Source: Actinomycetes bacterium (GTDB lineage: Bacteria; Actinomycetota; Thermoleophilia; Gaiellales; F1-60-MAGs149). Taken from it: a DNA stretch of 64,000 bases. The stretch covers positions 1,555 through 65,554 of the forward strand of contig JANYCN010000049.1 of NCBI GenBank assembly GCA_025360225.1. Reading direction: 5' to 3'. The notes below the pieces were generated by a model. That model worked only from the letters and a program-made list of their open reading frames with translations. It had not been told where the DNA came from and did not search any database. Shown here piece by piece: positions 1-64,000 of this stretch. Position 1 is the first letter of the stretch. Every line of letters begins with the position of its first letter. The translations under genes were made by a program, and so were the position numbers.

Positions 1-954
1 CGACCCAGGGTTGAAGTCGGTGGCGAGGACGATCGCCCCGCCGGCGTCCGCAAGGGCGCGGGCGGGCGGCATCGGCAGGTCGAGGTAGAGCGCGCAGAGC
101 GGCAGACAGACGCCAGCGACACCGGAGGCGGCGAGCAGCGCGACCCCGTCCGCACCGGTCTGCTCGAGATGGTCGACCGAGGCTGCGCCAAGCTCGGCGG
201 CGAGCGCGATCGCGCCACACTCTGAGAATTGATCGCCGTGAATTCGCAGCGCTAACCCAAGAGCCCGGGCGGCGACGAGGAACGGGCGGCACTCCTCTGC
301 GCTGAACGCTCCACGCTCGAGGAACACGTCAGCAGCCGTCGCGAGCTCGCGGCAGGCCGGCAGGATCTCCTCGATCGCCACCTGCACGTAGGCCGCCGCC
401 GACGGCATCTCCGGCGGCAGGGCATGGAGCGCGAGGCAGGTGCCGAGGACGCGGACGTCCGCGAGGGCGGCACCCGCGTGAGCGGCGCGCAGCATCGCCG
501 CCTCCGAGCGTGCATCGAGCCCGTAGCCTGACTTCACCTCCGCCGTCGTCGTGCCCAGCCGGCGCATCGCAGCAAGGCGCCGTGCCGCACCAGCGGCGAG
601 CTCGTCGTCCGACGCGGCGCGCACCGCGGCGACGCTCGAGCGGATCCCGCCGCCAGCCGCGGCGATCTCCTCGTAGCCCTGGCCCTGCGCTCGGCGATCG
701 AACTCGTCGATGCGCGACCCGGCCCAGACGGCGTGCGTGTGGCAGTCGACGAGGCCGGGGATCGCGCTCATGCCGGTGGCGTCGATGCCGTTGCGTGCGT
801 CGTGGCTCGCCACGATCGACTCGCGCGACCCGATGGCGACGATCCGCCCGTTGTCGATCGCGATCGCCCCGTCACGGTGCACCACGAAGGAGCCCCTGGC
901 GTCGACCGTCGCGATCGTCGCCAGGTGGTCGATGATCAGCTCGACGTCTGCCAT
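1..954 (-). CDS. hutI: Imidazolonepropionase (HutI); C-terminal end cut by the window edge
   Basis: My own minus-strand translation from ATG 954..952 gives MADVELIIDHLATIATVDARGSF...PGLVDCHTHAVWAGSR...TTAEVKSGYGLD...LRIHGDQFSECGAI...ATDFNPGS. These are amidohydrolase/HutI-type motifs (HxH, KSGYGL, HGDQ). The ORF runs off the window start, so it is absent from the ORF track. Confidence 0.85.
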   Translation of the reverse strand, partial: MADVELIIDHLATIATVDARGSFVVHRDGAIAIDNGRIVAIGSRESIVASHDARNGIDATGMSAIPGLVDCHTHAVWAGSRIDEFDRRAQGQGYEEIAAAGGGIRSSVAAVRAASDDELAAGAARRLAAMRRLGTTTAEVKSGYGLDARSEAAMLRAAHAGAALADVRVLGTCLALHALPPEMPSAAAYVQVAIEEILPACRELATAADVFLERGAFSAEECRPFLVAARALGLALRIHGDQFSECGAIALAAELGAASVDHLEQTGADGVALLAASGVAGVCLPLCALYLDLPMPPARALADAGGAIVLATDFNPGS

Positions 955-964
955 GCTCCCGAGT

Positions 965-2446
965 ATGACGGAGGCGCTCGAGATCGGGATCAGCCCGCTG
1001 GTGATCGGCGACGTCGTCGCCGTGGCACGCGACGGTCGGCGCGTCGTGCTTGCCGCGGGGGTGCGGGAACGGATCGCCGGCGGCAGAGTGGCGCTCGAGG
1101 AGCTCGCTGCTCATGAGCCGCCGACGTACGGCGTGAACACCGGATTCGGGCACCTGTCGAGCGTCCGGATCCCGGCCTCAGAGCAGGCTCAGCTGCAGCT
1201 GAACCTCGTCCGCTCGCACGCCTGCGGCGTCGGCGAGCCGCTGCCCGACGACATCGTCCGCGGCATGCTGCTGCTGCTCGCGAACTCGCTCGCGAAGGGC
1301 CATTCAGGCGTTCGGCCCGTCGTCGTCGAGACGGTGCTCGCGCTGGTCAACGCGAACGTCCTACCCGTCGTGCCGTCCCGCGGCTCGGTCGGCGCGTCAG
1401 GCGACCTGGCACCCCTCGCGCACTGCGCCATGACCCTGATCGGCGAGGGGACCGACCTCGCCGCGTCGGGCATCGCACCCGTCGTGCTGCAGTCGAAGGA
1501 GGGCCTCGCGCTCCTGAACGGCACGCACCTGATGGCGGCGAGCGGCGCGCTCGCCGCGGCCGACGCACTGCGACTCGTGACGGCTGCCGTGACGGCTGGC
1601 GCGATGTCGATCGAGGCGCTGCTTGGCTCCCACAACCCGTTCGACGCACGGGTACACGAGCTCCGTCGCCAACCGGGGCAGATCGCCGTCGCCGCGCGCC
1701 TGCGCGACCTGCTCGCAGGATCGAGCATCGTCGAGAGCCACGCGAACTGCGCACGCGTCCAGGACCCCTACAGCTTCCGCTGCATCCCGCAGGTGCTCGG
1801 TGCTGTCGCCGACGGGCTCGAGCACGCGCGGGCGACGATCAGCCGCGAGCTCGACGCCGTGACCGACAACCCGCTGGTGTTCGTCGAGGACGGAAGGGGC
1901 CGCGCGATCAGCGCCGGGAACTTCCACGGACAACCGCTCTCGCTGGTGCTCGACCTGGCGGCGATCGCTGTTGCCGAGCTCGCCGGCTTCTCCGAGCGGC
2001 GAAGCTACGCGCTTCTCTCCCCCGGCCCGGCGAACCTGCCGGCCTTCCTCGCTGCCGCCCCGGGCCTCGAGTCGGGGCTGATGATCCTGCAGTACACCGC
2101 GGCGTCGCTCGTCGCCGAGCTCGCGGTGCTCGCGCACCCGGCCGGCGTGCACAGCGTGCCGACATCGGCTGGGATGGAGGACTTCAACTCGATGGGCGCG
2201 ACGGCCGCGCTGAAGCTGTGCCAGGCGCTCGATCACGCCTACCACGTCGTCGCGATCGAGCTCGTCTGCGCCGCCCAAGGGCTCGAGCACCACCGCCCGC
2301 TGCGGTCCGGGATCGGCGTCGAGGCGGCCCTTGCCCGCGTCCGCACGATCGTTGCGCCGATCACCAGCGACCGCTCGACGTCGGCCGACCTCGGCGCGCT
2401 CGCCACCGCCCTGCGGAACGGCCTGCTCGACGCGATCGTCCCGTGA
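965..2446 (+). CDS. hutH: Histidine ammonia-lyase
   Basis: Lies within track ORF 710..2446. I place the start at ATG 965 ([24 protein letters not shown]). MIO-forming motif [14 protein letters not shown] is present, plus YGVNTGFG and NFHGQP blocks. Confidence 0.92.
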
Positions 2447-4461
2447 ACCGTCTCGCGACGGAGACGTCGCCGTACCTGCTTCAGCACAGCGGGAATCCCG
2501 TCCACTGGCAGGCGTGGGGGCCGGAGGCGTTCGCCGAGGCGCGAGATCGTGACGTCGCCGTCCTCGTCTCGATCGGCTACAGCTCGTGTCACTGGTGTCA
2601 CGTGATGGCGCACGAGTCGTTCGAGGACGCGGCGACGGCCGAGCTGATGAACCGCCTGTTCGTGTGCGTGAAGGTCGACCGCGAGGAGCGCCCGGACGTC
2701 GACGCGGTCTACATGGATGCGGTCGTCGCCCAGACCGGACATGGCGGCTGGCCGATGACGGTGTTCGTCACGGCCGACGGCCGGCCGTTCTGGGGCGGCA
2801 CGTACTTCCCGCCCGAGCCGCGCCACGGCATGCCATCGTTCCGCCAGGTGCTCGACGGCGTCGCCGACGCCCACCGTCATCGCCGCGGCGACGTGCTGCA
2901 CCAGGCGGGTGAGTTGACGGCGCAGATCGGACGACACCTGGAGGGCGCGCGCACGGACGACGAGCTAACCTGGAGCACCGTCGACCGGGCGCTCGGGGCC
3001 CTGCGGAACGCGTTTGACGCAGAACACGGCGGGTTCGGCGGTGCGCCGAAGTTCCCACCGTCTGCACTGCTACCGACGCTCCTCGGCCTCGGTGAACGCG
3101 GCTACGCAGCGGAGATGGCGCTCGCGACCCTCGACGCGATCGCCGACGGCGGCATCCACGACCAGCTCGGCGGCGGCTTCCACCGCTACGCCGTCGATGG
3201 CGTCTGGCTCGTGCCGCACTTCGAGAAGATGCTGTACGACAACGCGTTGCTCGCCCGCGCGTACGCGCACGGGCACTCGCTCACCGGCGAGGAGCGGCTT
3301 GCTGACGTGGCGCGGTCGACGCTCGCCTATCTCGACCGGGAGATGCTTCTGCCGGGCGGTGGTCTGGCCTCCGCCCAGGACGCGGACACCGACGGCGTCG
3401 AGGGGGCAACCTTCGTGTGGTCACCGTCGGCCATCGCGGCGGTCGTTGGCGATGCCGACTCGGCGATCGTCTGCCGGCGTTTCGGCGTCACCACGGCCGG
3501 CAACTTCGAGGGTGCGAACGTGCTCTCCGCCGCCGCCGCCGCATCACCGGCGGAGCTCGCGGTTGTAGACGCGGCGCGTCCCCGGCTGCTTGCCGCACGC
3601 GACCTCCGTCGTCAGCCGTTCCGCGATGACAAGGCGATCACGGCGTGGAACGGCATGGCGCTCGGCGCCTACGCCGACACCGGCCGCATCGTCGGCGACG
3701 CCGCGTTGATCGAACGCGCGCGGCAGATCGCAGCGTTTCTCCTCGGTCCGCTCTCCCGCAGGGACGGCCGTCTCCTCAGGACGTGGCGGGCTGGCGAGGC
3801 GCGGATCGACGCCTTCTCCGAGGACTACGGCGCGGTCGCAGACGGGCTCGTGGCGCTGCACCGCGCCACGGGCGAGCTCACGTGGCTGGCGGAGGCGCGT
3901 CGGCTAACGGGACTCGCGCTCGAGCTGTTCGACGAGGACGGTTCAGGCGCGTTCCTGCAGGCCCCACGCGACGGCGAACGGCTTGCGGCACGCCGCCGTG
4001 ATGCAGACGACAACCCGACACCATCTGGGTCGTCGCTACTCGCGGGCTGCCTCGTCCGACTCGGACGCGTGTACGACGACCGCGCGTGGGAGGACCGCGG
4101 CGCTGACGCCGTTCGTGCGCTCGGACGGATGCTCGAACGCGCGCCATCGGCGTTCGGGCACCTGCTCGGCACGCTGCACCTGCTGCTCGACGCACCACGC
4201 GAGGTGGCGATCGTCGGGCGGGCCGACGATCCGCGCACGTACGCGCTGCGTGCAGCCGTCGACGCTGTGTATGACCCGAACCTGATCGTCGTCATCGCCG
4301 ACCCACGCGACCCGCTCGCGCCGTCGATCCCGCTGCTCGCCGGGCGCGGACTGGTCGACGGAAGACCTGCGGCCTACGTGTGCGAGCGGATGATGTGCGC
4401 CCGCCCTGTGACGGACCGCGCGGCGCTCGTTGCGCTCCTCGCGCCGTCCGTGATCACCTGA
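2443..4461 (+). CDS. Thioredoxin-domain protein of the DUF255/YyaL type (N-terminal thioredoxin-like domain plus alpha/alpha-toroid domain)
   Basis: Lies within track ORF 2218..4461. GTG 2443 overlaps the hutH stop as GTGA. N-terminus reads [30 protein letters not shown]...[17 protein letters not shown], which is typical of this family. Confidence 0.85.
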
Positions 4462-4499
4462 TCGATTCCCGTGACGACGGCCCTGCGAGCCTGCTCGGC

Positions 4500-4733
4500 A
4501 TGGACTCTCGCATCGACCGCAACGCCCTGCACCGCTTCCTCGACGAGCAGATCACCCTGATCGAGGCGACGCCGTTGCCGCGCGAGGTGCGCGCTCTCGT
4601 ACCCTCTGCCGATGTCGCCGACGGCGACCTCGGCTGCGTCTGGCTCGCCGCGGGCCTCGCGACCCAGGTCGGGCTCGTCCTGATGGAGGAGCCGCAGCGG
4701 TTCGTCGAGCTCGCACCCGGCCTGTCCCGCTGA
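4500..4733 (+). CDS. Hypothetical small protein (77 aa)
   Basis: Internal ATG of track ORF 4380..4733. Third-position GC is strongly elevated in this frame. No recognisable motif. Confidence 0.5.
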   Translation: MDSRIDRNALHRFLDEQITLIEATPLPREVRALVPSADVADGDLGCVWLAAGLATQVGLVLMEEPQRFVELAPGLSR

Positions 4734-4741
4734 ACCACGCG

Positions 4742-5416
4742 TCAGATCGCGGTCGCACGCCCCGTCTCGAGCGCGGCGATCGCGGCTACCCAGCGCTCGG
4801 TAAGAACGTGTGCCGCCTCGTGCGGCTCACGGTCGACAAGGTCAGCCATCGCCAGTGGTGGCCCGATCGTCGCCGTGAAGCGCGGCAGCCGCGGCGGGAA
4901 CAGCCTGAAGGCGGTAACACCATCGATCGCCACGGGGATCATCGGCACGGCTGCCGAAAGGGCGACGCGCGCCGCCCCCGACCGTGGCCGCGGCGGCGCG
5001 CCGGCAGCCGGCTTCCGTGTCCCTTCGGGGTAGATCGCCAGCGCCCACCCCTCGCGTGCGAGGTCGATCGCGAGGTCGATCGCCGCCGAGTCCGACCGGC
5101 CCCGTTCGACCTTGAACGCGCCAACCGACCGCGCAAGCCACGCCATCGGCGGGAAGAGGTAGATCTCCGCCTTCGCCATGAACCGCAACGGTCGCTCGAT
5201 CGGAAGCGCGATCAGAAACGCGTCGAAGTTCGACCGGTGCTGGCTCGCGATGACGCACCCACCGGTCGGCGGCACGTTCTCGAGCCCGGTCGCTGTGAGT
5301 CGGAAGGCGATGCGAAAGAGCGGGCGCGTGACGCCACGCAGCGCGTCGTAGACGGGCATCCGGAGGTATCCACGGCGGTTGCGCTCGTCCCGCCGCGCAC
5401 GTCGGTCAGACGGCAT
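4742..5416 (-). CDS. 1-acyl-sn-glycerol-3-phosphate acyltransferase-like (PlsC family)
   Basis: Acyltransferase motifs HRSNFD (HxxxxD) and YPEGTR. ATG 5359 (MPVYDALRG) is an alternative start. Confidence 0.85.
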   Translation of the reverse strand: MPSDRRARRDERNRRGYLRMPVYDALRGVTRPLFRIAFRLTATGLENVPPTGGCVIASQHRSNFDAFLIALPIERPLRFMAKAEIYLFPPMAWLARSVGAFKVERGRSDSAAIDLAIDLAREGWALAIYPEGTRKPAAGAPPRPRSGAARVALSAAVPMIPVAIDGVTAFRLFPPRLPRFTATIGPPLAMADLVDREPHEAAHVLTERWVAAIAALETGRATAI

Positions 5417-6398
5417 AGACGCCGTCGGTCACGGTCGCCGGATCAGGCCAAGGCGAGGCATCGGCCAAGGCGACCGCCTCGTCGACGACGCGTGCAACCT
5501 CCTGCGCGACCGCGTCGATCTCCTCGTCGGCGATGCCGCCCTCCCCACGCAGCCACCGCTCGCAGCGAGCGATCGGATCAGACTGCTCCCACGCAGCGAG
5601 CAGGTCGCGCGGCACGTAGCTCGCGTCGTCGTGGATCGCGTGGCCGTCCATCCGCAAGGTCACGAGCTCGAGCAGCGTCGGGCCGCCACCTGCGCGCGCC
5701 TTCTCGATCGCCGCCGACGCAGCGGCGTGAACCGCGAGGACGTCGGTTCCGTCAACGACGCTCCCCTCGAAGCCATAGCTGGCGGCGCGATCGGCGAGGT
5801 GGGCGCAGGCGTAGTTCAGGTCAGCCGGCGTCGAGTAGGCGAACTGGTTGTTGTCGACGATGAACACGATCGGCAACCGACGGACGGCAGCGAGGTTCAT
5901 GCACTCGTGCACGTCGCCTCGGGCCGACGACCCATCGCCGAACCAGCCGACAGCGACGCGAGCCTCTGACCGGATCCGGAACGCGAGGGCGATCCCCGTG
6001 ATCGTCGGCAGGATCCCTGGCAGGTGCGAGACGCCCGCGATCAACCCGCGATCGAGATCCTGTGAGCGGAGGTTCGAGTCGCGCCCGCGCGTCGCGCCGC
6101 CGTCGCGTCCCATGTACTGGCACAGGAGTCGCCACGGCTCCGCGCCACGGCTCACGTGCACGCCCATGTTGCGATGCAGCGGCGCTGCCACGTCCTCGGG
6201 CCCCATCGCGCTCGCGACACCCACGGACGCCGCCTCGTTGCCGCGGCCGGTGTAGAACGAGCCGGGCAGCTTCCCCTGCTTGAACAGCGCCGAGCCGCGC
6301 TCCTCCAGCCCGCGCGTCAGCAGCATGCGCCGGTACAGCTCGAGCTCGAACGTCGTCACGAGCGCATTGTCGCACGGCACCACGCGGCGACCGAGCAA
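5406..6398 (-). CDS. Thiamine-diphosphate-dependent 2-oxoacid dehydrogenase E1 component, alpha subunit
   Basis: LELYRRMLLTRGLEERGSALFKQGKLPGSFYTGRGNEA...GDGSSARGDVHECMNLAAVRRLPIVFIVDNNQFAYSTP is an E1-alpha/TPP-binding pattern. Its 3' end overlaps the plsC-like start by 11 nt. Confidence 0.85.
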   Translation of the reverse strand: MLGRRVVPCDNALVTTFELELYRRMLLTRGLEERGSALFKQGKLPGSFYTGRGNEAASVGVASAMGPEDVAAPLHRNMGVHVSRGAEPWRLLCQYMGRDGGATRGRDSNLRSQDLDRGLIAGVSHLPGILPTITGIALAFRIRSEARVAVGWFGDGSSARGDVHECMNLAAVRRLPIVFIVDNNQFAYSTPADLNYACAHLADRAASYGFEGSVVDGTDVLAVHAAASAAIEKARAGGGPTLLELVTLRMDGHAIHDDASYVPRDLLAAWEQSDPIARCERWLRGEGGIADEEIDAVAQEVARVVDEAVALADASPWPDPATVTDGVYAV

Positions 6399-6425
6399 AG
6401 CACGGCGCGTCTCGCGGTCAGACGG

Positions 6426-7361
6426 CTAGGAAGCCGCGAGGCGGAGCAGCACGGCGGCGGCGGTGTGGAGGCGGTTCTCCGCCTGATCGAAGACGGCCGA
6501 TTGCGGGCCCTCGAGCACGGACTCGGTGACCTCCTCGCCGCGGTGGGCGGGGAGGCAGTGCAGGAAGACGGCGTCGGGTCGGGCGAGCGCCATGAGCGCG
6601 TCATCTACCCGGTAGAGGGCGAGGTCGGCGAGCTTCTGCGCGCGGCGATCATCCTCTCCCATCGAGACGAACACGTCGGTGTAGACCGCGCAGGCGCCGG
6701 TGACCGCCGCGACCGGGTCGCCGGTGATCGTGACCGAACCACCGGTACGCAGGGCGACGGCGACGGCGGCCTCGGCGACGGCGGGCAGCGGGCGATATCC
6801 CTCGGGACACGCGACGCGGACGTGCATTCCGGCTAACGCGCAGGCCTCGATCAACGAGTGCGCGACGTTGTTGCCGTCCCCGACGTAGGCGACCTCGAGC
6901 CCCGCGAGCGCGCCGAAACGCTCGCGCACGGTGAGCAGGTCGGCGAGCGCTTGACACGGATGATGGGTGTCGGTGAGCGCGTTGATGACGGGCACGCTCG
7001 ACCAGCGCGCGAACTCCTCAACGTCGGCGTGGGCGTGCGTGCGCACGACGATCGCCGCGGCATAGCGCGAGATCACCCGTGCCGTGTCGCGGATCGGCTC
7101 GCCCCGACCAAGCTGGAGCTGGTCGGCACTCGCGAACACCGGGTGGCCACCAAGCCGTGCGATTGCCGCCTCGAACGAGAGCCGCGTGCGCGTCGACGGC
7201 TTCGTGAAGTGCATCAGGACGGCTCGACCACCGAGCGCGCGATCGTGGAGCGCGCGGTCGGCCTTCAGGTCAGCCGCGGTGTCGAGCATCCCCCCGAGGT
7301 CAGCCGGCGCGAGCCCCGCGAGCGAGAGGAGATGGGACGTCGAGGCGCAGAGCATTCGCAT
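6426..7361 (-). CDS. argF: Ornithine carbamoyltransferase
   Basis: Motifs FTKPSTRTRLSFEAA, HPCQALADL and HCLPAHRGEEV. The track ORF starts at 7409; I prefer ATG 7361 (MRMLCASTSHLLSL), with 7355 also possible. Confidence 0.88.
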   Translation of the reverse strand: MRMLCASTSHLLSLAGLAPADLGGMLDTAADLKADRALHDRALGGRAVLMHFTKPSTRTRLSFEAAIARLGGHPVFASADQLQLGRGEPIRDTARVISRYAAAIVVRTHAHADVEEFARWSSVPVINALTDTHHPCQALADLLTVRERFGALAGLEVAYVGDGNNVAHSLIEACALAGMHVRVACPEGYRPLPAVAEAAVAVALRTGGSVTITGDPVAAVTGACAVYTDVFVSMGEDDRRAQKLADLALYRVDDALMALARPDAVFLHCLPAHRGEEVTESVLEGPQSAVFDQAENRLHTAAAVLLRLAAS

Positions 7362-7370
7362 GAGTATACA

Positions 7371-7394
7371 CAGCTCTGCATAGTCATGCAGCTG
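7371..7394. promoter_or_regulatory. Imperfect palindrome CAGCTCTGCATAGTCATGCAGCTG, a possible ARG-box-like operator upstream of argF
   Basis: Core CTGCATAGTCATGCAG (7376..7391) is a TGCATA/ATGCA inverted repeat 15-30 nt upstream of the argF start, in the divergent argF / 7421 intergenic region. I recall TGCAT-type half sites for actinobacterial ArgR boxes. The assignment is tentative. Confidence 0.3.
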
Positions 7395-7420
7395 TGACAA
7401 CGTGAACATCTCGGTGTACG

Positions 7421-8629
7421 ATGGCGCAGACGGTGTTTGCGAACGGCGCGCTGCGAGGGGTTCACACGACCCGATACGGGGCGTACGAGGCCGCCGTCAT
7501 GGCGACCATCGTCTTCCTCGTGGCCTACGTCACCGGCACCGCGCTCGCTGCACCAGCCACGCTCCTCGTCGCCCTGTTCAACGTTCCGGTCGCGCTCGTA
7601 CCGGTCGGCGCATGGCTCGCGTGGCACACGCTGTCCGGGCGGGACCGGCGAGTCTGGCTCCTTCAGGCGCTCGCGGCGACCTGCTGGACGGTCGGCACGC
7701 TCGTCTGGTACGCCGCGTTCGCAACAGGCGGAGACGTCGCGCCACGCAACCCGGGGATCTGGAACGTGTTCTTCCTCGCCGGTTACGCGCTCGCCGTGGC
7801 CGGGATGCGGGTCGGGCTCGCCTCAGCCACGCGTCTCACCCACGCGGTCGTTGACACCATCGCGATCGCGGCTGCGCTCGTCGCGTTCGGTTCGATGCTC
7901 GTCGAGAAGGCGGATGCGATCGGCTGGACGACGCGCACCTTCGTGGTGCTCGCGCGCCCAGCGTTCGGCCTTCTGATGATCGTGTTGATCCTCTCCGCCC
8001 TCTTCGGCCGCTGGGAGACGGTGCGCCCATCAGTGCTGATCATGGCCCTCGGTCACGTGTTCCTGACGCTCGGTAGCCTCCGCGGCACGCTCGACTTCCT
8101 CGCGAACGACTTCGCCGACGACCACTGGGCGGACGTGTTGTGGGCAGCCGGCGCCGCCTGCTTCCTCGTCGCCACTGCGCGTGTCATCTGCCACCGCGAC
8201 GAGCAGGGGCCGGGACGGATCGCCGCCCGGCCGGGCTCCGCGCTATGGCTCCGTCTGGGCCTGACGCTGCTGTTGTTCGTCGGCGCGGCACAGGTTTACC
8301 GGGTCGCTGACAGGGATGGCGGGACGCAGGTGAGCGCCTACGCGATGACCGTGATGGGAGCCGCGCTCGCGCTACGCGCGGTGTTCGAGCTACGCGAGCA
8401 CCGCACGACGGTCGTCGCGCTCGAACGCGAGCTGTCCGATGCCCGCCAGACGGGAGCCTCCGTGAAGACGCTGCGCGAGCGGAACATGGACCTCCGGCTT
8501 CGGCAGGTGATGATCGACCAGGCCGTTTCCCGCGAGGCCGAGGACCAGCCGGAGGTCCTTGACGGGTTGATGCGCGCCGTCACCGACCTGTTAGAGCGGA
8601 CAAAGGATCCGCGCCAGGACGAGAGCTAG
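7421..8629 (+). CDS. Polytopic membrane protein with a C-terminal coiled-coil tail and no recognisable output domain
   Basis: About 9-10 hydrophobic segments are followed by RAVFELREHRTTVVALERELSDARQTGASVKTLRERNMDLRLRQ. The stop codon TAG 8627..8629 lies at the junction with the repeat element. Confidence 0.7.
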   Translation: MAQTVFANGALRGVHTTRYGAYEAAVMATIVFLVAYVTGTALAAPATLLVALFNVPVALVPVGAWLAWHTLSGRDRRVWLLQALAATCWTVGTLVWYAAFATGGDVAPRNPGIWNVFFLAGYALAVAGMRVGLASATRLTHAVVDTIAIAAALVAFGSMLVEKADAIGWTTRTFVVLARPAFGLLMIVLILSALFGRWETVRPSVLIMALGHVFLTLGSLRGTLDFLANDFADDHWADVLWAAGAACFLVATARVICHRDEQGPGRIAARPGSALWLRLGLTLLLFVGAAQVYRVADRDGGTQVSAYAMTVMGAALALRAVFELREHRTTVVALERELSDARQTGASVKTLRERNMDLRLRQVMIDQAVSREAEDQPEVLDGLMRAVTDLLERTKDPRQDES

Positions 8630-8741
8630 TGGTCTGATTGTCAAATGGCGTGGTCATTCGCGCGCCTGGATCGTCCTGCGCTGGCTGCGCTCCCGCTCGC
8701 TCCAGACACCAATAACCATGCCACTTGACGATCACACCACT
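8628..8741. mobile_element. Miniature TIR element, copy 1 (114 bp, internal-deletion form A)
   Basis: Left end AGTGGTCTGATTGTCAAATGGCGTGGTCAT matches the reverse complement of the right end, AGTGGTGTGATCGTCAAGTGGCATGGTTAT, at 25/30. It shares GCCTGGATCGTCCTGCGCT and CCGCTCGCTCCAGACACC with copy 3. Confidence 0.8.
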
Positions 8742-8864
8742 TGCGTCAGTAGGGCGTCGATGTCCGGTGGCACACTGGCCTCCTGGTCGGCGTTGGGTAG
8801 CAACGCCGGATTTCGACGCCCACCCCGCGGACCATTCCCGGCCGTTAGAACAATTCGGAATCAA

Positions 8865-10967
8865 TCATCTAGCAAAGCGGCGAAGCCGGAGCGAGTTCGT
8901 CACGACGAGCAGGCTCGAGCTGGCCATCGCACCCGCGGCAACCATCGGGTGGAGGGCACCAGCCGCCGCGAGCGGGATCGCCGCGACGTTGTAGGCGAAC
9001 GCCCAGACGAGGTTGCCGCGGATCACCGCGAGGGTGCGCCGAGCGAGCCGGATCGCGTCGGTGACGGCGAGGAGGTCGCTCCGAGCGAGCGTGATGTCCG
9101 AGGCCTCGATCGCCGCGTCGGTGCCGGCACCGATCGACAGGCCGATCGTCGCCTCGGCGAGCGCGGGAGCATCGTTGACCCCGTCGCCGACCACGGCGAC
9201 GACCCGGCCGGCAGACTGGAGGGCGCGCACGACCTCCACCTTCCCCGCGGGCGTGACGCCGGCGAGGACCTCGTCGATCCCCACCGCGGCAGCAACCGAG
9301 CGCGCCACCGCCTCCGAGTCACCCGTGACGAGGACCGGCCGCAGCCCCAGCTCGCGCATCCGGCGAACCGCCGCCGCGCTCGTCGGACGCACCTCGTCGG
9401 CGACGGAGACGACGCCGCAGGCAACGCCGTCGACGACGACGACCACCGCCGTCTGGCCGGCCGTCGCCGCCGCTGAGACGGCCGCCTCGAGGGGCCCGCT
9501 CACCGGATGGCGTCCGACGGCAACGACACGTCCACCGACGAGCCCCGACACGCCAAGACCGACCTGCGCCACGAACGCGTCGACCGGTGCTAGCGCTCCG
9601 GCACGCTCGAGGGCGGCACGAGCGATCGCCCGTCCGATCGGGTGCTCCGAGCCATGCTCGACGGCGCCCGCAAGCGCGAGCACCTCCTCCTCCGTCGCTC
9701 CTTCGATGGCGGCGCAGGCAACGACGCGCATCGTTCCCGTCGTTATCGTTCCCGTCTTGTCCAGCACGATCGTGTCGATCCGCCGCGTCGACTCGAGGAC
9801 CGCCGGTCCGCGAATCAGCAGGCCGAGCTGCGCGCCGCGCCCGGTGCCGACGAGCAGCGCCGTCGGGGTGGCGAGCCCGAGCGCGCACGGGCAGGCGATG
9901 ATCAAGACGGCAACGGCGTTGGTGAGGGCTCGGCCCTGGGACGCGCCGGCTCCGAGCCAGTAGCCGTAGGTCGCCGTCGCGAGGACGATCACGCACGGGA
10001 CGAAGATCGCGGCGACACGATCAGCGAGCCGCTGGACTGACGCCTTGCCGGACTGGGCGTCGCGAACGAGGCGTTGGATCCCGGCGAGCGCGGTGTCGAC
10101 GCCGACCCGCGTCGCCCGCACCTCGAGGCGCCCGGCGACGTTCAGGGTGCCGCCGGCGACGGCGTCTCCGACGACGACGTCGCGAGGCATGCTCTCCCCG
10201 GTGAGCATCGACTCGTCGACGGCCGATGCGCCAGCAACGACGACCCCGTCAGTTGCGATCCGCTCGCCGGGCCGCAGGACGAGACGGTCGCCGACAGACA
10301 GATGCGCGGCGGAGACCGACCGTTCGACGCCGTCAACGAGCACCGATGCCGTCGACGGCGCGAGCGCCAGCAACGCGCCGATCGCGCCTCCGGCGCGCTG
10401 CTTCGCCCGCGCCTCCAACCAACGCCCGAGAAGGATCAAGGTCACCACCGTGCCGGCCACCTCGAAGTACAGCTCGCCGCCGTCGAGCACGCCGACGACT
10501 GACGCGCCCCACGCGGCGACGCTGCCGATCGAGATCAGCGTGTCCATCGAGGCGGACGCTTGGCGCAGGTTCCGCCAGGTCGCGCGGTGCAGCGGCCAGC
10601 CGCTCCACCAGACGACAGGTGAGACGAGGACGAGGGCGGCGAAGCGCAGCCACGGAGCGTCCAGGCCGGTCATCGCGGCGACCATCACCGGCGCGGTGAG
10701 CACGATGCCGACGACGACGCGAGCGGCGAGGCGATCGTCGTCGGCTCGCGGCGCCTCACCCTGGGCGACGGCGTGATAGCCAAGCTTCTCGACCGTCGCG
10801 CACACCAGCTCGAGCGACGCCGCGTCCGGTACCTGCACGCGGGCCGACGCGACGGCGTAGTTCACGGTCGCGGTGACGCCGTCGAGCCGGTTCAGGCCTC
10901 GCTCGATGCGGGATGCGCAACTGGCACAGGTCATGCCCTCGATCGGGACGTCGACGTTCACCGTCAA
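8865..10967 (-). CDS. copA: Copper-translocating P1B-type ATPase
   Basis: HMA domain GMTCASCASRIE, CPC motif IIACPCALGLATP, DKTGTIT, GDGVNDAPAL. The first 98 codons of track ORF 8865..11261 overlap copZ and a small ORF and look non-coding. I place the start at TTG 10967 (LTVNVDVPIEGMTC), which forms a TTGA overlap with the upstream stop. GTG 10961 is an alternative. Confidence 0.88.
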   Translation of the reverse strand: MTVNVDVPIEGMTCASCASRIERGLNRLDGVTATVNYAVASARVQVPDAASLELVCATVEKLGYHAVAQGEAPRADDDRLAARVVVGIVLTAPVMVAAMTGLDAPWLRFAALVLVSPVVWWSGWPLHRATWRNLRQASASMDTLISIGSVAAWGASVVGVLDGGELYFEVAGTVVTLILLGRWLEARAKQRAGGAIGALLALAPSTASVLVDGVERSVSAAHLSVGDRLVLRPGERIATDGVVVAGASAVDESMLTGESMPRDVVVGDAVAGGTLNVAGRLEVRATRVGVDTALAGIQRLVRDAQSGKASVQRLADRVAAIFVPCVIVLATATYGYWLGAGASQGRALTNAVAVLIIACPCALGLATPTALLVGTGRGAQLGLLIRGPAVLESTRRIDTIVLDKTGTITTGTMRVVACAAIEGATEEEVLALAGAVEHGSEHPIGRAIARAALERAGALAPVDAFVAQVGLGVSGLVGGRVVAVGRHPVSGPLEAAVSAAATAGQTAVVVVVDGVACGVVSVADEVRPTSAAAVRRMRELGLRPVLVTGDSEAVARSVAAAVGIDEVLAGVTPAGKVEVVRALQSAGRVVAVVGDGVNDAPALAEATIGLSIGAGTDAAIEASDITLARSDLLAVTDAIRLARRTLAVIRGNLVWAFAYNVAAIPLAAAGALHPMVAAGAMASSSLLVVTNSLRLRRFAR

Positions 10968-11161
10968 CGCCGCCGTGCCTGATGGCTCGCTCGCAGCGCC
11001 GGTCCCGCTCCCGCCACGAACGCCTCGGACCGGAGACCGACGGTCGGCGGGCCAGCGCCGACGCGGCGTGCGTGTCCGATCGCGTACGCGCTCGTGCCGA
11101 CCATCACGAGCCCGGCGACGAACGCCAGAAGGCGCCACCCGGGTCGCGGTCGACCACTCAC
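10964..11161 (-). CDS. Small single-TM protein (65 aa) wedged between copZ and copA
   Basis: MSGRPRPGWRLLAFVAGLVMVGTSAYAIGHARR... contains one hydrophobic helix. Third-position GC is high in this frame. Its ATG overlaps the copZ stop (ATGA) and its TGA overlaps the proposed copA TTG (TTGA). Confidence 0.5.
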   Translation of the reverse strand: MSGRPRPGWRLLAFVAGLVMVGTSAYAIGHARRVGAGPPTVGLRSEAFVAGAGPALRASHQARRR

Positions 11162-11364
11162 GCCGGTGCGACGTCGAAGCCGGCGTCGTCGATGGCGTCA
11201 CGGACGGCCTCGTCGTCGAACGCTGGACCAGCGACGACAACGGACATCGCTGCGAGGTCAACGGTGACGGAACTGACGCCGCTCACCCGCCCAACGGAGG
11301 AGCGGATCGCCTCCTCGCAGTGGGCACAGGTCATCCCGGGGACGGTGAAGGTGCGTGCCTGCAC
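11158..11364 (-). CDS. copZ: Copper chaperone, heavy-metal-associated domain
   Basis: MQARTFTVPGMTCAHCEEAIRSSV is an MxCxxC HMA fold. It is 68 aa and starts at GTG. Confidence 0.88.
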   Translation of the reverse strand: MQARTFTVPGMTCAHCEEAIRSSVGRVSGVSSVTVDLAAMSVVVAGPAFDDEAVRDAIDDAGFDVAPA

Positions 11365-11378
11365 GAACGCACCCTATC

Positions 11379-11395
11379 ATACCCCCAGGGGGTAT
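11379..11395. promoter_or_regulatory. CsoR-type operator palindrome ATACCCCCAGGGGGTAT
   Basis: Perfect 17-bp palindrome centred in the 40-bp divergent copZ/csoR intergenic region. It matches the ATACCC...GGGTAT-type CsoR boxes as I recall them. Confidence 0.7.
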
Positions 11396-11404
11396 AGTTG
11401 GAGA

Positions 11405-11704
11405 ATGACGGAACGAGAACAACCCGCTCCGCGCGGCTACTCCGCGTCGCGCGACCAGATCGTCGCCCGGCTGGCGAAGGTCGAGGGACAGGTGCGCGGC
11501 ATCGGTCGGATGGTCGCCGAGGAGCGCTACTGCGTCGACGTCCTGACCCAGATCGCAGCGGCGCAAGCCGCACTCGACAAGGTCGCGCTCGGCCTCCTCG
11601 ACACGCACGTCGCACACTGCGTGGTCGGCGGCCACGGGCCGGGCACGCCCACCGAACGCACGGAGGAGCTGATGGCCGCCGTCGGCCGGCTCATCCGTCG
11701 TTGA
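11405..11704 (+). CDS. csoR: Copper-sensing transcriptional repressor, CsoR family
   Basis: Internal ATG of track ORF 10913..11704. Reads DQIVARLAKVEGQVRGIGRMVAEERYCVDVLTQIAAAQAALDKVALGLLDTHVAHC, the CsoR C-H-C signature region. Confidence 0.88.
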   Translation: MTEREQPAPRGYSASRDQIVARLAKVEGQVRGIGRMVAEERYCVDVLTQIAAAQAALDKVALGLLDTHVAHCVVGGHGPGTPTERTEELMAAVGRLIRR

Positions 11705-12375
11705 ACGCCGTCCCCGCGCACGACCCGGCGAACGCGGTCGCGGTGGCCGGACACCTGCTCGAGACCGCACGCGGCGGCGCCGTCGCCAGCGCCATGTTCG
11801 TCTTCGCCCGCCCGACGATCGTGATTGGCTCAGCGCAGCCCAAGGTCTCGGTGCGCGCGGAGGTCGCGGCGGCGGATGGCGTAGCGGTGATCCGGCGCGG
11901 CTCCGGCGGTGGCGCGGTCCTCTGCGACGCTGGCCTCGTCGAGGTCGACGTTGCCGTGCCGAACGGGCACGAGCTCGCGATCGGCGACGTGACCGAGTCC
12001 TATCGCTGGTTCGGCATGGCGTGGGTCGCGGCGCTCGCCGACCTCGGCATCGCCGCCCGCCTGGTGATGCCCGACGAGGCCCGCAGCCTGAGCGCCGAGC
12101 GGCGCGCCGCCGGCCGCGACGCCTGCTACGCGTCGCTCTCGCCGTACGAGGTCGTCACGCTCGACGGCAGGAAGCTCGTCGGCCTCTGCCAGCGGCGACG
12201 CGGGGGCGCCGTCGTGTACCAGTCGTCGGTGGCGGTTACCGGCTCGCCGGGGCGGGTCGCCCGCTACCTGAACGCGGTCCGGCTGCCCGGCCTCGAGCGC
12301 GCCGTAGCCCTCGCAGACCTCGGCTGCGACGCGACGGTCGATCAGGTCGCGACGGCGATCACGCTTCCTCGCTGA
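11701..12375 (+). CDS. Lipoate/biotin protein ligase family protein (LplA/LipB-like catalytic domain)
   Basis: FARPTIVIGSAQ...VIRRGSGGGAVLCDAG...YEVVTLDGRKLVGLCQRRRGGAVVYQSSV is a BPL_LplA_LipB pattern. The proposed TTG 11701 overlaps the csoR stop (TTGA). The start is uncertain. Confidence 0.65.
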   Translation: MNAVPAHDPANAVAVAGHLLETARGGAVASAMFVFARPTIVIGSAQPKVSVRAEVAAADGVAVIRRGSGGGAVLCDAGLVEVDVAVPNGHELAIGDVTESYRWFGMAWVAALADLGIAARLVMPDEARSLSAERRAAGRDACYASLSPYEVVTLDGRKLVGLCQRRRGGAVVYQSSVAVTGSPGRVARYLNAVRLPGLERAVALADLGCDATVDQVATAITLPR

Positions 12376-12742
12376 GCCGCGCTCGGGCGGCCCGAGCCTT
12401 CGCTCGCACGCGTGCACGAGCGACGTCGACCGGATCCTCCTCGGGTCGATCAACGGTGACGGTCTCGTGCGCGGCGTCGGCGTTCGCCGCAGCGACGCTC
12501 GCGAGCCCCTCCGCGACGGCGCTCTCCGCAAGGCGAGCGCGGAGCGAGAGGCGCAGGTCGTCGGTGACGGCGGCTGGCTCGTCAAGGTCGACGTCCGGAG
12601 CGACGGTGAGGTCCTCGTAGTGATGACGATCGGTGCGGCGCAGCACGGTGCGCGCCACCCACTCGCGCGTTCCCTCTCGACCGGCAAGGGCGAAAGCGGC
12701 GCCCACCGCGCCTGCCACGCCGACAATGATGCGCTTCTTCAA
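12359..12742 (-). CDS. Hypothetical membrane-anchored protein (127 aa)
   Basis: TTG start at 12742 is preceded by GAAGGAG 7 nt upstream. N-terminal TM segment LKKRIIVGVAGAVGAAFALAG. Third-position GC is high. The track ORF extends to 13132, but that part is antisense to rpsF. Confidence 0.55.
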   Translation of the reverse strand: MKKRIIVGVAGAVGAAFALAGREGTREWVARTVLRRTDRHHYEDLTVAPDVDLDEPAAVTDDLRLSLRARLAESAVAEGLASVAAANADAAHETVTVDRPEEDPVDVARARVRAKARAARARLSEEA

Positions 12743-12868
12743 CCGTGGCTCCTTCGTGATCCGTGAAGCGTAGCGGCGCCTCGGCTCTCGGTCCGCTGCT
12801 ACGCTGATCAGGTTACGGCCGCCAACGGCCCTTTTCGATTGCTCGTCGCCAGGAGGCGTGTCGTCCCA

Positions 12869-13192
12869 GTGAAGTCCTACGAAGCCCTGATCCTGATCGA
12901 CCCGGATGCCGACGAAGAGCGCCAGGACGAGATCGTCGGCCGCGTCCGCGAGATCGTGCTCAGCGGTGGCGGCACATGGGACGCCCTCGACCCGTGGGGT
13001 CGTCGCAAGCTCGCCTTTGCGATCACCAAGAAGACCGAGGCGCACCACTGGATGGTGCACTTCACCTGCCCGACGCCTGCGCTCGCTGAGGTCGATCGGG
13101 TCCTGCGCATCACCGACGGCGTGCTTCGGCACATGTCCGTGATCCGTCGTCCCGCGCGGCCTTCGAAGAAGAAGAGCGCAGCAGCGAGCTGA
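12869..13192 (+). CDS. rpsF: 30S ribosomal protein S6
   Basis: VKSYEALILIDPDADEERQDEIVGRVREIV...WGRRKLAFAI. GTG 12869 lies downstream of AGGAGG (12851..12856). Confidence 0.9.
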   Translation: MKSYEALILIDPDADEERQDEIVGRVREIVLSGGGTWDALDPWGRRKLAFAITKKTEAHHWMVHFTCPTPALAEVDRVLRITDGVLRHMSVIRRPARPSKKKSAAAS

Positions 13193-13285
13193 TCCCGCGC
13201 GGAAGCTGCGCGTGTTCGCGCAGCACCACCGCGGAGCGCATGCTCTACGCTAGTCCGAACAGACGTTCGGCAGAGGAGTGAGATC

Positions 13286-13756
13286 GTGGCAAACATCAAT
13301 CGCGTGGTGCTCGTCGGGAACCTGACCCGCGACCCCGAGCTGAAGTCGCTCCCGAGCGGCATGTCGGTGTGCGACCTTGGCATCGCAGTCAACCATCGGC
13401 GCAAGAACCAGCAGAGCGGCGAGTGGATCGAGGAGCCGAACTACTTCACCGTCTCGGTGTTCGGCACGCAGGGCGAGAGCTGTGCCCGGTTCCTCACCAA
13501 GGGCCGCCAGGTCGCAGTCGATGGCCGGCTCCGCTGGCGCCAGTGGGATGCGCCGGACGGCACGAAGCGCTCGACGGTCGACGTGATCGCCGAGACCGTG
13601 CAGTTCGTCGGCCCGCGCGATGGCGCCGGGCAGGGCGGTGGTGGCGAGAGCTCCTACGGTGGCGGACGACCGCAGGCCGCCGCCGCAGCGGCTCCCAAAG
13701 AGCAGGGTCCATGGACCGGCGGGGGCGCCGACATGGACGACGACATTCCCTTCTAA
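13286..13756 (+). CDS. ssb: Single-stranded DNA-binding protein
   Basis: MANINRVVLVGNLTRDPELK...OB fold, Gly-rich linker and acidic tail DMDDDIPF. Confidence 0.93.
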   Translation: MANINRVVLVGNLTRDPELKSLPSGMSVCDLGIAVNHRRKNQQSGEWIEEPNYFTVSVFGTQGESCARFLTKGRQVAVDGRLRWRQWDAPDGTKRSTVDVIAETVQFVGPRDGAGQGGGGESSYGGGRPQAAAAAAPKEQGPWTGGGADMDDDIPF

Positions 13757-13779
13757 CCTCGAGCATCGGACTTTCGGAC

Positions 13780-14307
13780 ATGGCACGGACTGGAACACAG
13801 AAGGCGATCCTCCTCGTCGACGTCGAGCACCTCGGTCATCGCGGCGACGTTGTCGGCGTCGCCCGCGGCTACATGCGCAACTACCTGCTTCCCCGGCACC
13901 TCGCCGAGGTGGCGACCGAGGCGCGCGTCGCCGAGGTCGAGAAGGTGCGAGCGAGCCGCGCGAAGCAGGAGGCCCGGTCGCTCGAGCAGGCACAGGGCAT
14001 CGCGAAGGTGCTGAGCGGCACGCTGCTCACGATCCCCGCGCGCTCGGGCGCCGATGGGCGCCTCTACGGCTCGATCACCTCGGCGGACATCGCCGATGAG
14101 GTCTGGCGCACGCGCAAGATCCGCGTCGACCGTCGTAAGGTGCGCCTCGACGAGCCGATCAAGGCGCTCGGTACCTACCTGATCGCGATCGACATCTTCC
14201 CCGAGGTGCGTGCAGCGATGCGCACGCAGGTCATTCAGGCGGAGGGGTTCGACATGACAGCGACGGCGACCGACGCGCAGCCGACCGACCTCGTCGCCGT
14301 CTCATAG
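13780..14307 (+). CDS. rplI: 50S ribosomal protein L9
   Basis: Internal ATG of track ORF 13369..14307. Reads AILLVDVEHLGHRGDVVGVARGYMRNYLLPRHLA. Confidence 0.9.
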   Translation: MARTGTQKAILLVDVEHLGHRGDVVGVARGYMRNYLLPRHLAEVATEARVAEVEKVRASRAKQEARSLEQAQGIAKVLSGTLLTIPARSGADGRLYGSITSADIADEVWRTRKIRVDRRKVRLDEPIKALGTYLIAIDIFPEVRAAMRTQVIQAEGFDMTATATDAQPTDLVAVS

Positions 14308-14323
14308 CTCGGGGTTCGGAGCC

Positions 14324-15682
14324 GTGAGCGCCGTCGGCACGTCGCCGGGGCCGACCGTACCACCACAGGATCTCGACGCCGAGGAGTCCGTCCTCGGCGC
14401 GATGCTCCTGTCCGAGTCTGCCGTCGACCTGGTGACCGAGATCGTGCGCCCGCACGACTTCTACCGACCCGCGAACGGCGTGATCTTTGATGCCGTCCAG
14501 CGACTCTACGGCGGCAACCGGCCGGTGGACGCGATCACCGTCTCCGACGAGCTCGCGACGATGGGCAAGCTCGACGAGGTCGGCGGAGCGCCGTACATCC
14601 ATGGGCTCTCCGACGCGATCCCGGCCGTCGCAAACGTGCGCCGCTACGCCGAGATCGTCCACGACCTGGCGGTGATCCGCCGACTGATCGCCGCCGGCAC
14701 GGCGATCGCGCAGCTCGGGTACGAGCGATCGTCGTCGGCGACCGAGCTCGTCGATCAGGCCGAGTCGCTCGTCTTCGACGTCGCGCAGGAGCGCGTGCAC
14801 CAGGGCCTCGTGCCGATCAAGAACCTGCTCCACGAGGAGTTCGAGCGGATCGAGAAGCTGCAGGAGTCCGGCTCCGACGTCACCGGCGTGCCGTCTGGTC
14901 TCCGCGATCTCGACCGCGTGCTCTCGGGCTTCCAGGACTCGAACCTCGTGATCCTGGCGGCGCGGCCTGGCATGGGGAAGACCTCGATGGCGCTCGGCTT
15001 CGCGCGCCACGTCGGCGTGCACGAGAACCTGCCGGTCGCGATCTTCAGCCTCGAGATGTCAAAGCACGAGGTGACACAGCGCCTGATGTGCGGGGAAGGC
15101 CTGGTCGACTCGACGCTCCTGCGGAGCGGGCGCACGATGCGTCCCGAGGACTGGGCAAGCCTGACGGCGGCGTGTGACCGCCTGTCCCGCGCGCCGATCT
15201 ACATCGACGATACCGCCGGCGTCAACGTGATGGAGATCCGCTCGAAAGCCCGCCGGCTGAAGAGCGTCGAGAAGGGCCTCGCGCTGATCATCGTTGACTA
15301 CCTGCAGCTGATGAGCGGCTCGACATCCAGCCGCGACGATGGTCGCGTGCAGGAGATCTCGCACATCTCCCGCTCGCTGAAGCTGCTCGCGCGTGACCTC
15401 AACACGCCGGTGATCGCGCTCTCCCAGCTCTCCCGCGCCGTCGAGAGCCGCACCGACAAGCGACCGCTGCTATCTGACCTGCGCGAGTCCGGCTCGATCG
15501 AGCAGGACGCCGACGTCGTGATGTTCATCTACCGCGACGACTACTACAACAAGGAATCCGAGAACCCGGGCGTGGCCGAGATCGTCGTGGCAAAGCACCG
15601 GAGCGGCGCAACCGGCAGCGTCGAGGTCGCGTTCCGCCAGAAGTACACGTTGTTCTCCGACCTTCTCCGAGGGGAGAACTGA
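14324..15682 (+). CDS. dnaB: Replicative DNA helicase
   Basis: PPQDLDAEESVLGAMLLS N-terminus, Walker A ARPGMGKTS, IVDYLQLM, SQLSRAVESR. No intein-sized insertion. Confidence 0.95.
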   Translation: MSAVGTSPGPTVPPQDLDAEESVLGAMLLSESAVDLVTEIVRPHDFYRPANGVIFDAVQRLYGGNRPVDAITVSDELATMGKLDEVGGAPYIHGLSDAIPAVANVRRYAEIVHDLAVIRRLIAAGTAIAQLGYERSSSATELVDQAESLVFDVAQERVHQGLVPIKNLLHEEFERIEKLQESGSDVTGVPSGLRDLDRVLSGFQDSNLVILAARPGMGKTSMALGFARHVGVHENLPVAIFSLEMSKHEVTQRLMCGEGLVDSTLLRSGRTMRPEDWASLTAACDRLSRAPIYIDDTAGVNVMEIRSKARRLKSVEKGLALIIVDYLQLMSGSTSSRDDGRVQEISHISRSLKLLARDLNTPVIALSQLSRAVESRTDKRPLLSDLRESGSIEQDADVVMFIYRDDYYNKESENPGVAEIVVAKHRSGATGSVEVAFRQKYTLFSDLLRGEN

Positions 15683-15683
15683 G

Positions 15684-16991
15684 ATGCCAGGAGTCGTGAT
15701 CGTCGGCGCCCAGTGGGGAGACGAGGGCAAGGGAAAGATCGTCGACCTGCTCGCCGAGCAGTTCTCGATCATCGCCCGCTACCAGGGTGGCGCGAACGCT
15801 GGGCACACCGTCGTCGTCGGCGAGGAGACCTTCAAGTTCCGGCTCTTGCCGTCCGGTATCCTCGACGCCGGCAAGCTGTGCGTGCTCGGCAACGGCGTCG
15901 TGATCGATCCCGAGGCGCTCGTCGGAGAGCTCGACGAGCTCGAGGGACGCGGCCGATCTGCCGCTGGCCTTCGTATCTCGGGGAACGCCCACCTCGTGAT
16001 GCCGTGGCACCGGATCATCGACGCGCAGTCCGAGGTGCGCCTCGGCCCGTTGCAGATCGGCACGACCAAACGCGGCATCGGCCCGGCGTACGCCGACAAG
16101 GCGTCGCGCCTCGGGATCCGCGTGCAGGACCTCCTCGACCGCGGGATCCTGCGTGAGAAGGTCGCGGCTGCCCTCGCCCTGAAGAACGAGCAGCTCGAGC
16201 GGATCTACGACCACGCGTCGCTTGACCTCGATCTGCTGATGGCCGACCTCGACGTGTTTGCGGGCCGCCTTGAGCCGTACATCGCAGACACGTCGCGGCT
16301 GCTCGACACGGCGCTCCGAGCCGGCGAGCCGGTCCTGTTCGAGGGCGCCCAGGGAACGCTGCTTGACCTCGACCACGGCACGTACCCGTTCGTGACCTCC
16401 TCGAACCCGATCGCCGGCGGCGCCTGCACCGGCACCGGCATCGGCCCGACGAGGATCACCTCGGTAGTCGGTGTCGCGAAGGCCTACCTGACGCGCGTCG
16501 GCTCGGGCCCGTTTCCGAGCGAGGCCGACCCCGAGCGCGGGCTGCGTCTGCGCACGATCGGCGCCGAGTTCGGCACCGTCACGGGTCGTGAGCGCCGCTG
16601 CGGCTGGCTCGACATGGTCGGCCTGCGCTTCGCCTCCCGCGTCAACGGCATGACCGGACTGGTCCTCACCAAGCTGGACGTTCTCACCGGTTTCGAGCAG
16701 ATCCCCGTGTGTGTCGGCTACCGTCTGCGCGACGGGCTGGTGGTCGACGACTTCCCCGCACACCAGTCCGACTTCCACCACGCAGAGGCGGTCTTCAGCG
16801 AGCTGCCAGGCTGGGAGGAGGACCTCGCGGGCGTCAGGCGCTTCGAGGATCTCCCCGCGAACGCCCGTGCCTACGTCGAGTGGGTGGAGGCGGAGCTCGA
16901 CGTGCCCGTCGAGCTCGTGGGCGTCGGCGTCCGTCGCGACCAGATCCTCTCGCCGCCCGGTCGGACGACGTTTGCGCTGACAACGCGATGA
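15684..16991 (+). CDS. purA: Adenylosuccinate synthetase
   Basis: VVIVGAQWGDEGKGKIVD, GTTKRGIGPAY, GAEFGTVTGRERRCGWLD. Confidence 0.95.
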   Translation: MPGVVIVGAQWGDEGKGKIVDLLAEQFSIIARYQGGANAGHTVVVGEETFKFRLLPSGILDAGKLCVLGNGVVIDPEALVGELDELEGRGRSAAGLRISGNAHLVMPWHRIIDAQSEVRLGPLQIGTTKRGIGPAYADKASRLGIRVQDLLDRGILREKVAAALALKNEQLERIYDHASLDLDLLMADLDVFAGRLEPYIADTSRLLDTALRAGEPVLFEGAQGTLLDLDHGTYPFVTSSNPIAGGACTGTGIGPTRITSVVGVAKAYLTRVGSGPFPSEADPERGLRLRTIGAEFGTVTGRERRCGWLDMVGLRFASRVNGMTGLVLTKLDVLTGFEQIPVCVGYRLRDGLVVDDFPAHQSDFHHAEAVFSELPGWEEDLAGVRRFEDLPANARAYVEWVEAELDVPVELVGVGVRRDQILSPPGRTTFALTTR

Positions 16992-17749
16992 CGATGCCCG
17001 CGGCGCCCGGTCGTGATGCCGTGTTCGCGCCGCTCGTCGTCGAAGGCGCCGTGGAGCAGATCGTGCGGCGCCTCGGCGAGGCGATTGGCACCGGCCTTCT
17101 CCGGCCCGGCGAGCGGCTTCCGACGGAGCTCGATCTTGCCGCGCTGCTCTCCGTCGCGCCGATGACGCTGCGCCAAGCGCTCTCGATCCTGCGCGACGCA
17201 GGATACGTCGAGACGCGTCGCGGCCGTGGCGGCGGGTCGTTCGTCGCCGTCGAGGTCGAGCGGCCGCTTGCCGCCTCCGGTCGGGTGCCGTCGCCGCGGG
17301 AGCTGCGCGACCTGATCGACTGGCGTCGCGCGGTCGGTGGCGAGGCCGCCGCCCTGGCCGCGCTCCGCGCCGACGGCGCAGCGCGTGCGACGGTCGCCGC
17401 GGCGGCGACGACGACAGAGGTCGCCGCGCAGGGTGCGTTCGCAACGTACCGGCTCGCAGACGCCAGCTTCCACGTCAGCGTCGCCGCTGCCAGCGGCTCG
17501 TCGCGTCTGCTTGCCGCCGAGACGGCGATCCAGGCCGAGCTCGACGAGATCCTCGCGGCACTGCCCGGCACCGGCTCGGTGAGCGCCGTCGCCGCGTCGA
17601 CGGTCGGCCACCTGCCGATCATCCGCGCGCTCGAGCGCAGGGACGGCGACGCGGCTCGGGTTGCGATGGTGGCCCACGTCGAGGCGACGTACGACTGGGT
17701 GATCGGGCTGCATCTCGGACGCCTTGCACCCGAAACCTCTATCTGCTAG
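16988..17749 (+). CDS. GntR-family transcriptional regulator (FadR/FCD subfamily)
   Basis: ATG 16988 overlaps the purA stop (ATGA). wHTH region GERLPTELDLAALLSVAPMTLRQALSILRDAGYVETRRGRGGGSFV is followed by a helical C-terminal domain. Confidence 0.85.
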   Translation: MTMPAAPGRDAVFAPLVVEGAVEQIVRRLGEAIGTGLLRPGERLPTELDLAALLSVAPMTLRQALSILRDAGYVETRRGRGGGSFVAVEVERPLAASGRVPSPRELRDLIDWRRAVGGEAAALAALRADGAARATVAAAATTTEVAAQGAFATYRLADASFHVSVAAASGSSRLLAAETAIQAELDEILAALPGTGSVSAVAASTVGHLPIIRALERRDGDAARVAMVAHVEATYDWVIGLHLGRLAPETSIC

Positions 17750-17763
17750 CGTTTCACCACTCC

Positions 17764-18951
17764 TTGCTGGCCAACCTTCCGTACCTCGACGTCGCCGACC
17801 CAACCTTCTCCGTCCGCTCGGAGGCCGTACGTGCGGCACGCGAGGCTGGGGCCTACGCACGCACGCCGTACGGGCTGGCGGTGCTGCGGTACGACGAGAC
17901 AAGCCGCCTGATCAAGGATCGCCGGCTGATCCAGGGCAGCGCCGCATGGCCCGCCCACGTTGGTGTCACCGGCCGCTGGGCCGACTGGTGGGGTCGGATC
18001 GTGCTCAACCGTGAGGGCGACGACCACGCCCGGCTTCGCCGCCTGGCGACGCCGGCGTTCGCTCCGGGCCTCGTCCGGGAGATGACGCCGAGCTTCCAGG
18101 CGCTCGGGAACGAGCTGATCGACGGGTTTCACGCGGCCGGCCGGTGCGAGTTCATGGTCGACTTTGCCGAGCCGTACGCGACGCGGGTCGTTGCCCGCCT
18201 CCTCGGCATCCCGGAGACGGAGTGGCGCACGCTCGCCCGCTGGTCGGAGCACGTCGGGCTCGGGCTCGTCGTCAACGCGCGTGATCACGCGACCGAGATG
18301 GAGGCCGCGCTCGATGGGCTGGCTGGGTACGCGGATGACCTGATCGCCGACCGTAAGGCCAAGCCGCGCGAGGACTTCGCGACGCGCCTCGTGCGCTCGA
18401 ACGTCGAGGATGATCGGCTGAGCGACGAGGAGCTGCGCGACATGATCGTGCTACTGATCTTCGGTGGCATTGACACGACGCGCAACCAGCTTGGCCTCGC
18501 CGTCGACACGTTCATCCGCCACCCCGACCAGTGGCAGCTTCTTGCCGAGCGTCCGGAGCTGGCGGCGAGCGCCGTCGAGGAGGTGATGCGCGTGCGTCCG
18601 ACGATCACCTGGACGACGCGCCAGGCGGTCGAGGACTTCGAGTTTGACGGCATCCCGATCGCGAACGGCACGACCATCCACCTGTTCAGCGAGGCGTCGG
18701 GCACCGATCCGCGGGTCGCTGGCGAGCCGGCCGGGTTCGACATCACTGCCGAGGATCGGCCGCGCCACTTCGGCTTCGGCGGTGGGCGTCACTACTGCTT
18801 TGGCCACACGATCGCGCGGGGCGACATGGGCGTCGCCCTGACCCTCCTCGCGAGCCGTCTGAAGGGCATCGCCCACGACGGTGAGCCGTCGTTCCTGCCG
18901 GACTCGGGCAACACCGGCCCCGTGCACCTGCCGATCCGCTTCACCACCTGA
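17764..18951 (+). CDS. Cytochrome P450
   Basis: I-helix LLIFGGIDTTRN, ExxR EEVMRVR, heme loop FGFGGGRHYCFG. TTG start 14 nt after the GntR stop. No ferredoxin or reductase partner is adjacent. Confidence 0.9.
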   Translation: MLANLPYLDVADPTFSVRSEAVRAAREAGAYARTPYGLAVLRYDETSRLIKDRRLIQGSAAWPAHVGVTGRWADWWGRIVLNREGDDHARLRRLATPAFAPGLVREMTPSFQALGNELIDGFHAAGRCEFMVDFAEPYATRVVARLLGIPETEWRTLARWSEHVGLGLVVNARDHATEMEAALDGLAGYADDLIADRKAKPREDFATRLVRSNVEDDRLSDEELRDMIVLLIFGGIDTTRNQLGLAVDTFIRHPDQWQLLAERPELAASAVEEVMRVRPTITWTTRQAVEDFEFDGIPIANGTTIHLFSEASGTDPRVAGEPAGFDITAEDRPRHFGFGGGRHYCFGHTIARGDMGVALTLLASRLKGIAHDGEPSFLPDSGNTGPVHLPIRFTT

Positions 18952-18958
18952 GGGAGAG

Positions 18959-20335
18959 ATGACCGACGCGCTGACCGCCCACCGCGAGCGAAACGTCGCC
19001 GCCAGCCACGAGGTCGCGCGCCGCGTGGCCGACGCCGGCGTCGAGTTCCTCTACTACCAGTTCGTGACGATCAACGGCCGGGTGCTGACGAAGGTCGTCC
19101 CCGCCTCGCACGTGAAGCGCAGCCTCGCGAAGGGCGTGCAGTTCCACGGCTCGGCCGTCGCCGACCTCACGAGCGATCGCGACGGGAACTTGCTCGGCGG
19201 CGGGACGGTCGCGGAGGAGTTCACGGCGCTGCCCGACCCGGACACGTTCCAGGTGCTTCCGTGGGACACCAGCGTCGGGCGGTTCCTGTGTCAGCTGTAC
19301 CGGCGCGACGATGCGCACATCAACCCGGGCGCGCCGCTGGCGACGGACGTGCGCGGGCTGCTGCACCGCTCGCACGCTGCGTTCGAGGCGCGCACCGGCT
19401 ATGAGCTGCGCTCCGGCTGCGAGCCGGAGATGACGTGGCTTGGCGAGTCGATCGAGGTGTACTCGCGCCCTGGCGTCTCCCCTGCCTATCACGCCGGCAG
19501 CCTGGAGACGATGCGGCCGGTGTACCAGCAGCTGATCCGGTACGCGACGGCGATGGGCCTCGACATGGTCGAGGGCGACTACGAGGACGCCGGGCAGCTC
19601 GAGCTGAACTTCATGTTCGATCGCGCCGAGCTGACCGCTGATCGCCTGATCACGTACCGCCAGATCTGCAAGCAGGTCGCGAAGGAGCTCGGCCTGACGG
19701 CGACCTTCATGCCAAAGCCGTCTGCAGGCGTGATGGGCAACGGGTGCCACCACAACCTGTCGTTGTGGCGCGACGGCACGAACCACTTCGAGGAGCCGGG
19801 GCGCCGTGACCTGCACGTGTCGGCGCTGTCGCGCGCCGCGCTCGGCGGTGTCCTGACACACGCTGCAGCGGGCATGGCGGTGTACGCGAGCACCGTCAAC
19901 TCCTACAAGCGCTACTGGGACTGCGGACTGTTCGCCCCGACACACGTCGACTGGGGTCTCGACAACCGCACCTGCACCGTGCGGATCAGCGCGAACGGTC
20001 GGCTGGAGTTCAAGCTGCCAGACTCGATCGTCAACCCGTACCTCTCCCACACGGTGCTGCTCGCCGCGATGGCGGACGGCATCGAGCGCGGCCTCGACCC
20101 CGGCGAGCCGCAGGCAGGCTCAAGCTACGAGGCGGAGGAATCGGACCGTTTCGCGCCGCTACCGCTCACCCTGGGCGACGCGCTGAAGGCGTTCGCGGCG
20201 AGCGATCTCGTCCGGACCGCCCTCGGCGACGACCTGCACGCGCTGTACGCGGAGTACAAGCACGACGAGTGGGCGCGTGCCTGTGGCTCGATCACCGAGT
20301 GGGATCGCGAGATGTACCTGGAGTGGGCACCATGA
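18959..20335 (+). CDS. Glutamine synthetase family protein (gamma-glutamyl ligase-like paralog)
   Basis: Internal ATG of track ORF 18881..20335, with a GGGAGAG RBS-like stretch upstream. GS beta-grasp and catalytic blocks are present (FLYYQFVTINGRV, EPEMTWLG, MPKPSAGVMGNGCHHNLSLW). Confidence 0.8.
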   Translation: MTDALTAHRERNVAASHEVARRVADAGVEFLYYQFVTINGRVLTKVVPASHVKRSLAKGVQFHGSAVADLTSDRDGNLLGGGTVAEEFTALPDPDTFQVLPWDTSVGRFLCQLYRRDDAHINPGAPLATDVRGLLHRSHAAFEARTGYELRSGCEPEMTWLGESIEVYSRPGVSPAYHAGSLETMRPVYQQLIRYATAMGLDMVEGDYEDAGQLELNFMFDRAELTADRLITYRQICKQVAKELGLTATFMPKPSAGVMGNGCHHNLSLWRDGTNHFEEPGRRDLHVSALSRAALGGVLTHAAAGMAVYASTVNSYKRYWDCGLFAPTHVDWGLDNRTCTVRISANGRLEFKLPDSIVNPYLSHTVLLAAMADGIERGLDPGEPQAGSSYEAEESDRFAPLPLTLGDALKAFAASDLVRTALGDDLHALYAEYKHDEWARACGSITEWDREMYLEWAP

Positions 20336-21018
20336 CGCTGCGCCTTGGCTGCATCGACACAGACGCGCCGCCGCTGTTCTCGCGCCAGCGTCCGGACGGC
20401 GTTCGTCCCGGCTACGAGCCGGCGGCAGCGCTGCACCTCTGTGCGCTCGCGGGTCACGACGTCGAGTGGGTGATCCTCGACTGGTCGGACTTCTACCCGG
20501 CGCTCGCCGAGGGCCGGATCGACGCCATCTGGTGCGGGCAGGGCATCACGCCCGCGCGTCAAGCGCTCGGCGACTTCACGACGCCGTACACGATCTTCGA
20601 CGAGTCCGTCGTCGTGCGTGCGGACAACCCGGCGACGGTGATCGCCGACCTCGCGGCGTCCCGCATCGGCGCCATCGCCGGGTCGGCGAACATGCGTCTC
20701 GCCGAGACGTTTCCGGACGTCGAGCTGGTCGCGTTTCCTGGCACGGCAGACGTGTTCGGCGACATGATCGCCGCGCTGCGTGCCGGCGAGATCGACGGCT
20801 TCGTCGACGACGACGTCGCGATGATCCCGCTCGACGACGAGCCCGACCTGCGCCTCGCGTTCACCGTCGCCACACGTCTTCCGTGGGGCGCAGTCGTTCG
20901 CACCGGTAACGACGCCCTACGAGCAAGCCTCGACGACGCGATCGCGCGCGCGGTCAACGATGGCAGCCTCGCCACCATCTGGCGCGAGTGGATCCCCGGG
21001 CTAGCGTTTCCGCTGTAA
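20332..21018 (+). CDS. Type-2 periplasmic-binding-protein-fold protein without a signal peptide
   Basis: ATG 20332 overlaps the GS-like stop (ATGA). Reads LRLGCIDTDAPPLF...DWSDFYPALAEGRIDAIWCGQGITPARQALGDFTTPY. No N-terminal hydrophobic leader. Stop TAA 21016..21018 falls inside a GTAAG motif at the edge of the IS scar. Confidence 0.7.
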   Translation: MTLRLGCIDTDAPPLFSRQRPDGVRPGYEPAAALHLCALAGHDVEWVILDWSDFYPALAEGRIDAIWCGQGITPARQALGDFTTPYTIFDESVVVRADNPATVIADLAASRIGAIAGSANMRLAETFPDVELVAFPGTADVFGDMIAALRAGEIDGFVDDDVAMIPLDDEPDLRLAFTVATRLPWGAVVRTGNDALRASLDDAIARAVNDGSLATIWREWIPGLAFPL

Positions 21019-21019
21019 G
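21010..21019 (+). repeat. CCGCTGTAAG, left copy of a 10-bp direct repeat bounding the IS-remnant region
   Basis: Identical 10-mer at 22033..22042. Both copies continue as GTAAG(G/C)GCG. Confidence 0.6.
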
Positions 21020-21470
21020 GGCGCCGTGCTCGCGCTGGTCGAGGCAGCACTCAACCACGGAGCGTGTTGGCGGTCACGCTGCTTGCGTCCAGCGCCGTGA
21101 GGGCGGCGCCGTCTGGCCATCCGGTCGTGAGCCAGCGCTCCGGCTCGTGATCGGTCGGTGTGAGCAGGCCCGCCCGTGACGCGAACCGCGCCATCCCAGG
21201 GAACCGGGCCGCCGACGATGTCGACCCATGCGTCGTTCTCGCCCCGCGCGACGACGATGCTCTGCACGCGAGGTACGAGCGCCGGGCCGCTCTCGGTCCA
21301 GATGGCGGCGTGGACGATGGTTCCGTCGTCGCTGCGCGATACCCAGGGCGCGCCGACGTTGACGATGGAGCCGTCAGCGACGTACTGCGGCACGATGATG
21401 TCCCGCTGGGCCCGGTAGTCGCCGGCGTCGGTGATAGCAACCAGAAGACGAAGCGGCGCTCGCTTGGCGT

Positions 21471-21917
21471 CGGGATCTCCGACTCCTGATGGCGCTCAAC
21501 AACCGCATCGTCGCCGTCGCTGAGCGGCGCGCCGCAAACGCGACACCGGTCGGGCCCGACAAGGACAACCTCGTCCGGCTCCGCGAAGATCATCCGCGTG
21601 TGCCCTTCGTGCCCGGCCTGACCACCCCGCGACCGACCAGACGACGCGCGCGCTGGACGCTGCGGCACCGAAGGCCCATCCGACCACGGCGGCAGATGCG
21701 ACGCCTCACTCGACCGTCCAAGACGACGCTCCAGCTCCTGAACGCGCGCCTCAAGCACCCGCGTGCGCTCCCCGAAGCTCCGCGTTCTGCGCCTCGGGCT
21801 CGACGTTGCGGGCAACGAGCGCGTCGACCCGGAGAAGCAGATCGACAACCAACGACGGCTGATCGCGAACGAGACGCTCGGCAAAGACGCGGTCCACAAC
21901 GCCGCATTCGCCGCCAC
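21471..21917 (-). pseudogene. IS66-family transposase (TnpC) N-terminal remnant, truncated and frameshifted
   Basis: Track ORF 21051..21917 reads RVLEARVQELERRLGRSSEASHLPPWSDG...GRSRGGQAGHEGHTRMIFAEPDEVVLVGPDRCRVCGAPL...ERHQESEIP. This matches the leucine-zipper / SSxPPSSDG / GGQPGHxGHTR / CxxCG / RHQxxEIP N-terminus of IS66 TnpC, after which similarity stops. The QNAELR stretch just upstream is in another frame. Confidence 0.7.
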
Positions 21918-22032
21918 CCCACCCGGTCCCTTCTCACTTACAAACCATATTTTCGAGGCGAATCAGACACCTAGAACGCCGGAAACGGAACTCCCTCCTG
22001 ACCCCCTGAACGCGTACCCGAAGCCATGCCCG

Positions 22033-22042
22033 CCGCTGTAAG
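22033..22042 (+). repeat. CCGCTGTAAG, right copy of the 10-bp direct repeat
   Basis: Identical to 21010..21019. Followed by GTAAGCGCGGTTGCG, which resembles the canonical IS66 terminal GTAAGCG. Confidence 0.6.
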
Positions 22043-22185
22043 CGCGGTTGCGCAAACGGTCGCGAGAACGACCGCGACGGCGCTCCATCCACCGATACCC
22101 CGCAACATGAACCTGCCCATCGCGACACCTCTTCGGACGTGAACGCCCGGCCATTGCTACCAGAGGTGAAGACGCTGCGAGCGAT

Positions 22186-22195
22186 CCCCCCCCCC
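22186..22195 (+). repeat. Homopolymeric C10 tract
   Basis: gcgatCCCCCCCCCCtgtcc, counted directly. It lies 113 nt upstream of the purD start in the lower-GC scar region. Confidence 0.9.
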
Positions 22196-22307
22196 TGTCC
22201 AGGAGAAACTTCACGCAAATTGCGGACTTCTGATCGAGGCCTCGAGGCATCGGCCGCACAGGCATGCGGCAGGCGGGTGCGCCGCCGGACACGTTACGAT
22301 CGGCAGC

Positions 22308-23558
22308 GTGGATGTCCTGATCGTTGGATCCGGCGGACGCGAGCACGCCTTGGCGGCGGCGATCGCGGGCAGCCCGCTCTGTGGCGCGCTGCACGCGGCG
22401 CCCGGCAACCCAGGCATTGCCGCCGTCGCTCGCTGCCACCCCGTCGCCGCTGCCGACGTGGACGGTCTCGTCGCGCTCGCGCACGACCTCGCGGTCGAGC
22501 TTGTCGTCGTCGGACCCGAGGTCGCGCTCGTCGCAGGGCTCGCCGACGCGCTCCGTCACGCGGGCATCGCGACCTTCGGCCCGGGAGCGGCAGGCGCGCG
22601 GCTCGAGGGGTCGAAGGCGTTCGCGAAGGAGGTCATGCTCTCCGCGGGTGTGCCGACGGCGCGCGGCCTGACCGCGATCACCGCTGAGGAGGCGTTGGCC
22701 GCCATCGCGACGCTCGGCGGCCGTGTCGTCGTCAAGGCCGACGGGCTCGCCGCCGGGAAAGGCGTCATCGTCTGCGACGACACCACACAGGCCGAGTCGG
22801 CAGTCGCCACGCTGGCCGGCCAGCCGCTCGTCATCGAAGAACGGCTCGACGGCGTCGAGGTCTCGCTCCTTGCCCTCTGCCACGGCGAGGTCGCCGTCGC
22901 GCTCCCGCCCGCACGCGACGCAAAGCCCCTCTTCGACGACGACCAGGGGCCCAACACCGGCGGCATGGGAGCCTGCTCACCGGTCGCCGGACTGGACGCA
23001 GCCACGGTCGACGCGTTGGTCGCGTCGATCCACGTGCCGGTCCTGCGCGAGCTCGCACGCCGCGGAGTGTCGTTCTCCGGATGCCTGTACGCCGGACTGA
23101 TGCTGACCGCCGACGGTCCGCGCGTGCTCGAGTTCAACACCCGCTTCGGTGACCCCGAGACACAGGCAGTCGTGCCGCGCATCGCCGAGGACCTGCTGAC
23201 CGTGCTCCACGCCACTGCCGTCGGGACGCTCGAGCAGCGCCCGCTCGCCGTCCACCCGGGCGGGTCCGTCGCGGTGGTCCTCGCCGCCGCCGGCTATCCC
23301 GACACACCGCGCGCCGGGGACGAGATCACCGGCGTCGCCGACGCAGCCGACCTCGCAGACATCTATCACGCGGGAACGGCGCTGCGCAACGGTCGCCTCG
23401 TCACCGCCGGCGGGCGCGTGCTTGCCGTCTCCGCGGTCGGACCGTCAGTGGACGACGCTGGACGGACGGTCTACGAGGCACTGGCGAGGATCACCTTCAC
23501 CGGCATGCAGTGGCGCAGCGACATCGCCGCCCGCGCGGGTACCCTGCCCGGGCAGTGA
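22308..23558 (+). CDS. purD: Phosphoribosylamine-glycine ligase
   Basis: VDVLIVGSGGREHALA N-terminus and ATP-grasp blocks. GTG start. Confidence 0.95.
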   Translation: MDVLIVGSGGREHALAAAIAGSPLCGALHAAPGNPGIAAVARCHPVAAADVDGLVALAHDLAVELVVVGPEVALVAGLADALRHAGIATFGPGAAGARLEGSKAFAKEVMLSAGVPTARGLTAITAEEALAAIATLGGRVVVKADGLAAGKGVIVCDDTTQAESAVATLAGQPLVIEERLDGVEVSLLALCHGEVAVALPPARDAKPLFDDDQGPNTGGMGACSPVAGLDAATVDALVASIHVPVLRELARRGVSFSGCLYAGLMLTADGPRVLEFNTRFGDPETQAVVPRIAEDLLTVLHATAVGTLEQRPLAVHPGGSVAVVLAAAGYPDTPRAGDEITGVADAADLADIYHAGTALRNGRLVTAGGRVLAVSAVGPSVDDAGRTVYEALARITFTGMQWRSDIAARAGTLPGQ

Positions 23559-24880
23559 TCGCCCGCTACACCCGTCCCGAGATCGGCGCCGTCTGGACGG
23601 ACGAACGGCGGCTCGAGTGCTGGCTTGCCGTCGAGCTCGCGGCGCTCGACGGCTGGGTCGAGCTCGACGTCGTCCCTGCCGACGCCGTCCTGGCAATCCG
23701 CAACGGCGCCCGGGTCGACGTGGCGCGGGCGAAGGAGATCGAGCGGCGCACCAACCACGACGTGATCGCCTTCACGGAGACGATCGCCGAGCAGGTTGGC
23801 GAGCCGGCGCGCTGGTTCCACTACGGCCTCACCTCGTCGGACGTCGGCGACACCGGCCTCGCGTTGCAGCTGCGCCAGGCCGGCGAGCTGATCAGCGCGA
23901 CGCTCGACCGAGCGATCACGGCCGTCCACGCACGCGCCAACGAGCACCGCGACACGCCATGCATGGGACGCACGCACGGCGTGCACGCCGAGCCGACAAC
24001 GTTCGGCCTGAAGCTGCTCGGCTGGGCACACCAGCTCGAGCGCGACCGCGAGCGGCTGGCGACGGCGTTCACTGAGGTCGCGGTTGCAAAGCTCTCCGGA
24101 GCTGTCGGGGCGTACGGCAACATCGATCCGCGCGTCGAGGCGCACGTCGCCGCGACGCTCGGGCTGGCGATCGAGAACGCCGCGACCCAGGTGGTGGCAC
24201 GCGATCGCCACGCCGCGCTGCTCGGCGCGATCGCGATCTGTGGGTCGAGCCTCGACCGCTTCGCGACGGAGATCCGACACCTGCAACGGACCGAGGTGCG
24301 CGAGGCGGAGGAGCCGTTCGGCAAGGGCCAGAAGGGCTCGTCAGCGATGCCCCACAAGCGCAACCCGATCACCTGCGAGCGCATCTCCGGTCTCGCCCGG
24401 GTGCTGCGCGCGAACGCGATCGTCGGCCTCGAGAACGTGCCGCTCTGGCACGAGCGCGACATCAGCCACTCCTCTGCCGAGCGGGTCGTGCTGGCCGACT
24501 CGACGATCCTCCTCGACTACCTGCTCGACCGCTTCACGTGGGTCGTCGAGGGACTCGTGGTGCGGCCCGACCGCATGTTGCGCAACATCGGGGCGTCACA
24601 CGGCCTCGCGTTCTCCGGGCGGGTCCTGCTCGCGCTGGTCGAGGCGGGACTCAGCCGCGAGGCGGCCTACGAGGTCGTGCAGCGCACCGCAATGCAGGCA
24701 TGGGAACAGGAGCACGACTTCCGTTCGCTGCTGCAGGCCGACCCCGCGCTCGCTGCCGTGCCCGCCGCCGCGCTCGATCACGCCTTCGACCTGTCCGCCT
24801 TCCTCGCGAACGCCCGCGTCCCGTTCGAACGGGCCGCCGCCGCCCCCGACCCGGAGCCCGCCCATGCCCGCCCTCGCTGA
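23555..24880 (+). CDS. purB: Adenylosuccinate lyase
   Basis: GTG 23555 overlaps the purD stop (GTGA). Reads IARYTRPEIGAVWTDE..., signature GSSAMPHKRNP. Confidence 0.95.
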   Translation: MIARYTRPEIGAVWTDERRLECWLAVELAALDGWVELDVVPADAVLAIRNGARVDVARAKEIERRTNHDVIAFTETIAEQVGEPARWFHYGLTSSDVGDTGLALQLRQAGELISATLDRAITAVHARANEHRDTPCMGRTHGVHAEPTTFGLKLLGWAHQLERDRERLATAFTEVAVAKLSGAVGAYGNIDPRVEAHVAATLGLAIENAATQVVARDRHAALLGAIAICGSSLDRFATEIRHLQRTEVREAEEPFGKGQKGSSAMPHKRNPITCERISGLARVLRANAIVGLENVPLWHERDISHSSAERVVLADSTILLDYLLDRFTWVVEGLVVRPDRMLRNIGASHGLAFSGRVLLALVEAGLSREAAYEVVQRTAMQAWEQEHDFRSLLQADPALAAVPAAALDHAFDLSAFLANARVPFERAAAAPDPEPAHARPR

Positions 24881-25763
24881 CCTGCTCGTCGCCACCGGCA
24901 AGGTGCGCGACATCTACGACCTCGGCGGCGGCGCCCTTCTGCTCGTCGCGAGCGATCGCATCTCGGCGTTCGACGTCGTGCTGCCAACGCCGATTCCCGA
25001 CAAGGGTCGGGTGCTCACCGGGATGACCCGGTTCTGGCTCGATCGCACCCAGCACATCGTCCCGAACCACATGCTCGGGCTCGCGCCGCGCGAGCTGCCG
25101 GAGATCGCGCGAGCACCCGAGCTCGCAGGGCGCGCGATGCTGTGCCGCAAGCTAACGATGCTCCCCGTCGAGTGCGTCGTGCGCGGCTACCTGGTCGGAT
25201 CGGGCTGGAAGGACTACCGCACGACCGGCGCCGTCTCGGGCCATGCGCTGCCGGCCGGGCTGGAGGAGGCGTGCGAGCTCCCTGAACCGCTGTTCACCCC
25301 GTCGACGAAGGCCGCGGTCGGGCTGCACGACGAGAACATCACCGGCGCACAGGCCGCGTCGCTCGTCGGCAGCGAGCGATTCGCCGAGCTCGAGCGTGTC
25401 TCGATCGCGCTCTACCGTTTCGCCGCTAAGCATGCCCGTGCGCGGGGGATCATCCTCGCAGACACGAAGTTCGAGCTGGGGATCGATGAGGACGGTGCGC
25501 TGGTGCTAGCCGACGAGGTGCTGACGCCGGACTCCTCGCGCTACTGGCCGCTCGACGGGTACCGCACAGGGATCTCGCCGCCGAGCTTCGACAAGCAGTA
25601 CGTCCGCGACTACCTCGAGACGCTCGCCTGGGGCAAGACGGCACCGGGCCCCGACCTGCCCGACGACGTCGTGACGGGCACCGCGGGACGCTACCGCGAC
25701 GCCTACGAGCGGATCACCGGCGAGTCGTTCGCGAGCTACCTGACGGAGATGGGCGTCCGATGA
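24864..25763 (+). CDS. purC: Phosphoribosylaminoimidazole-succinocarboxamide synthase
   Basis: Internal ATG of track ORF 24084..25763. Reads GKVRDIYDLGGGALLLVASDRISAFDVV. Overlaps the purB 3' end by 17 nt. Confidence 0.93.
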   Translation: MPALADLLVATGKVRDIYDLGGGALLLVASDRISAFDVVLPTPIPDKGRVLTGMTRFWLDRTQHIVPNHMLGLAPRELPEIARAPELAGRAMLCRKLTMLPVECVVRGYLVGSGWKDYRTTGAVSGHALPAGLEEACELPEPLFTPSTKAAVGLHDENITGAQAASLVGSERFAELERVSIALYRFAAKHARARGIILADTKFELGIDEDGALVLADEVLTPDSSRYWPLDGYRTGISPPSFDKQYVRDYLETLAWGKTAPGPDLPDDVVTGTAGRYRDAYERITGESFASYLTEMGVR

Positions 25764-26002
25764 TCGGCGTCACGGTCGTCGTCCGCGGCAAGGACGGCAT
25801 TCTCGACCCACAGGGCGGCTCGATCGAGCGATCACTGACGACCCTCGGCTACACGGTCGGCGGGGTACGGGCCGGCAAGGTGTTCGACCTCGTGATCGAC
25901 GCGCCCGATGCCACAACGGCGGAGGCAACGGCACGCGAGATCGCCGAGCGCGTGCTCGCGAACCCGCTGATGGAGCGCTATGACGTGACGGTCCACGCCT
26001 GA
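25760..26002 (+). CDS. purS: FGAM synthase subunit PurS
   Basis: 80 aa, reads VVVRGKDGILDPQGGSIERSLTTLGY. ATGA overlap with purC. Confidence 0.9.
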   Translation: MIGVTVVVRGKDGILDPQGGSIERSLTTLGYTVGGVRAGKVFDLVIDAPDATTAEATAREIAERVLANPLMERYDVTVHA

Positions 26003-26655
26003 TGCGCGTCGGTGTCGTGACGTTCCCTGGCACGTGCGATGACCGTGACGCGCGTCGCGCCGTCGAGCTCTGCGGCGGCGTTGCGGTCACGCTCTGGCAC
26101 GGATCGAACGACCTGGACGACGTCGACGGCGTCTTCCTGCCCGGCGGGTTCTCCTACGGCGACCACCTGCGCTGCGGCGCGCTCGCGCGCTTCTCGCCCG
26201 TGATGGGTGCGATCTCGGCGTTCGCAGCAGCCGGCGGCCCGGTGCTCGGCGTGTGCAACGGCTTCCAGGTGCTGTGCGAGGCCGGGCTCCTGCCGGGCGT
26301 CCTACGTGCCAACCACCACGGACGCTTCAACTGCCTGGAGGCCGATCTCGTCGTCGAACGCGCGTCAGCCTGGACGGGAGCGTTCAGCGCCGGCGACACG
26401 ATACGCGTGCCGCTGAAGCACGGCGAGGGTGCGTGGTACGCGTCTGACGACGACCTCCGAGAGCTCGAGGCGGCCGGGCAGGTCCTCCTGCGCTACGCCG
26501 ACGACGTGAACGGCGCAACCGGACGCGTCGCGGGCGTGTGCAACGCCGAGGGCAACGTGTTCGGCCTCATGCCGCACCCGGAGCACGCCGTCGAGGCGCT
26601 GATCGGCTCGACCGACGGACGCGCCATCGTCAGCGGCGTCCTGTCGGGCGGCTAG
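26002..26655 (+). CDS. purQ: FGAM synthase glutamine amidotransferase subunit
   Basis: MRVGVVTFPGTCDDRDA..., nucleophile elbow GVCNGFQVL, MPHPE. Confidence 0.93.
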   Translation: MRVGVVTFPGTCDDRDARRAVELCGGVAVTLWHGSNDLDDVDGVFLPGGFSYGDHLRCGALARFSPVMGAISAFAAAGGPVLGVCNGFQVLCEAGLLPGVLRANHHGRFNCLEADLVVERASAWTGAFSAGDTIRVPLKHGEGAWYASDDDLRELEAAGQVLLRYADDVNGATGRVAGVCNAEGNVFGLMPHPEHAVEALIGSTDGRAIVSGVLSGG

Positions 26656-26676
26656 CCCGCTCGACCCGAGCGAAGA

Positions 26677-27021
26677 TGGCATCGCGCGACGAAGGAAGTC
26701 GTCGAACAGCGGCACCGTAAACGCCGTCTCGCCGTGGGCAGGGCTATAGACCATGCCCTTCCGGATAGGCCCCGCGCGGCGAGCGGCGACGCTCTCAACC
26801 TTCACGCCGGGCGCAGCGGCGACGTCGCCGCTGCGGTGCGGGCCGGGCCCGAGGGCGGCCATCGCACGCAGGTAGTCGCGCTCCTTACGGGCCAACCGAT
26901 CGAGACGGACGCGAAAGAAGTCTCGCTCGAGCGCCGAGCGCACCGCCGGCCGGATCGCGCGGACATCCGCGAGCGCGATCGGTGAGGCGACCGCCTGGTT
27001 CCAGGCGTGGGCGGTAGGGGT
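26677..27021 (-). pseudogene. C-terminal remnant of an AAA-type ATP-binding protein (wHTH tail only)
   Basis: My own translation gives AWNQAVASPIALADVRAIRPAVRSALERDFFRVRLDRLARKERDYLRAMAALGPGPHRSGDVAAA...KGMVYSPAHGETAFTVPLFDDFLRRAMP. This resembles the C-terminus of roughly 400-aa actinobacterial ATPases. An in-frame TGA at 27024..27022 cuts it off upstream, and there is no stop of its own before it runs antisense into purQ. Confidence 0.4.
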
Positions 27022-27111
27022 TCACCAGCTCGTCCACGGTTTGATACCTGCGGCGCGGTCCGACCATCCCACCAGCGGTTGAGGAAACGGACCCGCTGGC
27101 CGATACCGCGG

Positions 27112-27729
27112 ATGCCGATGTTCGTCGTTCCGGATCCACGGCTAGTGCAGACCGCTCGGGCGGTGTCGCTGGTCGCCGGGATCCGCATCGGCCGTCTGCC
27201 GCAGCAGGCGGCGCGGATCGCCGTGCTCGCCGCGGACATCGGCACCGCCCTCGACCTTGAGCCGGCCGTCGTGGCGCTGTGCGAGGCGACGGGCTGGCTG
27301 CACGATGTCGGCTTCTCGCTGCTCCCGGACGGGGTGATCGGGCACCTGGCGCGCGAGGGCGCGGCAGACCTGCCAGCGGTGCGCATGCACACGGTCCTGG
27401 GCGAGGAGGCGGTGAGCCGCGTCGCCGAGGTCGCGCCCACCGCGAAGGCGGTGCGGGGCCACCATGAACGCGTCGACGGAACGGGCTATCCGGACGGACT
27501 GGAAGGAGCAGCGATCCCGATCGCCGCCCGCGTCGTCCAGGTCGCGATCATCCTCGCCAAACACGCCCCAACGGCGGAGTGTGAGAACCGCGCCCGACAC
27601 GACGCAGCGACGGCTCTGCGGGCAGGGGTTCGCGACGGGGCGCTGGACGCCGAGGTCGTCGACGCCGCCACCGGCATCCTCGTCGCCGAGGCCGGCCTTC
27701 TCGGTGGGCACCTGCCCCGCGCCGCGTAG
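27112..27729 (+). CDS. Stand-alone HD-GYP domain protein (putative c-di-GMP phosphodiesterase)
   Basis: WLHDVGFSL (HD) and GHHERVDGTGYPDGL (GYP). Start at ATG 27112 or 27118 within track ORF 27007..27729. Confidence 0.8.
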   Translation: MPMFVVPDPRLVQTARAVSLVAGIRIGRLPQQAARIAVLAADIGTALDLEPAVVALCEATGWLHDVGFSLLPDGVIGHLAREGAADLPAVRMHTVLGEEAVSRVAEVAPTAKAVRGHHERVDGTGYPDGLEGAAIPIAARVVQVAIILAKHAPTAECENRARHDAATALRAGVRDGALDAEVVDAATGILVAEAGLLGGHLPRAA

Positions 27730-27744
27730 TGGCATAGTCCGGCA

Positions 27745-28599
27745 GTGCGCGTCGACACACTCCCGGCCCTGCGACGGCCCGTCCTGATCGCCGCGTTCCA
27801 CGGGTGGAACGACGGCGGCTCCGCTGCGACCCTCGCGGCCCAGTTCCTCGCGTCCTCGTTCGACGCCACGCCGTTCGCCACGATCGACCCTGATGAGTAC
27901 GTCGACTTCCAGCAGAGCCGACCGACCGTCGCGCTCACCGAGGACGGACACCGGACGATCTCCTGGCCCGAGACGGGCCTCTCCTACGCGCACGTCCCGG
28001 GGATCGAGCGCGACCTCGTGCTGTGCGTCGGCGTCGAGCCGAACCTGCGCTGGCGCGCGTTCGCGGGCGAGATCAGCGATCTGGCGTTGAAGCTCGGGAT
28101 CGACCTCGCGTTGACGCTCGGTGGCCTGCTCGCCGACACGCCGCACACCCACCCCGTTCCCGTGAACGGCTCGACAGCCGACGCCGCGCTCGCCGACGAG
28201 CTCGGCCTGCAGCGCTCCCGTTACGAAGGTCCGACAGGGATCGTCGGCGTCCTTCACGACGCGCTCGCGACCGCTGGTATTCCGTCAGCGAGCCTGTGGG
28301 CGGCGGTACCCCACTACATCTCGGCGGCGGCAAACCCGGCGGGCGCTCTCGCGCTCGTGCGCAAGCTCGACGCCATCCTTGGACTGAACGTCGCGACGGC
28401 CGAGCTCGAGACGGGCGCCGAACGCTTCCTTGCAGAGGTCGCCGAGGCGATCGACGATGACGACGAGACCTCGGCGTACGTGCGCGAGCTCGAGCAGCGC
28501 GACGGCGACGACGAGCCAGACATCCCGAGCGGCGACGACATCGCCGAGCAGCTCCAGCGGTTCCTGCGCGAGCAGGGCGACTCGGGCCAGCAGCAGTAG
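27745..28599 (+). CDS. PAC2 (proteasome assembly chaperone 2-like) family protein, paralog 1
   Basis: RRPVLIAAFHGWNDGGSAAT..., EGPTGIVGVL, acidic tail ending IPSGDDIAEQLQRFLREQ. Confidence 0.8.
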   Translation: MRVDTLPALRRPVLIAAFHGWNDGGSAATLAAQFLASSFDATPFATIDPDEYVDFQQSRPTVALTEDGHRTISWPETGLSYAHVPGIERDLVLCVGVEPNLRWRAFAGEISDLALKLGIDLALTLGGLLADTPHTHPVPVNGSTADAALADELGLQRSRYEGPTGIVGVLHDALATAGIPSASLWAAVPHYISAAANPAGALALVRKLDAILGLNVATAELETGAERFLAEVAEAIDDDDETSAYVRELEQRDGDDEPDIPSGDDIAEQLQRFLREQGDSGQQQ

Positions 28600-28730
28600 C
28601 GCACAGCGCAGATGGACCCGGATTGCTCCGGGCCCATCGTTCCCCCCGCTGTGCGGTGCGCGCACCCGCGCGCCTTGCGGCGCCGCGACCCCCCGGACGC
28701 ACAGAGTGAGACGGCGAGGCGGGCCGCCCC

Positions 28731-29003
28731 TTACGGCAAAGAAGTATTACTTGGTGTCGTCGCCGTGACGAGGAGCTGTTCCACCTCGTCTGGCGTCATC
28801 GTCACGGGCCCGCGCAGCACCCGGTCAGCGCGGCGGTAGGCGAGCCTGACGAGCGGGCCAACGGGCGAGTCGAGGTGCTGCACGACGATCTCGTCGCCTT
28901 CGCGCAGCGACGACGGAAGGCACGCGTCGGCGCTGATCACGGCGCGGCCGACCGGCGTTGCGCTGGTGCGAGTCCGGGGAGCTTGCTCGGTGGTGGGTTC
29001 CAT
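28731..29003 (-). CDS. Hypothetical small protein (90 aa)
   Basis: Internal ATG of track ORF 28731..29300 (MEPTTEQAPRTRTSATPVGRAVISADACLPSSLREGDEIVV...). Third-position GC is good over the middle, with an AT-richer 3' end. No motif recognised. Confidence 0.45.
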   Translation of the reverse strand: MEPTTEQAPRTRTSATPVGRAVISADACLPSSLREGDEIVVQHLDSPVGPLVRLAYRRADRVLRGPVTMTPDEVEQLLVTATTPSNTSLP

Positions 29004-29110
29004 GGTCGAAGCCTGCCGGGAGGAGCGATACCGGATGCGCGCGGACGCACCGACAGGGCGCGCGGACCGTGGAGCGCGGACGACGGGAGAGGTTACGATG
29101 TCCTCGGGTG

Positions 29111-31321
29111 ATGCAGGTCGTGGACACACCGTTGCATCGCCGTCTCGGTCTGACGGACGGCGAGCTCGCACGGATCTGCGACGACCTCGGTCGTGAACCG
29201 AACGGCTTCGAGCTCGCCGTCTACTCGCTCCTGTGGTCCGAGCACTGCGGCTACAAGCACTCAGCGCTGCTCCTGCGCCGGCTACCGACGACCGGGCCAC
29301 GCGTGCTCCAGGGCCCGGGCGAGAACGCCGGCGTGATCGACGTCGGCGACGGACTGGCCGTCGCCTTCAAGGTCGAGAGCCACAACCATCCCTCCGCCGT
29401 CGAGCCGTTCCAGGGGGCGGCCACCGGCGTCGGCGGCATCCTGCGGGACATCTTCGCGATGGGCGCCCGACCGATCGCGACGCTCGACTCGCTCCGCTTC
29501 GGCGACCTCGCCTCGCCCCGCGCGCGACGCCTCTTCGATGGCGCGGTGCGTGGTATCGGCCACTACGGCAACTGCGTCGGCGTCGCGAACATCGGCGGCG
29601 AGGTCGTGTTCGAGCCCGGCTACGAGCAGAACTGCCTCGTCAACGCGATGGCGATCGGCGTCCTCGACGCCTCCTCGCTGCAGTCCGCTTCGGCAGCTGG
29701 GGTCGGCAACCTCGTCGTGCTCTACGGCGCGCGAACGGGCCGGGACGGCATCGGCGGCGCGAGCGTGCTCGCCTCGCAGGACATCGATCAGGGCGACGGG
29801 TCGAAGCGTCCGAGCGTGCAGATCGGCGACCCGTTCACCGAGAAGAAGCTGATCGAGTGCTCCCTCGAGCTCGTGGCGCGCGGGCTGCTCGTCTCGCTAC
29901 AGGACCTCGGCGCTGCCGGGCTCGCGTCAGCGACCTCCGAGATGGCCTCGAAGGGCGCGGTCGCGCTCGAGCTCGCCCTCGACCGCGTGCCGCTGCGCGA
30001 GACCGACATGGAGCCCTTCGAGATCATGGTCTCCGAGTCGCAGGAACGGATGGCCGCCGTCGTCACGCCCGAGCAGCTCGCCGCCGTCGAGGAGACCTGC
30101 GCGCGCTGGGAGGTGCCGGCAACGGTGATCGGACGGATCGTCTCGGGCGACCGGCTCGTCTGCACCTACCACGACGCCGTCGTCGGCGACATCCCCGTCG
30201 CCTCGCTCGTCGACAACTGCCCGCGCTACCCCCTGACGCCGGTCAGGCCCGAGCGGCTCGCGACAGAGCCGGTCGACCCGGCGGCCTACCCGGCACCGGC
30301 CGACCACGGCGCCACGCTGCTGCAGCTGCTCGCGGCGCCGAACGTCGCGTCGAAGGAGTGGGTCTGGCGCCAGTACGACACCTACGTCGGCTCCGGATCG
30401 GTCGTCCGCCCTGGATCGGACGCGGGTGTCCTGCGCCTGACGCCGTCTGATCGGGCGATCGCCGCGTCGCTCGACGGGAACGGGCGGCGCACGTGGCTCG
30501 ACCCGCTGCGCGGCGCCGCCTCTGCCGTGCTCGAGGCGGCACGGAACGTCGCCTGCGCCGGCGCCGAGCCCGCGGCGGTGACGAACTGCCTGAACTTCGG
30601 CAACCCCGAGCGCGGCGAGACGCCGTACATGCTGGTCGAGGCGATCGAGGGGATGGCTCAGGCCTGCGAGGCCCTGGCGATCCCCGTCGTCTCCGGCAAC
30701 GTCTCGCTGTACAACGAGCACGGTGGTGGCCCGATCCCGCCGACGCCCGTCATCGGCTGCGTCGGCGTGCTGGAGTCTGCCTCTCATGCCGTCCGCGCGA
30801 CCTTCCGGCAGCCGGGTGACGTCGTGCTGATCCTCGCCGACGACGTCATCGCGGCGATCGACGGATCGGAGTACCAGCGCACCGTCCACGGACGTACCGA
30901 AGGTCGCCCGCCCGCTCCGGGGCTCAGCCAGGCCGCCCGGTTGTGTCGTGCCCTGGCGGATGGTGCACGGCGTGGGCTGATCGCGTCCGCCCACGACGCT
31001 GCCGACGGTGGCGTTGCCGTCGCCATCGCCGAGGCGACGTTCGATGGGCTCGGCGTCGAGGCAACGATCGCCGACGCCGCCGGCCGTGCGGACATCAGCC
31101 TGTTCGGTGAGGGCGCGGGCGCCGTCGTCGTGTCCTGCTCGCCCGAGCACGTGGACGCCTTGCGTGCCCTTGCCGACGGGCTCGCCCTGGCGGAGGTCGG
31201 ACGCGTCACCGACGGAGGGCGCATCGTGATCCGCTGCGGCGCGACGACGATCGACGTCGCCGTTGCCGATGCCCGCTTCGCCCACGCACGCACGATCCCC
31301 GATGCGATGGCAGCGCTCTGA
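29111..31321 (+). CDS. purL: FGAM synthase II, large subunit
   Basis: MQVVDTPLHRRLGLTDGELARICDDLGREPNGFELAVYSLLWSEHCGYKHS. Internal ATG of track ORF 28958..31321. Confidence 0.95.
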   Translation: MQVVDTPLHRRLGLTDGELARICDDLGREPNGFELAVYSLLWSEHCGYKHSALLLRRLPTTGPRVLQGPGENAGVIDVGDGLAVAFKVESHNHPSAVEPFQGAATGVGGILRDIFAMGARPIATLDSLRFGDLASPRARRLFDGAVRGIGHYGNCVGVANIGGEVVFEPGYEQNCLVNAMAIGVLDASSLQSASAAGVGNLVVLYGARTGRDGIGGASVLASQDIDQGDGSKRPSVQIGDPFTEKKLIECSLELVARGLLVSLQDLGAAGLASATSEMASKGAVALELALDRVPLRETDMEPFEIMVSESQERMAAVVTPEQLAAVEETCARWEVPATVIGRIVSGDRLVCTYHDAVVGDIPVASLVDNCPRYPLTPVRPERLATEPVDPAAYPAPADHGATLLQLLAAPNVASKEWVWRQYDTYVGSGSVVRPGSDAGVLRLTPSDRAIAASLDGNGRRTWLDPLRGAASAVLEAARNVACAGAEPAAVTNCLNFGNPERGETPYMLVEAIEGMAQACEALAIPVVSGNVSLYNEHGGGPIPPTPVIGCVGVLESASHAVRATFRQPGDVVLILADDVIAAIDGSEYQRTVHGRTEGRPPAPGLSQAARLCRALADGARRGLIASAHDAADGGVAVAIAEATFDGLGVEATIADAAGRADISLFGEGAGAVVVSCSPEHVDALRALADGLALAEVGRVTDGGRIVIRCGATTIDVAVADARFAHARTIPDAMAAL

Positions 31322-32733
31322 TGTGCGGCGTCTTCGGCATCCATGCGCCCGGACGTGACGTCGCGCGGCTCACGTACTTCGCGCTCTACGCCCTCCAGCA
31401 CCGTGGCCAGGAGAGCGCCGGCATCGCGGTCGCGAACGGCGGGCGGATCACGGCGCAGAAGGACCTCGGACTCGTGCCGCAGGTGTTCGACGAGACCGCG
31501 CTGCAGGCGCTGACGCCTGGCAGCGCAGCGATCGGCCACTGCCGCTACGCGACAACGGGAGCATCCCGCTGGCCGAACAGCCAGCCGATCGTGCGCCACC
31601 GCAAGGGACGCACCGTCGCGCTCGGCCACAACGGCAACCTGACGAACACCGCAGCCCTGCGCGCCGAGCTGGCGGAGCGCGGCGTGCGGCTCGAGACGAC
31701 GTCCGACACCGAGGTGATCGCCGCGCTGATCTGCGAGCACCCGGGGACGCTCGAGGAGGCGGTGCAGGCCGCGATGGAGCGCATCGAAGGAGCGTTCTCG
31801 GCGGTGGTGCTGGACGGTGAGAAGGTGATCGGCTTCCGCGACCCGGACGGCATCCGCCCCCTCGTCTTGGGCGACCTTGATGGCTCGCCGGTCCTCGCAT
31901 CGGAGACGTGCGCGCTCGACATCGTCGGTGCCACGCTCGTGCGGGAGCTCGAGGCGGGGCAGATGGCGATCCTCTCGACCACCGGCGTCGAGGTCGTTCA
32001 GGCGGTGCCGGCGCGCCAGGTCGGCGGCGCGGCGCTCTGCATCTTCGAGTTCATCTACTTCGCCCGACCCGACTCGCGGATGGACGGCATTGGTCTGCAC
32101 GCCGCGCGCCAGCGGATGGGCGAGCGCCTCGCCGCCGAGGCACCGATCGAGGCCGACGTCGTGATCGCCGTTCCCGACTCCGGCACGCCGGCGGCACAAG
32201 GGTACGCACGCGCGAGCGGCATCCCCTTCGCCGACGGGCTCGTGAAGAACCGCTACGTCGGGCGCACGTTCATCCAGCCCGAGCAGGGCCTGCGTGATAG
32301 CGGCATCACGCTCAAGTTCAACCCGATCCGCGACGTGATCGAGGGCCAGCGGGTGATCGTCGTTGACGACTCGATCGTGCGTGGCTCGACGACGACAAAG
32401 CTCGTCCGGATGCTGTTTACCGCCGGAGCGAAGGAGATCCACCTGCGCATCTCCTCGCCGCCGATCGTGTCGCCCTGCTTCTACGGCATCGACATGGCGG
32501 CGACGAGCGAGCTGATCGCCGCCTCGCGCACGGTCGACGAGGTGGCCGCGGTGCTCGGCGCGACCTCGCTCGCCTACCTGTCGCTCGACGGCCTGCAGGC
32601 ATCGACCGACCACGGAGCAGACCGCTTCTGCCGTGCCTGCCTGACGCGCAGCTATCCCACCGCGATCCCCGCCGACCTCGTCGACGGTGGGCGCTTCCGC
32701 TTCGAGACCGGCGCGGCGGCGGTGCGCGCGTGA
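31321..32733 (+). CDS. purF: Amidophosphoribosyltransferase
   Basis: MCGVFGI N-terminal nucleophile, PRTase motif VIVVDDSIVRGST. ATG shares one base with the purL stop. Confidence 0.95.
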   Translation: MCGVFGIHAPGRDVARLTYFALYALQHRGQESAGIAVANGGRITAQKDLGLVPQVFDETALQALTPGSAAIGHCRYATTGASRWPNSQPIVRHRKGRTVALGHNGNLTNTAALRAELAERGVRLETTSDTEVIAALICEHPGTLEEAVQAAMERIEGAFSAVVLDGEKVIGFRDPDGIRPLVLGDLDGSPVLASETCALDIVGATLVRELEAGQMAILSTTGVEVVQAVPARQVGGAALCIFEFIYFARPDSRMDGIGLHAARQRMGERLAAEAPIEADVVIAVPDSGTPAAQGYARASGIPFADGLVKNRYVGRTFIQPEQGLRDSGITLKFNPIRDVIEGQRVIVVDDSIVRGSTTTKLVRMLFTAGAKEIHLRISSPPIVSPCFYGIDMAATSELIAASRTVDEVAAVLGATSLAYLSLDGLQASTDHGADRFCRACLTRSYPTAIPADLVDGGRFRFETGAAAVRA

Positions 32734-33710
32734 GCTTCACGTACGCAGCCGCTGGGGTTTCACTCGACGCCGCCGAGGCAATCGTCGGACGCCTCGCGGG
32801 CGCCGTCCGCTCGACCCGGACGGACGGGGTGGTTGACGCGCATGGCGGGTTCGCCGGGCTGTTCGCCCTTGGTGACGACCTGCTCGTCGCAGGCACCGAC
32901 GGGGTCGGCACCAAGGTGGCGCTCCACCGCCAGTCCGGAAGCCTGCACGCGGCCGGCATCGACTGCGTCGCGATGTGCGTCAACGACATCCTCTGCACCG
33001 GCGCGCGACCGCTGTTCTTCCTCGACTACGTCGCCGTCGGGCGGCTCGACCCGGACCAGGTCGCGACGCTCGTCGAGGGGATCGCCGACGGCTGCCGACA
33101 AGCGGGCGCGGCGCTGCTCGGCGGCGAGACGGCCGAGCACCCGGGGACGATGGCAGACGAGGACCTCGACGTCGCCGGGTTCGCCGTCGGCATCGTGCCG
33201 CGCTCGCGGCTGGTTGACGGGTCACGGGTCGCTGTCGGCGACGCGATCATCGCGATCGCCTCGACGGGCGTCCACGCCAACGGGTTCTCGCTCGTCCGCA
33301 GCCTGCTCGCCCATCACGCGATCGCCATCGGCGACGCCCACGTCGACCTTCTCGCGCCGACGGCGATCTACGCAACAGAGGTCGCGGCGCTGACCACGGC
33401 GGTCGACGTGCGCTCGATGTGTCACGTCACCGGCGGCGGCATCGAGGGGAACCTGCCGCGCGTCCTGCCCGTCGGCACCGGCGCGACGATCCGGCTGTCG
33501 GGGTGGACGCGCCCGCCCGTCTTCGACTGGATCGCGGCGCTCGGCGTCGAGCAGGGCGAGATGCTGCGGGTGTTCAACTGCGGCCTCGGCTTCCTCGTGG
33601 TCGTTCCGACGAGCGACGTCGACGCGGCCCTCGTCGCCGCCCGCGCCGGCGGCCGAGCGGCGTGGCACGTCGGCGACGTCGCGGCCGGCGACGTGCGCTT
33701 CCTGCCGTGA
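32730..33710 (+). CDS. purM: Phosphoribosylformylglycinamidine cyclo-ligase
   Basis: SFTYAAAGVSLDAAEA..., GTDGVGTK, DYVAVGRL. GTGA overlap with purF. Confidence 0.93.
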   Translation: MSFTYAAAGVSLDAAEAIVGRLAGAVRSTRTDGVVDAHGGFAGLFALGDDLLVAGTDGVGTKVALHRQSGSLHAAGIDCVAMCVNDILCTGARPLFFLDYVAVGRLDPDQVATLVEGIADGCRQAGAALLGGETAEHPGTMADEDLDVAGFAVGIVPRSRLVDGSRVAVGDAIIAIASTGVHANGFSLVRSLLAHHAIAIGDAHVDLLAPTAIYATEVAALTTAVDVRSMCHVTGGGIEGNLPRVLPVGTGATIRLSGWTRPPVFDWIAALGVEQGEMLRVFNCGLGFLVVVPTSDVDAALVAARAGGRAAWHVGDVAAGDVRFLP

Positions 33711-34339
33711 TCCGCACCGCGACGGAGGCCGACCCGCTCCGCATCGCCGTGCTGGTGTCCGGCTCGGGCACGAACCTCCAGGCGCTGATCGACCGGTTCT
33801 ACCGCCCCGGGTCTGCCGTCGCGATCGTCGGCGTCGCTAGCACTCGACCTGGCGTCCGGGCACTCGAGCACGCGGCCGCGGCGGGCATCGAGCACGCGAT
33901 CTTCGCCCGTGGCGACGACGCGCTGGCGCGCGATGGACTGCTTGCGGCGTGGCTCACGGAGCGTCGCGTCGAGCTGGTCGTGCTCGCCGGTTGGATGGCG
34001 ATCATCACCTCCGCGCTGCTCGACGCCTTCGTCGCGATCAACGTCCACCCCTCGCTGCTGCCAGCGTTCCCGGGCGCTGACGGCGTTGGCGACGCCCTCC
34101 AGGCAGGCGCGAAGGTGACCGGCGTGACGGTGCACCTGGTCGATGCTGGTGTTGACTCCGGTCCGATCCTTCTCCAGGCCGCGGTCCCCGTTCACTACCA
34201 TGAGACACGGGAGGCGCTGCTCGCGCGCCTCCACGACGTCGAGCACCGGCTGCTGCCGGAAGCGGTCGCGCTGCTCGCAGCCGACCGGATACGGCTCGAC
34301 GGCGCCATCGCGCAGGTAACCAGCTCGGAGGGCTCGTGA
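33707..34339 (+). CDS. purN: Phosphoribosylglycinamide formyltransferase
   Basis: RIAVLVSGSGTNLQALID, NVHPSLLPAFPG. GTGA overlap with purM. Confidence 0.92.
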   Translation: MIRTATEADPLRIAVLVSGSGTNLQALIDRFYRPGSAVAIVGVASTRPGVRALEHAAAAGIEHAIFARGDDALARDGLLAAWLTERRVELVVLAGWMAIITSALLDAFVAINVHPSLLPAFPGADGVGDALQAGAKVTGVTVHLVDAGVDSGPILLQAAVPVHYHETREALLARLHDVEHRLLPEAVALLAADRIRLDGAIAQVTSSEGS

Positions 34340-35877
34340 AGGACATCCGCAGAGCGTTGATCTCGGTCTCCGACAAGGCTGGCCTCGTGCCGTTCGCACA
34401 GGCCCTCGCCACGCGTGGCGTCGCGATCATCTCGACGTCCGGAACGGCGACCGAGCTGCGCGAGGCAGGGATCGAGGTGACGCTGATCGAGGACCTGACC
34501 GGCGCGGCGGAGATGCTCGACGGACGCGTGAAGACGCTCCACCCTGCGGTGCACGGCGGGATCCTCGCGCGGCGCGGGAACGTCGACGACATGGCGACCC
34601 TGGCAGAGCGCGGGATCGACCCGATCGACCTCGTCGTCGTCAACCTCTACCCGTTCCAGCGCCTCGCCGGCCGACGAAACGTCGACGAGGTCGAGCTGGT
34701 CGAGAACATCGACGTCGGCGGGCCGTCGTTGCTGCGTGCTGCCGCGAAGAACTTCCACGACGTCGCCGTCGTCTGCGACCCTGAGCGCTACGGCTTCCTG
34801 CTCGCCGAGCTCGACGAGCACGGCGGTGGCCTGTCGCTGGAGACGCGACGCGAGCTCGCCGGCGAGGCGTTCGCGCACACCGCTGGCTACGACGCGACGA
34901 TCGCGAACTGGTTCGCGGACGCCACCGACTTCCCCGACCGGCTGTTCCTCGAGCTCGTCAAGCACACCGAGCTGCCGTACGGCGAGAACCCGCACCAGCG
35001 CGCCGCCTACTACGCGGAGCGCGGCGCGCGACGCCACGCGCTGAGCATGGTGCAGCAGCATGGCGGGAAGGCGATCTCGTTCAACAACATCGCCGACATC
35101 TCCGCGGGACGCGACATCGCCCGCGAGTTCACGCTGCCAACCTGCGTGATCGTCAAGCACAAGAACCCGTGCGGCGTCGCGATGGGCGCGAGGATCGAGG
35201 AGGCGTACGCCAAGGCGCAGGCCTGTGACCCGCAGTCCGCCTTTGGCGGCGTGGTCGTCGTCAACCGCCCGGTGACGCTGGCGCTGGCCGAGGCGCTGGC
35301 GAGCCAGTTCCTCGAAGTCGTGTTCGCTCCGGGCTACGCCGAAGGCGCCGCGGAGCTTCTGTGCGCGCGGCCGAACACGCGCGTTCTGGAGACGCGCGAG
35401 CGGCGCCGGTCAAACCCGGGCGAGCGCGAGTTCCGTCGCGTGCTCGGCGGGATGCTCGTGCAGGACTACGACATGGAGTCGGAGGAGCGCGACATGATGG
35501 ACGTCGTCTCGCGCCGATCGCCGAGCGAGCGCGAGTGGGGCGACCTGACGTTCGCCTGGCGCGTCGCCAAGCACGTCGGCTCGAACGCGATCGTGATCGC
35601 ACGCGACCTCGCGACGGTCGGCATCGGGGCGGGCCAGATGAGCCGCGTCGACGCCGTGCGGATCGCCGTGCAGAAAGCACAGGCGCCTCTGGAGGGAACG
35701 GCGATGGCCTCGGACGCCTTCTTCCCGTTCGCTGACGGCGTCGAGGTCGCGCTCGCGGCGGGCGTCGCAGCGGTGATCCAGCCCGGCGGCTCGCGTCGCG
35801 ACGGCGAGGTGATCGAGGCGGCTGACCAGAAGGGCGCGGCGATGGTCATCACCGGTCGTCGGCACTTCCACCACTGA
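34336..35877 (+). CDS. purH: Bifunctional AICAR transformylase / IMP cyclohydrolase
   Basis: RALISVSDKAGLVPFAQALATRGVAIISTSGTA, HKNPCGVA, ASDAFFPF. GTGA overlap with purN. Confidence 0.95.
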   Translation: MKDIRRALISVSDKAGLVPFAQALATRGVAIISTSGTATELREAGIEVTLIEDLTGAAEMLDGRVKTLHPAVHGGILARRGNVDDMATLAERGIDPIDLVVVNLYPFQRLAGRRNVDEVELVENIDVGGPSLLRAAAKNFHDVAVVCDPERYGFLLAELDEHGGGLSLETRRELAGEAFAHTAGYDATIANWFADATDFPDRLFLELVKHTELPYGENPHQRAAYYAERGARRHALSMVQQHGGKAISFNNIADISAGRDIAREFTLPTCVIVKHKNPCGVAMGARIEEAYAKAQACDPQSAFGGVVVVNRPVTLALAEALASQFLEVVFAPGYAEGAAELLCARPNTRVLETRERRRSNPGEREFRRVLGGMLVQDYDMESEERDMMDVVSRRSPSEREWGDLTFAWRVAKHVGSNAIVIARDLATVGIGAGQMSRVDAVRIAVQKAQAPLEGTAMASDAFFPFADGVEVALAAGVAAVIQPGGSRRDGEVIEAADQKGAAMVITGRRHFHH

Positions 35878-36791
35878 TGGTCGGGGTGCGCGAGGTCGAC
35901 CCCGCGGCTGACCTCACCGGCTTCCTGGCGGTCCGCAACGCGATCGTGCCGGACGACGTTCGTACAGCCGAGGAGGAGCGGAAGGCGTTCGCGCTGCACC
36001 CAGGTCGGCGGACGATCTGGGTGGCGGGCCCCCCCGGCGAGGAGGTCGGCTACGCGATGGCGACGCCGGAGGCGATGGAGGTGCCAGGCTCCAGGGTCGG
36101 CGAGATCGGCGGAGGCGTGCTTCCGGGTGCCCGCCGCGCCGGTATCGGCGCGGCGCTGCTGGCCGTCGCGACGACGCGTCTGCGCGAGCTCGGCTACACC
36201 GCGGCACGCACCTGGGCGTTCGCCTCCGACCCGGCCGGCATCGCGTTCCTCGAGCGCCGTGGCTGGGTCGAGGTGTCGCGCGAGCGCCGCTCGTTCCGGG
36301 TCCTCGACGCCTCGTTGCCAGCCCGAGTCGCGATCGACGGCATCTCGTTCGCCGAGCTGGCACTCGACGACCCAGCGATGCGCGCGGTGTACGCCCTTGA
36401 CGTGGCGGTGTCCCGCGACATCCCCGGACCGCCGATCGATCTCGGCACGTTCGAGCGGTGGGTCGAGCTCGAGCTCGAACGCCCGGGACGCCGGCGACCG
36501 TTGATGGTCGTCGCACGGGCCGGCGGGACGATCATCGGCTTCGCGCACGCCAACTTCCCCGCAGATCCACCGACCCAGGCCTGGCACTCGATGACCGGCG
36601 TTGAGGCCGCCCATCGCGGGGCCGGCGTCGCCTACGCGATCAAGCTCGAGCTGTTGCACCGCCTGCGAGACCTGGGCTGCACCGAAGCCGGCACGTCGAA
36701 CGAGGCACGAAACGTGTCGATGCTGCGCGTCAACGAGCGCCTCGCGTACGTCCGACGGGCCGACGAGATCCAGATGCAGGGCGACCTGTGA
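35877..36791 (+). CDS. GNAT-family N-acetyltransferase (apparently two GNAT-like halves)
   Basis: Acetyl-CoA-binding-type segments RRAGIGAALLAVATTRLRELGY and HRGAGVAYAIKLELLHRLRDLG. ATG shares a base with the purH stop. Confidence 0.75.
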   Translation: MVGVREVDPAADLTGFLAVRNAIVPDDVRTAEEERKAFALHPGRRTIWVAGPPGEEVGYAMATPEAMEVPGSRVGEIGGGVLPGARRAGIGAALLAVATTRLRELGYTAARTWAFASDPAGIAFLERRGWVEVSRERRSFRVLDASLPARVAIDGISFAELALDDPAMRAVYALDVAVSRDIPGPPIDLGTFERWVELELERPGRRRPLMVVARAGGTIIGFAHANFPADPPTQAWHSMTGVEAAHRGAGVAYAIKLELLHRLRDLGCTEAGTSNEARNVSMLRVNERLAYVRRADEIQMQGDL

Positions 36792-37915
36792 GCGCCCTGA
36801 CGATCCCGCCCGAGGCGGCTCGACGGATCATCGTCGAACGCCAGGGATTCGCTTCCCGCCCCCGCACGGCAACGGTCGACGAGCTCGAGCAGGCGATCAT
36901 CCAGCTCGGTTGCGTGCAGATCGACTCGGTGATGACGGTCGATCGGGCACACAAGCTGACGCTCGCGAGCCGTGTCGGCCGGCTCCCCGCTGACGGCCTG
37001 AACGACCTGCGTCGTCGCGGTCGGGTGTTCGAGTACTGGGCGCACGAGGCGTCGCTCCTGCCGATCGCCGACTACCCACTCTTTCACGCGACGCGAGCAC
37101 GGGGCGAGCACCCGTGGTACCAGGACGTCCTCGCAGAGAACCGTGAGCTTGCGCACCGCGTGCTCGCTGACATCGCGGAGACCGGCCCGAGCTCTGCACG
37201 GGCGTACGGCGGCGCCGGTGCCGGGTTCTGGAACTGGACGCCGGCGAAGAAGGTGTTCGAGGCGCTCTGGACGGCCGGCGAGCTCGCCGTCGCCGAGCGA
37301 CGCGGGTTCGAGCGTCTCTACGACCTGACCGAGCGGGTGATCCCGGCGGCCTACCGCACGGAGGTGCCGAGCGAGGAGGAGGTGATGCGCGCGTTCCTTG
37401 AGCGCGCCGTCCGATCGCGCGGGATCGTCACGGTCGACCGGTTAGCCGACTACTACCGCGTTCGTCCGCGGACGCGACTTACGCGTGCGCTTGGCGAGCT
37501 CCTCCGCGAGGGTGCGCTCCTGGCCTGCCGCGTCGGCGAGCACGCCGCCGTCTGCGACGCGGCGGCGGCAGCGCTCGTCGATGCCCCACCCGCTCCCGCC
37601 GCTCCCGTCCTGCTGTGCCCGTTCGACAACCTGGTCTGGGATCGCGAGGAGACCCGGCGGCTGTTCGGGATGGCACACCTGCTGGAGATCTACAAGCCAG
37701 CGCCACAACGGGTCTGGGGCTACTACGTCCTGCCGTTGCTGATCGGCGACCGGCTCGTCGCTCGTGTCGACGTGAAGTCTGACCGCAAGGCCGGGGTGCT
37801 GCGCGCGCTCAAGGTCACATGGGAGGGCCGAGCGGCGCCCTCCCAGCTCGATCGGGCGATGACCCGGCTTGCCGCGGCGCTGTCGCTCCCCGAGGTCGCG
37901 ATCGAGACGAGGTAG
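36788..37915 (+). CDS. Winged-helix DUF1006 protein, AlkZ/YcaQ-like DNA glycosylase family
   Basis: ARRIIVERQGF...QLGCVQIDSV...VFEYWAHEASLLP...PFDNLVWDREETRRLFG..YYVLPLL.GDRLVARVD. GTGA overlap with the GNAT gene. Confidence 0.75.
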   Translation: MSALTIPPEAARRIIVERQGFASRPRTATVDELEQAIIQLGCVQIDSVMTVDRAHKLTLASRVGRLPADGLNDLRRRGRVFEYWAHEASLLPIADYPLFHATRARGEHPWYQDVLAENRELAHRVLADIAETGPSSARAYGGAGAGFWNWTPAKKVFEALWTAGELAVAERRGFERLYDLTERVIPAAYRTEVPSEEEVMRAFLERAVRSRGIVTVDRLADYYRVRPRTRLTRALGELLREGALLACRVGEHAAVCDAAAAALVDAPPAPAAPVLLCPFDNLVWDREETRRLFGMAHLLEIYKPAPQRVWGYYVLPLLIGDRLVARVDVKSDRKAGVLRALKVTWEGRAAPSQLDRAMTRLAAALSLPEVAIETR

Positions 37916-37993
37916 CGCTCAAGAGGATTCGTCGTTTCGTCGAAGAACGTACAGGTCGTTCGAACCTTTCGTAACGAGATCGCGAAGAGGCAG

Positions 37994-38254
37994 ATGATGG
38001 GTGGCGTGGATCCTCGCTCGAAGCCCTTGACGTGCTGCCCTGCCTGCGCGTCGCGACTGATCTACCCGCTCTCGTTCATGCCCCACACCTCAGGCCGCGT
38101 CGTGATCGACCGTCGCTGCCCGGAGTGCGAGCACGTGGACCGCGTGGCCTGCGACCCAGCGGCGGCCGAGACCTGGGCGCGACGCGAGCAGCGCCTGCGC
38201 CTCGAGCTCGTCCACGCCGTGCTCGACCTCGAGATCGCAGCCGCGCTCGCTTGA
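37994..38254 (+). CDS. Small zinc-ribbon protein (86 aa)
   Basis: Two CxxC pairs (CCPACASRL...CPECEH). Preceded by a lower-GC 78-nt spacer. Confidence 0.55.
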   Translation: MMGGVDPRSKPLTCCPACASRLIYPLSFMPHTSGRVVIDRRCPECEHVDRVACDPAAAETWARREQRLRLELVHAVLDLEIAAALA

Positions 38255-38306
38255 CCTGAGGCGAAGGTTTCGGCAGACTCTCTCCACATCAACGATGGAG
38301 GGATCG

Positions 38307-38792
38307 ATGCGCAAACGCTACCTCGGGATCGCCGTGCTCGCCGGCGGGCTCCTCACGACAGGCGCGGTGGTCGGGATCGCGACCGCCGGCAACGCCAGCG
38401 ATGGCACTCGCGGCAGGGCGCTCGTCCTGATCGAGCATCCGGACACGGACACGGTCGTGCACCTGAACGCGGACGGCAAGGACCACGTCGGCGACCTGCT
38501 GCCGTTCAACAACCCCGTCTACGACGCCGCGAACAAGGTGAAGGTCGGCGACGATCAGGGCAACTGCATCCACGTGCGCGTCGACCCGGCGAACAAGACG
38601 GGCGCCTACGAGTGCAACTGGACGACGAACCTGAGCGGCGGATCGATCACCGTCGAGGGCGCGTTCCTCGACGCCGGACCTTCGACGCTCGCCGTGATCG
38701 GCGGCACGGGCCGCTACAAGCTGTCCCGCGGCACGATGGATCTCGCCCCGACGGCTGACGGGAACTACTCCTTCACGTTCCACCTGCGCTAG
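38307..38792 (+). CDS. Secreted protein, possibly dirigent/allene-oxide-cyclase-barrel-like
   Basis: GGAGGG RBS then ATG 38307. Signal peptide MRKRYLGIAVLAGGLLTTGAVVGIATAGNA, then GGSITVEGAF...VIGGTGRYKLSRG. Stop TAG 38790..38792 lies at the junction with repeat copy 2. Confidence 0.7.
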   Translation: MRKRYLGIAVLAGGLLTTGAVVGIATAGNASDGTRGRALVLIEHPDTDTVVHLNADGKDHVGDLLPFNNPVYDAANKVKVGDDQGNCIHVRVDPANKTGAYECNWTTNLSGGSITVEGAFLDAGPSTLAVIGGTGRYKLSRGTMDLAPTADGNYSFTFHLR

Positions 38793-38928
38793 TGGTCTGA
38801 TTGTGAGATGGCGTGGTCATTCGGCTGCCTGGATCGTCCTGCGCTGGTCGGCTCTGCCACCCGTCGGGTGGCTCTGCCAGCCAGCTGCGAAGCCCAAACG
38901 TCGCGCGCCGCGTGACAATCACACCACT
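38791..38928. mobile_element. Miniature TIR element, copy 2 (138 bp, internal-deletion form B)
   Basis: The left 33 nt are near-identical to copies 1 and 3. It shares GCCACCCGTCGGGTGGCTCTGCCAGCCAG and ACGTCGCGCGCCGC with copy 3. The right TIR is truncated to GTGACAATCACACCACT. Flanked by C-TA ... TA-G. Confidence 0.8.
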
Positions 38929-39092
38929 AGCGGTTCGTCGTGAGGAGCAAGCCTGACAAGCGACAGCAAGGGAGCTTGCCAGGGCACGTGACCGAGCTGG
39001 AGCGGAGCTCCTCCCGACCTGTCGGGCGAGGTCTCAGACGCCGCTCCGCAGCGCTCGAACCGCCACGTATTTTCGAGACGGTGCGCTAGGGC

Positions 39093-39746
39093 GTGCGAGA
39101 CGTCATCGTCTCGACGCACTTCGACGATGCCGTGCTCAGCCTGTTCTCCGTGCTCGCGGAACGGGCTGAGCACGCCGTCGTCCTCACCGTCTGTGGCGGC
39201 GTGCCGCCAGCCGGGGCGCTGTCAACGTGGGATGCCGCGGCCGGTTTCGCCTCGGGCGCAGACGCCGCGCACGCACGACGACGGGAGAACGTCGCGAGCT
39301 GTGCGCTGACGGGGGCGATCGCGATCGACCTGCCGTTCCTTGACGGCCCGTACGGAGCCCTCGACGGCTCGGCCGTCCGCGCCGTCGTGCTCTCAACGGT
39401 CGCTGAGGGCGATCGGCTCTGGATTCCCGCGGGCATCGGTCGACACCCTGATCATCTCGCGGTGCGCAGCGCCCTCGCCACCGTCGGCGCGACGGTGTAC
39501 GCCGACGGTGGGTATGCAGGCCGCTGGCTCCATCCTCCGCGCGCTGCCGCCGGCACTGTTGGACGGGTCGTGCGGCGCCGTCTCGACGACGCAATGATGG
39601 CGGCGAAGATCGACGCGGTGCGGGCGCACGCCTCGCAGATACGCGGGCTGACGGATGGCTTCCCCGACCTGCTCGACCCGCATGGTCGGCTGCGTCGGGA
39701 GCGTTGGTGGCCGGCGAGGGGGCCTACAATGCCGCCGGGCCGGTAG
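39093..39746 (+). CDS. PIG-L/LmbE-family deacetylase
   Basis: VIVSTHFDDAVLS (the AHPDD-type motif) and GRHPDHLAV. GTG start. The last 10 nt overlap the tRNA. Confidence 0.7.
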   Translation: MRDVIVSTHFDDAVLSLFSVLAERAEHAVVLTVCGGVPPAGALSTWDAAAGFASGADAAHARRRENVASCALTGAIAIDLPFLDGPYGALDGSAVRAVVLSTVAEGDRLWIPAGIGRHPDHLAVRSALATVGATVYADGGYAGRWLHPPRAAAGTVGRVVRRRLDDAMMAAKIDAVRAHASQIRGLTDGFPDLLDPHGRLRRERWWPARGPTMPPGR

Positions 39747-39807
39747 CTCGAAGGTCGAGCAGGGGACTTTTAATCCCTCGGCCAGGGTTCGATTCCCTGT
39801 CGGCCCA
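39737..39807 (+). tRNA. tRNA-Lys (anticodon UUU), no encoded CCA
   Basis: Hand-folded cloverleaf: acceptor GGGCCGG/TCGGCCC, D arm GCTC-GAAGGTC-GAGC, anticodon arm GGGGA-CTTTTAA-TCCCT, T arm CAGGG-TTCGATT-CCCTG, discriminator A. The D loop is non-canonical (G at position 14, C at 21) and the variable loop is 4 nt. Confidence 0.7.
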
Positions 39808-39809
39808 TC

Positions 39810-40271
39810 CTACGGTCGGGTGAACCGCGACTCGAATTCGAAGTGGTGGCGGGTAAGCCTGCGCGCCTCCTGCTGCGTCGACGCGGGCACGCGGCCCATC
39901 CCTCCCGGCGTCCCGAGCGCGCGACGGACGGCGTCGCGGTAGCGCAGCTCGGATCCCTCGTCGAAGCCCGTGATCGTCAGCAGCAGGAGCGGCGCGCCGT
40001 CGCCGGCCTTCGTCTGCCGCGTCACGCGGACACGTCCCGCGACCTCTCCCTCAGGGAAGGAGAGCCAGAAGTCTCCGGTCTTCGGCAGGCGGTCGGTCGG
40101 TTCGAGCGGCAAGCGCACCGCGATTCGATCGGAGCGCAACGCCTCGAGCGTCGCCGCCATCCGCACGCGCGCGCCAAGCAGGAGCCGCACGGCTACGGGA
40201 TCGAACGCCATGGTCTCATTCTGCGTCAGGTCGAGCCGTTCCGCGCGGCCGGTCTGCAGTAGCCGGTTCAC
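39810..40271 (-). CDS. Hypothetical protein (153 aa)
   Basis: GTG 40271 overlaps the stop of the upstream molybdoenzyme gene (GTGA). No motif recognised. ATG 40211 (MAFDPVAV) is an alternative start. Confidence 0.5.
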   Translation of the reverse strand: MNRLLQTGRAERLDLTQNETMAFDPVAVRLLLGARVRMAATLEALRSDRIAVRLPLEPTDRLPKTGDFWLSFPEGEVAGRVRVTRQTKAGDGAPLLLLTITGFDEGSELRYRDAVRRALGTPGGMGRVPASTQQEARRLTRHHFEFESRFTRP

Positions 40272-42304
40272 GCAGGAGCGACGTTGACCCGGCTATCGTT
40301 GTAGAGCGGTCCGTGCGCATGGCGCGTCACAGCGTCCGAGATGGTGACCTGACAGGAAGGACCGCCCCAGGCCGTGCGCCACCACCCCATCGGTGCGATG
40401 AGCACGCCCGGCCGCGTGTCGTCGGAGACGCGCGCGACCGCCTCGAACGCACCGCGGTCGTTGAACACGCGCGCGCGTGTTCCGTCGACGACGCCGTGGC
40501 GGGCGGCGTCCTCCGGGTGCAGGACGATCCAGGGCGTTGGCTGGGCTGCCATCTGCCGCGGCCCGTTGGCGAACGTCGAGTTCAGGTACAGCTGCGTCTT
40601 CGGCGTGATCATGGCGAGCGGGAAACGGTCGGCGCGCGCCTCGTCTGCGATCTCCCCGGGAGGGTCGTAGTACGGCAGCGGGTCCTCGCCGAGGGCGGCC
40701 AGCGCGTCGCTTCGCAGCTGGAGCTTGCCCGAGGGCGTCGGGAACGCGCCATCGCGGTGCGGCGTGTGGCCCTGCCCGAGGTCGATCTTCGTCCAACCAC
40801 GATCACGAAGCTCGTTGCGGTCGAGTGGAATGGCGCTCCCGTCCAGCAGCTCGTCGATGAGCTCGTCGTCTGACGCCCGCAACGCCGGGTGGTCGAGGCC
40901 CAGTCGGCTGGCGAGCAACCGGAAGATCTCCGTGTTCGATCGCGCCTCACCCACCGGCTCGATCGCAGGCTCGCCAAGGGTGAGGTAGTGATGGCCCCAG
41001 CTCGGGACGACGTCGCGGTGCTCGAGCGCGGTCGTCGCGGGGAGGATCACGTCGGCGTACCGCGCCGTGTCGGTCAGGAACTGCTCGACGACGAGGCAGA
41101 ACAGGTCATCCCGCTGAAGCCCTTGGAGGACGGCGGACTCGTTCGGCTCACCGACCACCGGGTTCGCGTTGTAGACAACCAGCGCCGTGACTGGGGGATC
41201 GGTGAGGCCGGTCAGCGCGCGCCCGAGCTGACCCATCGCGACGGATCGCACGGGGCGCTCGAGCAGGTCCGGGCGCTCGGCACCGACCAGCGGTAGCGCA
41301 GCGAACGTGGCGAGCGGCGAGTAGGAGAACCCGCCGCCCCGGTGCTGCCACGAGCCGGCGAGCGCCGGGAGGCAGGCGATGGTGCGATACGCCATCTCGG
41401 CACCGGCGTGGCGTTGCGCGCCGACCCCGAGGCGAACGAGCGTCGGCTGCCCTTCGGCGAGCGCCGTGGCCAACGTCGCGATCGTGTCCGCAGCGATCCC
41501 CGTGATCGCCGCACAACGCTCGACGGGATACTCGTCCAGACGAGCGATCAGGTCGTCGTAGCCGACCGTGTGTGCGCGACACCACCTCTCGGCGACGCGT
41601 CCCTGGTCGACGAGCGAGCGCATCAGGCCTAACGCGAGCGCGCCGTCGGTGCCAGGAACCGGAGCGAGGTGCTCGTCCGCGACCCGTGCTGTACGGCTGC
41701 GGTACGGGTCGACCACGACGAGCCGCGCCCCCTGCTGGCGGGCGCGAACGATCTGCGCCCAGAGGTGGGGCGCCGTCGCGATCGGGTTCCACCCCCAGAG
41801 CACGACGGTGCGGGCGTGATGCCACTCCTCCGGATCAACCTCGACGTCCTCGCCGTGCGTCCACGCCACGCCCATCATCGCCGCGGCATCGCAGACCGTC
41901 CGCTCGAGCGTCGTCGCTCCGAGGGCATGCATCAGCCGGCCCGACATCACGTTGCCCTGGATCGCTCCCTGGTTTCCGAGGAACGAGTACGGGAGCACCG
42001 TCTCGCCTCCGTGCCTCGCGACCGCATCGGCGATTCCCGCCGCAGCGACCTCGAGCGCCTCGTCCCACGACGTCTCCCGGAACGCTCCGGATCCCTTCGC
42101 GCCGGTTCGCACCATTGGCCTGAGGATCCGGTCGGGCGCATAGACCCGGTCAACGTACGTGCGTACCTTGCCGCACACGAACCCCGCCGTGATCGGGTGC
42201 GTTGGATCGCCCTCGACGCCGATCGCACGCCCACCCTTGACGGTGATCCTGATCGCGCAGTTGTCAGGGCAGTCGTGGGGACAGGCGCTCTGGATCACTG
42301 GCAT
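40268..42304 (-). CDS. Molybdopterin-dependent oxidoreductase (MopB superfamily) with an N-terminal 4Fe-4S motif
   Basis: MPVIQSACPHDCPDNCAIRITV (CxxCxxxC), then molybdopterin-binding and C-terminal beta-barrel blocks. The first 11 codons of the track ORF (from 42337) derive from the repeat element, so I start at ATG 42304. Confidence 0.85.
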   Translation of the reverse strand: MPVIQSACPHDCPDNCAIRITVKGGRAIGVEGDPTHPITAGFVCGKVRTYVDRVYAPDRILRPMVRTGAKGSGAFRETSWDEALEVAAAGIADAVARHGGETVLPYSFLGNQGAIQGNVMSGRLMHALGATTLERTVCDAAAMMGVAWTHGEDVEVDPEEWHHARTVVLWGWNPIATAPHLWAQIVRARQQGARLVVVDPYRSRTARVADEHLAPVPGTDGALALGLMRSLVDQGRVAERWCRAHTVGYDDLIARLDEYPVERCAAITGIAADTIATLATALAEGQPTLVRLGVGAQRHAGAEMAYRTIACLPALAGSWQHRGGGFSYSPLATFAALPLVGAERPDLLERPVRSVAMGQLGRALTGLTDPPVTALVVYNANPVVGEPNESAVLQGLQRDDLFCLVVEQFLTDTARYADVILPATTALEHRDVVPSWGHHYLTLGEPAIEPVGEARSNTEIFRLLASRLGLDHPALRASDDELIDELLDGSAIPLDRNELRDRGWTKIDLGQGHTPHRDGAFPTPSGKLQLRSDALAALGEDPLPYYDPPGEIADEARADRFPLAMITPKTQLYLNSTFANGPRQMAAQPTPWIVLHPEDAARHGVVDGTRARVFNDRGAFEAVARVSDDTRPGVLIAPMGWWRTAWGGPSCQVTISDAVTRHAHGPLYNDSRVNVAPA

Positions 42305-42320
42305 GACGGCAGGATACGCC

Positions 42321-42599
42321 AGTGGTCTGATTGTCAAATCGCGTGGTCATCGGACTGCCTGGATCGTCCTGCGCTTGCCGGCTCCGCCACCCGTCGGGTG
42401 GCTCTGCCAGCCAGTAACGGCGACCTTCGCGAGAACGTCGCGCGCCGCTTGCACTTAGCGTGTCAAGGCCTTCGCCTTGACACGCGTGCGAGCGGGCGTG
42501 CTATCCAGCACGCCCGCGATCAGCAACCGCTGCGCGACGCGCAACGCCCCCGCTCGCTCCAGACACCCAATGACCATGCCATTTGACAATCAGACCACT
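42321..42599. mobile_element. Miniature TIR element, copy 3 (279 bp, longest / reference form)
   Basis: TIRs AGTGGTCTGATTGTCAAATCGCGTGGTCAT and the reverse complement AGTGGTCTGATTGTCAAATGGCATGGTCAT match at 28/30. Internal hairpins: GCCACCCGTCGGGTGGC, GTGTCAAGGCCTTCGCCTTGACAC, GCGGGCGTGCTATCCAGCACGCCCGC. Confidence 0.85.
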
Positions 42600-43473
42600 A
42601 GCGAGGCCGCCGCGCGACGGCAACGCCGGCGAGGCACGCGGCGCCACCGAGCAGGGCGATGAGCGGCGGGCGCTCGCCCAGAAGCACCAGGGCGAGCACC
42701 ACGACCAGGGGCGGCACGAGGTAGGTCGTGGCGCCAAGCTTGCCGGCGGTCGTCCGGGCCAGGGCGTAGGCCCAGGTCGTGAACGCGAGCGCCGTCGGAA
42801 AGATCCCGAGGTACAGGATCCAGGCGATCTTGCCCGCAGCGGCGTGCTGTGCGCCGTGCACGAGCGACGGCGCGAAGGGCAGACACGCAACGGTGCCCGT
42901 CGCGCAGGCGAGGAACGTCACCTGCAGCGCGGACGTGCGGCGCAGGAGCGGCTTCTGCAGCACCACCGCCGTGCCGTACAAGCACGCGGCGAGCAGGCAG
43001 AGGGCTGCGCCGCCGGTCGAGGTTGCCCCGCCGCTGCGCAGCGAGAACCCGATCACGATCACGCCGGCGAACGCGATCGCAAGCCCGCTCAGGAGCGACG
43101 GTGGGAAGCCCTCCTTCAGGAGAACGCCAGCGAGCACCGCGATGACGATCGGCCCGACGTTCACGACCATCGCTGCCGTGCCCGCGTCGACCATCCGCTC
43201 CGCCTGGTTCAGGACGACGTTGTAGGCGCCGAACCAGAGGAGACCCACGCCGGCGATCGGGAGAAGGTCGCGGCGCGCAGGAAGCGGCTCACGGCGCACC
43301 GCGACGACCGCCCCGAGCGCGAGCGTGTCGAGCACGAGGCGTCCGAGCGAGAGCGCGCCCGGCGAGAAGGCGTGTCCGGCGCTGCGGATGCCGACGAACG
43401 CGGACGCCCAGAGCACGACGGTCGTCAGCGCTGCGACGAGCGGCAGCACGGAGGGCCTCGGCGTGACGCGCAC
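42598..43473 (-). CDS. EamA/DMT-family transporter
   Basis: Ten-TM-type sequence with duplicated EamA halves (LWASAFVGIRS..., GVLLKEGF...). GTG 43473 chosen inside track ORF 42598..43800. Stop TAG 42600..42598 lies in the repeat terminus. Confidence 0.8.
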   Translation of the reverse strand: MRVTPRPSVLPLVAALTTVVLWASAFVGIRSAGHAFSPGALSLGRLVLDTLALGAVVAVRREPLPARRDLLPIAGVGLLWFGAYNVVLNQAERMVDAGTAAMVVNVGPIVIAVLAGVLLKEGFPPSLLSGLAIAFAGVIVIGFSLRSGGATSTGGAALCLLAACLYGTAVVLQKPLLRRTSALQVTFLACATGTVACLPFAPSLVHGAQHAAAGKIAWILYLGIFPTALAFTTWAYALARTTAGKLGATTYLVPPLVVVLALVLLGERPPLIALLGGAACLAGVAVARRPR

Positions 43474-43587
43474 GGCGTGAGTGTATGACGCGCCAAGCGG
43501 TCGATCGGCGATGCGTTCGGCACCGGTGAGAAGGGAACCCGGGCAATGCGGCGCATTCCGCGTATGGTCAGAGTGGAAGCGGGAACG

Positions 43588-43610
43588 TCGCGCGCCACGA
43601 TGGCGCGCGA
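43588..43610 (+). promoter_or_regulatory. Perfect 10-bp-stem palindrome TCGCGCGCCA-CGA-TGGCGCGCGA just upstream of the RBS of the giant surface protein gene
   Basis: Read directly from the sequence. The RBS GAGGAG follows at 43616..43621 and the ATG at 43625. Confidence 0.4.
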
Positions 43611-43624
43611 GAATCGAGGAGCAC

Positions 43625-46600
43625 ATGCGCGCCTTCATCGCAGGAGTCCTGGGAACGATCGCCTTCGTGGCGGTACCATCGAGCGCGCTCGCGGCGAGCT
43701 GCACCGCCAACGCGGACGGCAACTGGACCGCGGCCACGACGTGGTCGAACTGTCCTACCGGGGTTGCCGGTGTGGCTGGTATCCCGGGCGTCGCCGACAC
43801 CGCCAGCGTCGCGGGTCACGTGATCGCGATCGACCAGAACGTCTCGGTCGCCGGCCTCACGCTTGACAACGCGACCCTCAACGACTCGGGTGGCAACACG
43901 ATCAACGGCCACATCGTCTCGATCCTCCTAGGCGGCGCGACGGTCACCGGGTCGGGCGTCCTGCAGTCGTCCGGCACCGGCCTCTCGATCGCTGGCGCCC
44001 TCACCTTGACAGAGACCAACCCGGGCAACTCGCTTGCGCTGACGGCTTCCGGGCCGACGAGCTGGACGGTGGGAGCGATCACCCTCACCGGCGGTGCGAC
44101 GTTCTCCCAGACCGCGAGCACGTTCACGACAACCGGCACGCTGGCTGGCACCGCCGACGCGGCGTCGCAGTTCTCGCTCGGCGGCACGACCGCGGTGTCG
44201 GCGGGGGCTGTCACCCTCACCGGTCCGGTGCAGGTCGGCGGGAGCCTCAACCTTGCTGGCGCGCTGACGCTCGACGGCGCGATCGTCGTGAGCGGCGTGA
44301 ACGCCGTCGCCGGCGCCGGATCGCTGTCGCTGACTGGCACGCTGAGCATTCCGAACGGCAACCGGCTCAACGTGCAGGCCGCGACGACGCTCGAGAACGT
44401 CGCGATCGCCGGCACCGGCGGCACGGTGATCGCGGCGACCACCGCCAGCGGCATCCTCACCGTGAGCGGCGCCACCACGTCGAGCGGAACCGGCACGATC
44501 ACGATCTCGGCCGATGCGAAGCTTCAGAAGCCGGTCTACGACGTCGGCCTGACCCAGCTCACGTTCACGATCACCTCGCTAGCGGGCATCACGGCGCCGG
44601 CGCCGGTGATGATCGACGGCGGCACGCTCGCGGCGAACTTCACCGGGCTCCTCTGGATCCACCTGGCGCAGGGCGCACAGGTCTCCGACCGCGCGACCAC
44701 GGGATCGCTCGCGGACGGTTCGATCGTCGATGGCCCCGGAATCTTCGGGCTCGCCGCGAGCGGGAACACCAGCGTTCGTGCGTCGACGGCGCCGAACAAC
44801 AGCAACATCGCCGCAGGTCACTTCACGCCGGGACTGCTCGACCTCGGCGCGGGTGCGCGCTTCACGATCAACGGCGCGACGTCGACCGTCAAGGTCGACC
44901 GGATCCTCGTCAACAACAACTCCGTCCTGACGCTGAACAGCGCGATCCCGTCCGGCCAGACGATCAACCCGCCCTTCCACGTGGCGGCGAAGATCGTCGG
45001 CATCCACGGCGGGCAGATCACCGGCGACCTCTTCACGGACATCGACGTGAGCGGCCAGGCGATCCTCGACTCGGCCTCGATCGGCGTCCCGATCACGACG
45101 CACGGCGCGACGAACCTGACGGGCAACACGACCCTCGACGCAAGCTGGACCGTGCCGACCAAGGCGACCCTGACGACCACACCAGGCACCACCGTCGACG
45201 GCATCGGTCGGATCCTCCTGGCGGGCGGCGCGATGATGCTCGGAGGCGATCTTGAGCTCGCCGGCCTCGTCGTCACGACCGACCCGAGCGCGCCGCACAC
45301 GGGCGGCTCTCTCGACCTCGCCGGCCACACGATCGCCATCGCGCTCGGCATCGGCACCCTCCGGGTCGACGCCGGCGGCACCGTTACTGGCTCGGGCACG
45401 ATCGACGCCTCCGTCGGCAACGTCGGCACGCTCGCGCCGACCGGCCCCTTCACCGTGACCGGCAAGCTGACGACGACCGGCACGCTCAGCGCCTCCTCGA
45501 ACGTGCACGTCATGCTCGACGCGCTGTTGCTCGGCGGGAACGTGACGGTGCACGGCCAGCTCACCGTCGATGGCGCGACGAGCGAGTCGGGTGGGACCGT
45601 TGCCGTCGTCGACGGCGCCACGGAAAGCGGCGACCTGACGGTGAACGGCGCGTCGCTCACCGCCGGGTCGATCACCGTCCACGGCGTGTTGATGGCAACG
45701 ACCGCGACGATCGTCTCGACCGGCGCCATGACGGCCGACCACACGGTGACCCTCGACACCAGCACGCTCTCCGCAGGTGCCCTCACAGCGACGGGTGATC
45801 TGGCGGCAACGACCAGTCCAATGACCGTCACCGGCCCGGTGACGGCAGGCGCCGGGGTGACGCTGACGAACTCGGCGCTCACCGCGACCAGCCTCGCCGT
45901 CACGGGCGACCTGAATGCGAACGGTAAGCCGGTGCTCGTCACCGGCCCAGTTGCGGTCGGCAAGGCCCCGGCGATCCATGCCCTGACCCTGACCGACGCG
46001 CCGCTCTCGGCCGCCAGTCTCGCCGTCACGGGCGACCTCAGCGCCGCCGGCGCGACCACCATCACGGTCGTCGGTGCAGCGGGGGTCGGCGGCAACCTGA
46101 CGATGTCTGGCGACACGGGCTCGCTCAGCTCCGCCGGTCTGACCGTCGGGCATGACGTCGTCGCACGCGCCACGTTCACGATCAACGGCGCCCTCTCCGT
46201 CGCCGGCACCCTCACCGGGACGGGACATCTAACCCTGACGCTGCCGGTGACGCCGGCGAGCCGGATCGTCGGTTCAGCGACGCTCTCCTCGGCGCTGCTC
46301 GACCTGCACGGCAACCTTCGCGTCGGCACCTACAGCCAGGACGCGACGAGCACGCTCGGGGTGTCGGTGCGCTCCGCCACCGCCACGGACCAGCTGACGT
46401 CGGACGGTTCGACAACCCTCGACGGTACGCTCAGCGTGACCTCGACCGGCTACGACCCAGCACCGGGAGCGACGTCCCGTGTCATCTCCTCGGGGCCGGT
46501 CACCGGAACGTTCGCGACGCTCACGGCGCCGCTCACGGATGGTCGCAACTGGCAGATCGTCGACTACGCCGCGACCCCGGTGACGCTCTCCCTCCACTAC

Positions 46601-47431
46601 AGCGCCCCGGGCATGCTGGCCGCACCAACGATCACCGGCACGCCGGTCGTCGGACAGTCGCTGACCTGCACGGACGGCACGTGGAGCGGACGCCCGCTGT
46701 CGTTCGCCTACGCGTTCGGCGAGCCGACCGCCCTCAGCACGCCGCCGACGACGATGAACACGGTCGTGATCACCCTCGCGATGGTCGGCAAGGACATCGG
46801 TTGCGCGGTCTCGGCAACCAACCCGGCAAGCACGGTGACGATCGCCTCGTCGAACGTGCTCGTCGTACGCCCCGCCCTGACGGCGCCGCCGTCGGTTGGC
46901 CCCGGTGCGAGCGTCCTCGGTGCCGCACTGACGTGCTCGCCCGGCGTGTGGGCCGGCTCGACGAGCTTCACCTACCAGTGGCTGCGTGACGGCGTCACGA
47001 TCACCGGGCAGACGACACAGGCGTACACGGCCGGCATCGCCGACCTCACGCACCTCCTGTCCTGCCAGGTCACGGCGAGCGGCGTCTCGAACACCAGCAA
47101 CACGGTCCTGACGCCTCCCGCCCGGGTCGTAACGGGCCTCGTCGTGGCCGGCACGAAGCTCGACAAGACGGGCAAGCTCGCCTTCAGCACCACCTGCATT
47201 GCCGCCGAAGGCTCGTGCACCGGCACGATCACCGTCACCGTCGGCGGCAAGGTCGTCGCCACCGTCGCGGTGAGCGGGGCCGGCAAGCGCGTCGCCAAGG
47301 TGAAGCTACCGGCAGCGTTGAAGAAGCGCCTCGCAGCCGGCAAGACGATCGCTGCCTCGCTCGCGTTCGTCTACCACGATGCCGGCGGGAACGTCCGCAG
47401 CTACGCGCTGCCTGGAAAGCTCCACAGGTAG
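43625..47431 (+). CDS. Giant secreted beta-helix-type surface protein (1268 aa) with C-terminal Ig-like repeats
   Basis: Signal peptide MRAFIAGVLGTIAFVAVPSSALA. About 1000 aa of low-complexity G/T/S/A/L/V repeats of the autotransporter-passenger / PATR style (GTLTLTG, LAVTGDL...). Two G..LTC..G.W.G...F.YQW-type Ig-like modules near the C-terminus. No LPXTG or C-terminal TM. Confidence 0.8.
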   Translation: MRAFIAGVLGTIAFVAVPSSALAASCTANADGNWTAATTWSNCPTGVAGVAGIPGVADTASVAGHVIAIDQNVSVAGLTLDNATLNDSGGNTINGHIVSILLGGATVTGSGVLQSSGTGLSIAGALTLTETNPGNSLALTASGPTSWTVGAITLTGGATFSQTASTFTTTGTLAGTADAASQFSLGGTTAVSAGAVTLTGPVQVGGSLNLAGALTLDGAIVVSGVNAVAGAGSLSLTGTLSIPNGNRLNVQAATTLENVAIAGTGGTVIAATTASGILTVSGATTSSGTGTITISADAKLQKPVYDVGLTQLTFTITSLAGITAPAPVMIDGGTLAANFTGLLWIHLAQGAQVSDRATTGSLADGSIVDGPGIFGLAASGNTSVRASTAPNNSNIAAGHFTPGLLDLGAGARFTINGATSTVKVDRILVNNNSVLTLNSAIPSGQTINPPFHVAAKIVGIHGGQITGDLFTDIDVSGQAILDSASIGVPITTHGATNLTGNTTLDASWTVPTKATLTTTPGTTVDGIGRILLAGGAMMLGGDLELAGLVVTTDPSAPHTGGSLDLAGHTIAIALGIGTLRVDAGGTVTGSGTIDASVGNVGTLAPTGPFTVTGKLTTTGTLSASSNVHVMLDALLLGGNVTVHGQLTVDGATSESGGTVAVVDGATESGDLTVNGASLTAGSITVHGVLMATTATIVSTGAMTADHTVTLDTSTLSAGALTATGDLAATTSPMTVTGPVTAGAGVTLTNSALTATSLAVTGDLNANGKPVLVTGPVAVGKAPAIHALTLTDAPLSAASLAVTGDLSAAGATTITVVGAAGVGGNLTMSGDTGSLSSAGLTVGHDVVARATFTINGALSVAGTLTGTGHLTLTLPVTPASRIVGSATLSSALLDLHGNLRVGTYSQDATSTLGVSVRSATATDQLTSDGSTTLDGTLSVTSTGYDPAPGATSRVISSGPVTGTFATLTAPLTDGRNWQIVDYAATPVTLSLHYSAPGMLAAPTITGTPVVGQSLTCTDGTWSGRPLSFAYAFGEPTALSTPPTTMNTVVITLAMVGKDIGCAVSATNPASTVTIASSNVLVVRPALTAPPSVGPGASVLGAALTCSPGVWAGSTSFTYQWLRDGVTITGQTTQAYTAGIADLTHLLSCQVTASGVSNTSNTVLTPPARVVTGLVVAGTKLDKTGKLAFSTTCIAAEGSCTGTITVTVGGKVVATVAVSGAGKRVAKVKLPAALKKRLAAGKTIAASLAFVYHDAGGNVRSYALPGKLHR

Positions 47432-47589
47432 ACCCGCCCCGCTGTCCCGCACCAGGCGCGTCAGCAGCTCATCGAGCTGGCGCGCCTGGTTCCGACACCA
47501 GCCGTTCAAGGTCACGCCCGCCGCTCGACGAACGGCTGGGAATCCGCTCCTCACGTAGAGCAGCAGGTTCGTCGATATTCACCAGGCCA

Positions 47590-49698
47590 ATGCCCGGACT
47601 GCTACGCCTGGATACGAGGGGGACGATCGTCGAGATCGACGGTGAAGCGCGTACCGCTCTCGGCATCAGCAGCGGCGACGAGACCGCCGCCTTCGCCAGC
47701 ACGCCGGTCGGCGTCGCCCTGGCGGGCGGACAACGAGACGGCGTCGCGGGGTCGCTCCGCTTCAACACCATCGAGGTCGCTGACGGCATCGTCGTGGCGG
47801 TGACGGACACCGCTGCGGAGCTGCGCGCGACCCGGCTCGAGGGCGTGCTGCACCAGCTCGACGACTACGTGTACGTGTGGGAGTACCACCCGGACGGCAG
47901 CTCGTACCCGCTCGTCGAGAGCATCTCCAGCTCGCACCTGTTCGGCGTCGAGAGCCAGGTAGGCCTCGCGGACAGCGAGCTCTGGATGCAGCGCATCGTC
48001 CCGAGCGACCAGCAGGCCTACCAGGAGGTGACCGCCGCACAGGCACGCGGCGAGAGCGGCACCGGCGAGTACCGCGTGATGCGCGACGATGCGACGATCG
48101 TCTGGGTGTTCGACCGCTGGCACGCGTTGACGGGTGACGACGGCGTACACGTCGTCCAGGGTGCGATCTCTGACGTGACGGCGATGCGCGCAGCGGAGGC
48201 AGCCGGACGGCTGTCAGAGGAGCGGTTCCGCGCGCTGGCAGAGTCCGCACCGGTCGGGATCTTCATCACGGACGCGGACGGGATGATCCAGTTCGCGAAC
48301 GACCGGTGGCAAGCCATCTACGAGCTCGACGACGGCGACTTCCAGGGCGATCGATGGTCGGACGCCGTCCACCCAGCCGAGCGCGAGGAGGCGCGCATGG
48401 CGTGGCTCAACGCCGTTCGATCAGGGGAGCCTTACGACTCCATGCTCCACCTCGTGCGCGCCGACGGTTCGGATGCCTGGGTCGCCAGTCGTGGCGCCCC
48501 GTTGTTCGACGCCGATGGCGCGGTCGTCGGTTACTGCGGCACCGATGACGACGTGACGGAGCGGATCCAGGCGACGCGAAACCTCGAGAGGCTGTCGACG
48601 ACCGACGCGCTGACCGGCCTTCAGAACCGCCGGTCGCTGACGGGGGCGATCGAGATGGAGCTCGCGGCCGCGAGTCCGGTCGCCGGGTTCGTGCTGCTCG
48701 ACATCGACCACTTCAAGCAGGTCAACGACGTCTATGGCCACCACGCCGGCGACCTGGTCCTCGTCGAGACCGCTCGGCGGCTCATGTCCGCGGCCGGCGG
48801 TGCGCAGGTGGCTCGCTGGGGCGGCGAGGAGTTTGCCGTGCTCGTGTCGTCCACCGCCGAGGCGGACGTTGCAGCGGTCGCCGAACGCGTACGCCTCGCG
48901 GTCGCCGACGGTCCGGTCGACGCCGCCGGGACGCCGCTCATGGTGACGATCTCGGCCGGCGTCACGACCGTCGCGCCGGGCGATACGACGACCACGTTCG
49001 TCGACCGCGCAGACAGCGCGCTCTACGCAGCGAAACGCCGTGGCCGCGACCGGGTCGTTCCGTTCTCCGGGCTGACGCCAACAGACCTCGCGGCAGAGGA
49101 GTCGTCGACGCTGCGCGTCGCCCGCGGCCTGGCCCTCGCCGCGAGCGTCCGCGAGGGGATGCCCGAGCTGCACTGCGAACAGGTCTCCCACCTCGCAGCG
49201 CGCACCGCTGAAGCTCTCGGCCTCGCCGAGGGGATCGTTACCCGCTGCCAGCTCGCGGGACTGCTCCACGACGTCGGCAAGCTCGCGATCCCCGACCGGG
49301 TGCTAACGAAGCGCGAGGCTCTCGACGACGATGACTGGCGAATGATTCGCGGACACGCCGAGATCGGCGCCCAGCTGATCCGCCGCCTCGATGGGCTCGA
49401 CAGCGTCGCACCGGGGGTGCGCCATCACCACGAGCGCTGGGACGGCACCGGCTACCCGGGCGGGCTCGCCGGCGAGGACATCCCGATCGAGGCGCGGATC
49501 GTTGCCGCCGCCGACGCGTACTCGGCGATCACGAGTGACCGGGTATACGCCCGTGGGCGCGAGCAGGAGGAAGCCGTCGCGGAGCTCCACCGCTCGGCCG
49601 GCTCGCACCTCGACCCGTCCGTCGTGGACGCGCTCTGCCAGGCTCTCGAAGCCGAGGCTTCGGCGATGGCCGCACGCTTCCGCCGCGACGCCGCGTAG
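47590..49698 (+). CDS. PAS-PAS-GGDEF-HD-GYP multidomain c-di-GMP turnover protein
   Basis: Internal ATG of track ORF 47215..49698. GGDEF domain (TDALTGLQNRR...ARWGGEEFAVLV) followed by HD-GYP (LLHDVGKLAIPD...HHHERWDGTGYPGGL). Confidence 0.88.
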   Translation: MPGLLRLDTRGTIVEIDGEARTALGISSGDETAAFASTPVGVALAGGQRDGVAGSLRFNTIEVADGIVVAVTDTAAELRATRLEGVLHQLDDYVYVWEYHPDGSSYPLVESISSSHLFGVESQVGLADSELWMQRIVPSDQQAYQEVTAAQARGESGTGEYRVMRDDATIVWVFDRWHALTGDDGVHVVQGAISDVTAMRAAEAAGRLSEERFRALAESAPVGIFITDADGMIQFANDRWQAIYELDDGDFQGDRWSDAVHPAEREEARMAWLNAVRSGEPYDSMLHLVRADGSDAWVASRGAPLFDADGAVVGYCGTDDDVTERIQATRNLERLSTTDALTGLQNRRSLTGAIEMELAAASPVAGFVLLDIDHFKQVNDVYGHHAGDLVLVETARRLMSAAGGAQVARWGGEEFAVLVSSTAEADVAAVAERVRLAVADGPVDAAGTPLMVTISAGVTTVAPGDTTTTFVDRADSALYAAKRRGRDRVVPFSGLTPTDLAAEESSTLRVARGLALAASVREGMPELHCEQVSHLAARTAEALGLAEGIVTRCQLAGLLHDVGKLAIPDRVLTKREALDDDDWRMIRGHAEIGAQLIRRLDGLDSVAPGVRHHHERWDGTGYPGGLAGEDIPIEARIVAAADAYSAITSDRVYARGREQEEAVAELHRSAGSHLDPSVVDALCQALEAEASAMAARFRRDAA

Positions 49699-49720
49699 CC
49701 AGGTGACGCCCCGGCGCGCC

Positions 49721-50614
49721 TCAGAACAACGAGAGCGTCGCGGCGACCAGCTCGATCGCCGATCGGTCGATCGGGTCGACGACGAGGATCGCCTCGTCTG
49801 CCCCTGCCGCGGCGAGCGCCGCGAGGTGCTCGGCGAGAACAGCAGGGACGCCGGGGACGTGCGGGGCGCCGTCGTCGTGCGGACGAGCCGACGTCCCCGC
49901 CCCGATCCGCACGGCGACGCACGCGCTCCGTCCCAGAGTCAAAGGGTCGCGTCCAGCCGCTTCGGCGGCGACCGTGATCGTCGCGTTCAACGCCGCGAAC
50001 CCGTCCGCCGTGTTCCCGTAGTCGCGATACCACGTGTTCCACCAGTCGACGCGGGCGATCGTTCCGGCGAGCATCCGCGGCCCGTTCGAGCCGATCATCA
50101 ACGGCAGCGACCGCCGCGGCGTCGGCAGCTGCACGGCATCGACGACCTGGTGGTAGGAGCCTTCGAGCGTGACGCGCTCGCCCGCGGTCAGCGCCGCGAT
50201 GATCGGAAACGCCTCCAGGAACCGGCTCACCCTCGCGTCGTACGGGATGCCAAACGCCCGGAACTCCTCGTCGTTCCACCCGGCGCCAAGACCGAGCACG
50301 AGCCGCCCGCCCGAGACCTCATCGAGGGTCGCGGCCATCTTCGCGAGCACCGCTGGCGGATGGAAGGCGGCGCAGGCAACGAGCGGCCCGAGACGCACGC
50401 GCGCCGTGCAGGCAGCGAGCGCCGCGAGGAGCGTCCAGACGTCCCACGGCCCACGCTCCTCCCGACCGTCACCGCGGTACAACAGGTGATCGCCGAGCCA
50501 GATCGAGTCGACCCCGGCCTCCTCCGCGCCGACCGCAAGCGCGCGGTACTCGTCGAAGCGCACGACCCGCTCGCACTCCGGCAACTGGATGCCGATGGCG
50601 AGGGGCGCGGTCAC
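49721..50614 (-). CDS. Luciferase-like monooxygenase family (LLM class, probably F420-dependent) oxidoreductase
   Basis: GTG 50614 (VTAPLAIGIQLPE...). Reads VDSIWLGDHLL and GRLVLGLGAGWNDEEFRAFG. Confidence 0.82.
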   Translation of the reverse strand: MTAPLAIGIQLPECERVVRFDEYRALAVGAEEAGVDSIWLGDHLLYRGDGREERGPWDVWTLLAALAACTARVRLGPLVACAAFHPPAVLAKMAATLDEVSGGRLVLGLGAGWNDEEFRAFGIPYDARVSRFLEAFPIIAALTAGERVTLEGSYHQVVDAVQLPTPRRSLPLMIGSNGPRMLAGTIARVDWWNTWYRDYGNTADGFAALNATITVAAEAAGRDPLTLGRSACVAVRIGAGTSARPHDDGAPHVPGVPAVLAEHLAALAAAGADEAILVVDPIDRSAIELVAATLSLF

Positions 50615-50697
50615 CCGTAGATCGTACCGCGTCACCGGACCCGTCGACGAGCCAGGTGCAGCGGCGCGACGTGGAGCCGGAGAGGTAGGCTCCGGGG

Positions 50698-52392
50698 ATG
50701 CCGCGCCCTCCCGAGACGCCGTTGCTGCGCCGCATCCGAGAGGCCGTGATCGGCGACGACCAGGTGATGCTCGGGCCATACGGCGCGCGACGCGTGACAT
50801 ACGCCGACTACACCGCGAGCGGCCGAGCGCTGACGTTCATCGAGGACTACGTCCGCAACGAGGTGCTACCGCGCTACGCGAACACCCACACCGAGGCGAG
50901 CGGCACCGGGCTGCAGACCACCCGGCTGCGCGAGGGTGCGAGGGCGATCATCCACGACGCCGTGGGCGGCGACGAGGAGGCGGTCGTGATCTTCTGCGGG
51001 TCGGGCTCAACCGCAGCGATCGACAAGCTTGTCGGCGTCCTCAACATCCGCATCCCTGCCGACCTCGACGCGCGATACAGGCTCTCCGACCAGATCCCTG
51101 CAGCGGAACGCCCGGTCGTCTTCATCGGGCCGTTCGAGCACCACTCCAACGAGCTGCCTTGGCGCGAGTCGATCGCCGACGTCGTCGTCATCCCGGAAGA
51201 CCCGGACGGGCACGTCGATCTCGCCTCGCTCGCCGAGCAGCTGGAGCGGTACGCCGATCGCCCGCTGAAGATCGGCTCGTTCTCGGCGGCATCGAACGTC
51301 ACCGGCATCCTCTCCAACACCTGCGCGATCGCCGACATCCTGCACCGGCACGGCGCGCTGTCGTTCTGGGACTTCGCCGCCGCAGCCCCGTACGTCGCGA
51401 TCGAGTGGTCGCCGACGTGTAGCGAGCACCCGCTGGCGCACAAGGACGCGATCTTCCTGTCGCCGCACAAGCTCGTCGGCGGGCCGGGCACTCCCGGAGT
51501 GCTCGTCGTCCGCCGGTCGCTCCTGACGAACCGCGTGCCGGTCGTCCCGGGCGGAGGCACCGTCGCGTACGTCAACGCCGAGGAACACCGCTACCTCGAC
51601 GACGCGGCACACCGCGAGGAGGGCGGAACGCCGGCGATCGTCGAGTCGATCCGCGCCGGGCTGGTGTTTCAGCTGAAGGAGGCGGTCGGGTTGGACGTGA
51701 TCGGCGCCCAGGAGGACTACCTGATCCACCGCGCGATCACGGCGCTCCGCGAGGAGCCGTCGATCGACCTGCTTGGCAACCTCGCCGCCGAGCGGCTCTC
51801 GATCCTGTCGTTCACCGTTCGCCGCACGCGCTACCTGCACCACAACTTCATCGTCGCGCTCCTGAACGACCTGTTTGGCATCCAGGCCCGTGGCGGCTGC
51901 TCGTGCGCCGGCCCGTACGGGCACCGGCTGCTCGGGATCGACCTCGAACGCTCGCACGAGTTCGAGCGCGAGATCGCCCACGGCTGTGAAGGCATCAAGC
52001 CCGGATGGGTGCGCGTCAACCTCAACTACTTCGTGTCAGACGCCGTGTTCGACTACCTGATCGAGGCCGTGCGGTTCGTCGGCCGCGAAGGCTGGCGGTT
52101 CCTCCCTGACTACCGCTTCGACCCGACGAGCGGCCTCTGGCGCCACCACGCCGGCCCGATCGATCCGCCAGTGGCGCTCCGCGACGTCTCCTACGATCAA
52201 GCGACCGGGGCGATGGCGTACCCCACCCACCACGACCGCGCGGGCGAGTCTGCGCTCATCGGGTACCTCGCCGAGGCGGAACGCCTCGCCGCGACACGGA
52301 CAGACGACCTCGGCCCCGACGGCGCACCGACGCTCTCCGCCGACTTCGAGCACCTCCGCTGGTTCGAGCTGCCCGCCTGCTGCGTCGGCTGA
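50698..52392 (+). CDS. Aminotransferase class V-fold PLP-dependent enzyme (long form, 564 aa)
   Basis: YADYTASGRALTFIEDYV...YANTHTE...FLSPHKLVGGPGTPGVLVV (PLP lysine). Confidence 0.8.
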   Translation: MPRPPETPLLRRIREAVIGDDQVMLGPYGARRVTYADYTASGRALTFIEDYVRNEVLPRYANTHTEASGTGLQTTRLREGARAIIHDAVGGDEEAVVIFCGSGSTAAIDKLVGVLNIRIPADLDARYRLSDQIPAAERPVVFIGPFEHHSNELPWRESIADVVVIPEDPDGHVDLASLAEQLERYADRPLKIGSFSAASNVTGILSNTCAIADILHRHGALSFWDFAAAAPYVAIEWSPTCSEHPLAHKDAIFLSPHKLVGGPGTPGVLVVRRSLLTNRVPVVPGGGTVAYVNAEEHRYLDDAAHREEGGTPAIVESIRAGLVFQLKEAVGLDVIGAQEDYLIHRAITALREEPSIDLLGNLAAERLSILSFTVRRTRYLHHNFIVALLNDLFGIQARGGCSCAGPYGHRLLGIDLERSHEFEREIAHGCEGIKPGWVRVNLNYFVSDAVFDYLIEAVRFVGREGWRFLPDYRFDPTSGLWRHHAGPIDPPVALRDVSYDQATGAMAYPTHHDRAGESALIGYLAEAERLAATRTDDLGPDGAPTLSADFEHLRWFELPACCVG

Positions 52393-52450
52393 CGGCGCCC
52401 GCGCACGTTCGCGGGTTCGCGGGTTCGCCGGGGTTTTCGGTTGGGAAAAC

Positions 52451-52537
52451 GCTACACGTTGGTGCCAGGCACAACGGTGTAGCATTCCGCATGGTTGAGC
52501 CAAACGCTACACCCCGTGCCTGGCACCAACGTGTAGC
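52451..52537. repeat. Pair of 32-33-bp near-palindromic units in inverted orientation (REP-like / long hairpin)
   Basis: GCTACACGTTGGTGCCAGGCACAACGGTGTAGC (52451..52483) and GCTACACCCCGTGCCTGGCACCAACGTGTAGC (52506..52537). A 22-nt core is a perfect reverse complement (52451..52472 vs 52516..52537). Each unit is preceded by AAAC. Confidence 0.8.
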
Positions 52538-52638
52538 GCGTCAGAGCCCGCCGTCCCTCTGTTGGAATCGTTTGCATTCGATCGACGGGACACACCGCAA
52601 GCTCCCGCGGGGCGCCAGTGGGCTCCCCGCCGCGCCTC

Positions 52639-52752
<114 letters not shown>

Positions 52753-52763
52753 GCGGCTGCGCC

Positions 52764-54143
52764 CTACAGCCGCCGCGCGTCGAAGACGGCCCGACGCACG
52801 TACTGGCCGTGGCCGGGGCGCGTGCAGATCCTGCCGTCGTCCCACACCACGGTGCCGCGCGACAGGGTCAGGCGCGGCGAGCCTGCGACCTCGCGTCCCT
52901 CGTAGATGTCGTAGTCGACGTTCATGAGGCTCGTCGCGCACGAGAACACGTGTCGCCGCGCCGGGTCGAAGACGACGATGTCGGCGTCAGCACCAGCACC
53001 GATCCACCCCTTGCGCTCGAGGCCGAACATCCTTGCGACGGCGGTCGAGGTGATCTCGACGACGCGGTTCGGGGACAGCCGTCCCGCCCGTACGCCGTGC
53101 TCCCACAACATCGGCAGGCGGTGCTGGATCGCAGCGAGGCCGTTCGGGATCTTCGAGAAGTCACCGAGCCCGAGGCGCTTCTGCTCGTCGTTGAAAGGGC
53201 AGTGGTCGGTGGAGACGATCTGCAGGTGGTCGAGGCGTAGCGCGTCCCACAGGTGCGGCTGGTTCGCGGCATCGCGCAGCGGCGGTGAGCAGACGTAGCG
53301 GGCACCCTCGAAGCCGGGCCGGCGAAGGTCGTCGACGGAGTTGAAGAGGTACTGGATGCACGTCTCGCCGTACGCGCGAGCGCCGGCGGCCCGGGCCCGG
53401 ATGATCTCGTCCGCTGCCGCCTTACAGGAGACGTGGACGACGAACACCGGCGCGCCGGCGAACCCTGCGAGGCGGACTGCGCGACCGGTTGCCTCGGCCT
53501 CCATCGTCTCGGGCCGCGTGAGGGCGTGGTGGATCGGGTCGGTCTGGCCGGCGGCGAGCGCCTTGGAGACGAGGTGCGCGATCGCGTGGCCGTTCTCGCA
53601 GTGCACCATCGTCAACGCCTCGAGGTCTCGAGCACGTTCGAGCACCGCAAGGTACTGATCGTCGGTGACCATCAGGACGTTCGGGTAGGCGAGGAACACC
53701 TTGAAGCTGGTGATCCCCTCGTCAACCATCGACGACATGTCGGCGATCGTCGCGGCGTCGGCGTTCGTGATCGCCATGTGAAACCCGTAGTCGACGTGCG
53801 CGGCGCCCTCCGCCCGCCCCATCCACTCCTCGAGCGACGAGCGCAACCCGCCCCGATGCATCTGGAGCGCGAAGTCGACGATGCACGTCGTCCCGCCGGC
53901 GGCAGCGGCGCGTGTGCCGGTGTCGTAGTCATCCGCGCTCCACGTGCCGCCGAACGGCATCGAGAGGTGGGTGTGGTTGTCGATCGCTCCAGGGAGCACG
54001 AAGCAGCCCGTGGCGTCGATCACCTCAGCGTCGACGCCGTCGAACCGGCCGACGCCGACGACCGTCTCGCCGTCGACCAGCACGTCCGCCGTCGCCGACT
54101 CGGACGCGTTGACCACGGTTCCGCCGCGGATCAGCTTGCGCAT
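52764..54143 (-). CDS. Dihydropyrimidinase / D-hydantoinase
   Basis: Internal ATG 54143 (MRKLIRGGTVVN...) of track ORF 52764..54440. Motifs DNHTHLSMPF, SFKVFLAY (carboxylated Lys), VHCENG. ATGA overlap with the upstream gene. Confidence 0.9.
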   Translation of the reverse strand: MRKLIRGGTVVNASESATADVLVDGETVVGVGRFDGVDAEVIDATGCFVLPGAIDNHTHLSMPFGGTWSADDYDTGTRAAAAGGTTCIVDFALQMHRGGLRSSLEEWMGRAEGAAHVDYGFHMAITNADAATIADMSSMVDEGITSFKVFLAYPNVLMVTDDQYLAVLERARDLEALTMVHCENGHAIAHLVSKALAAGQTDPIHHALTRPETMEAEATGRAVRLAGFAGAPVFVVHVSCKAAADEIIRARAAGARAYGETCIQYLFNSVDDLRRPGFEGARYVCSPPLRDAANQPHLWDALRLDHLQIVSTDHCPFNDEQKRLGLGDFSKIPNGLAAIQHRLPMLWEHGVRAGRLSPNRVVEITSTAVARMFGLERKGWIGAGADADIVVFDPARRHVFSCATSLMNVDYDIYEGREVAGSPRLTLSRGTVVWDDGRICTRPGHGQYVRRAVFDARRL

Positions 54144-55384
54144 CACAGGCTCCCTTCCGCGACCCTGGTGATCGCGTGGCCGACGGTGTTGGCGTACGCA
54201 CGGATCGCCAGCTCGAGGTGCTCGACCGGCGTGTCCTCCTCCTTGGCGTGGCTGATGCCCTTCGTCGAGGACGAGAACACCATCACCGTTGGCACGCGCC
54301 GCGCCATCTCGGCGGCGTCGTGCAGCGGCCCGGACGGCAGCGCGTGATCGCTGCCGGAGACCGCCAGGCAGGCATCCCGCGCCGCAGCGATCAGCTCGTC
54401 GTGAAACGGGATCGGCTCGATCCGCCAGATCGGCTCCCACGTCACGGTGCAGCCCTCCGCGGCGGCGGCCTCTGAGGCAGCGACCCGCGCGTCGGCAAGC
54501 ATCGCGGCGAGAACGTCAGCATCGAGGTGACGCTGGTCGAGCAGGACGGCGGCGACGCCGGCGATCGCGGTCACGACGCCCGGCGTGCAGGCCACGTCGC
54601 CGGTCGTGCAGACACCGCCGTGGCGAACGGCGATGTCGCGCAGCGTGAGAGCGAAGCGGGAGGCGGCGAGGAAGGCGTCACGGCGGTGCGCCATCGGCGT
54701 CGAGCCGGCGTGGGCGGCCTGGCCGCGGAACAGGACGCGGTTTCGCTCGACGCCGACGGTGCCGAGCACCGTGCCGACGGGCAGCGCAAGGCCCTCCAGC
54801 ACCGGCCCCTGCTCGATGTGCAGCTCGATGTAGGCACGCACGTCGGCGAGGCGCGACGTCGCGACGCTCGCTCGGTCGACGTCGACGCCGTGGCGTGCGA
54901 GGACGTCAGCGAGGCGCTCCCCGCCCGCGTCGCGCAGGTCGCGCACCGCCTCGGGATCGAGCGTGCCGCAGACGGCGGATGATCCGAGCAGCGAGCGGCC
55001 GAAGCGGGCGCCCTCCTCGTCAGCCCAGTCGACAAGGCTCACGGTGCAGGGAGGCGTCCCGTCCTCGGCGATCGTCCGCAGCGTCTCGAGCGCCCCCATC
55101 ACGCCGAGCGCGCCGTCGAGCCAGCCGCCGCTCGGCACCGAGTCGAGGTGTGACCCGATCACCACGGTCTCCGGCCGCTCGCCGTCGAGCCGCGCCCAGA
55201 GGTTGCCCGCCTCGTCAACGTCAACGACGACCGGGAGGTCGGCGAGGCGCTCCCGCAGCAGCCCGCGCGCCGCGACCCACTCCTCGCTCCAACACAGACG
55301 CCGCGCCCCGCCCTGACCGCCGGTCAGCTCAGCCAGCGCACGCAGGTCGGCGATCGCGCGGGCCGGCTGGCAGGCGATCTCCAT
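54143..55384 (-). CDS. M20-family N-carbamoyl-amino-acid / beta-ureidopropionase-type amidohydrolase
   Basis: Internal ATG 55384 (MEIACQPARAIADLRALAELTGG...). Reads VVIGSHLDSVPSGGWLDGALGV. ATGA overlap with preA. Confidence 0.85.
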   Translation of the reverse strand: MEIACQPARAIADLRALAELTGGQGGARRLCWSEEWVAARGLLRERLADLPVVVDVDEAGNLWARLDGERPETVVIGSHLDSVPSGGWLDGALGVMGALETLRTIAEDGTPPCTVSLVDWADEEGARFGRSLLGSSAVCGTLDPEAVRDLRDAGGERLADVLARHGVDVDRASVATSRLADVRAYIELHIEQGPVLEGLALPVGTVLGTVGVERNRVLFRGQAAHAGSTPMAHRRDAFLAASRFALTLRDIAVRHGGVCTTGDVACTPGVVTAIAGVAAVLLDQRHLDADVLAAMLADARVAASEAAAAEGCTVTWEPIWRIEPIPFHDELIAAARDACLAVSGSDHALPSGPLHDAAEMARRVPTVMVFSSSTKGISHAKEEDTPVEHLELAIRAYANTVGHAITRVAEGSL

Positions 55385-56661
55385 CAGGCTCGATCCTTCC
55401 ACGTGTTCCCCGACCCGACGGGACGGCCGGTGCGCGCGTCGATCACGCCAACGGCGAGCGGCTCCATCGTGATGCAGTCCGCGATCGGACAGACGAGCGC
55501 ACAGAGGTTGCAGCCGACGCACTCTGACTCGATCACCTCGAACCGTCGCACCCCATCGACCGCGCTCGTGATCGCCTGGTGAGAGGTGTCCTCGCAGGCG
55601 ATGTGGCAGCGCCCGCAGCTGATGCAGAGATCCTGGTTGATCCGGGCCTTCACCGCGTAGTCCAGGTTGAGCCGGTTCCAGTCGGTCACCTTCGGCGTGG
55701 CGAGACCGACCATCGCCGCAACTGAGCCGTACCGACGATCGTCGAGGAAGCCGGAGAGGCCGCTGATCATCTCCTCGACGATCCGGAAGCCGTACACCAT
55801 CGCCGCCGTGCACACCTGGACGGTGCCCGCGCCGAGCGCGATGAACTCCGCGGCGTCCCGCCAGCTCTCGATGCCGCCGATCGCGGAGATCGGCAGGCCA
55901 GCCGTCTCGGGTGAGCGGGCGATCTCGGCCGTCATGTGAAGCGCGATCGGACGCACCGCGGCGCCGCAGTAACCGCCGTGCGTGCCCAGCCCGTCAGTGT
56001 GCGGCGACGGCGCCATCGCGTCGAGGTCGACGCCCATGATCGAGTTGATCGTGTTGATCAGCGAGACGGCGTCCGCGCCTCCCCGTAACGCCGCCTCGGC
56101 TGGCTTGCGGATGTCCGTCACGTTCGGTGTCAGCTTCGCGATAACGGGTAGCCGCGTGTGCGTCTTGCACCAGCGCACCACCATCTCGACGTACTCCGGC
56201 ACCTGGCCGACCGCCGCCCCCATGCCGCGCTCCGACATCCCGTGCGGACAGCCGAAGTTGAGCTCGACGCCGTCCGCGCCGGTCTCCTCGACGAGCCGCA
56301 GGATCCCCGCCCAGCATGGCTCCTCGCACGGCACCATCAGCGACACGACGACCGCGCGATCGGGCCAACGAGCCTTCACGGCGCGGATCTCGTCGAGGTT
56401 GACCTGCAGCGGCCGGTCGGTGATCAGCTCGATGTTATTGAAGCCGATGACGCGCCGGTCAGATGCGTGGATCGCGCCGTAGCGGGGGCCGGACACGTTC
56501 ACGACGGGCGGGTCCTCACCGAGCGTCTTCCAGACGACACCACCCCAACCGGCCTGGAACGCCCGCTCGACGTTGTACGCCTTGTCGGTAGGCGGCGCCG
56601 ACGCGAGCCAGAACGGGTTCGGCGAGCGGATGCCGGCGAAGGTCGTCGCGAGGTCAGCCAC
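55384..56661 (-). CDS. preA: Dihydropyrimidine dehydrogenase subunit PreA (DHOD-like TIM barrel plus 2x[4Fe-4S])
   Basis: ADLATTFAGIRSPNPFWLASAPP..., C-terminal CISCGRCHIACED and CVGCNLCALVCP. GTG 56661 overlaps the preT stop (GTGGCTGA). Confidence 0.88.
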   Translation of the reverse strand: MADLATTFAGIRSPNPFWLASAPPTDKAYNVERAFQAGWGGVVWKTLGEDPPVVNVSGPRYGAIHASDRRVIGFNNIELITDRPLQVNLDEIRAVKARWPDRAVVVSLMVPCEEPCWAGILRLVEETGADGVELNFGCPHGMSERGMGAAVGQVPEYVEMVVRWCKTHTRLPVIAKLTPNVTDIRKPAEAALRGGADAVSLINTINSIMGVDLDAMAPSPHTDGLGTHGGYCGAAVRPIALHMTAEIARSPETAGLPISAIGGIESWRDAAEFIALGAGTVQVCTAAMVYGFRIVEEMISGLSGFLDDRRYGSVAAMVGLATPKVTDWNRLNLDYAVKARINQDLCISCGRCHIACEDTSHQAITSAVDGVRRFEVIESECVGCNLCALVCPIADCITMEPLAVGVIDARTGRPVGSGNTWKDRA

Positions 56662-57964
56662 CGGACGCCTCCCGCAACGCCCGATCGATCGAGGCAGCAG
56701 CACGCTTGCCGTCCTCGACGGCGGTGACGGTGAGGTCGTCGCCGCCGGCGACGCAGTCACCGCCAGCCCAGACGCCGGGACGCGACGTGCGCCGCTCCTC
56801 GTCGACGACGATCCGACCGCTCACGATCGCCAGCGGCGCCACCTCGTCGGCGACGATCGCCTGGCCGATCGCGCGAAAGAGCTGGTCACAGGGGAGCGTC
56901 AGGCGTTCGCCGGTGGCCGGCCGCTCCACCTCCAGCGCCACCACCCTCCCACCCTCGGCGATCACCCGTCGCGGCACAACGCCGGTGCGGATCAGCACGC
57001 CGTCGGTCTGCGCGAGACGCTGCTCGTACGGGCTCGCGCCCATCTGCGCCGCCGCACGCCGGTAGGCGATCGTGACCTCCTCGGCACCGAGGCGGCGTGC
57101 CTGGCTCGCGACGTCGATCGCGGTCATGCCGCCGCCGATCACGACGACGCGGCGTCCGATCGGGATCGCCGCGAGATCGCTCGCCTGTCGGATGTCGGCG
57201 ATCAACGAGACGCCATCGACGACCCCGTCGAGGGCATCCTCGATACCGAGACGGTTGACGGTGTCAAGCCCGACCGCGAGGAAGACCGCGTCGTGCGTGG
57301 CGGCAAGCTCGTCGATCGTCAGACCGGCTCCGAGCCGCCGGCCGTGCACGACGTTGATCCCGCCAACGCCGAGCACGAACGCGACCTCGCGTTGCGCAAA
57401 CCCGTCAACCGTCTTGTAGGCGGCGATGCCGTACTCGTTGAGCCCCCCGAGCTTGGGCCGCGCCTCGTAGATCGTGACGGCATGCCCGGCGACGGCAAGC
57501 GCGTGCGCGCAGGCGAGGCCGGCCGGGCCGGCGCCGACGACGGCGACCGAGCGGCCCGTCGACGGACCCTGCCGGTATGGCTGGATACCGCTCTCCATCA
57601 GCCTGTCGGTCGCGTGGCGCTGCAGGCGCCCGATCTCGATCGGCCTCTCCTCAGCCGCCCGCACGCAGGCCTGCTCGCAGAGCGTCTCGGTCGGACAGAC
57701 GCGGGCACACATGCCGCCGAGGATGTTGCTGTCGAGGATCGTCCGAGCCGCGCCCTCGACGTTCGCCGTGGCGATCTGTCGCACGAACAGCGGGATGTCG
57801 ATCGACGTCGGGCACGCCGTCACGCAGGGCGCGTCGAAGCAGAACAGGCAGCGCTCCGCGGCGATCCGCGCCTCGTTCGGCGCAAGCGGCGGACGGAGGT
57901 CAGCGAAGCCCGCCGCGAGAGCACCGGCAGCGAGCCGGCGAGACGCGATGTCGGGAGTCGCCAC
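56654..57964 (-). CDS. preT: Dihydropyrimidine dehydrogenase subunit PreT (GltD-like NAD(P)H oxidoreductase)
   Basis: CLFCFDAPCVTACPTSIDIP, VAVVGAGPAGLACAH, VVVIGGGMTAID. Confidence 0.88.
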   Translation of the reverse strand: MATPDIASRRLAAGALAAGFADLRPPLAPNEARIAAERCLFCFDAPCVTACPTSIDIPLFVRQIATANVEGAARTILDSNILGGMCARVCPTETLCEQACVRAAEERPIEIGRLQRHATDRLMESGIQPYRQGPSTGRSVAVVGAGPAGLACAHALAVAGHAVTIYEARPKLGGLNEYGIAAYKTVDGFAQREVAFVLGVGGINVVHGRRLGAGLTIDELAATHDAVFLAVGLDTVNRLGIEDALDGVVDGVSLIADIRQASDLAAIPIGRRVVVIGGGMTAIDVASQARRLGAEEVTIAYRRAAAQMGASPYEQRLAQTDGVLIRTGVVPRRVIAEGGRVVALEVERPATGERLTLPCDQLFRAIGQAIVADEVAPLAIVSGRIVVDEERRTSRPGVWAGGDCVAGGDDLTVTAVEDGKRAAASIDRALREASGG

Positions 57965-57967
57965 CGA

Positions 57968-58858
57968 TCAGCCCCCCTGAAACCCCGGCGTCGGCGGATC
58001 GTCGCCGGCCTGCTCGCGCAGGAAGCGCTGGATCTCGGAGGCGAGCTCGTCACCGCTCGGGATCCGCTCCTCCACCTCCTCGTGCTCCTCCTGCTCACCC
58101 ATCGACTCGAGGCGGTGCACCATCTCGCGCGTGTCCGAGTCGTTCGAGACGGCGGCGTCGTAGCCTGCGAGCTCGCGGCGCGACGTCTGCTCGAGGTCGG
58201 CGTCGGACAGGTCGATCTCGAGGTGCGTGCTGAGTCGTTCGAGGAGCGCAACGCTCGCCACCGCGTAGCCTGAACCAGCGTACGGCGGGACCTGCGCGAA
58301 GTACCCGACGGCTGGCGTGCCCGCCTCGACGACGGCCATCTCAAACGCCGACAGCGCTGCCGCCGGCACCCGTAGCACCCCGCTCGGCCCCCGAACCTCG
58401 CCGTGGCGGAGCAGGCCGTCACGAGAGGCGGTCGACATGATCGGCACCCGGCGGGTGTGCGCGACGGCGGCGGGCACCGCGCCGAGGCTGACCCACTGTG
58501 ACACGCCGAGGCGTCGCACGAGACCGACGATGTCGAGCGCGAGCGATTGCCAGCGCGCGTCGGGCTCCGCGCCGACCAGGAACAGCAGGTCGCGCCCGCC
58601 AATCCGCACGTGTCGTAGCACGAGCTCCGGCCAGGAAAGCCGTGTCAACGCACCGTCGACGACGTCGAGGACGGGGCGCCGGGAGCGATAGTCAAACACC
58701 GCGTCGCCGTCGAAGCGCACGATCACCGACCCGCGACGGGCAATTCGATCAGCGGCGCCAGACGCCGCACCGGCAGCGTCAACCCACCCGTCAAGCGCGG
58801 CGATCAGCACGGGGTCAGCCAGTTCCGGGATTTCCGTCTCAATCTGGTGTAGCGGCAC
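57968..58858 (-). CDS. PAC2 family protein, paralog 2
   Basis: DPVLIAALDGWVDAAGAAS..., RGPSGVL, acidic tail ending IPSGDELASEIQRFLREQ. Its stop is 3 nt from the preT start. Confidence 0.8.
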   Translation of the reverse strand: MPLHQIETEIPELADPVLIAALDGWVDAAGAASGAADRIARRGSVIVRFDGDAVFDYRSRRPVLDVVDGALTRLSWPELVLRHVRIGGRDLLFLVGAEPDARWQSLALDIVGLVRRLGVSQWVSLGAVPAAVAHTRRVPIMSTASRDGLLRHGEVRGPSGVLRVPAAALSAFEMAVVEAGTPAVGYFAQVPPYAGSGYAVASVALLERLSTHLEIDLSDADLEQTSRRELAGYDAAVSNDSDTREMVHRLESMGEQEEHEEVEERIPSGDELASEIQRFLREQAGDDPPTPGFQGG

Positions 58859-58973
58859 GGTCCGGTAAGGCTAGACGATCAGCGGGCGAACAGGCGGGCA
58901 GCCGACGCTCACCCGTCGGAGGCTCATCCGCGCTCGGCCCGCCGCCGATACGTGGTTGGAGGATTGAACGCTG

Positions 58974-59633
58974 ATGCTCGAGGATGGCCTGTCCCGGGTG
59001 GAGGAGGGCCCGCCGGCGCTAGAGGTGGGACAGACGATCGCGGTCGAGAACCCCCTCACGGGGCAGAGCTTTCGCGGTGCGGTCTTGTCGGCAACGGACG
59101 AGGCGCTCGTCATCCGCGTCCCCGACCCGGGACGTGAACGAGGTGGGTTTGGGCTACGCCGCCTCGACGACGAGGGAGCGGCGTGGTACGCCGAGACGGC
59201 GGGCGAGTACTCCCGTGCGGCAGAGACGCTGACGCTGCACGCGCCGGGGATGTGGGAGCTCGACGCGTCCCGTCGATCGGCACGCGTGCCGGCGGCGCGC
59301 CTGCCCGTGCACGTCGAGACGTTCCCGCCGAGCGTCGTCCGCCGCGAGCTGTCAGGGATCGACATCTCCGCGAGCGGCCTCGGCGCGACCGGGCGCGGAC
59401 AGGCGCTGTCGATCGGAACGCCGGTGCGCATCACCGTCCGCGATGGCTACGGAGCGGTCGGCTGGATCCACGCCGTGGTGGCGCGCACGGCACCACGGTC
59501 CTATGACCTGTTCGACGTCGGGCTGCGCTTCACCCCCGAGTCACCCGCCGAGCAGGAGCTCATCTTCCAGTGGCGGGACCGAGCCGCGCAGACCTCCGCG
59601 ACGGCTCCGGCAGCTACGAACCGGGCCGGCTAA
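58974..59633 (+). CDS. PilZ-domain protein (YcgR-like two-barrel layout)
   Basis: c-di-GMP-binding motifs RRSARV (RxxxR) and DISASG (DxSxxG) with the expected spacing. GGAGG RBS upstream. Confidence 0.8.
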   Translation: MLEDGLSRVEEGPPALEVGQTIAVENPLTGQSFRGAVLSATDEALVIRVPDPGRERGGFGLRRLDDEGAAWYAETAGEYSRAAETLTLHAPGMWELDASRRSARVPAARLPVHVETFPPSVVRRELSGIDISASGLGATGRGQALSIGTPVRITVRDGYGAVGWIHAVVARTAPRSYDLFDVGLRFTPESPAEQELIFQWRDRAAQTSATAPAATNRAG

Positions 59634-59692
59634 CCCCGCAACCAACGCGGAAGGCGAGCCATGCCCGGGACGGCGCCGGGCATACTGCGCGG

Positions 59693-62434
59693 GTGCGACC
59701 AGCGATTCGCCTCGCCCTGCTCGCCGTGCTTGCGGTGCTCGCCCTGCCGAGCGCTGGTTCGGCGTCGGAGCCACCCAACCACAACGACCCTTGCGCACAC
59801 ACGGGCCGCAACGTGTGCGCCACGGCCGGTGTTGGCTACTACAAGACGTACCGCTACGGCCTGCGCTGGTTCGGCGACTTCCGCGGTGTCGGGACGGCCG
59901 ACCGGCACCTGTACTGCATCGACCTGCGCTACTGGTATCCCGCCTCGTCGTTCCACTACACCGAGGCGACGGGCGGTGTGCTGCGCAACCGCGACGGGAA
60001 GGTCGTGTCGCTCGCGGCGCAGGCGCAGATCTCGTACGCGATCTTCACCTACGGCCAGACGACGAACGCCGACCAGGCGGCAGCGGTGATGCTGTACGTG
60101 CACGCGATGATCGGCGACGGACGCCCCGGCGAGACCGACCCGACCGGCCTGGGCCCGCGGGTGACACGGTTGTACCGCCGCATCGCTCGCGATGCGGCGC
60201 GCCTGCGCGGACCGTACACCGTGCGCACGCACGTGACCGGAGGCGGCGTCGTCGGAGGAACGGGCGACGTCCAGGTCGAGGTGATCTCCGCGACTGGCGC
60301 CCGCGTTCCCGGCGTGACGATCGCGATCGCCTCTCAGGGCGCGTCGGGCGTGCCGACGTCGGTACGCACCGACGCACGTGGCCTCGGTCACGTGCCGTTC
60401 CGGTTGACGACGACTGGCGGCTTCCACCTGACGTTGCGCACTGCGCGGCTCGCCGCTCCCCAGCCGCGGATCCTCGCACCGTCGACGAACGCCGCCGTTG
60501 CAAACGCCCAGCGTCTTGCGGCGCCGGACGGCGCACAGGCAGCGGCTGACGTGCGCGTCGGTGCCGCCCCCGCCCAGATCCAAGCGATGACCTCCGCCAC
60601 GCCGAGCTCGCTGCAGGTAGGCGGAACGAGCACGGAGCACGTGACGATCACCGGCGCCCTGCCGACGTGGAGCGCCACCGTCAGCGCACGACTGTACGGG
60701 CCATTCGCGACGCAGGACGCGCTCGACTGCTCCGGTACGCCGTTCGCTCAGGTCTCCTTCCCGGCGACCGGAGCACAGACCGCCTACGACGCACCCGCCG
60801 TTACCGTCACGACCCCGGGCTGGTACACGTGGATCGACGAGGTTCCCGGCGACGCGAACGATACGGGTCTGACGACCGACTGCAAGGTCCCGGCGGAGAG
60901 CTTCCACGTCGACGTCACGCCGGCGCTATCAACGACGGTGAGCGCCCCGCGGGTCGCGCCAGGGGCGGCGATCCATGACACCATCGTCGTCAGCGGCCTT
61001 GCCGGGCTGTCGGCGACGGTGCACGCGGCGCTGTATGGGCCGTTCTCGTCGCCTGCGACGATCGCGTGTGACGGCACCCCGGCATGGCAGGGAAGCGTCA
61101 GCGCCACCGGTGACGGGACGTACCAGACGGAGACCTACCCGCTGACCGTTGCCGGGTACTACACGTACCGCGAGTGGATCGAGGCGAGCGGCCTCGTGCA
61201 CGCCGCGCAGACGACCTGCGGCGACGTCGCCGAGACGGTCGTCGCCGTGGCGCACGCGGCGATCTCGACGCAGGTGAGCGCCGCGCAGGCCGCGCCCGGA
61301 ACGCCGCTGACGGACGCTGTCCAGATCGGCGCGCTCGGCGCGATCAGCGTCCAGGTCACCGTCGACCTCTACGGCCCGTACGCGTCTGCCGCCGCCGTCG
61401 ACTGCTCGGGGACGCCGGCCTCGACGAGCACGATCGCCGCCCTGCACGACGGCACGTACGTGTCGACGGCGACGCGCCCGCTGGTCGCCGGCTACTACGC
61501 GTTCCGCGAGTCGGTCGCGCAAGGACCGGCGAACGATGCGGTGCAGACGCCGTGCGCGGAGCCCGGCGAGACGGCGTACATCCACGCGTCGCCGACGATC
61601 AGCACGACGGCGAGCCCGGACGTCGTGCGGGTCGGTGCTGCCGTCAGCGACGACATCCTCGTGCGCGGCCTCGGACGGACGCCGGCGACGATCGACGTGG
61701 CCCTCTACGGGCCGTTCGCTGCCCGCGCGGCGATCGACTGCACCGGCACCCCGGTGTTCGCGCGCACGATCGCCGTCACCGGCGACGGACTCGTGCACTC
61801 GCCCTCAGCCCGCGTGGCGCACATCGGCTTCTACGCGTGGACGGAGCACCTGCGGGGAACCGCTTTGGTGAGCGACACGACGACGACCTGCGGCCTCGTC
61901 GACGAGACGACGTTCGGTGTCGCGGGCATCTCCACCGGACGTGGCGACGTCGCGATCGAGACGCGAGCGCGCCATCGCAGCTCGATGGAGCCCGTGCGCG
62001 TTCGGATCGCCCGGCCAGGCGTCGACGCCCCGGTCGTGCCGGTCGGGCTCGACATGGCCCACGGTCTGCTCGGTGTGCCGTCGAACGTGCGGCGAACCGG
62101 CTGGTGGACGGACGGCGCGCTCCCGGGATCGAGATCCGGGGCGATCCTGATCGGCGGCCACGTCGACAGCGCCGCCGCCGGGCCCGGCGCTTTCGCCCCG
62201 CTCTCCTACGCGCGCAGCGGCGACATCGTCCAGGTCACGACGGCGTCCGGGAGGGTGCTGCGCTACCGCGTCACGAGCGTGCGATCCTACCCGAAACCGA
62301 AGCTGCCGACGAGCGTCTGGTCGCTCCGAGGCCCGGCCCGTCTGGTCCTCGTAACGTGCGGTGGACGGTTCGATACGACGACGCATCACTACCTCGATAA
62401 CATCGTGGTGACGGCGGTGCCCATCACTCGATGA
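59693..62434 (+). CDS. Secreted multidomain protein: signal peptide/anchor, thioester-domain-like head, four Ig-like repeats, C-terminal class F sortase catalytic domain
   Basis: GTG 59693 within track ORF 59570..62434. VRPAIRLALLAVLAVLALPSAGSA; HLYCIDLRYWYP; four repeats with LYGP[FY]..[DA]C.GTP; C-terminal 149 aa RIARPGVDAPVVPVGLD...GWWTDGALPG...ILIGGHVD...LVLVTCGGRFD. Confidence 0.8.
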   Translation: MRPAIRLALLAVLAVLALPSAGSASEPPNHNDPCAHTGRNVCATAGVGYYKTYRYGLRWFGDFRGVGTADRHLYCIDLRYWYPASSFHYTEATGGVLRNRDGKVVSLAAQAQISYAIFTYGQTTNADQAAAVMLYVHAMIGDGRPGETDPTGLGPRVTRLYRRIARDAARLRGPYTVRTHVTGGGVVGGTGDVQVEVISATGARVPGVTIAIASQGASGVPTSVRTDARGLGHVPFRLTTTGGFHLTLRTARLAAPQPRILAPSTNAAVANAQRLAAPDGAQAAADVRVGAAPAQIQAMTSATPSSLQVGGTSTEHVTITGALPTWSATVSARLYGPFATQDALDCSGTPFAQVSFPATGAQTAYDAPAVTVTTPGWYTWIDEVPGDANDTGLTTDCKVPAESFHVDVTPALSTTVSAPRVAPGAAIHDTIVVSGLAGLSATVHAALYGPFSSPATIACDGTPAWQGSVSATGDGTYQTETYPLTVAGYYTYREWIEASGLVHAAQTTCGDVAETVVAVAHAAISTQVSAAQAAPGTPLTDAVQIGALGAISVQVTVDLYGPYASAAAVDCSGTPASTSTIAALHDGTYVSTATRPLVAGYYAFRESVAQGPANDAVQTPCAEPGETAYIHASPTISTTASPDVVRVGAAVSDDILVRGLGRTPATIDVALYGPFAARAAIDCTGTPVFARTIAVTGDGLVHSPSARVAHIGFYAWTEHLRGTALVSDTTTTCGLVDETTFGVAGISTGRGDVAIETRARHRSSMEPVRVRIARPGVDAPVVPVGLDMAHGLLGVPSNVRRTGWWTDGALPGSRSGAILIGGHVDSAAAGPGAFAPLSYARSGDIVQVTTASGRVLRYRVTSVRSYPKPKLPTSVWSLRGPARLVLVTCGGRFDTTTHHYLDNIVVTAVPITR

Positions 62435-64000
62435 CAGCCACGCGTACGACGTTCGCCGGCTTTGGCGGCCTCGAGAAGGGGATCTGGTACGCGCTCACCT
62501 TCCTCTCGACGGCGGTCTTCCTGGTCGGGTTCGTGCGGCTCGTCCGACGCTACCGGGTACGTCGCGCCACCGCCGGCCCTGTCGACGTCCGGCGCATGCT
62601 CGTGGTCGTCCTCACCCACTCCTGGATCCGCCGGCGAGACGGCGTTGCCGGACTTGCGCACGCCGGCGTGTTCTACGGGTTCCTGGTGCTGCTCGCCGGG
62701 ACGACGATCCTCGCGATCCAGGACGACGTCCTGAAGCCGACGACCGGCTGGGAGTTCTGGCGCGGATCGTTCTACGAGGGCTACTCGCTGTTCCTCGACG
62801 TGTTCGGCGCGGCGATGCTGATCGGCCTCGTCGTGTTCGCGCTCCGGCGCTTCCAGGGGCGGATCGCACGCCTCGACTACGCGCGACGGGACGATCGCCC
62901 GGTCTCGGCAAAGCGGGCTCGCTACCAGCTCGACGACTGGGTGTTCCTCTGGTCGCTGCTCTACCTTGGCCTCACCGGCTTCCTGCTCGAGTCGCTCCGG
63001 ATCGCCGTCAACCGTCCGTCGTTTGAGGTCTGGTCGCCGGTCGGCTGGGTGATCGGGAACGGGCTGCGGAGCCTCGGCGTGGATGGCTCCAGCGCCGACG
63101 CGGCGCGGGCCGGGCTGTGGTGGTCGCACGGCCTCGTCGCGCTCGCGTTCGTCGCTGCGATCCCGTTCACGAAGGCGATGCACATGCTGACAGGGCCGGC
63201 TGGTGTCGCCCTGCGCTCCCCCACCGTCGGTCGCGAGCTGGTCGCCGAACCAGAGACCGGGTACGCGACCCTTGCTGACCTGACGACGCACCACCTCGTC
63301 GACCTCGACGCGTGCACGAAGTGCGGCAAGTGCCACGAGGCGTGCCCGGCCGGGATCGGCGGCATGCCGCTCTCACCGCGCGACCTGATCCTCGACCTGC
63401 GCGAGGCGTCCTCGCTCGGCGTCACGACCGCTCTCGTCCCCGACGTGATCGCGCCCGAGACGCTCTGGTCGTGCATGCAGTGCATGGCGTGCGTCGACAT
63501 CTGCCCCGTCGGGATCGAGCACGTCCCGGTGATCAACCTGCTGCGCCGTGGGCTCGTGGAACGGGGCGAGCTGGACGAGCAGCTGCAGGGCACGTTCGAG
63601 GCGGTGTTCACGAGCGGCAACAGCTTCGGCGAGGCGAAGCGCAAGCGTGCGCGATGGGCGAAGGAGCTCGCGGTCGAGGTGCGCGACGCGCGCGCCGAGG
63701 CCGTCGACGTGCTCTGGTTCGTCGGCGACTACGCGTCGTTCGATCCGCGCAACCAGCGCAACACTGCTGCCCTTGCGCAGCTGCTGACGCACGCGGGCGT
63801 CAGCTTCGGGATCCTCTTCGAGGCCGAGAAGACGGCTGGCAACGACGTCAGACGGGCCGGTGAGGAGGGTCTCTTCCGCAGCCTCGCGGAGGAGAACATC
63901 GCGACGATCGCCGGCTGTGACTACCAGCGGATCCTCACGAGCGACCCGCACTCGTTCAACACGCTGCGCAACGAGTACCCCGGCCTCGGGGCGCCGTGGA
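62431..64000 (+). CDS. Membrane-bound Fe-S protein (N-terminal polytopic domain fused to an HdrD/DsrK/GlpC-like 2x[4Fe-4S] domain); 3' end beyond the window
   Basis: My own translation gives MTATRTTFAGFGGLEKGIWYALTFLSTAVFLVGF..., about 5 TM segments, then CTKCGKCHEACPAG and CMQCMACVDICPVGIEH. ATG 62431 overlaps the upstream stop (ATGA). It runs off the window, so it is absent from the ORF track. Confidence 0.8.
   Translation, partial: MTATRTTFAGFGGLEKGIWYALTFLSTAVFLVGFVRLVRRYRVRRATAGPVDVRRMLVVVLTHSWIRRRDGVAGLAHAGVFYGFLVLLAGTTILAIQDDVLKPTTGWEFWRGSFYEGYSLFLDVFGAAMLIGLVVFALRRFQGRIARLDYARRDDRPVSAKRARYQLDDWVFLWSLLYLGLTGFLLESLRIAVNRPSFEVWSPVGWVIGNGLRSLGVDGSSADAARAGLWWSHGLVALAFVAAIPFTKAMHMLTGPAGVALRSPTVGRELVAEPETGYATLADLTTHHLVDLDACTKCGKCHEACPAGIGGMPLSPRDLILDLREASSLGVTTALVPDVIAPETLWSCMQCMACVDICPVGIEHVPVINLLRRGLVERGELDEQLQGTFEAVFTSGNSFGEAKRKRARWAKELAVEVRDARAEAVDVLWFVGDYASFDPRNQRNTAALAQLLTHAGVSFGILFEAEKTAGNDVRRAGEEGLFRSLAEENIATIAGCDYQRILTSDPHSFNTLRNEYPGLGAPW

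Follow-up and report, generated by a model that had tools for sequence, protein, structure and literature searches.

The intergenic region between an EamA gene and a molybdoenzyme gene, both read on the minus strand, contains a 279-bp sequence with inverted ends that returns in two shorter versions on the same contig, which raises the question of whether these repeats are mobile DNA, gene-end modules kept by the host, or structured RNAs. Our analysis covered a window of 64,000 nt from contig JANYCN010000049.1 (GCA_025360225.1), and all coordinates given below are positions in this window. The window has a G+C content of 70.5% and represents core chromosome, with the genes rpsF, ssb, dnaB, purA, purD, purB, purQ, purL, purF, purM, purN and purH. 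The molybdoenzyme protein is identical in the sister assembly GCA_043763365.1 and in several Logan assemblies; its next relative shares 68% identity, and the best named homologues (54-59% identity) come from Solirubrobacterales, Conexibacter, Baekduia and Pseudonocardiaceae MAGs, which makes a deep-branching actinobacterium the probable host. The window also holds a 1316-aa ORF (43481-47431, plus strand) that matched no Pfam family and overlaps several high-GC3 minus-strand ORFs, and either strand may code.

The original prediction of three copies with terminal inverted repeats was reproduced: the sequences were found at 42321..42599 (279 bp, the long form), 38791..38928 (138 bp) and 8628..8741 (114 bp), all listed on the plus strand. 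Recomputed, the 30-nt ends of the 279-bp copy, the left repeat AGTGGTCTGATTGTCAAATCGCGTGGTCAT (42321..42350, plus strand) and the right repeat (42570..42599, minus strand; reverse complement AGTGGTCTGATTGTCAAATGGCATGGTCAT), match at 28/30 positions, as had been proposed, and a weaker end symmetry extends to about 50 nt. The terminal repeats, of about 30 bp, carry two GTGGTC motifs 21 nt apart. The 18-nt core of the repeat, GTGGTCTGATTGTCAAAT, had 5 matches with three or fewer mismatches in the window, where 100 shuffles gave 0.00 expected, which agrees with the predicted recurrence of the same ends in the short copies. Next to the left repeat lies the invariant subterminal block GCCTGGATCGTCCTGCGCT (42357..42375, 19 nt), which is exact in all three window copies (also at 8664-8682 and 38827-38845) with 0.03 matches expected. 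It was described earlier as shared by all copies, and together with the other shared blocks, GCCACCCGTCGGGTGGC, CTCTGCCAGCCAG, ACGTCGCGCGCCGC and CCGCTCGCTCCAGACACC, it was indeed present. The hairpin GCCACCCGTCGGGTGGC (42386..42402) is common to the 279-bp and 138-bp copies. Two further hairpins that had been noticed in the long form, GTGTCAAGGCCTTCGCCTTGACAC (42460-42483) and GGGCGTGCTATCCAGCACGCCC (42494-42515), appeared in the predicted fold and are limited to long forms. A sensitive blastn search with the three copies as queries found no further full or partial copy in the window. The open frames of the element matched no Pfam family and no frame was conserved across the copies, in line with the earlier view that the long form lacks coding capacity.

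Pairwise alignment with cheap gap extension was used to relate the copies to each other. In the 138-bp copy, ~133 nt from the left side of the long copy are followed by the outermost 16 nt of the right repeat, the centre and the inner half of that repeat being absent; the 114-bp copy corresponds to the left ~55 nt and the right ~57 nt, with the central ~165 nt deleted. These gapped alignments support the suggestion that the short copies are different internal-deletion derivatives of the long one. The 279-bp copy had also been taken for the master form; this part was not supported, because a longer variant is indicated by an ORF on another contig (P0128), where translation predicts ~55 nt (18 codons) in place of 20 nt of the 279-bp copy, and the latter is thus not shown to be the longest or the master form. 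Two other repeats of the window were noted separately. One is a tandem array of about eight copies of the 9-nt unit CGCTCGGTC (52641-52750), intergenic between an aminotransferase and an amidohydrolase gene. The other is a 58-nt inverted repeat (28522-28579 and 58006-58063, 83% complementary), whose arms lie inside PAC2-family ORFs (27745-28599, plus strand; 57968-58858, minus strand), so that it probably reflects paralogy and not a mobile element.

Copies were also found outside the window. In the sister assembly, a degenerate fourth copy of 71 nt (contig L138, 22407-22477) lies about 8.1 kb past the right end of the window, directly 3ʹ of the TAG of a glutamine-synthetase-like gene, and a convergent gene ends ~25 nt further on. 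The four DNA-verified copies thus span 71-279 bp, all below ~600 bp, and they occur singly, not clustered. Three more copies were detected on other contigs by translating the element in all open frames and searching protein collections. P0127 fuses the central part of the element with an MFS-like fragment and a LytR-family protein in one ORF; P0128 is a TadG/vWA-like ORF running into ...WSDCQIAWSFARLDRPALAGSATRRVALPAS..., and P0198 is a Dtd-like ORF running into WSGCEIAWSFARLDHPALAGSATRRVALPAS.... Judged from the protein sequences, these three copies differ from each other in their internal make-up. The translation of the GCCTGGATCGTCCTGCGCT block, ARLD(R/H)PAL, is conserved in the copies of P0128 and P0198, and that of the GTGTCAAGGCCTTCGCCTTGACAC hairpin in the copy of P0127; the P0128 and P0198 copies seem, from their translations, to lie inside coding regions. 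About seven copies are therefore known, three in the window, one on L138 and three embedded in ORFs, all from a single lineage.

Wider searches added nothing to this number. No copy of the family was found in GTDB representatives, a metagenome contig collection, IMG/VR or plasmids. The scan with the 18-nt core returned single matches on 13 genome contigs and 19 metagenome contigs, none of which extended beyond the pattern, as expected by chance; IMG/VR scans with the degenerate repeat core and with the 19-nt block revealed no extended similarity, and blastn against the plasmid collection, with the element and the repeat as queries, gave nothing relevant. A full-text literature search with the repeat sequence returned unrelated primers only, which leaves this sequence without a match in the plasmid collection or the literature. 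The family is real and previously undescribed.

The most characteristic feature of the family, the association with C-TAG, had been missed in the original prediction and is an addition of the present study. All four DNA-verified copies abut the C-TAG stop of a gene that reads into the element. At the left end of the 114-bp copy, this is the TAG (8627..8629, plus strand, context AGC-TAG-TGG) of a gene for a 402-aa membrane protein (7421-8629, plus strand), located 5ʹ of the copy, with a heavy-metal P-type ATPase gene (8865-10961, minus strand) lying convergently on its 3ʹ side. The left end of the 138-bp copy overlaps the TAG (38790..38792, plus strand, CGC-TAG-TGG) of the Dirigent/allene-oxide-cyclase-like gene immediately 5ʹ of it (38307-38792, plus strand). 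At the right end of the 279-bp copy it is the EamA stop (42598..42600, minus strand, CGC-TAG-TGG) that is overlapped; the opposite end lies 16 nt from the molybdoenzyme ATG (42304), and both positions are as described before. The stop context of the L138 copy is CTC-TAG-TG. Among the 42 predicted genes of the window, 27 end in TGA, 12 in TAG and three in TAA; five end in C-TAG, and three of these five carry the element. The tetranucleotide CTAG itself is rare, as it was observed 20 times in the window versus 173 times expected from composition, an 8.6-fold under-representation.

Alignment of the copies had been proposed as a way to define the ends and any target-site duplication. A perfect TA pair was seen in only one of the four copies. 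Read as flank/dinucleotide and dinucleotide/flank, the junctions of the four copies are GC/TA...TT/GCG, GC/TA...TA/GCG, GC/CA...TA/GCG and TC/TA...TC/GTC, and the base outside the junction dinucleotide is C...G at 8/8 sequenced ends. The gene-proximal junction is TA in all four copies and the distal one in one, so that the TA/TA (or CTAG/CTAG) pair is perfect only at 38791-38928, the other pairs being TA/TT, CA/TA and TA/TC. At the gene-distal junctions (CT-T-G, CT-A-G, CT-G-G, CT-C-G) it is one and the same base that varies. On the gene-proximal side, TA is constrained as part of the stop codon; the change of the distal base could reflect chance (n=3), a pressure against CTAG, or the survival of flank mutants that are hard to excise, all of which are possible. 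Taken together, the flanks point to a target that is palindromic and close to CGC-TA-GCG, and with such a target duplication of TA is indistinguishable from duplication of CTAG. Both kinds have precedents. Some IS5-family elements generate a 4-bp CTAG duplication, and the targets of the IS427/IS5 group are YTAR/CTAG. IS630-family elements integrate at TA and duplicate it, with a preference for TA within CTAG (PMC2170065, the preference citing Tenzen and Ohtsubo 1991). Duplications of 6 or 8 bp were ruled out, as TGG directly follows the TAG.

The comparison of empty sites in relatives, also proposed earlier, was informative at two loci. For the EamA/molybdoenzyme locus, orthologous sites without the element were found in L037 (JGI 3300045919) and L038 (SRR35489358), which share 87% (EamA) and 93% (molybdoenzyme) identity with the window in the flanks. 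In these relatives, the EamA gene ends with CGC-TAG, followed by 37 nt and the molybdoenzyme ATG; 22 other nt, which the window lacks, take the place of the 278 nt of the element. At the second locus, between the Dirigent-like and the PIG-L-like genes, L043 (JGI 3300045963; flanks 83% and 77% identical) is without the element, and its Dirigent-like gene ends with CGG-TAG, at the codon equivalent to the TAG of the window, 4 nt ahead of the GTG of the gene that follows. With the relatives 7-23% diverged, neither of the two empty sites matches a clean excision. Since the empty sites keep the TAG at the same codon, the stop is native, and the element neither brings a stop nor truncates the protein; for the same reason, the possibility that the element carries CGCTAG ends of its own was ruled out.

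Compared with L043, the window has the 138-bp copy plus 164 extra unique nt at the second locus. These form an intergenic segment to the right of the copy (38929-39092) that is absent from L043; we considered it as a part of the family and rejected this, as it is unique in all sequences compared. The 297-nt stretch that is extra versus L043 is bracketed by the 8-mer TGCGCTAG (38785-38792 and 39082-39089), and its origin may lie in an ancestral spacer that the relative no longer has, or in a duplication of the gene end. Further along, the first 10 nt of a tRNA-Lys(UUU) gene (39737-39807) overlap the end of the PIG-L-like ORF of 217 aa (39093-39746).

[quoted passage not shown] We consider it likely that the family is a MITE confined to one lineage and moved in trans, the transposase probably being of IS630/Tc1-like or IS5-like type and targeting TA/CTAG. 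The absence of a transposase from the window, as predicted, agrees with Pfam scans of ORFs and called-gene tables, which revealed no transposase gene in ~73 kb of this genome; nor did the window, the adjoining 8.4 kb or terminal-repeat scans of public collections yield a transposase or an autonomous partner. Since no such partner was found, mobilisation in trans and the transposase family can only be inferred.

The strongest competitor of this reading is that the repeats are gene-end modules maintained by the host, that is, palindromes serving as terminators or in mRNA stability and spread by recombination or gene conversion, similar to REP/BIME sequences. Each of the four sequenced copies directly follows the 3ʹ end of a gene and the fold is extremely stable, both of which would suit such modules, as would the imperfect duplication at the ends and the failure to find a transposase. 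However, 30-nt inverted repeats and a rare palindromic target together mark a transposon and not REP units, and in P0128 (TadG/vWA-like) and P0198 (Dtd-like) the copy seems to disrupt a coding region. The internal content is freely deleted, from more than 279 nt down to 71, which argues against a conserved functional structure; no U-tract terminator is present, and in relatives the same loci do without the element. We regard gene-end modules as quite improbable in comparison with a MITE.

An origin as small structured RNA genes or cis-regulatory RNAs, with the inverted ends forming the closing stem, was weighed against the predicted folds. The RNA of the 279-bp copy folds with -207 kcal/mol versus -126 ± 5 for shuffles (z = -15.8), and the short copies also fold better than their shuffles (z = -4.1 and -3.8). 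These scores speak for an RNA family, together with the location of the copies, when these are counted as all intergenic. Against this, no Rfam family was found for the element, the best sub-threshold score being 20.9 bits versus a gathering threshold of 112, and a tRNA was the only Rfam hit of the window at the gathering threshold. Promoter-like or terminator-like sites of an RNA gene are lacking, the internal hairpins are dispensable, as the short copies indicate, and the stems are too few and too nearly identical for covariation. The original prediction had named a lack of further copies together with conservation at orthologous loci as the sign of regulatory RNAs; we found the opposite, with additional copies outside the window and absence at orthologous loci. 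The RNA reading is accordingly given very little weight.

The repeats also leave traces in the assemblies. Nine contigs end inside copies, seven of them from Logan and two from the sister MAG GCA_043763365.1. The Logan contigs end at 8653 in the 114-bp copy (L039), at 38816 in the 138-bp copy (L040, L041 and L042), at 42382 in the 279-bp copy (L015 and L016) and inside the L138-type fourth copy (L139). The two contigs of the sister MAG, JAYULQ010000154.1 and JAYULQ010000123.1, end at 42523 and begin at ~42428, respectively, and overlap by ~96 nt within the 279-bp copy. Such ends are expected of a multi-copy repeat. A chimeric repeat made by the metagenome assembler or by binning, to which the MAG source and the contig breaks at the element might point, is hardly credible, as identical junctions occur in the second NCBI MAG (GCA_043763365.1) and in Logan contigs from three different sequencing runs, and breaks sited at repeats are what a true multi-copy element gives. 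The practical consequence is that these repeats fragment the metagenome assemblies of the lineage and make gene callers fuse or extend ORFs, as in P0127, P0128 and P0198.

Under the MITE reading, a transposase encoded elsewhere in the genome would bind the terminal repeats and move the element by cut-and-paste. The insertion point would be the TA of a palindromic (C/A)GC-TA-GCG site, where TA or CTAG would be duplicated, and insertions inside genes would mostly be lost. With CTAG 8.6-fold depleted in a genome of 70% GC and the insertions in genes mostly lost, the surviving sites would be the C-TAG stops. The first base of the element is G, hence TA+G rebuilds the stop and the upstream gene stays intact. 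The family would in this way be a tidy example of how a rare-tetranucleotide target and purifying selection can confine a transposon to the stop codons of a high-GC genome. A bolder version can be imagined, in which a MITE homes to stop codons: the CGC-TA-GCG target and the first base G would rebuild C-TAG stops and allow a cost-free high occupancy of gene ends, and the copies kept would be immobilised by the loss of the distal TA and co-opted as 3ʹ-end hairpins or insulators that donate an outward -35 box, for example to a leaderless-type molybdoenzyme promoter. We find this full scenario unlikely.

As for the effects after insertion, every copy has a stop codon on one side and, on the other, the next gene in the same direction (two copies) or a convergent gene (two copies). 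Given this placement after stop codons, the copies are probably transcribed as part of the upstream mRNA. The co-transcribed element could then fold into a very stable hairpin, which may terminate, process or stabilise the mRNA. The original prediction had already mentioned a promoter or terminator. Consensus scans of the element found neither a U-tract terminator nor a canonical sigma-70 promoter (the promoter scan demanding a 16-18 nt spacer), and both were dropped as parts of the element. Each terminal repeat does carry an outward TTGACA that might offer a -35 box to the neighbouring gene. The one in the left repeat (42332..42337, minus strand) lies 15 nt upstream of TATCCT (42316-42311), and its mirror copy is found in the right repeat (42583-42588, plus strand). 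Between TATCCT and the molybdoenzyme ATG there are 6 nt, and the empty-site relative keeps this TATCCT-N6-ATG arrangement, with GGGAGGA upstream of it; the window has no GGGAGGA there, and a perfect TTGACA comes from the element. The layout suggests a leaderless molybdoenzyme transcript from a putative promoter that gained its -35 box from the element.

Both MITEs that target TA/CTAG and the effects of hairpins on neighbouring genes are well known, and the present family opens no new mechanism. It is a new family of a well-known and ordinary kind of selfish DNA, and what is neatest about it is how strictly it is tied to C-TAG stops. The closest comparison as to movement is with the MITEs of IS630/Tc1-mariner elements, which are likewise small and non-coding, with terminal inverted repeats of ~24-30 bp; the junctions here are compatible with a TA duplication, and a CTAG-containing target is found at every sequenced end. 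The present family differs in that no cognate transposase or full-length element was found and that TA is intact on both sides in one of the four copies. MITEs of the IS5 family (IS427/IS5 group) share the CTAG target, and a duplication of 2-4 bp would fit the junctions equally well, the site being palindromic; here too, no partner element was found, and the repeats seem unlike IS5-type ends. The REP/BIME sequences with RAYT are of another kind, with units of 20-40 nt that are often clustered and have no long terminal repeats, whereas the present units are single, 71-279 nt long and bounded by 30-nt terminal repeats.

For the possible action of the element after insertion, the best analogue may be the Correia elements (CREE) of Neisseria. 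The end of a Correia element presumably also begins with TATAGTGGATT..., which we take as a lead only. Correia elements are ~100-200 bp long, with ~26-bp terminal repeats, deletion subtypes and no linked transposase known; they are co-transcribed with their neighbours, form hairpins that RNase III cleaves, and have promoter elements facing outward (PMC10969869). Their host phylum is unrelated to the actinobacterium-like MAG of 70% GC studied here, in which the element is not classed as a CREE, and the CREE features of an IHF site, promoter activity and RNase III cleavage are at most putative for it. Repeats of the ERIC/IRU, RUP and SPRITE type are intergenic palindromes that are included in the mRNA of the gene upstream and can change its stability or termination; the hairpins of Correia and ERIC elements undergo RNase III cleavage or affect the decay of the mRNA (PMC10969869). 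The present family differs from ERIC/IRU, RUP and SPRITE repeats in sequence and host, is stricter in its location, exactly on C-TAG, and is without a U-tract. By analogy with these systems, the element would move like a MITE of the IS630/Tc1 or IS5 type and, once inserted, act like a Correia or ERIC element, a likeness of behaviour and not an assignment to any of these families.

Follow-up and report, generated by a model that had tools for sequence, protein, structure and literature searches.

The window analyzed here is a 64,000-nucleotide stretch of contig JANYCN010000049.1 from an actinobacterium of the class Thermoleophilia, and toward its right end one forward-strand gene (59693..62434) encodes a protein of 913 amino acids, counted from a GTG at 59693. 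The reading frame is free of stops from 59570 to 62434 and holds 954 codons from its first in-frame GTG. The start at 59693 is backed by the N termini of family members, and the NCBI gene call (P0001, 902 amino acids) differs solely in starting 11 codons downstream; ORF count and family N termini thus bear out the original prediction of an uninterrupted frame of 913 codons. The chain runs from a cleavable signal peptide through a head of about 270 residues, four Ig-like repeats of about 112 residues, and a tether of about 18 residues to a C-terminal sortase domain (Table 1). We are fairly confident of the domain identities, namely, that the head is thioester-like, the stalk Ig-like, and the C terminus a sortase. 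A sortase enzyme sits where adhesins of the TIE type normally carry the tag for a separate sortase.

Table 1. Parts of the 913-residue protein and their positions in the window
Feature	Residues	Window position	Strand	Basis or remark
Sec signal peptide	1-24	59693..59764	+	predicted cleavage between AGSA and SEPP
Head, upper lobe	25-175	59765..60217	+	conservation, AF2 secondary structure
Head, seven-stranded beta-sandwich	176-262	60218..60478	+	inserted after third helix; Big_1-like
Head, return segment	263-295	60479..60577	+	short helix, G-Q-R-L-A, beta-hairpin 274-277 + 284-289
Stalk repeat 1 (Cys346/Cys397)	297-408	60581..60916	+	Ig-like; repeat alignment, beta-rich AF2 model
Stalk repeat 2 (Cys459/Cys509)	409-521	60917..61255	+	repeat alignment, AF2
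Stalk repeat 3 (Cys571/Cys621)	522-633	61256..61591	+	repeat alignment, AF2
Stalk repeat 4 (Cys683/Cys733)	634-745	61592..61927	+	repeat alignment, AF2
Tether	746-766	61928..61990	+	starts I-x-T748-G749-R-G-D, then ~14 variable residues
Sortase-fold transpeptidase domain	767-913	61991..62431	+	Pfam PF04203, NCBIfam class F, conservation

The architecture recurs throughout one bacterial class. A database search found more than 386 homologous proteins, of which the best 120 are all about 900 to 986 amino acids long and align over their full length at 45 to 52% identity; counts out of 120 below refer to this family alignment, in which every Cys of the 913-residue protein is invariant. At least 586 species-level genomes carry the architecture in genome stretches confirmed by tblastn, and all are Thermoleophilia wherever the title states a class, order, family, or genus. 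Independent assemblies by the hundred, and a number of isolate genomes, carry it without interruption at 40 to 52% identity over the full length. Cultured carriers include Patulibacter, Paraconexibacter, and Svornostia, and complete carrier genomes include CP088295 and CP114014. Full-length homologs likewise bear out the predicted union of adhesin-like head, Ig-like stalk, and sortase in one conserved chain. We conclude that the architecture is real and, as its conservation indicates, under selection. The carriers are soil actinobacteria, and conservation of the fusion protein is class wide. The original prediction had allowed for an already common and characterized family: the architecture is common within Thermoleophilia, yet it is uncharacterized. 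As had been supposed, the literature searched contained no description of a head-stalk-sortase fusion, and such a chain seems to have gone undescribed and untested so far.

The worry that an adhesin gene and a sortase gene were joined by frameshift or misassembly can be set aside. The same architecture is present in hundreds of assemblies and in isolates, the junction residues are conserved, and the AlphaFold (AF2) model of the whole chain has a mean pLDDT of 91. We reject such an artifact as having a negligible chance of being correct.

The protein carries a secretion signal, and none of the surface anchors looked for was found. The end of the signal peptide is conserved family wide as AxA followed by (A/G)EPPNxNDPC, and all family N termini shown have an n/h/c pattern with AxA directly before EPPNxNDPC; in the AF2 model, the region has a pLDDT below 65. 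The signal peptide lacks a lipobox Cys, and there is no second hydrophobic segment, the sole hydrophobic 19-mer of the protein being the N-terminal signal itself. No L[PA]xTG motif occurs anywhere in the 913 residues. The C terminus has no LPXTG, membrane segment, or charged tail, and the sortase domain stands in that place; the scan agrees with the earlier claim that neither LPXTG nor a C-terminal transmembrane segment is present.

How the head is built bears on its chemistry, and the head-only AF2 model is confident (pLDDT, 94.9; pTM, 0.91). The upper lobe carries HLYCIDLRYWYP and, as originally described, the Cys75 codon (TGC, 59915..59917), AAQAQISYAIF (residues 108 to 118), and DQAAAVMLYVH (residues 127 to 137). 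It comprises three helices (107-121, 126-140, and 150-171 by AF2) and small beta strands; the one at 73-76 bears the invariant lone Cys75 in YCID together with Asp77 and Pro83. Cys75 and Asp77 are each present in 120/120 sequences within the motif Y/F-C75-I-D77, and Cys75 is present in 63/65 of a genome set. The lobe also has an invariant Cys pair, Cys34 and Cys42, and Cys75 is the only Cys of the head to lack a pairing partner in an exported protein. Equally invariant is His137 (60101..60103; 120/120) within H-x3-G-D, and Asp142 and Glu147 each occur in 119/120 sequences of the head alignment. The beta-sandwich, which the original prediction overlooked as part of the head, has AF2 strands at 176-183, 190-198, 209-215, 223-225, 231-238, 244-250, and 259-262; Pfam Big_1 matches it weakly in 22/32 members (best E, 2e-8), and the family profile also matches an intimin there. 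The return segment (pLDDT, 95 to 97 in the head-only model) contains Gln273-Arg274 (60509..60514) in the motif [GA]-Q273-R-L-[AV], both residues being conserved in 120/120 sequences and in 65/65 of the genome set, and Gln273 lies 198 residues after Cys75.

The head resembles a Class II thioester domain (TED) in fold and topology. In TEDs, beta-strand C bears the bond-forming Cys within the motif [YFL]C-hydrophobic-hydrophilic, and the bond-forming Gln of Class II TEDs follows a beta-sandwich insert in a Phi-Q-zeta-Phi-Phi pattern, with Cys-to-Gln spacings of 195, 171, and 204 amino acids in the solved structures (PMC6194298). YCID, on AF2 strand 73-76, fits the canonical Cys motif, and Gln273 fits the Gln pattern at a spacing within the 171 to 204 amino acids of solved Class II TEDs, the agreement of Gln273 being one of motif, position, and conservation only. 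The order of elements in the AF2 model, from Cys strand through three helices and seven-stranded sandwich to returning hairpin, is that described for Class II TEDs (PMC6194298), and the sandwich occupies the position of the insert that defines the class. Among 350,542 PDB chains, the best Foldseek match for the head was the Class II TED 6fwy (E, 5.8e-6; 308 columns; TM, 0.35); the other matches listed cover the Ig-like part only, and no further solved TED was among the best 50. Moreover, the TED of TIEpLS20 has an essential Cys68 in YCID, a tetrapeptide identical to that around Cys75, and a modeled Gln in Y-Q-R-L, against G-Q-R-L at Gln273. The Cys, the Asp at +2, the Pro at +8, and H-x3-G-D are invariant or nearly so in the head family and invariant in six aligned sequences of the TIEpLS20 family, and the Cys, His, and Asp columns of the two families coincide in three MAFFT modes, motif matches that were noticed after the fact.

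Sequence-based tests of TED membership failed. Pfam TED (PF08341) and TED_2 (PF20610) matched 0/32 members at E values up to 10, hhalign of the head against the TIEpLS20 family aligned only YCID and not significantly (E, 0.037; reversed control, 0.15), and the HMM of the head family gave genuine TEDs scores no higher than those of shuffled decoys. We note that the TIEpLS20 TED itself barely passes Pfam (28.8 versus 27 and 23.5 versus 22 bits) and, as a phmmer query, retrieves no solved TED. The thioester-like head of the original prediction therefore keeps the fold match to 6fwy and the Cys75 motif and is left without backing from HMMs. Its choice of Gln did not survive. The partner originally proposed for Cys75 was a Gln in a motif like TQxA[IV]W, but Gln110 is conserved in 73/120 sequences (61%) and Gln128 in 86/120 (72%; genome set, 32/65). 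In TEDs, the Gln of TQxxPhiW is not the bond former (PMC6194298); the candidate is instead the invariant Gln273, about 200 residues downstream. TQxxPhiW adjoins the thioester from helix 2 and is conserved, not essential, in TEDs (PMC6194298). Helix 2 of the head reads [DN]-Q-[AQ]-A-A-V-M, without that motif and with Val132/Met133 at the Trp position, and aligns with NQDAEVW of TIEpLS20 in the joint alignment. On balance, we somewhat favor a real internal thioester between Cys75 and Gln273.

Alternatively, the head might not be a TED at all, and Cys75, His137, and Asp142/Glu147 might form a Cys-His(-acid) catalytic or metal site, as in a hydrolase, a transglutaminase-like enzyme, or a Cu/Zn site, such that the likeness to TEDs reduces to a shared beta-sandwich plus helices. 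The near-complete conservation of those residues, the failed membership tests, and a Foldseek TM of 0.35 with one TED entry among the best 50 matches all speak for such a site. The invariant Gln273-Arg274 after the sandwich, however, would go unexplained, and the TIEpLS20 family, whose Class II TED has functional support, likewise keeps H-x3-G-D invariant; the head His is therefore compatible with a TED. Moreover, Cys75 lies at a strand end and His137 in a helix of the AF2 model, which is not the arrangement of papain or transglutaminase, and no hydrolase fold was among the PDB matches listed. We consider a catalytic or metal site improbable.

The stalk (residues 297 to 745; 60581..61927) consists of four mutually alignable repeats that have in common LYGPF, C.GTP, GDG.Y, GYY.Y.E, and a second Cys. 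Internal alignment agrees with the predicted number of Ig-like repeats and with their Cys pairs, all four of which are conserved in 120/120 sequences; repeat 1 is missing from family members of about 800 amino acids. No Lys is conserved in any repeat, nor any Gln or His; isopeptide domains (CnaA/CnaB) have a conserved Lys with Asn/Asp and a catalytic Glu/Asp, and ester-bond domains have Thr and Gln with His/Asp/Glu. Pfam SpaA and Cna_B matched none of 32 members, and weak matches were to Big_1, MG4, Filamin, and DUF7406. Of the Pfam matches expected at the outset, PF04203 was found at the C terminus, but TED, TED_2, SpaA, and Cna_B were not found upstream of it.

The tether opens with an invariant Thr-Gly. 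Thr748 and Gly749 (61934..61939) are each present in 120/120 sequences, and the pair is present in 64/65 of the genome set; Arg750, Gly751, and Asp752 follow in 111, 105, and 101 of the 120, respectively. Beyond GRGD, sequence entropy is high, and the tether measures 16 to 21 amino acids (mode, 18) with an AF2 pLDDT of 70 to 83. The site reads [LEQ]-I-x-T-G, with Ile at the place taken by Pro or Ala in most of the sortase motifs described. P-x-[IV]-x-T, without the Gly, also stands at the three other repeat junctions, and conservation of Thr748 is thus explained in part as the start of a repeat A-strand.

The C-terminal domain is a sortase by Pfam, with PF04203 matching residues 771 to 910 (56.2 bits; cutoff, 26.6) and 32/32 members. 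Its class is less certain than the original prediction of a clear class F enzyme. NCBIfam class_F_sortase (NF033748) was the best class (112.4 bits; E, 1.5e-32), but the score falls below the curated cutoff of 166, and therefore the word clear was too strong; class F is the best-scoring class only, and Leu occupies the usual Arg position. His823 (62159..62161) and Cys889 (62357..62359; LVLVTCGG) are conserved in 120/120 and 65/65 sequences, and alignments by phmmer with solved sortases of classes A and C cover both the His and the TLxTC Cys (E, ~0.02). Sortases have a His-Cys-Arg triad with the catalytic Arg on strand beta8 (PMC8225981). Residue 901, equated with this Arg by its spacing from the Cys, is Arg in 107/120 sequences and not in the other 13, and this copy has Leu901 (62393..62395) together with Arg892 (62366..62368). 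Arg892 occurs in four of five Leu901 sequences, all four sequences with Arg892 having Leu901, and Lys898 occurs in six of seven Val901 sequences; a basic residue is thus relocated where Arg901 is lost (Fisher P, 1.5e-10, uncorrected for phylogeny). The beta6/beta7-loop residues Lys868 (62294..62296), Leu871, Pro872, Ser877, and Gly880 are strongly conserved, the first three being invariant. With His and Cys invariant and a basic residue relocated, the domain is, as far as sequence can tell, catalytically competent.

What the sortase acts on may lie elsewhere. The protein could be a stalked, multi-turnover sortase that works in trans on sorting-signal proteins encoded elsewhere in the genome, with the N-terminal module in place of a membrane anchor: either the head would attach the enzyme by a covalent bond to the wall or outer layer of its own cell, or the signal peptide would escape cleavage, with the stalk determining how far out the enzyme works. 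Head and stalk do sit where ordinary class F sortases have an N-terminal anchor and a linker before the catalytic domain, the conserved active-site and beta6/beta7-loop residues are expected for a fixed external motif, and class-wide distribution fits a housekeeping role. The statement in the original prediction that class F sortases are small proteins with an N-terminal anchor holds for the described enzymes, at 184 to 273 amino acids, but a 792-amino-acid class E sortase with a long extension at its N terminus has been described (PMC13251363) and lends the stalked enzyme a parallel. No sorting-signal protein was found in about 1.1 Mb of flanks, a small sample, and substrates of housekeeping sortases are normally dispersed, so that missing neighbors are no argument against it. 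The signal peptides, however, look cleavable (short h-region, AxA), the invariant Gly749 and the R-G-D that open the variable tether are left unexplained, and a TED that binds its own cell wall is without precedent in the TED literature examined. We regard a stalked sortase acting in trans as possible but unlikely.

Our best explanation, offered tentatively, is a secreted, three-part covalent surface protein in which the sortase stands in for the sorting signal. The signal peptide would be cleaved, and the N terminus would fold as a Class II TED-like head in which the lone Cys75 and Gln273, the latter delivered by the segment returning from the sandwich, would form an internal thioester, a warhead that reacts with a target amine like that of TIE adhesins. 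Below it would stand a stalk of Ig-like domains, between three and five in number and four in this copy, each stapled by one disulfide in place of the isopeptide or ester bonds found in Firmicute stalks. Cys889, working within its own chain or across to a neighboring copy, would then attack the Thr748-Gly749 bond to form a thioacyl intermediate from which head and stalk may be passed to a cell wall amine. The end state would be like that of a sortase-anchored TIE adhesin, the sortase domain having been released.

That the sortase acts once on its own Thr748-Gly749, puts the stalk on peptidoglycan, and frees itself is a doubtful but specific form of this proposal. In its favor, the invariant Thr-Gly opens a tether whose length is restricted and whose sequence otherwise varies, which suggests a cleavage site. 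The protein also looks self-contained: there is no other anchor, each flanking gene family is confined to at most 9 of the 68 loci, the flanks examined contain no sorting-signal proteins, and the neighborhood of the gene is free of class C sortase and pilin genes. Against self-sorting are the Ile in the motif, the partial origin of Thr748 in the repeats, the missing Arg901 of this copy, and a class F score below the cutoff. We know of no precedent for a single-turnover sortase. If self-sorting is correct, the protein would amount to a Gram-positive equivalent of an autotransporter or a Hedgehog-type autoprocessing domain and would give a class-F-like sortase its first physiological role; class F sortases in general have no physiological role assigned (PMC13251363).

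A released protein could also serve as a two-ended covalent cross-linker, the head binding one surface and the sortase capturing an LPXTG-type protein or wall amine on another, and might join cells or matrix without self-cleavage. The thioacyl intermediate of a sortase is prone to hydrolysis, which makes it unsuited as a stable link, and the invariant Thr-Gly would have no explanation. While the secretion signal without any anchor, the potential covalent chemistry at each end of a rigid rod, and the ability of TED adhesins such as TIEpLS20 to mediate cell-cell contact (PMC8092201) all agree with a cross-linker, we think one very improbable.

The preferred reading, in which the sortase replaces the sorting signal, is best measured against known surface proteins. 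TIE adhesins consist of a signal peptide, an N-terminal TED, a repeated Ig-like stalk, and a C-terminal LPXTG sorting signal (PMC4450167), and the present protein has the first three parts. Like the TIE adhesins with a Class II TED (BaTIE/6FWV, SaTIE, EfmTIE86/6FWY, and TIEpLS20), it has a three-helix bundle, a seven-stranded insert of about 75 to 90 residues, and a hairpin with a conserved Gln 171 to 204 residues after the Cys. Unlike them, it shows no detectable similarity to their sequences with Pfam, hhalign, or HMM, replaces the Trp of TQxxPhiW, has one disulfide per stalk domain with neither isopeptide Lys nor an ester Thr/Gln/His set, ends in a sortase domain rather than LPXTG, and belongs to free-living Thermoleophilia, not to Firmicutes or host-associated bacteria. 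With class F sortases (NCBIfam NF033748, Cutibacterium acnes SrtF, and the SrtF paralogs of Streptomyces and Actinoplanes), it shares a Pfam sortase match above threshold, the invariant His and TLxTC-type Cys, and hosts among Actinomycetota; it differs in its 913 residues, its cleavable signal, the lack of an N-terminal membrane anchor, the roughly 740 residues before the domain, and an Arg that is not fixed, the basic residue being relocated. Hedgehog/Hint domains and autotransporter self-cleavage are analogies for the self-sorting form only: there, too, a C-terminal domain would cleave its own chain once via a (thio)ester and pass cargo to an acceptor, but the Hedgehog/Hint fold and chemistry are unrelated, and the analogy rests entirely on the putative Thr748-Gly749 cleavage. 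Finally, sortase-assembled pilins and CnaB/SpaA stalks differ in having an isopeptide triad and a sorting signal, but they resemble the protein in their tandem beta-sandwich rod with a tip adhesin and a strand motif like G-Y-Y-x-Y-x-E, and the invariant Lys868, in Y-[LP]-K of the sortase domain, recalls the pilin YPK motif.

The protein of 913 residues is built from parts of known kinds, an adhesin head and stalk of the TIE type (Gram-positive adhesins with a thioester domain, or TED, as head) and a sortase, and what is new is their fusion into one chain that lacks a sorting signal. The reading frame is uninterrupted as originally predicted (59570 to 62434, + strand, with residues counted from the GTG at 59693), and the features listed for it were all found in place, including the Cys codon of the head and two Gln-containing stretches. 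The four repeats are mutually alignable units of about 112 residues, and the C-terminal domain matches the sortase family PF04203 of Pfam (56.2 bits; cutoff, 26.6). Moreover, an L[PA]xTG motif and a C-terminal transmembrane segment are indeed absent, and the N-terminal signal is the sole hydrophobic segment. We conclude that the gene product is secreted, that its head is TED-like and its stalk disulfide stapled, that a conserved Thr-Gly opens the tether and that the sortase active site is intact. The N termini of the family (M-R-x...) support the GTG as the start codon, and the stretch before it shows no strong Shine-Dalgarno motif. In the public annotation the identical protein (P0001, 902 residues) begins 11 codons farther downstream, at a start that would strip the signal peptide of its charged n-region.

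The same architecture recurs in homologous proteins and genome loci, and thus we reject a frameshift or misassembly as its source. The protein database holds more than 386 relatives, and the best 120 of these are all about 900 to 986 residues long, cover the whole query and are 45 to 52% identical to it. When one genome per species was scanned, at least 586 loci were confirmed, and wherever the record title goes below phylum the lineage is Thermoleophilia, with Gaiellales, Miltoncostaeaceae and Solirubrobacterales among the loci listed. Cultured carriers include Patulibacter defluvii, P. medicamentivorans, P. brassicae, Svornostia abyssi and a Paraconexibacter sp. Source annotations call the members just "sortase," "sortase domain-containing" or "hypothetical." The occurrence across Thermoleophilia is also new, and our literature search found no paper joining "thioester domain" with "sortase domain" or "sortase" with "Thermoleophilia."

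The head probably has a TED-type fold. AlphaFold2 modeled the full-length chain with confidence (mean pLDDT of 91, from the alignment of 120 sequences), and residues 25 to 295 modeled alone reached a pLDDT of 94.9 and a pTM of 0.91, which indicates that the head is predicted to form one compact unit. When the head was compared with 350,542 PDB chains by Foldseek, the top match was 6fwy, the thioester domain of E. faecium TIE86 (E value of 5.8e-6, probability of 1.0, 308 aligned columns, TM of about 0.35), and the remaining matches listed covered Ig-like domains only. The full-length model, used as the fold query, matched only generic multi-Ig proteins such as macroglobulins and mastigonemes. 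In TEDs the bond-forming Cys sits on strand C in [YFL]C-hydrophobic-hydrophilic; Class II is defined by a seven-stranded sandwich of about 75 residues after helix 3, from which a returning hairpin delivers the Gln, and its Cys/Gln pairs are 71/266, 296/467 and 88/292 (PMC6194298). The family fits each described point, with YCID, [GA]-Q-R-L-[AV], an insert in the corresponding place and a Cys-Gln spacing of 198, in motif matches that were noticed post hoc. In the conjugation adhesin TIEpLS20 the essential Cys likewise lies in YCID, and the modeled Gln is Gln256 (PMC8092201); in its gene this Gln falls within Y-Q-R-L. Both families share the Cys, Asp at +2, Pro at +8 and H-x3-G-D, and when they were aligned jointly in three MAFFT modes, the Cys, His and Asp columns coincided and the QRL motifs were no more than about six columns apart.

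Sequence statistics do not support homology of the head to TEDs. HMM support for a thioester-like head did not materialize: neither Pfam nor NCBIfam gave a TED match on the protein, and Pfam gave none in 32 family members at E values up to 10. Neither phmmer nor the family profile retrieved a TED from the PDB, and hhalign against the profile of the TIEpLS20 family (local, global and suboptimal) aligned YCID alone at an E value of 0.037, with 0.15 for the reversed control. Real TEDs scored no higher than shuffled decoys with an HMM of the head, and a homologue search intended to widen the TED profile yielded mostly near-identical sequences. TEDs are notoriously divergent, however, and TIEpLS20 itself barely passes Pfam and retrieves no solved TED by phmmer; thus, the missing sequence match is weak counterevidence. 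When the head alone was run exhaustively by phmmer against 1.84 billion cluster representatives, only 141 matched, virtually all of them members of the same family or fragments of it, and no other architecture carrying the head was confirmed among them (one, P0254, is frameshift ridden).

All Cys residues are invariant in the 120 sequences, namely C34/C42 and the lone C75 in the head, one pair per repeat and C889 in the sortase, as are D77, P83, H137, Q273 and R274. The original prediction had proposed Q110 or Q128 as the thioester partner, a role that we reject for both, as they are conserved in 73 (61%) and 86 (72%) of the 120 sequences, respectively, and in TEDs the Gln of TQxxPhiW does not form the bond (PMC6194298). 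We lean, if only slightly, toward a real thioester between C75 and Q273. H137 is equally invariant, and C75 might instead belong to a Cys-His catalytic or metal site, an unlikely reading that would assign no role to Q273.

The stalk is new in being disulfide based. The repeats contain no conserved Lys and no conserved Gln/His set, and we therefore reject cross-linking by isopeptide or ester bonds as in the adhesin stalks of Firmicutes; judged from the sequences, each domain of the stalk seems to be held by a single disulfide. Its length is modular, as family forms of about 800 residues lack exactly repeat 1. These shorter forms occur in Svornostia, Paraconexibacter and Baekduia and in two Gaiella sp. 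MAGs, and a relative of 1,038 residues (P0146) probably has five repeats. At one of about 80 loci (L012), a paralogue of 487 residues lies directly downstream of the family gene and consists of four stalk-type repeats behind a signal peptide, without head, sortase or sorting signal, ending two residues short of the position of the P-x-I-x-T-G junction. As a candidate sortase substrate it was rejected because it lacks a sorting signal and is confined to that locus.

The sortase domain is regarded as catalytically competent. H823 and C889 are invariant, and in the presumed beta6/beta7 region so are K868, L871, P872 and G880, with S877 in 117 of 120. Position 901, where the catalytic Arg is expected (Cys +12), is Arg in 107 of 120 sequences and Leu in the window copy, which has an Arg nine residues earlier in TCGGRFD. 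All four sequences with R892, the window copy included, have Leu901, and six of seven with Val901 have Lys898, an association with a Fisher P value of 1.5e-10, uncorrected for shared ancestry. It looks as if the needed positive charge was moved rather than lost by decay, and thus we reject a pseudoenzyme. The domain had been called clearly class F, and class F is indeed the best-matching NCBIfam class, but at 112 bits it falls below the cutoff of 166. Solved sortases are distant relatives only (E value of about 0.02). The invariant Lys868 lies in Y-[LP]-K, just before L871-P872, and the tripeptide recalls the YPK nucleophile motif of pilins.

What the sortase acts on may be written in the junction before it. 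The last repeat ends in P-x-I-x-T748-G749-R-G-D, in which T748 and G749 are invariant (120/120 best database proteins and 64/65 of the genome set) and the R, G and D that follow are 84 to 92% conserved. About 14 variable residues then lead to the first sortase strand, and G749 and P767 are 16 to 21 residues apart in the close family (mode of 18). P-x-[IV]-x-T also starts repeats 2 to 4, and thus Thr748 is partly structural in origin, but the invariant Gly and R-G-D are found at this junction alone, in a register two residues off the others. We tentatively propose that the sortase stands in for the missing sorting signal: it would cleave Thr748-Gly749 of its own or a neighboring chain, head and stalk would be transferred to a wall amine, and the end state would match that of a canonical sortase-anchored TIE adhesin. 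Described sortase motifs, however, mostly have Pro or Ala where this site has Ile, and we know of nothing like a single-turnover sortase. The main rival, also possible yet doubtful, is a multiturnover sortase on a stalk, with the head as a covalent anchor replacing the usual membrane anchor. A released two-ended cross-linker is quite improbable. These readings, the Cys-His site included, are not all mutually exclusive.

Every description known to us treats sortase and substrate as two separate proteins, a membrane-anchored enzyme and a cargo that ends in LPXTG. A family found class-wide, with a TIE-adhesin-like cargo and a sortase in one secreted chain, challenges that picture, whichever mechanism applies. 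TED-containing proteins almost always end in LPXTG (PMC4450167), and a class E sortase of 792 residues exists, so that long sortases are not unprecedented (PMC13251363). The physiological roles of class F sortases are still unknown (PMC13251363), and the family offers a concrete, testable handle on class F-type enzymes, with experiments made feasible by the cultured Patulibacter, Svornostia and Paraconexibacter. TED adhesins would reach the Thermoleophilia, abundant but little-studied soil bacteria, in a version with a disulfide stalk instead of isopeptide or ester bonds. Two orthogonal covalent chemistries in one polypeptide, thioester to amine and sortase transpeptidation, could also appeal to protein engineers.

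Positions of the family gene, its features and its neighbors (window coordinates unless another locus or residues are named)
Feature	Position	Strand
Family gene	59693..62434	+
Start of public gene call P0001	59726
Codon of C75	59915..59917
Y-P-K (aa 866-868)	62288..62296
Arg, aa 892	62366..62368
Leu, aa 901	62393..62395
Head, small strands, including the strand with C75	residues 73-76 (that strand)
Head, three helices	residues 107-121, 126-140, 150-171
Head, seven-stranded sandwich	residues 176-262
Head, short helix, then Q273, then hairpin	residues 274-277 + 284-289 (hairpin)
Family gene at L012	5842..8667
Stalk-type paralogue at L012	8719..10182	+
Family gene, about 800-aa form (loci L075, L076, L078, L079, L081, L082)	about 6001..8400
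Pyrimidine-catabolism-like set	54143..57964	-
M20 amidohydrolase	54143..55813	-
PreA-like DHO_dh + 4Fe-4S protein	55384..56760	-
PreT-like Fer4_20/pyridine-nucleotide-disulphide oxidoreductase	56654..57964	-
PAC2-family gene	57968..58858
PilZ-domain gene	58974..59633	+
Membrane-bound Fe-S/CCG-domain oxidoreductase	62440..64000	+

The gene neighborhood is not conserved. No flanking family occurs in more than 9 of 68 loci, the neighbors on three other contigs are unrelated, and no adjacent substrate or conserved partner gene was found in the flanks of the loci examined. In the window, a PilZ gene precedes the family gene and an Fe-S/CCG oxidoreductase gene follows it. The former, of the c-di-GMP receptor type, ends 60 nt before the GTG on the same strand and is not conserved as a neighbor elsewhere; the latter is heterodisulfide reductase-like, begins just past the stop codon of the family gene and extends beyond the end of the window. 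Farther upstream, three adjoining genes resemble a reductive pyrimidine-catabolism set, and a PAC2-family gene lies near them.
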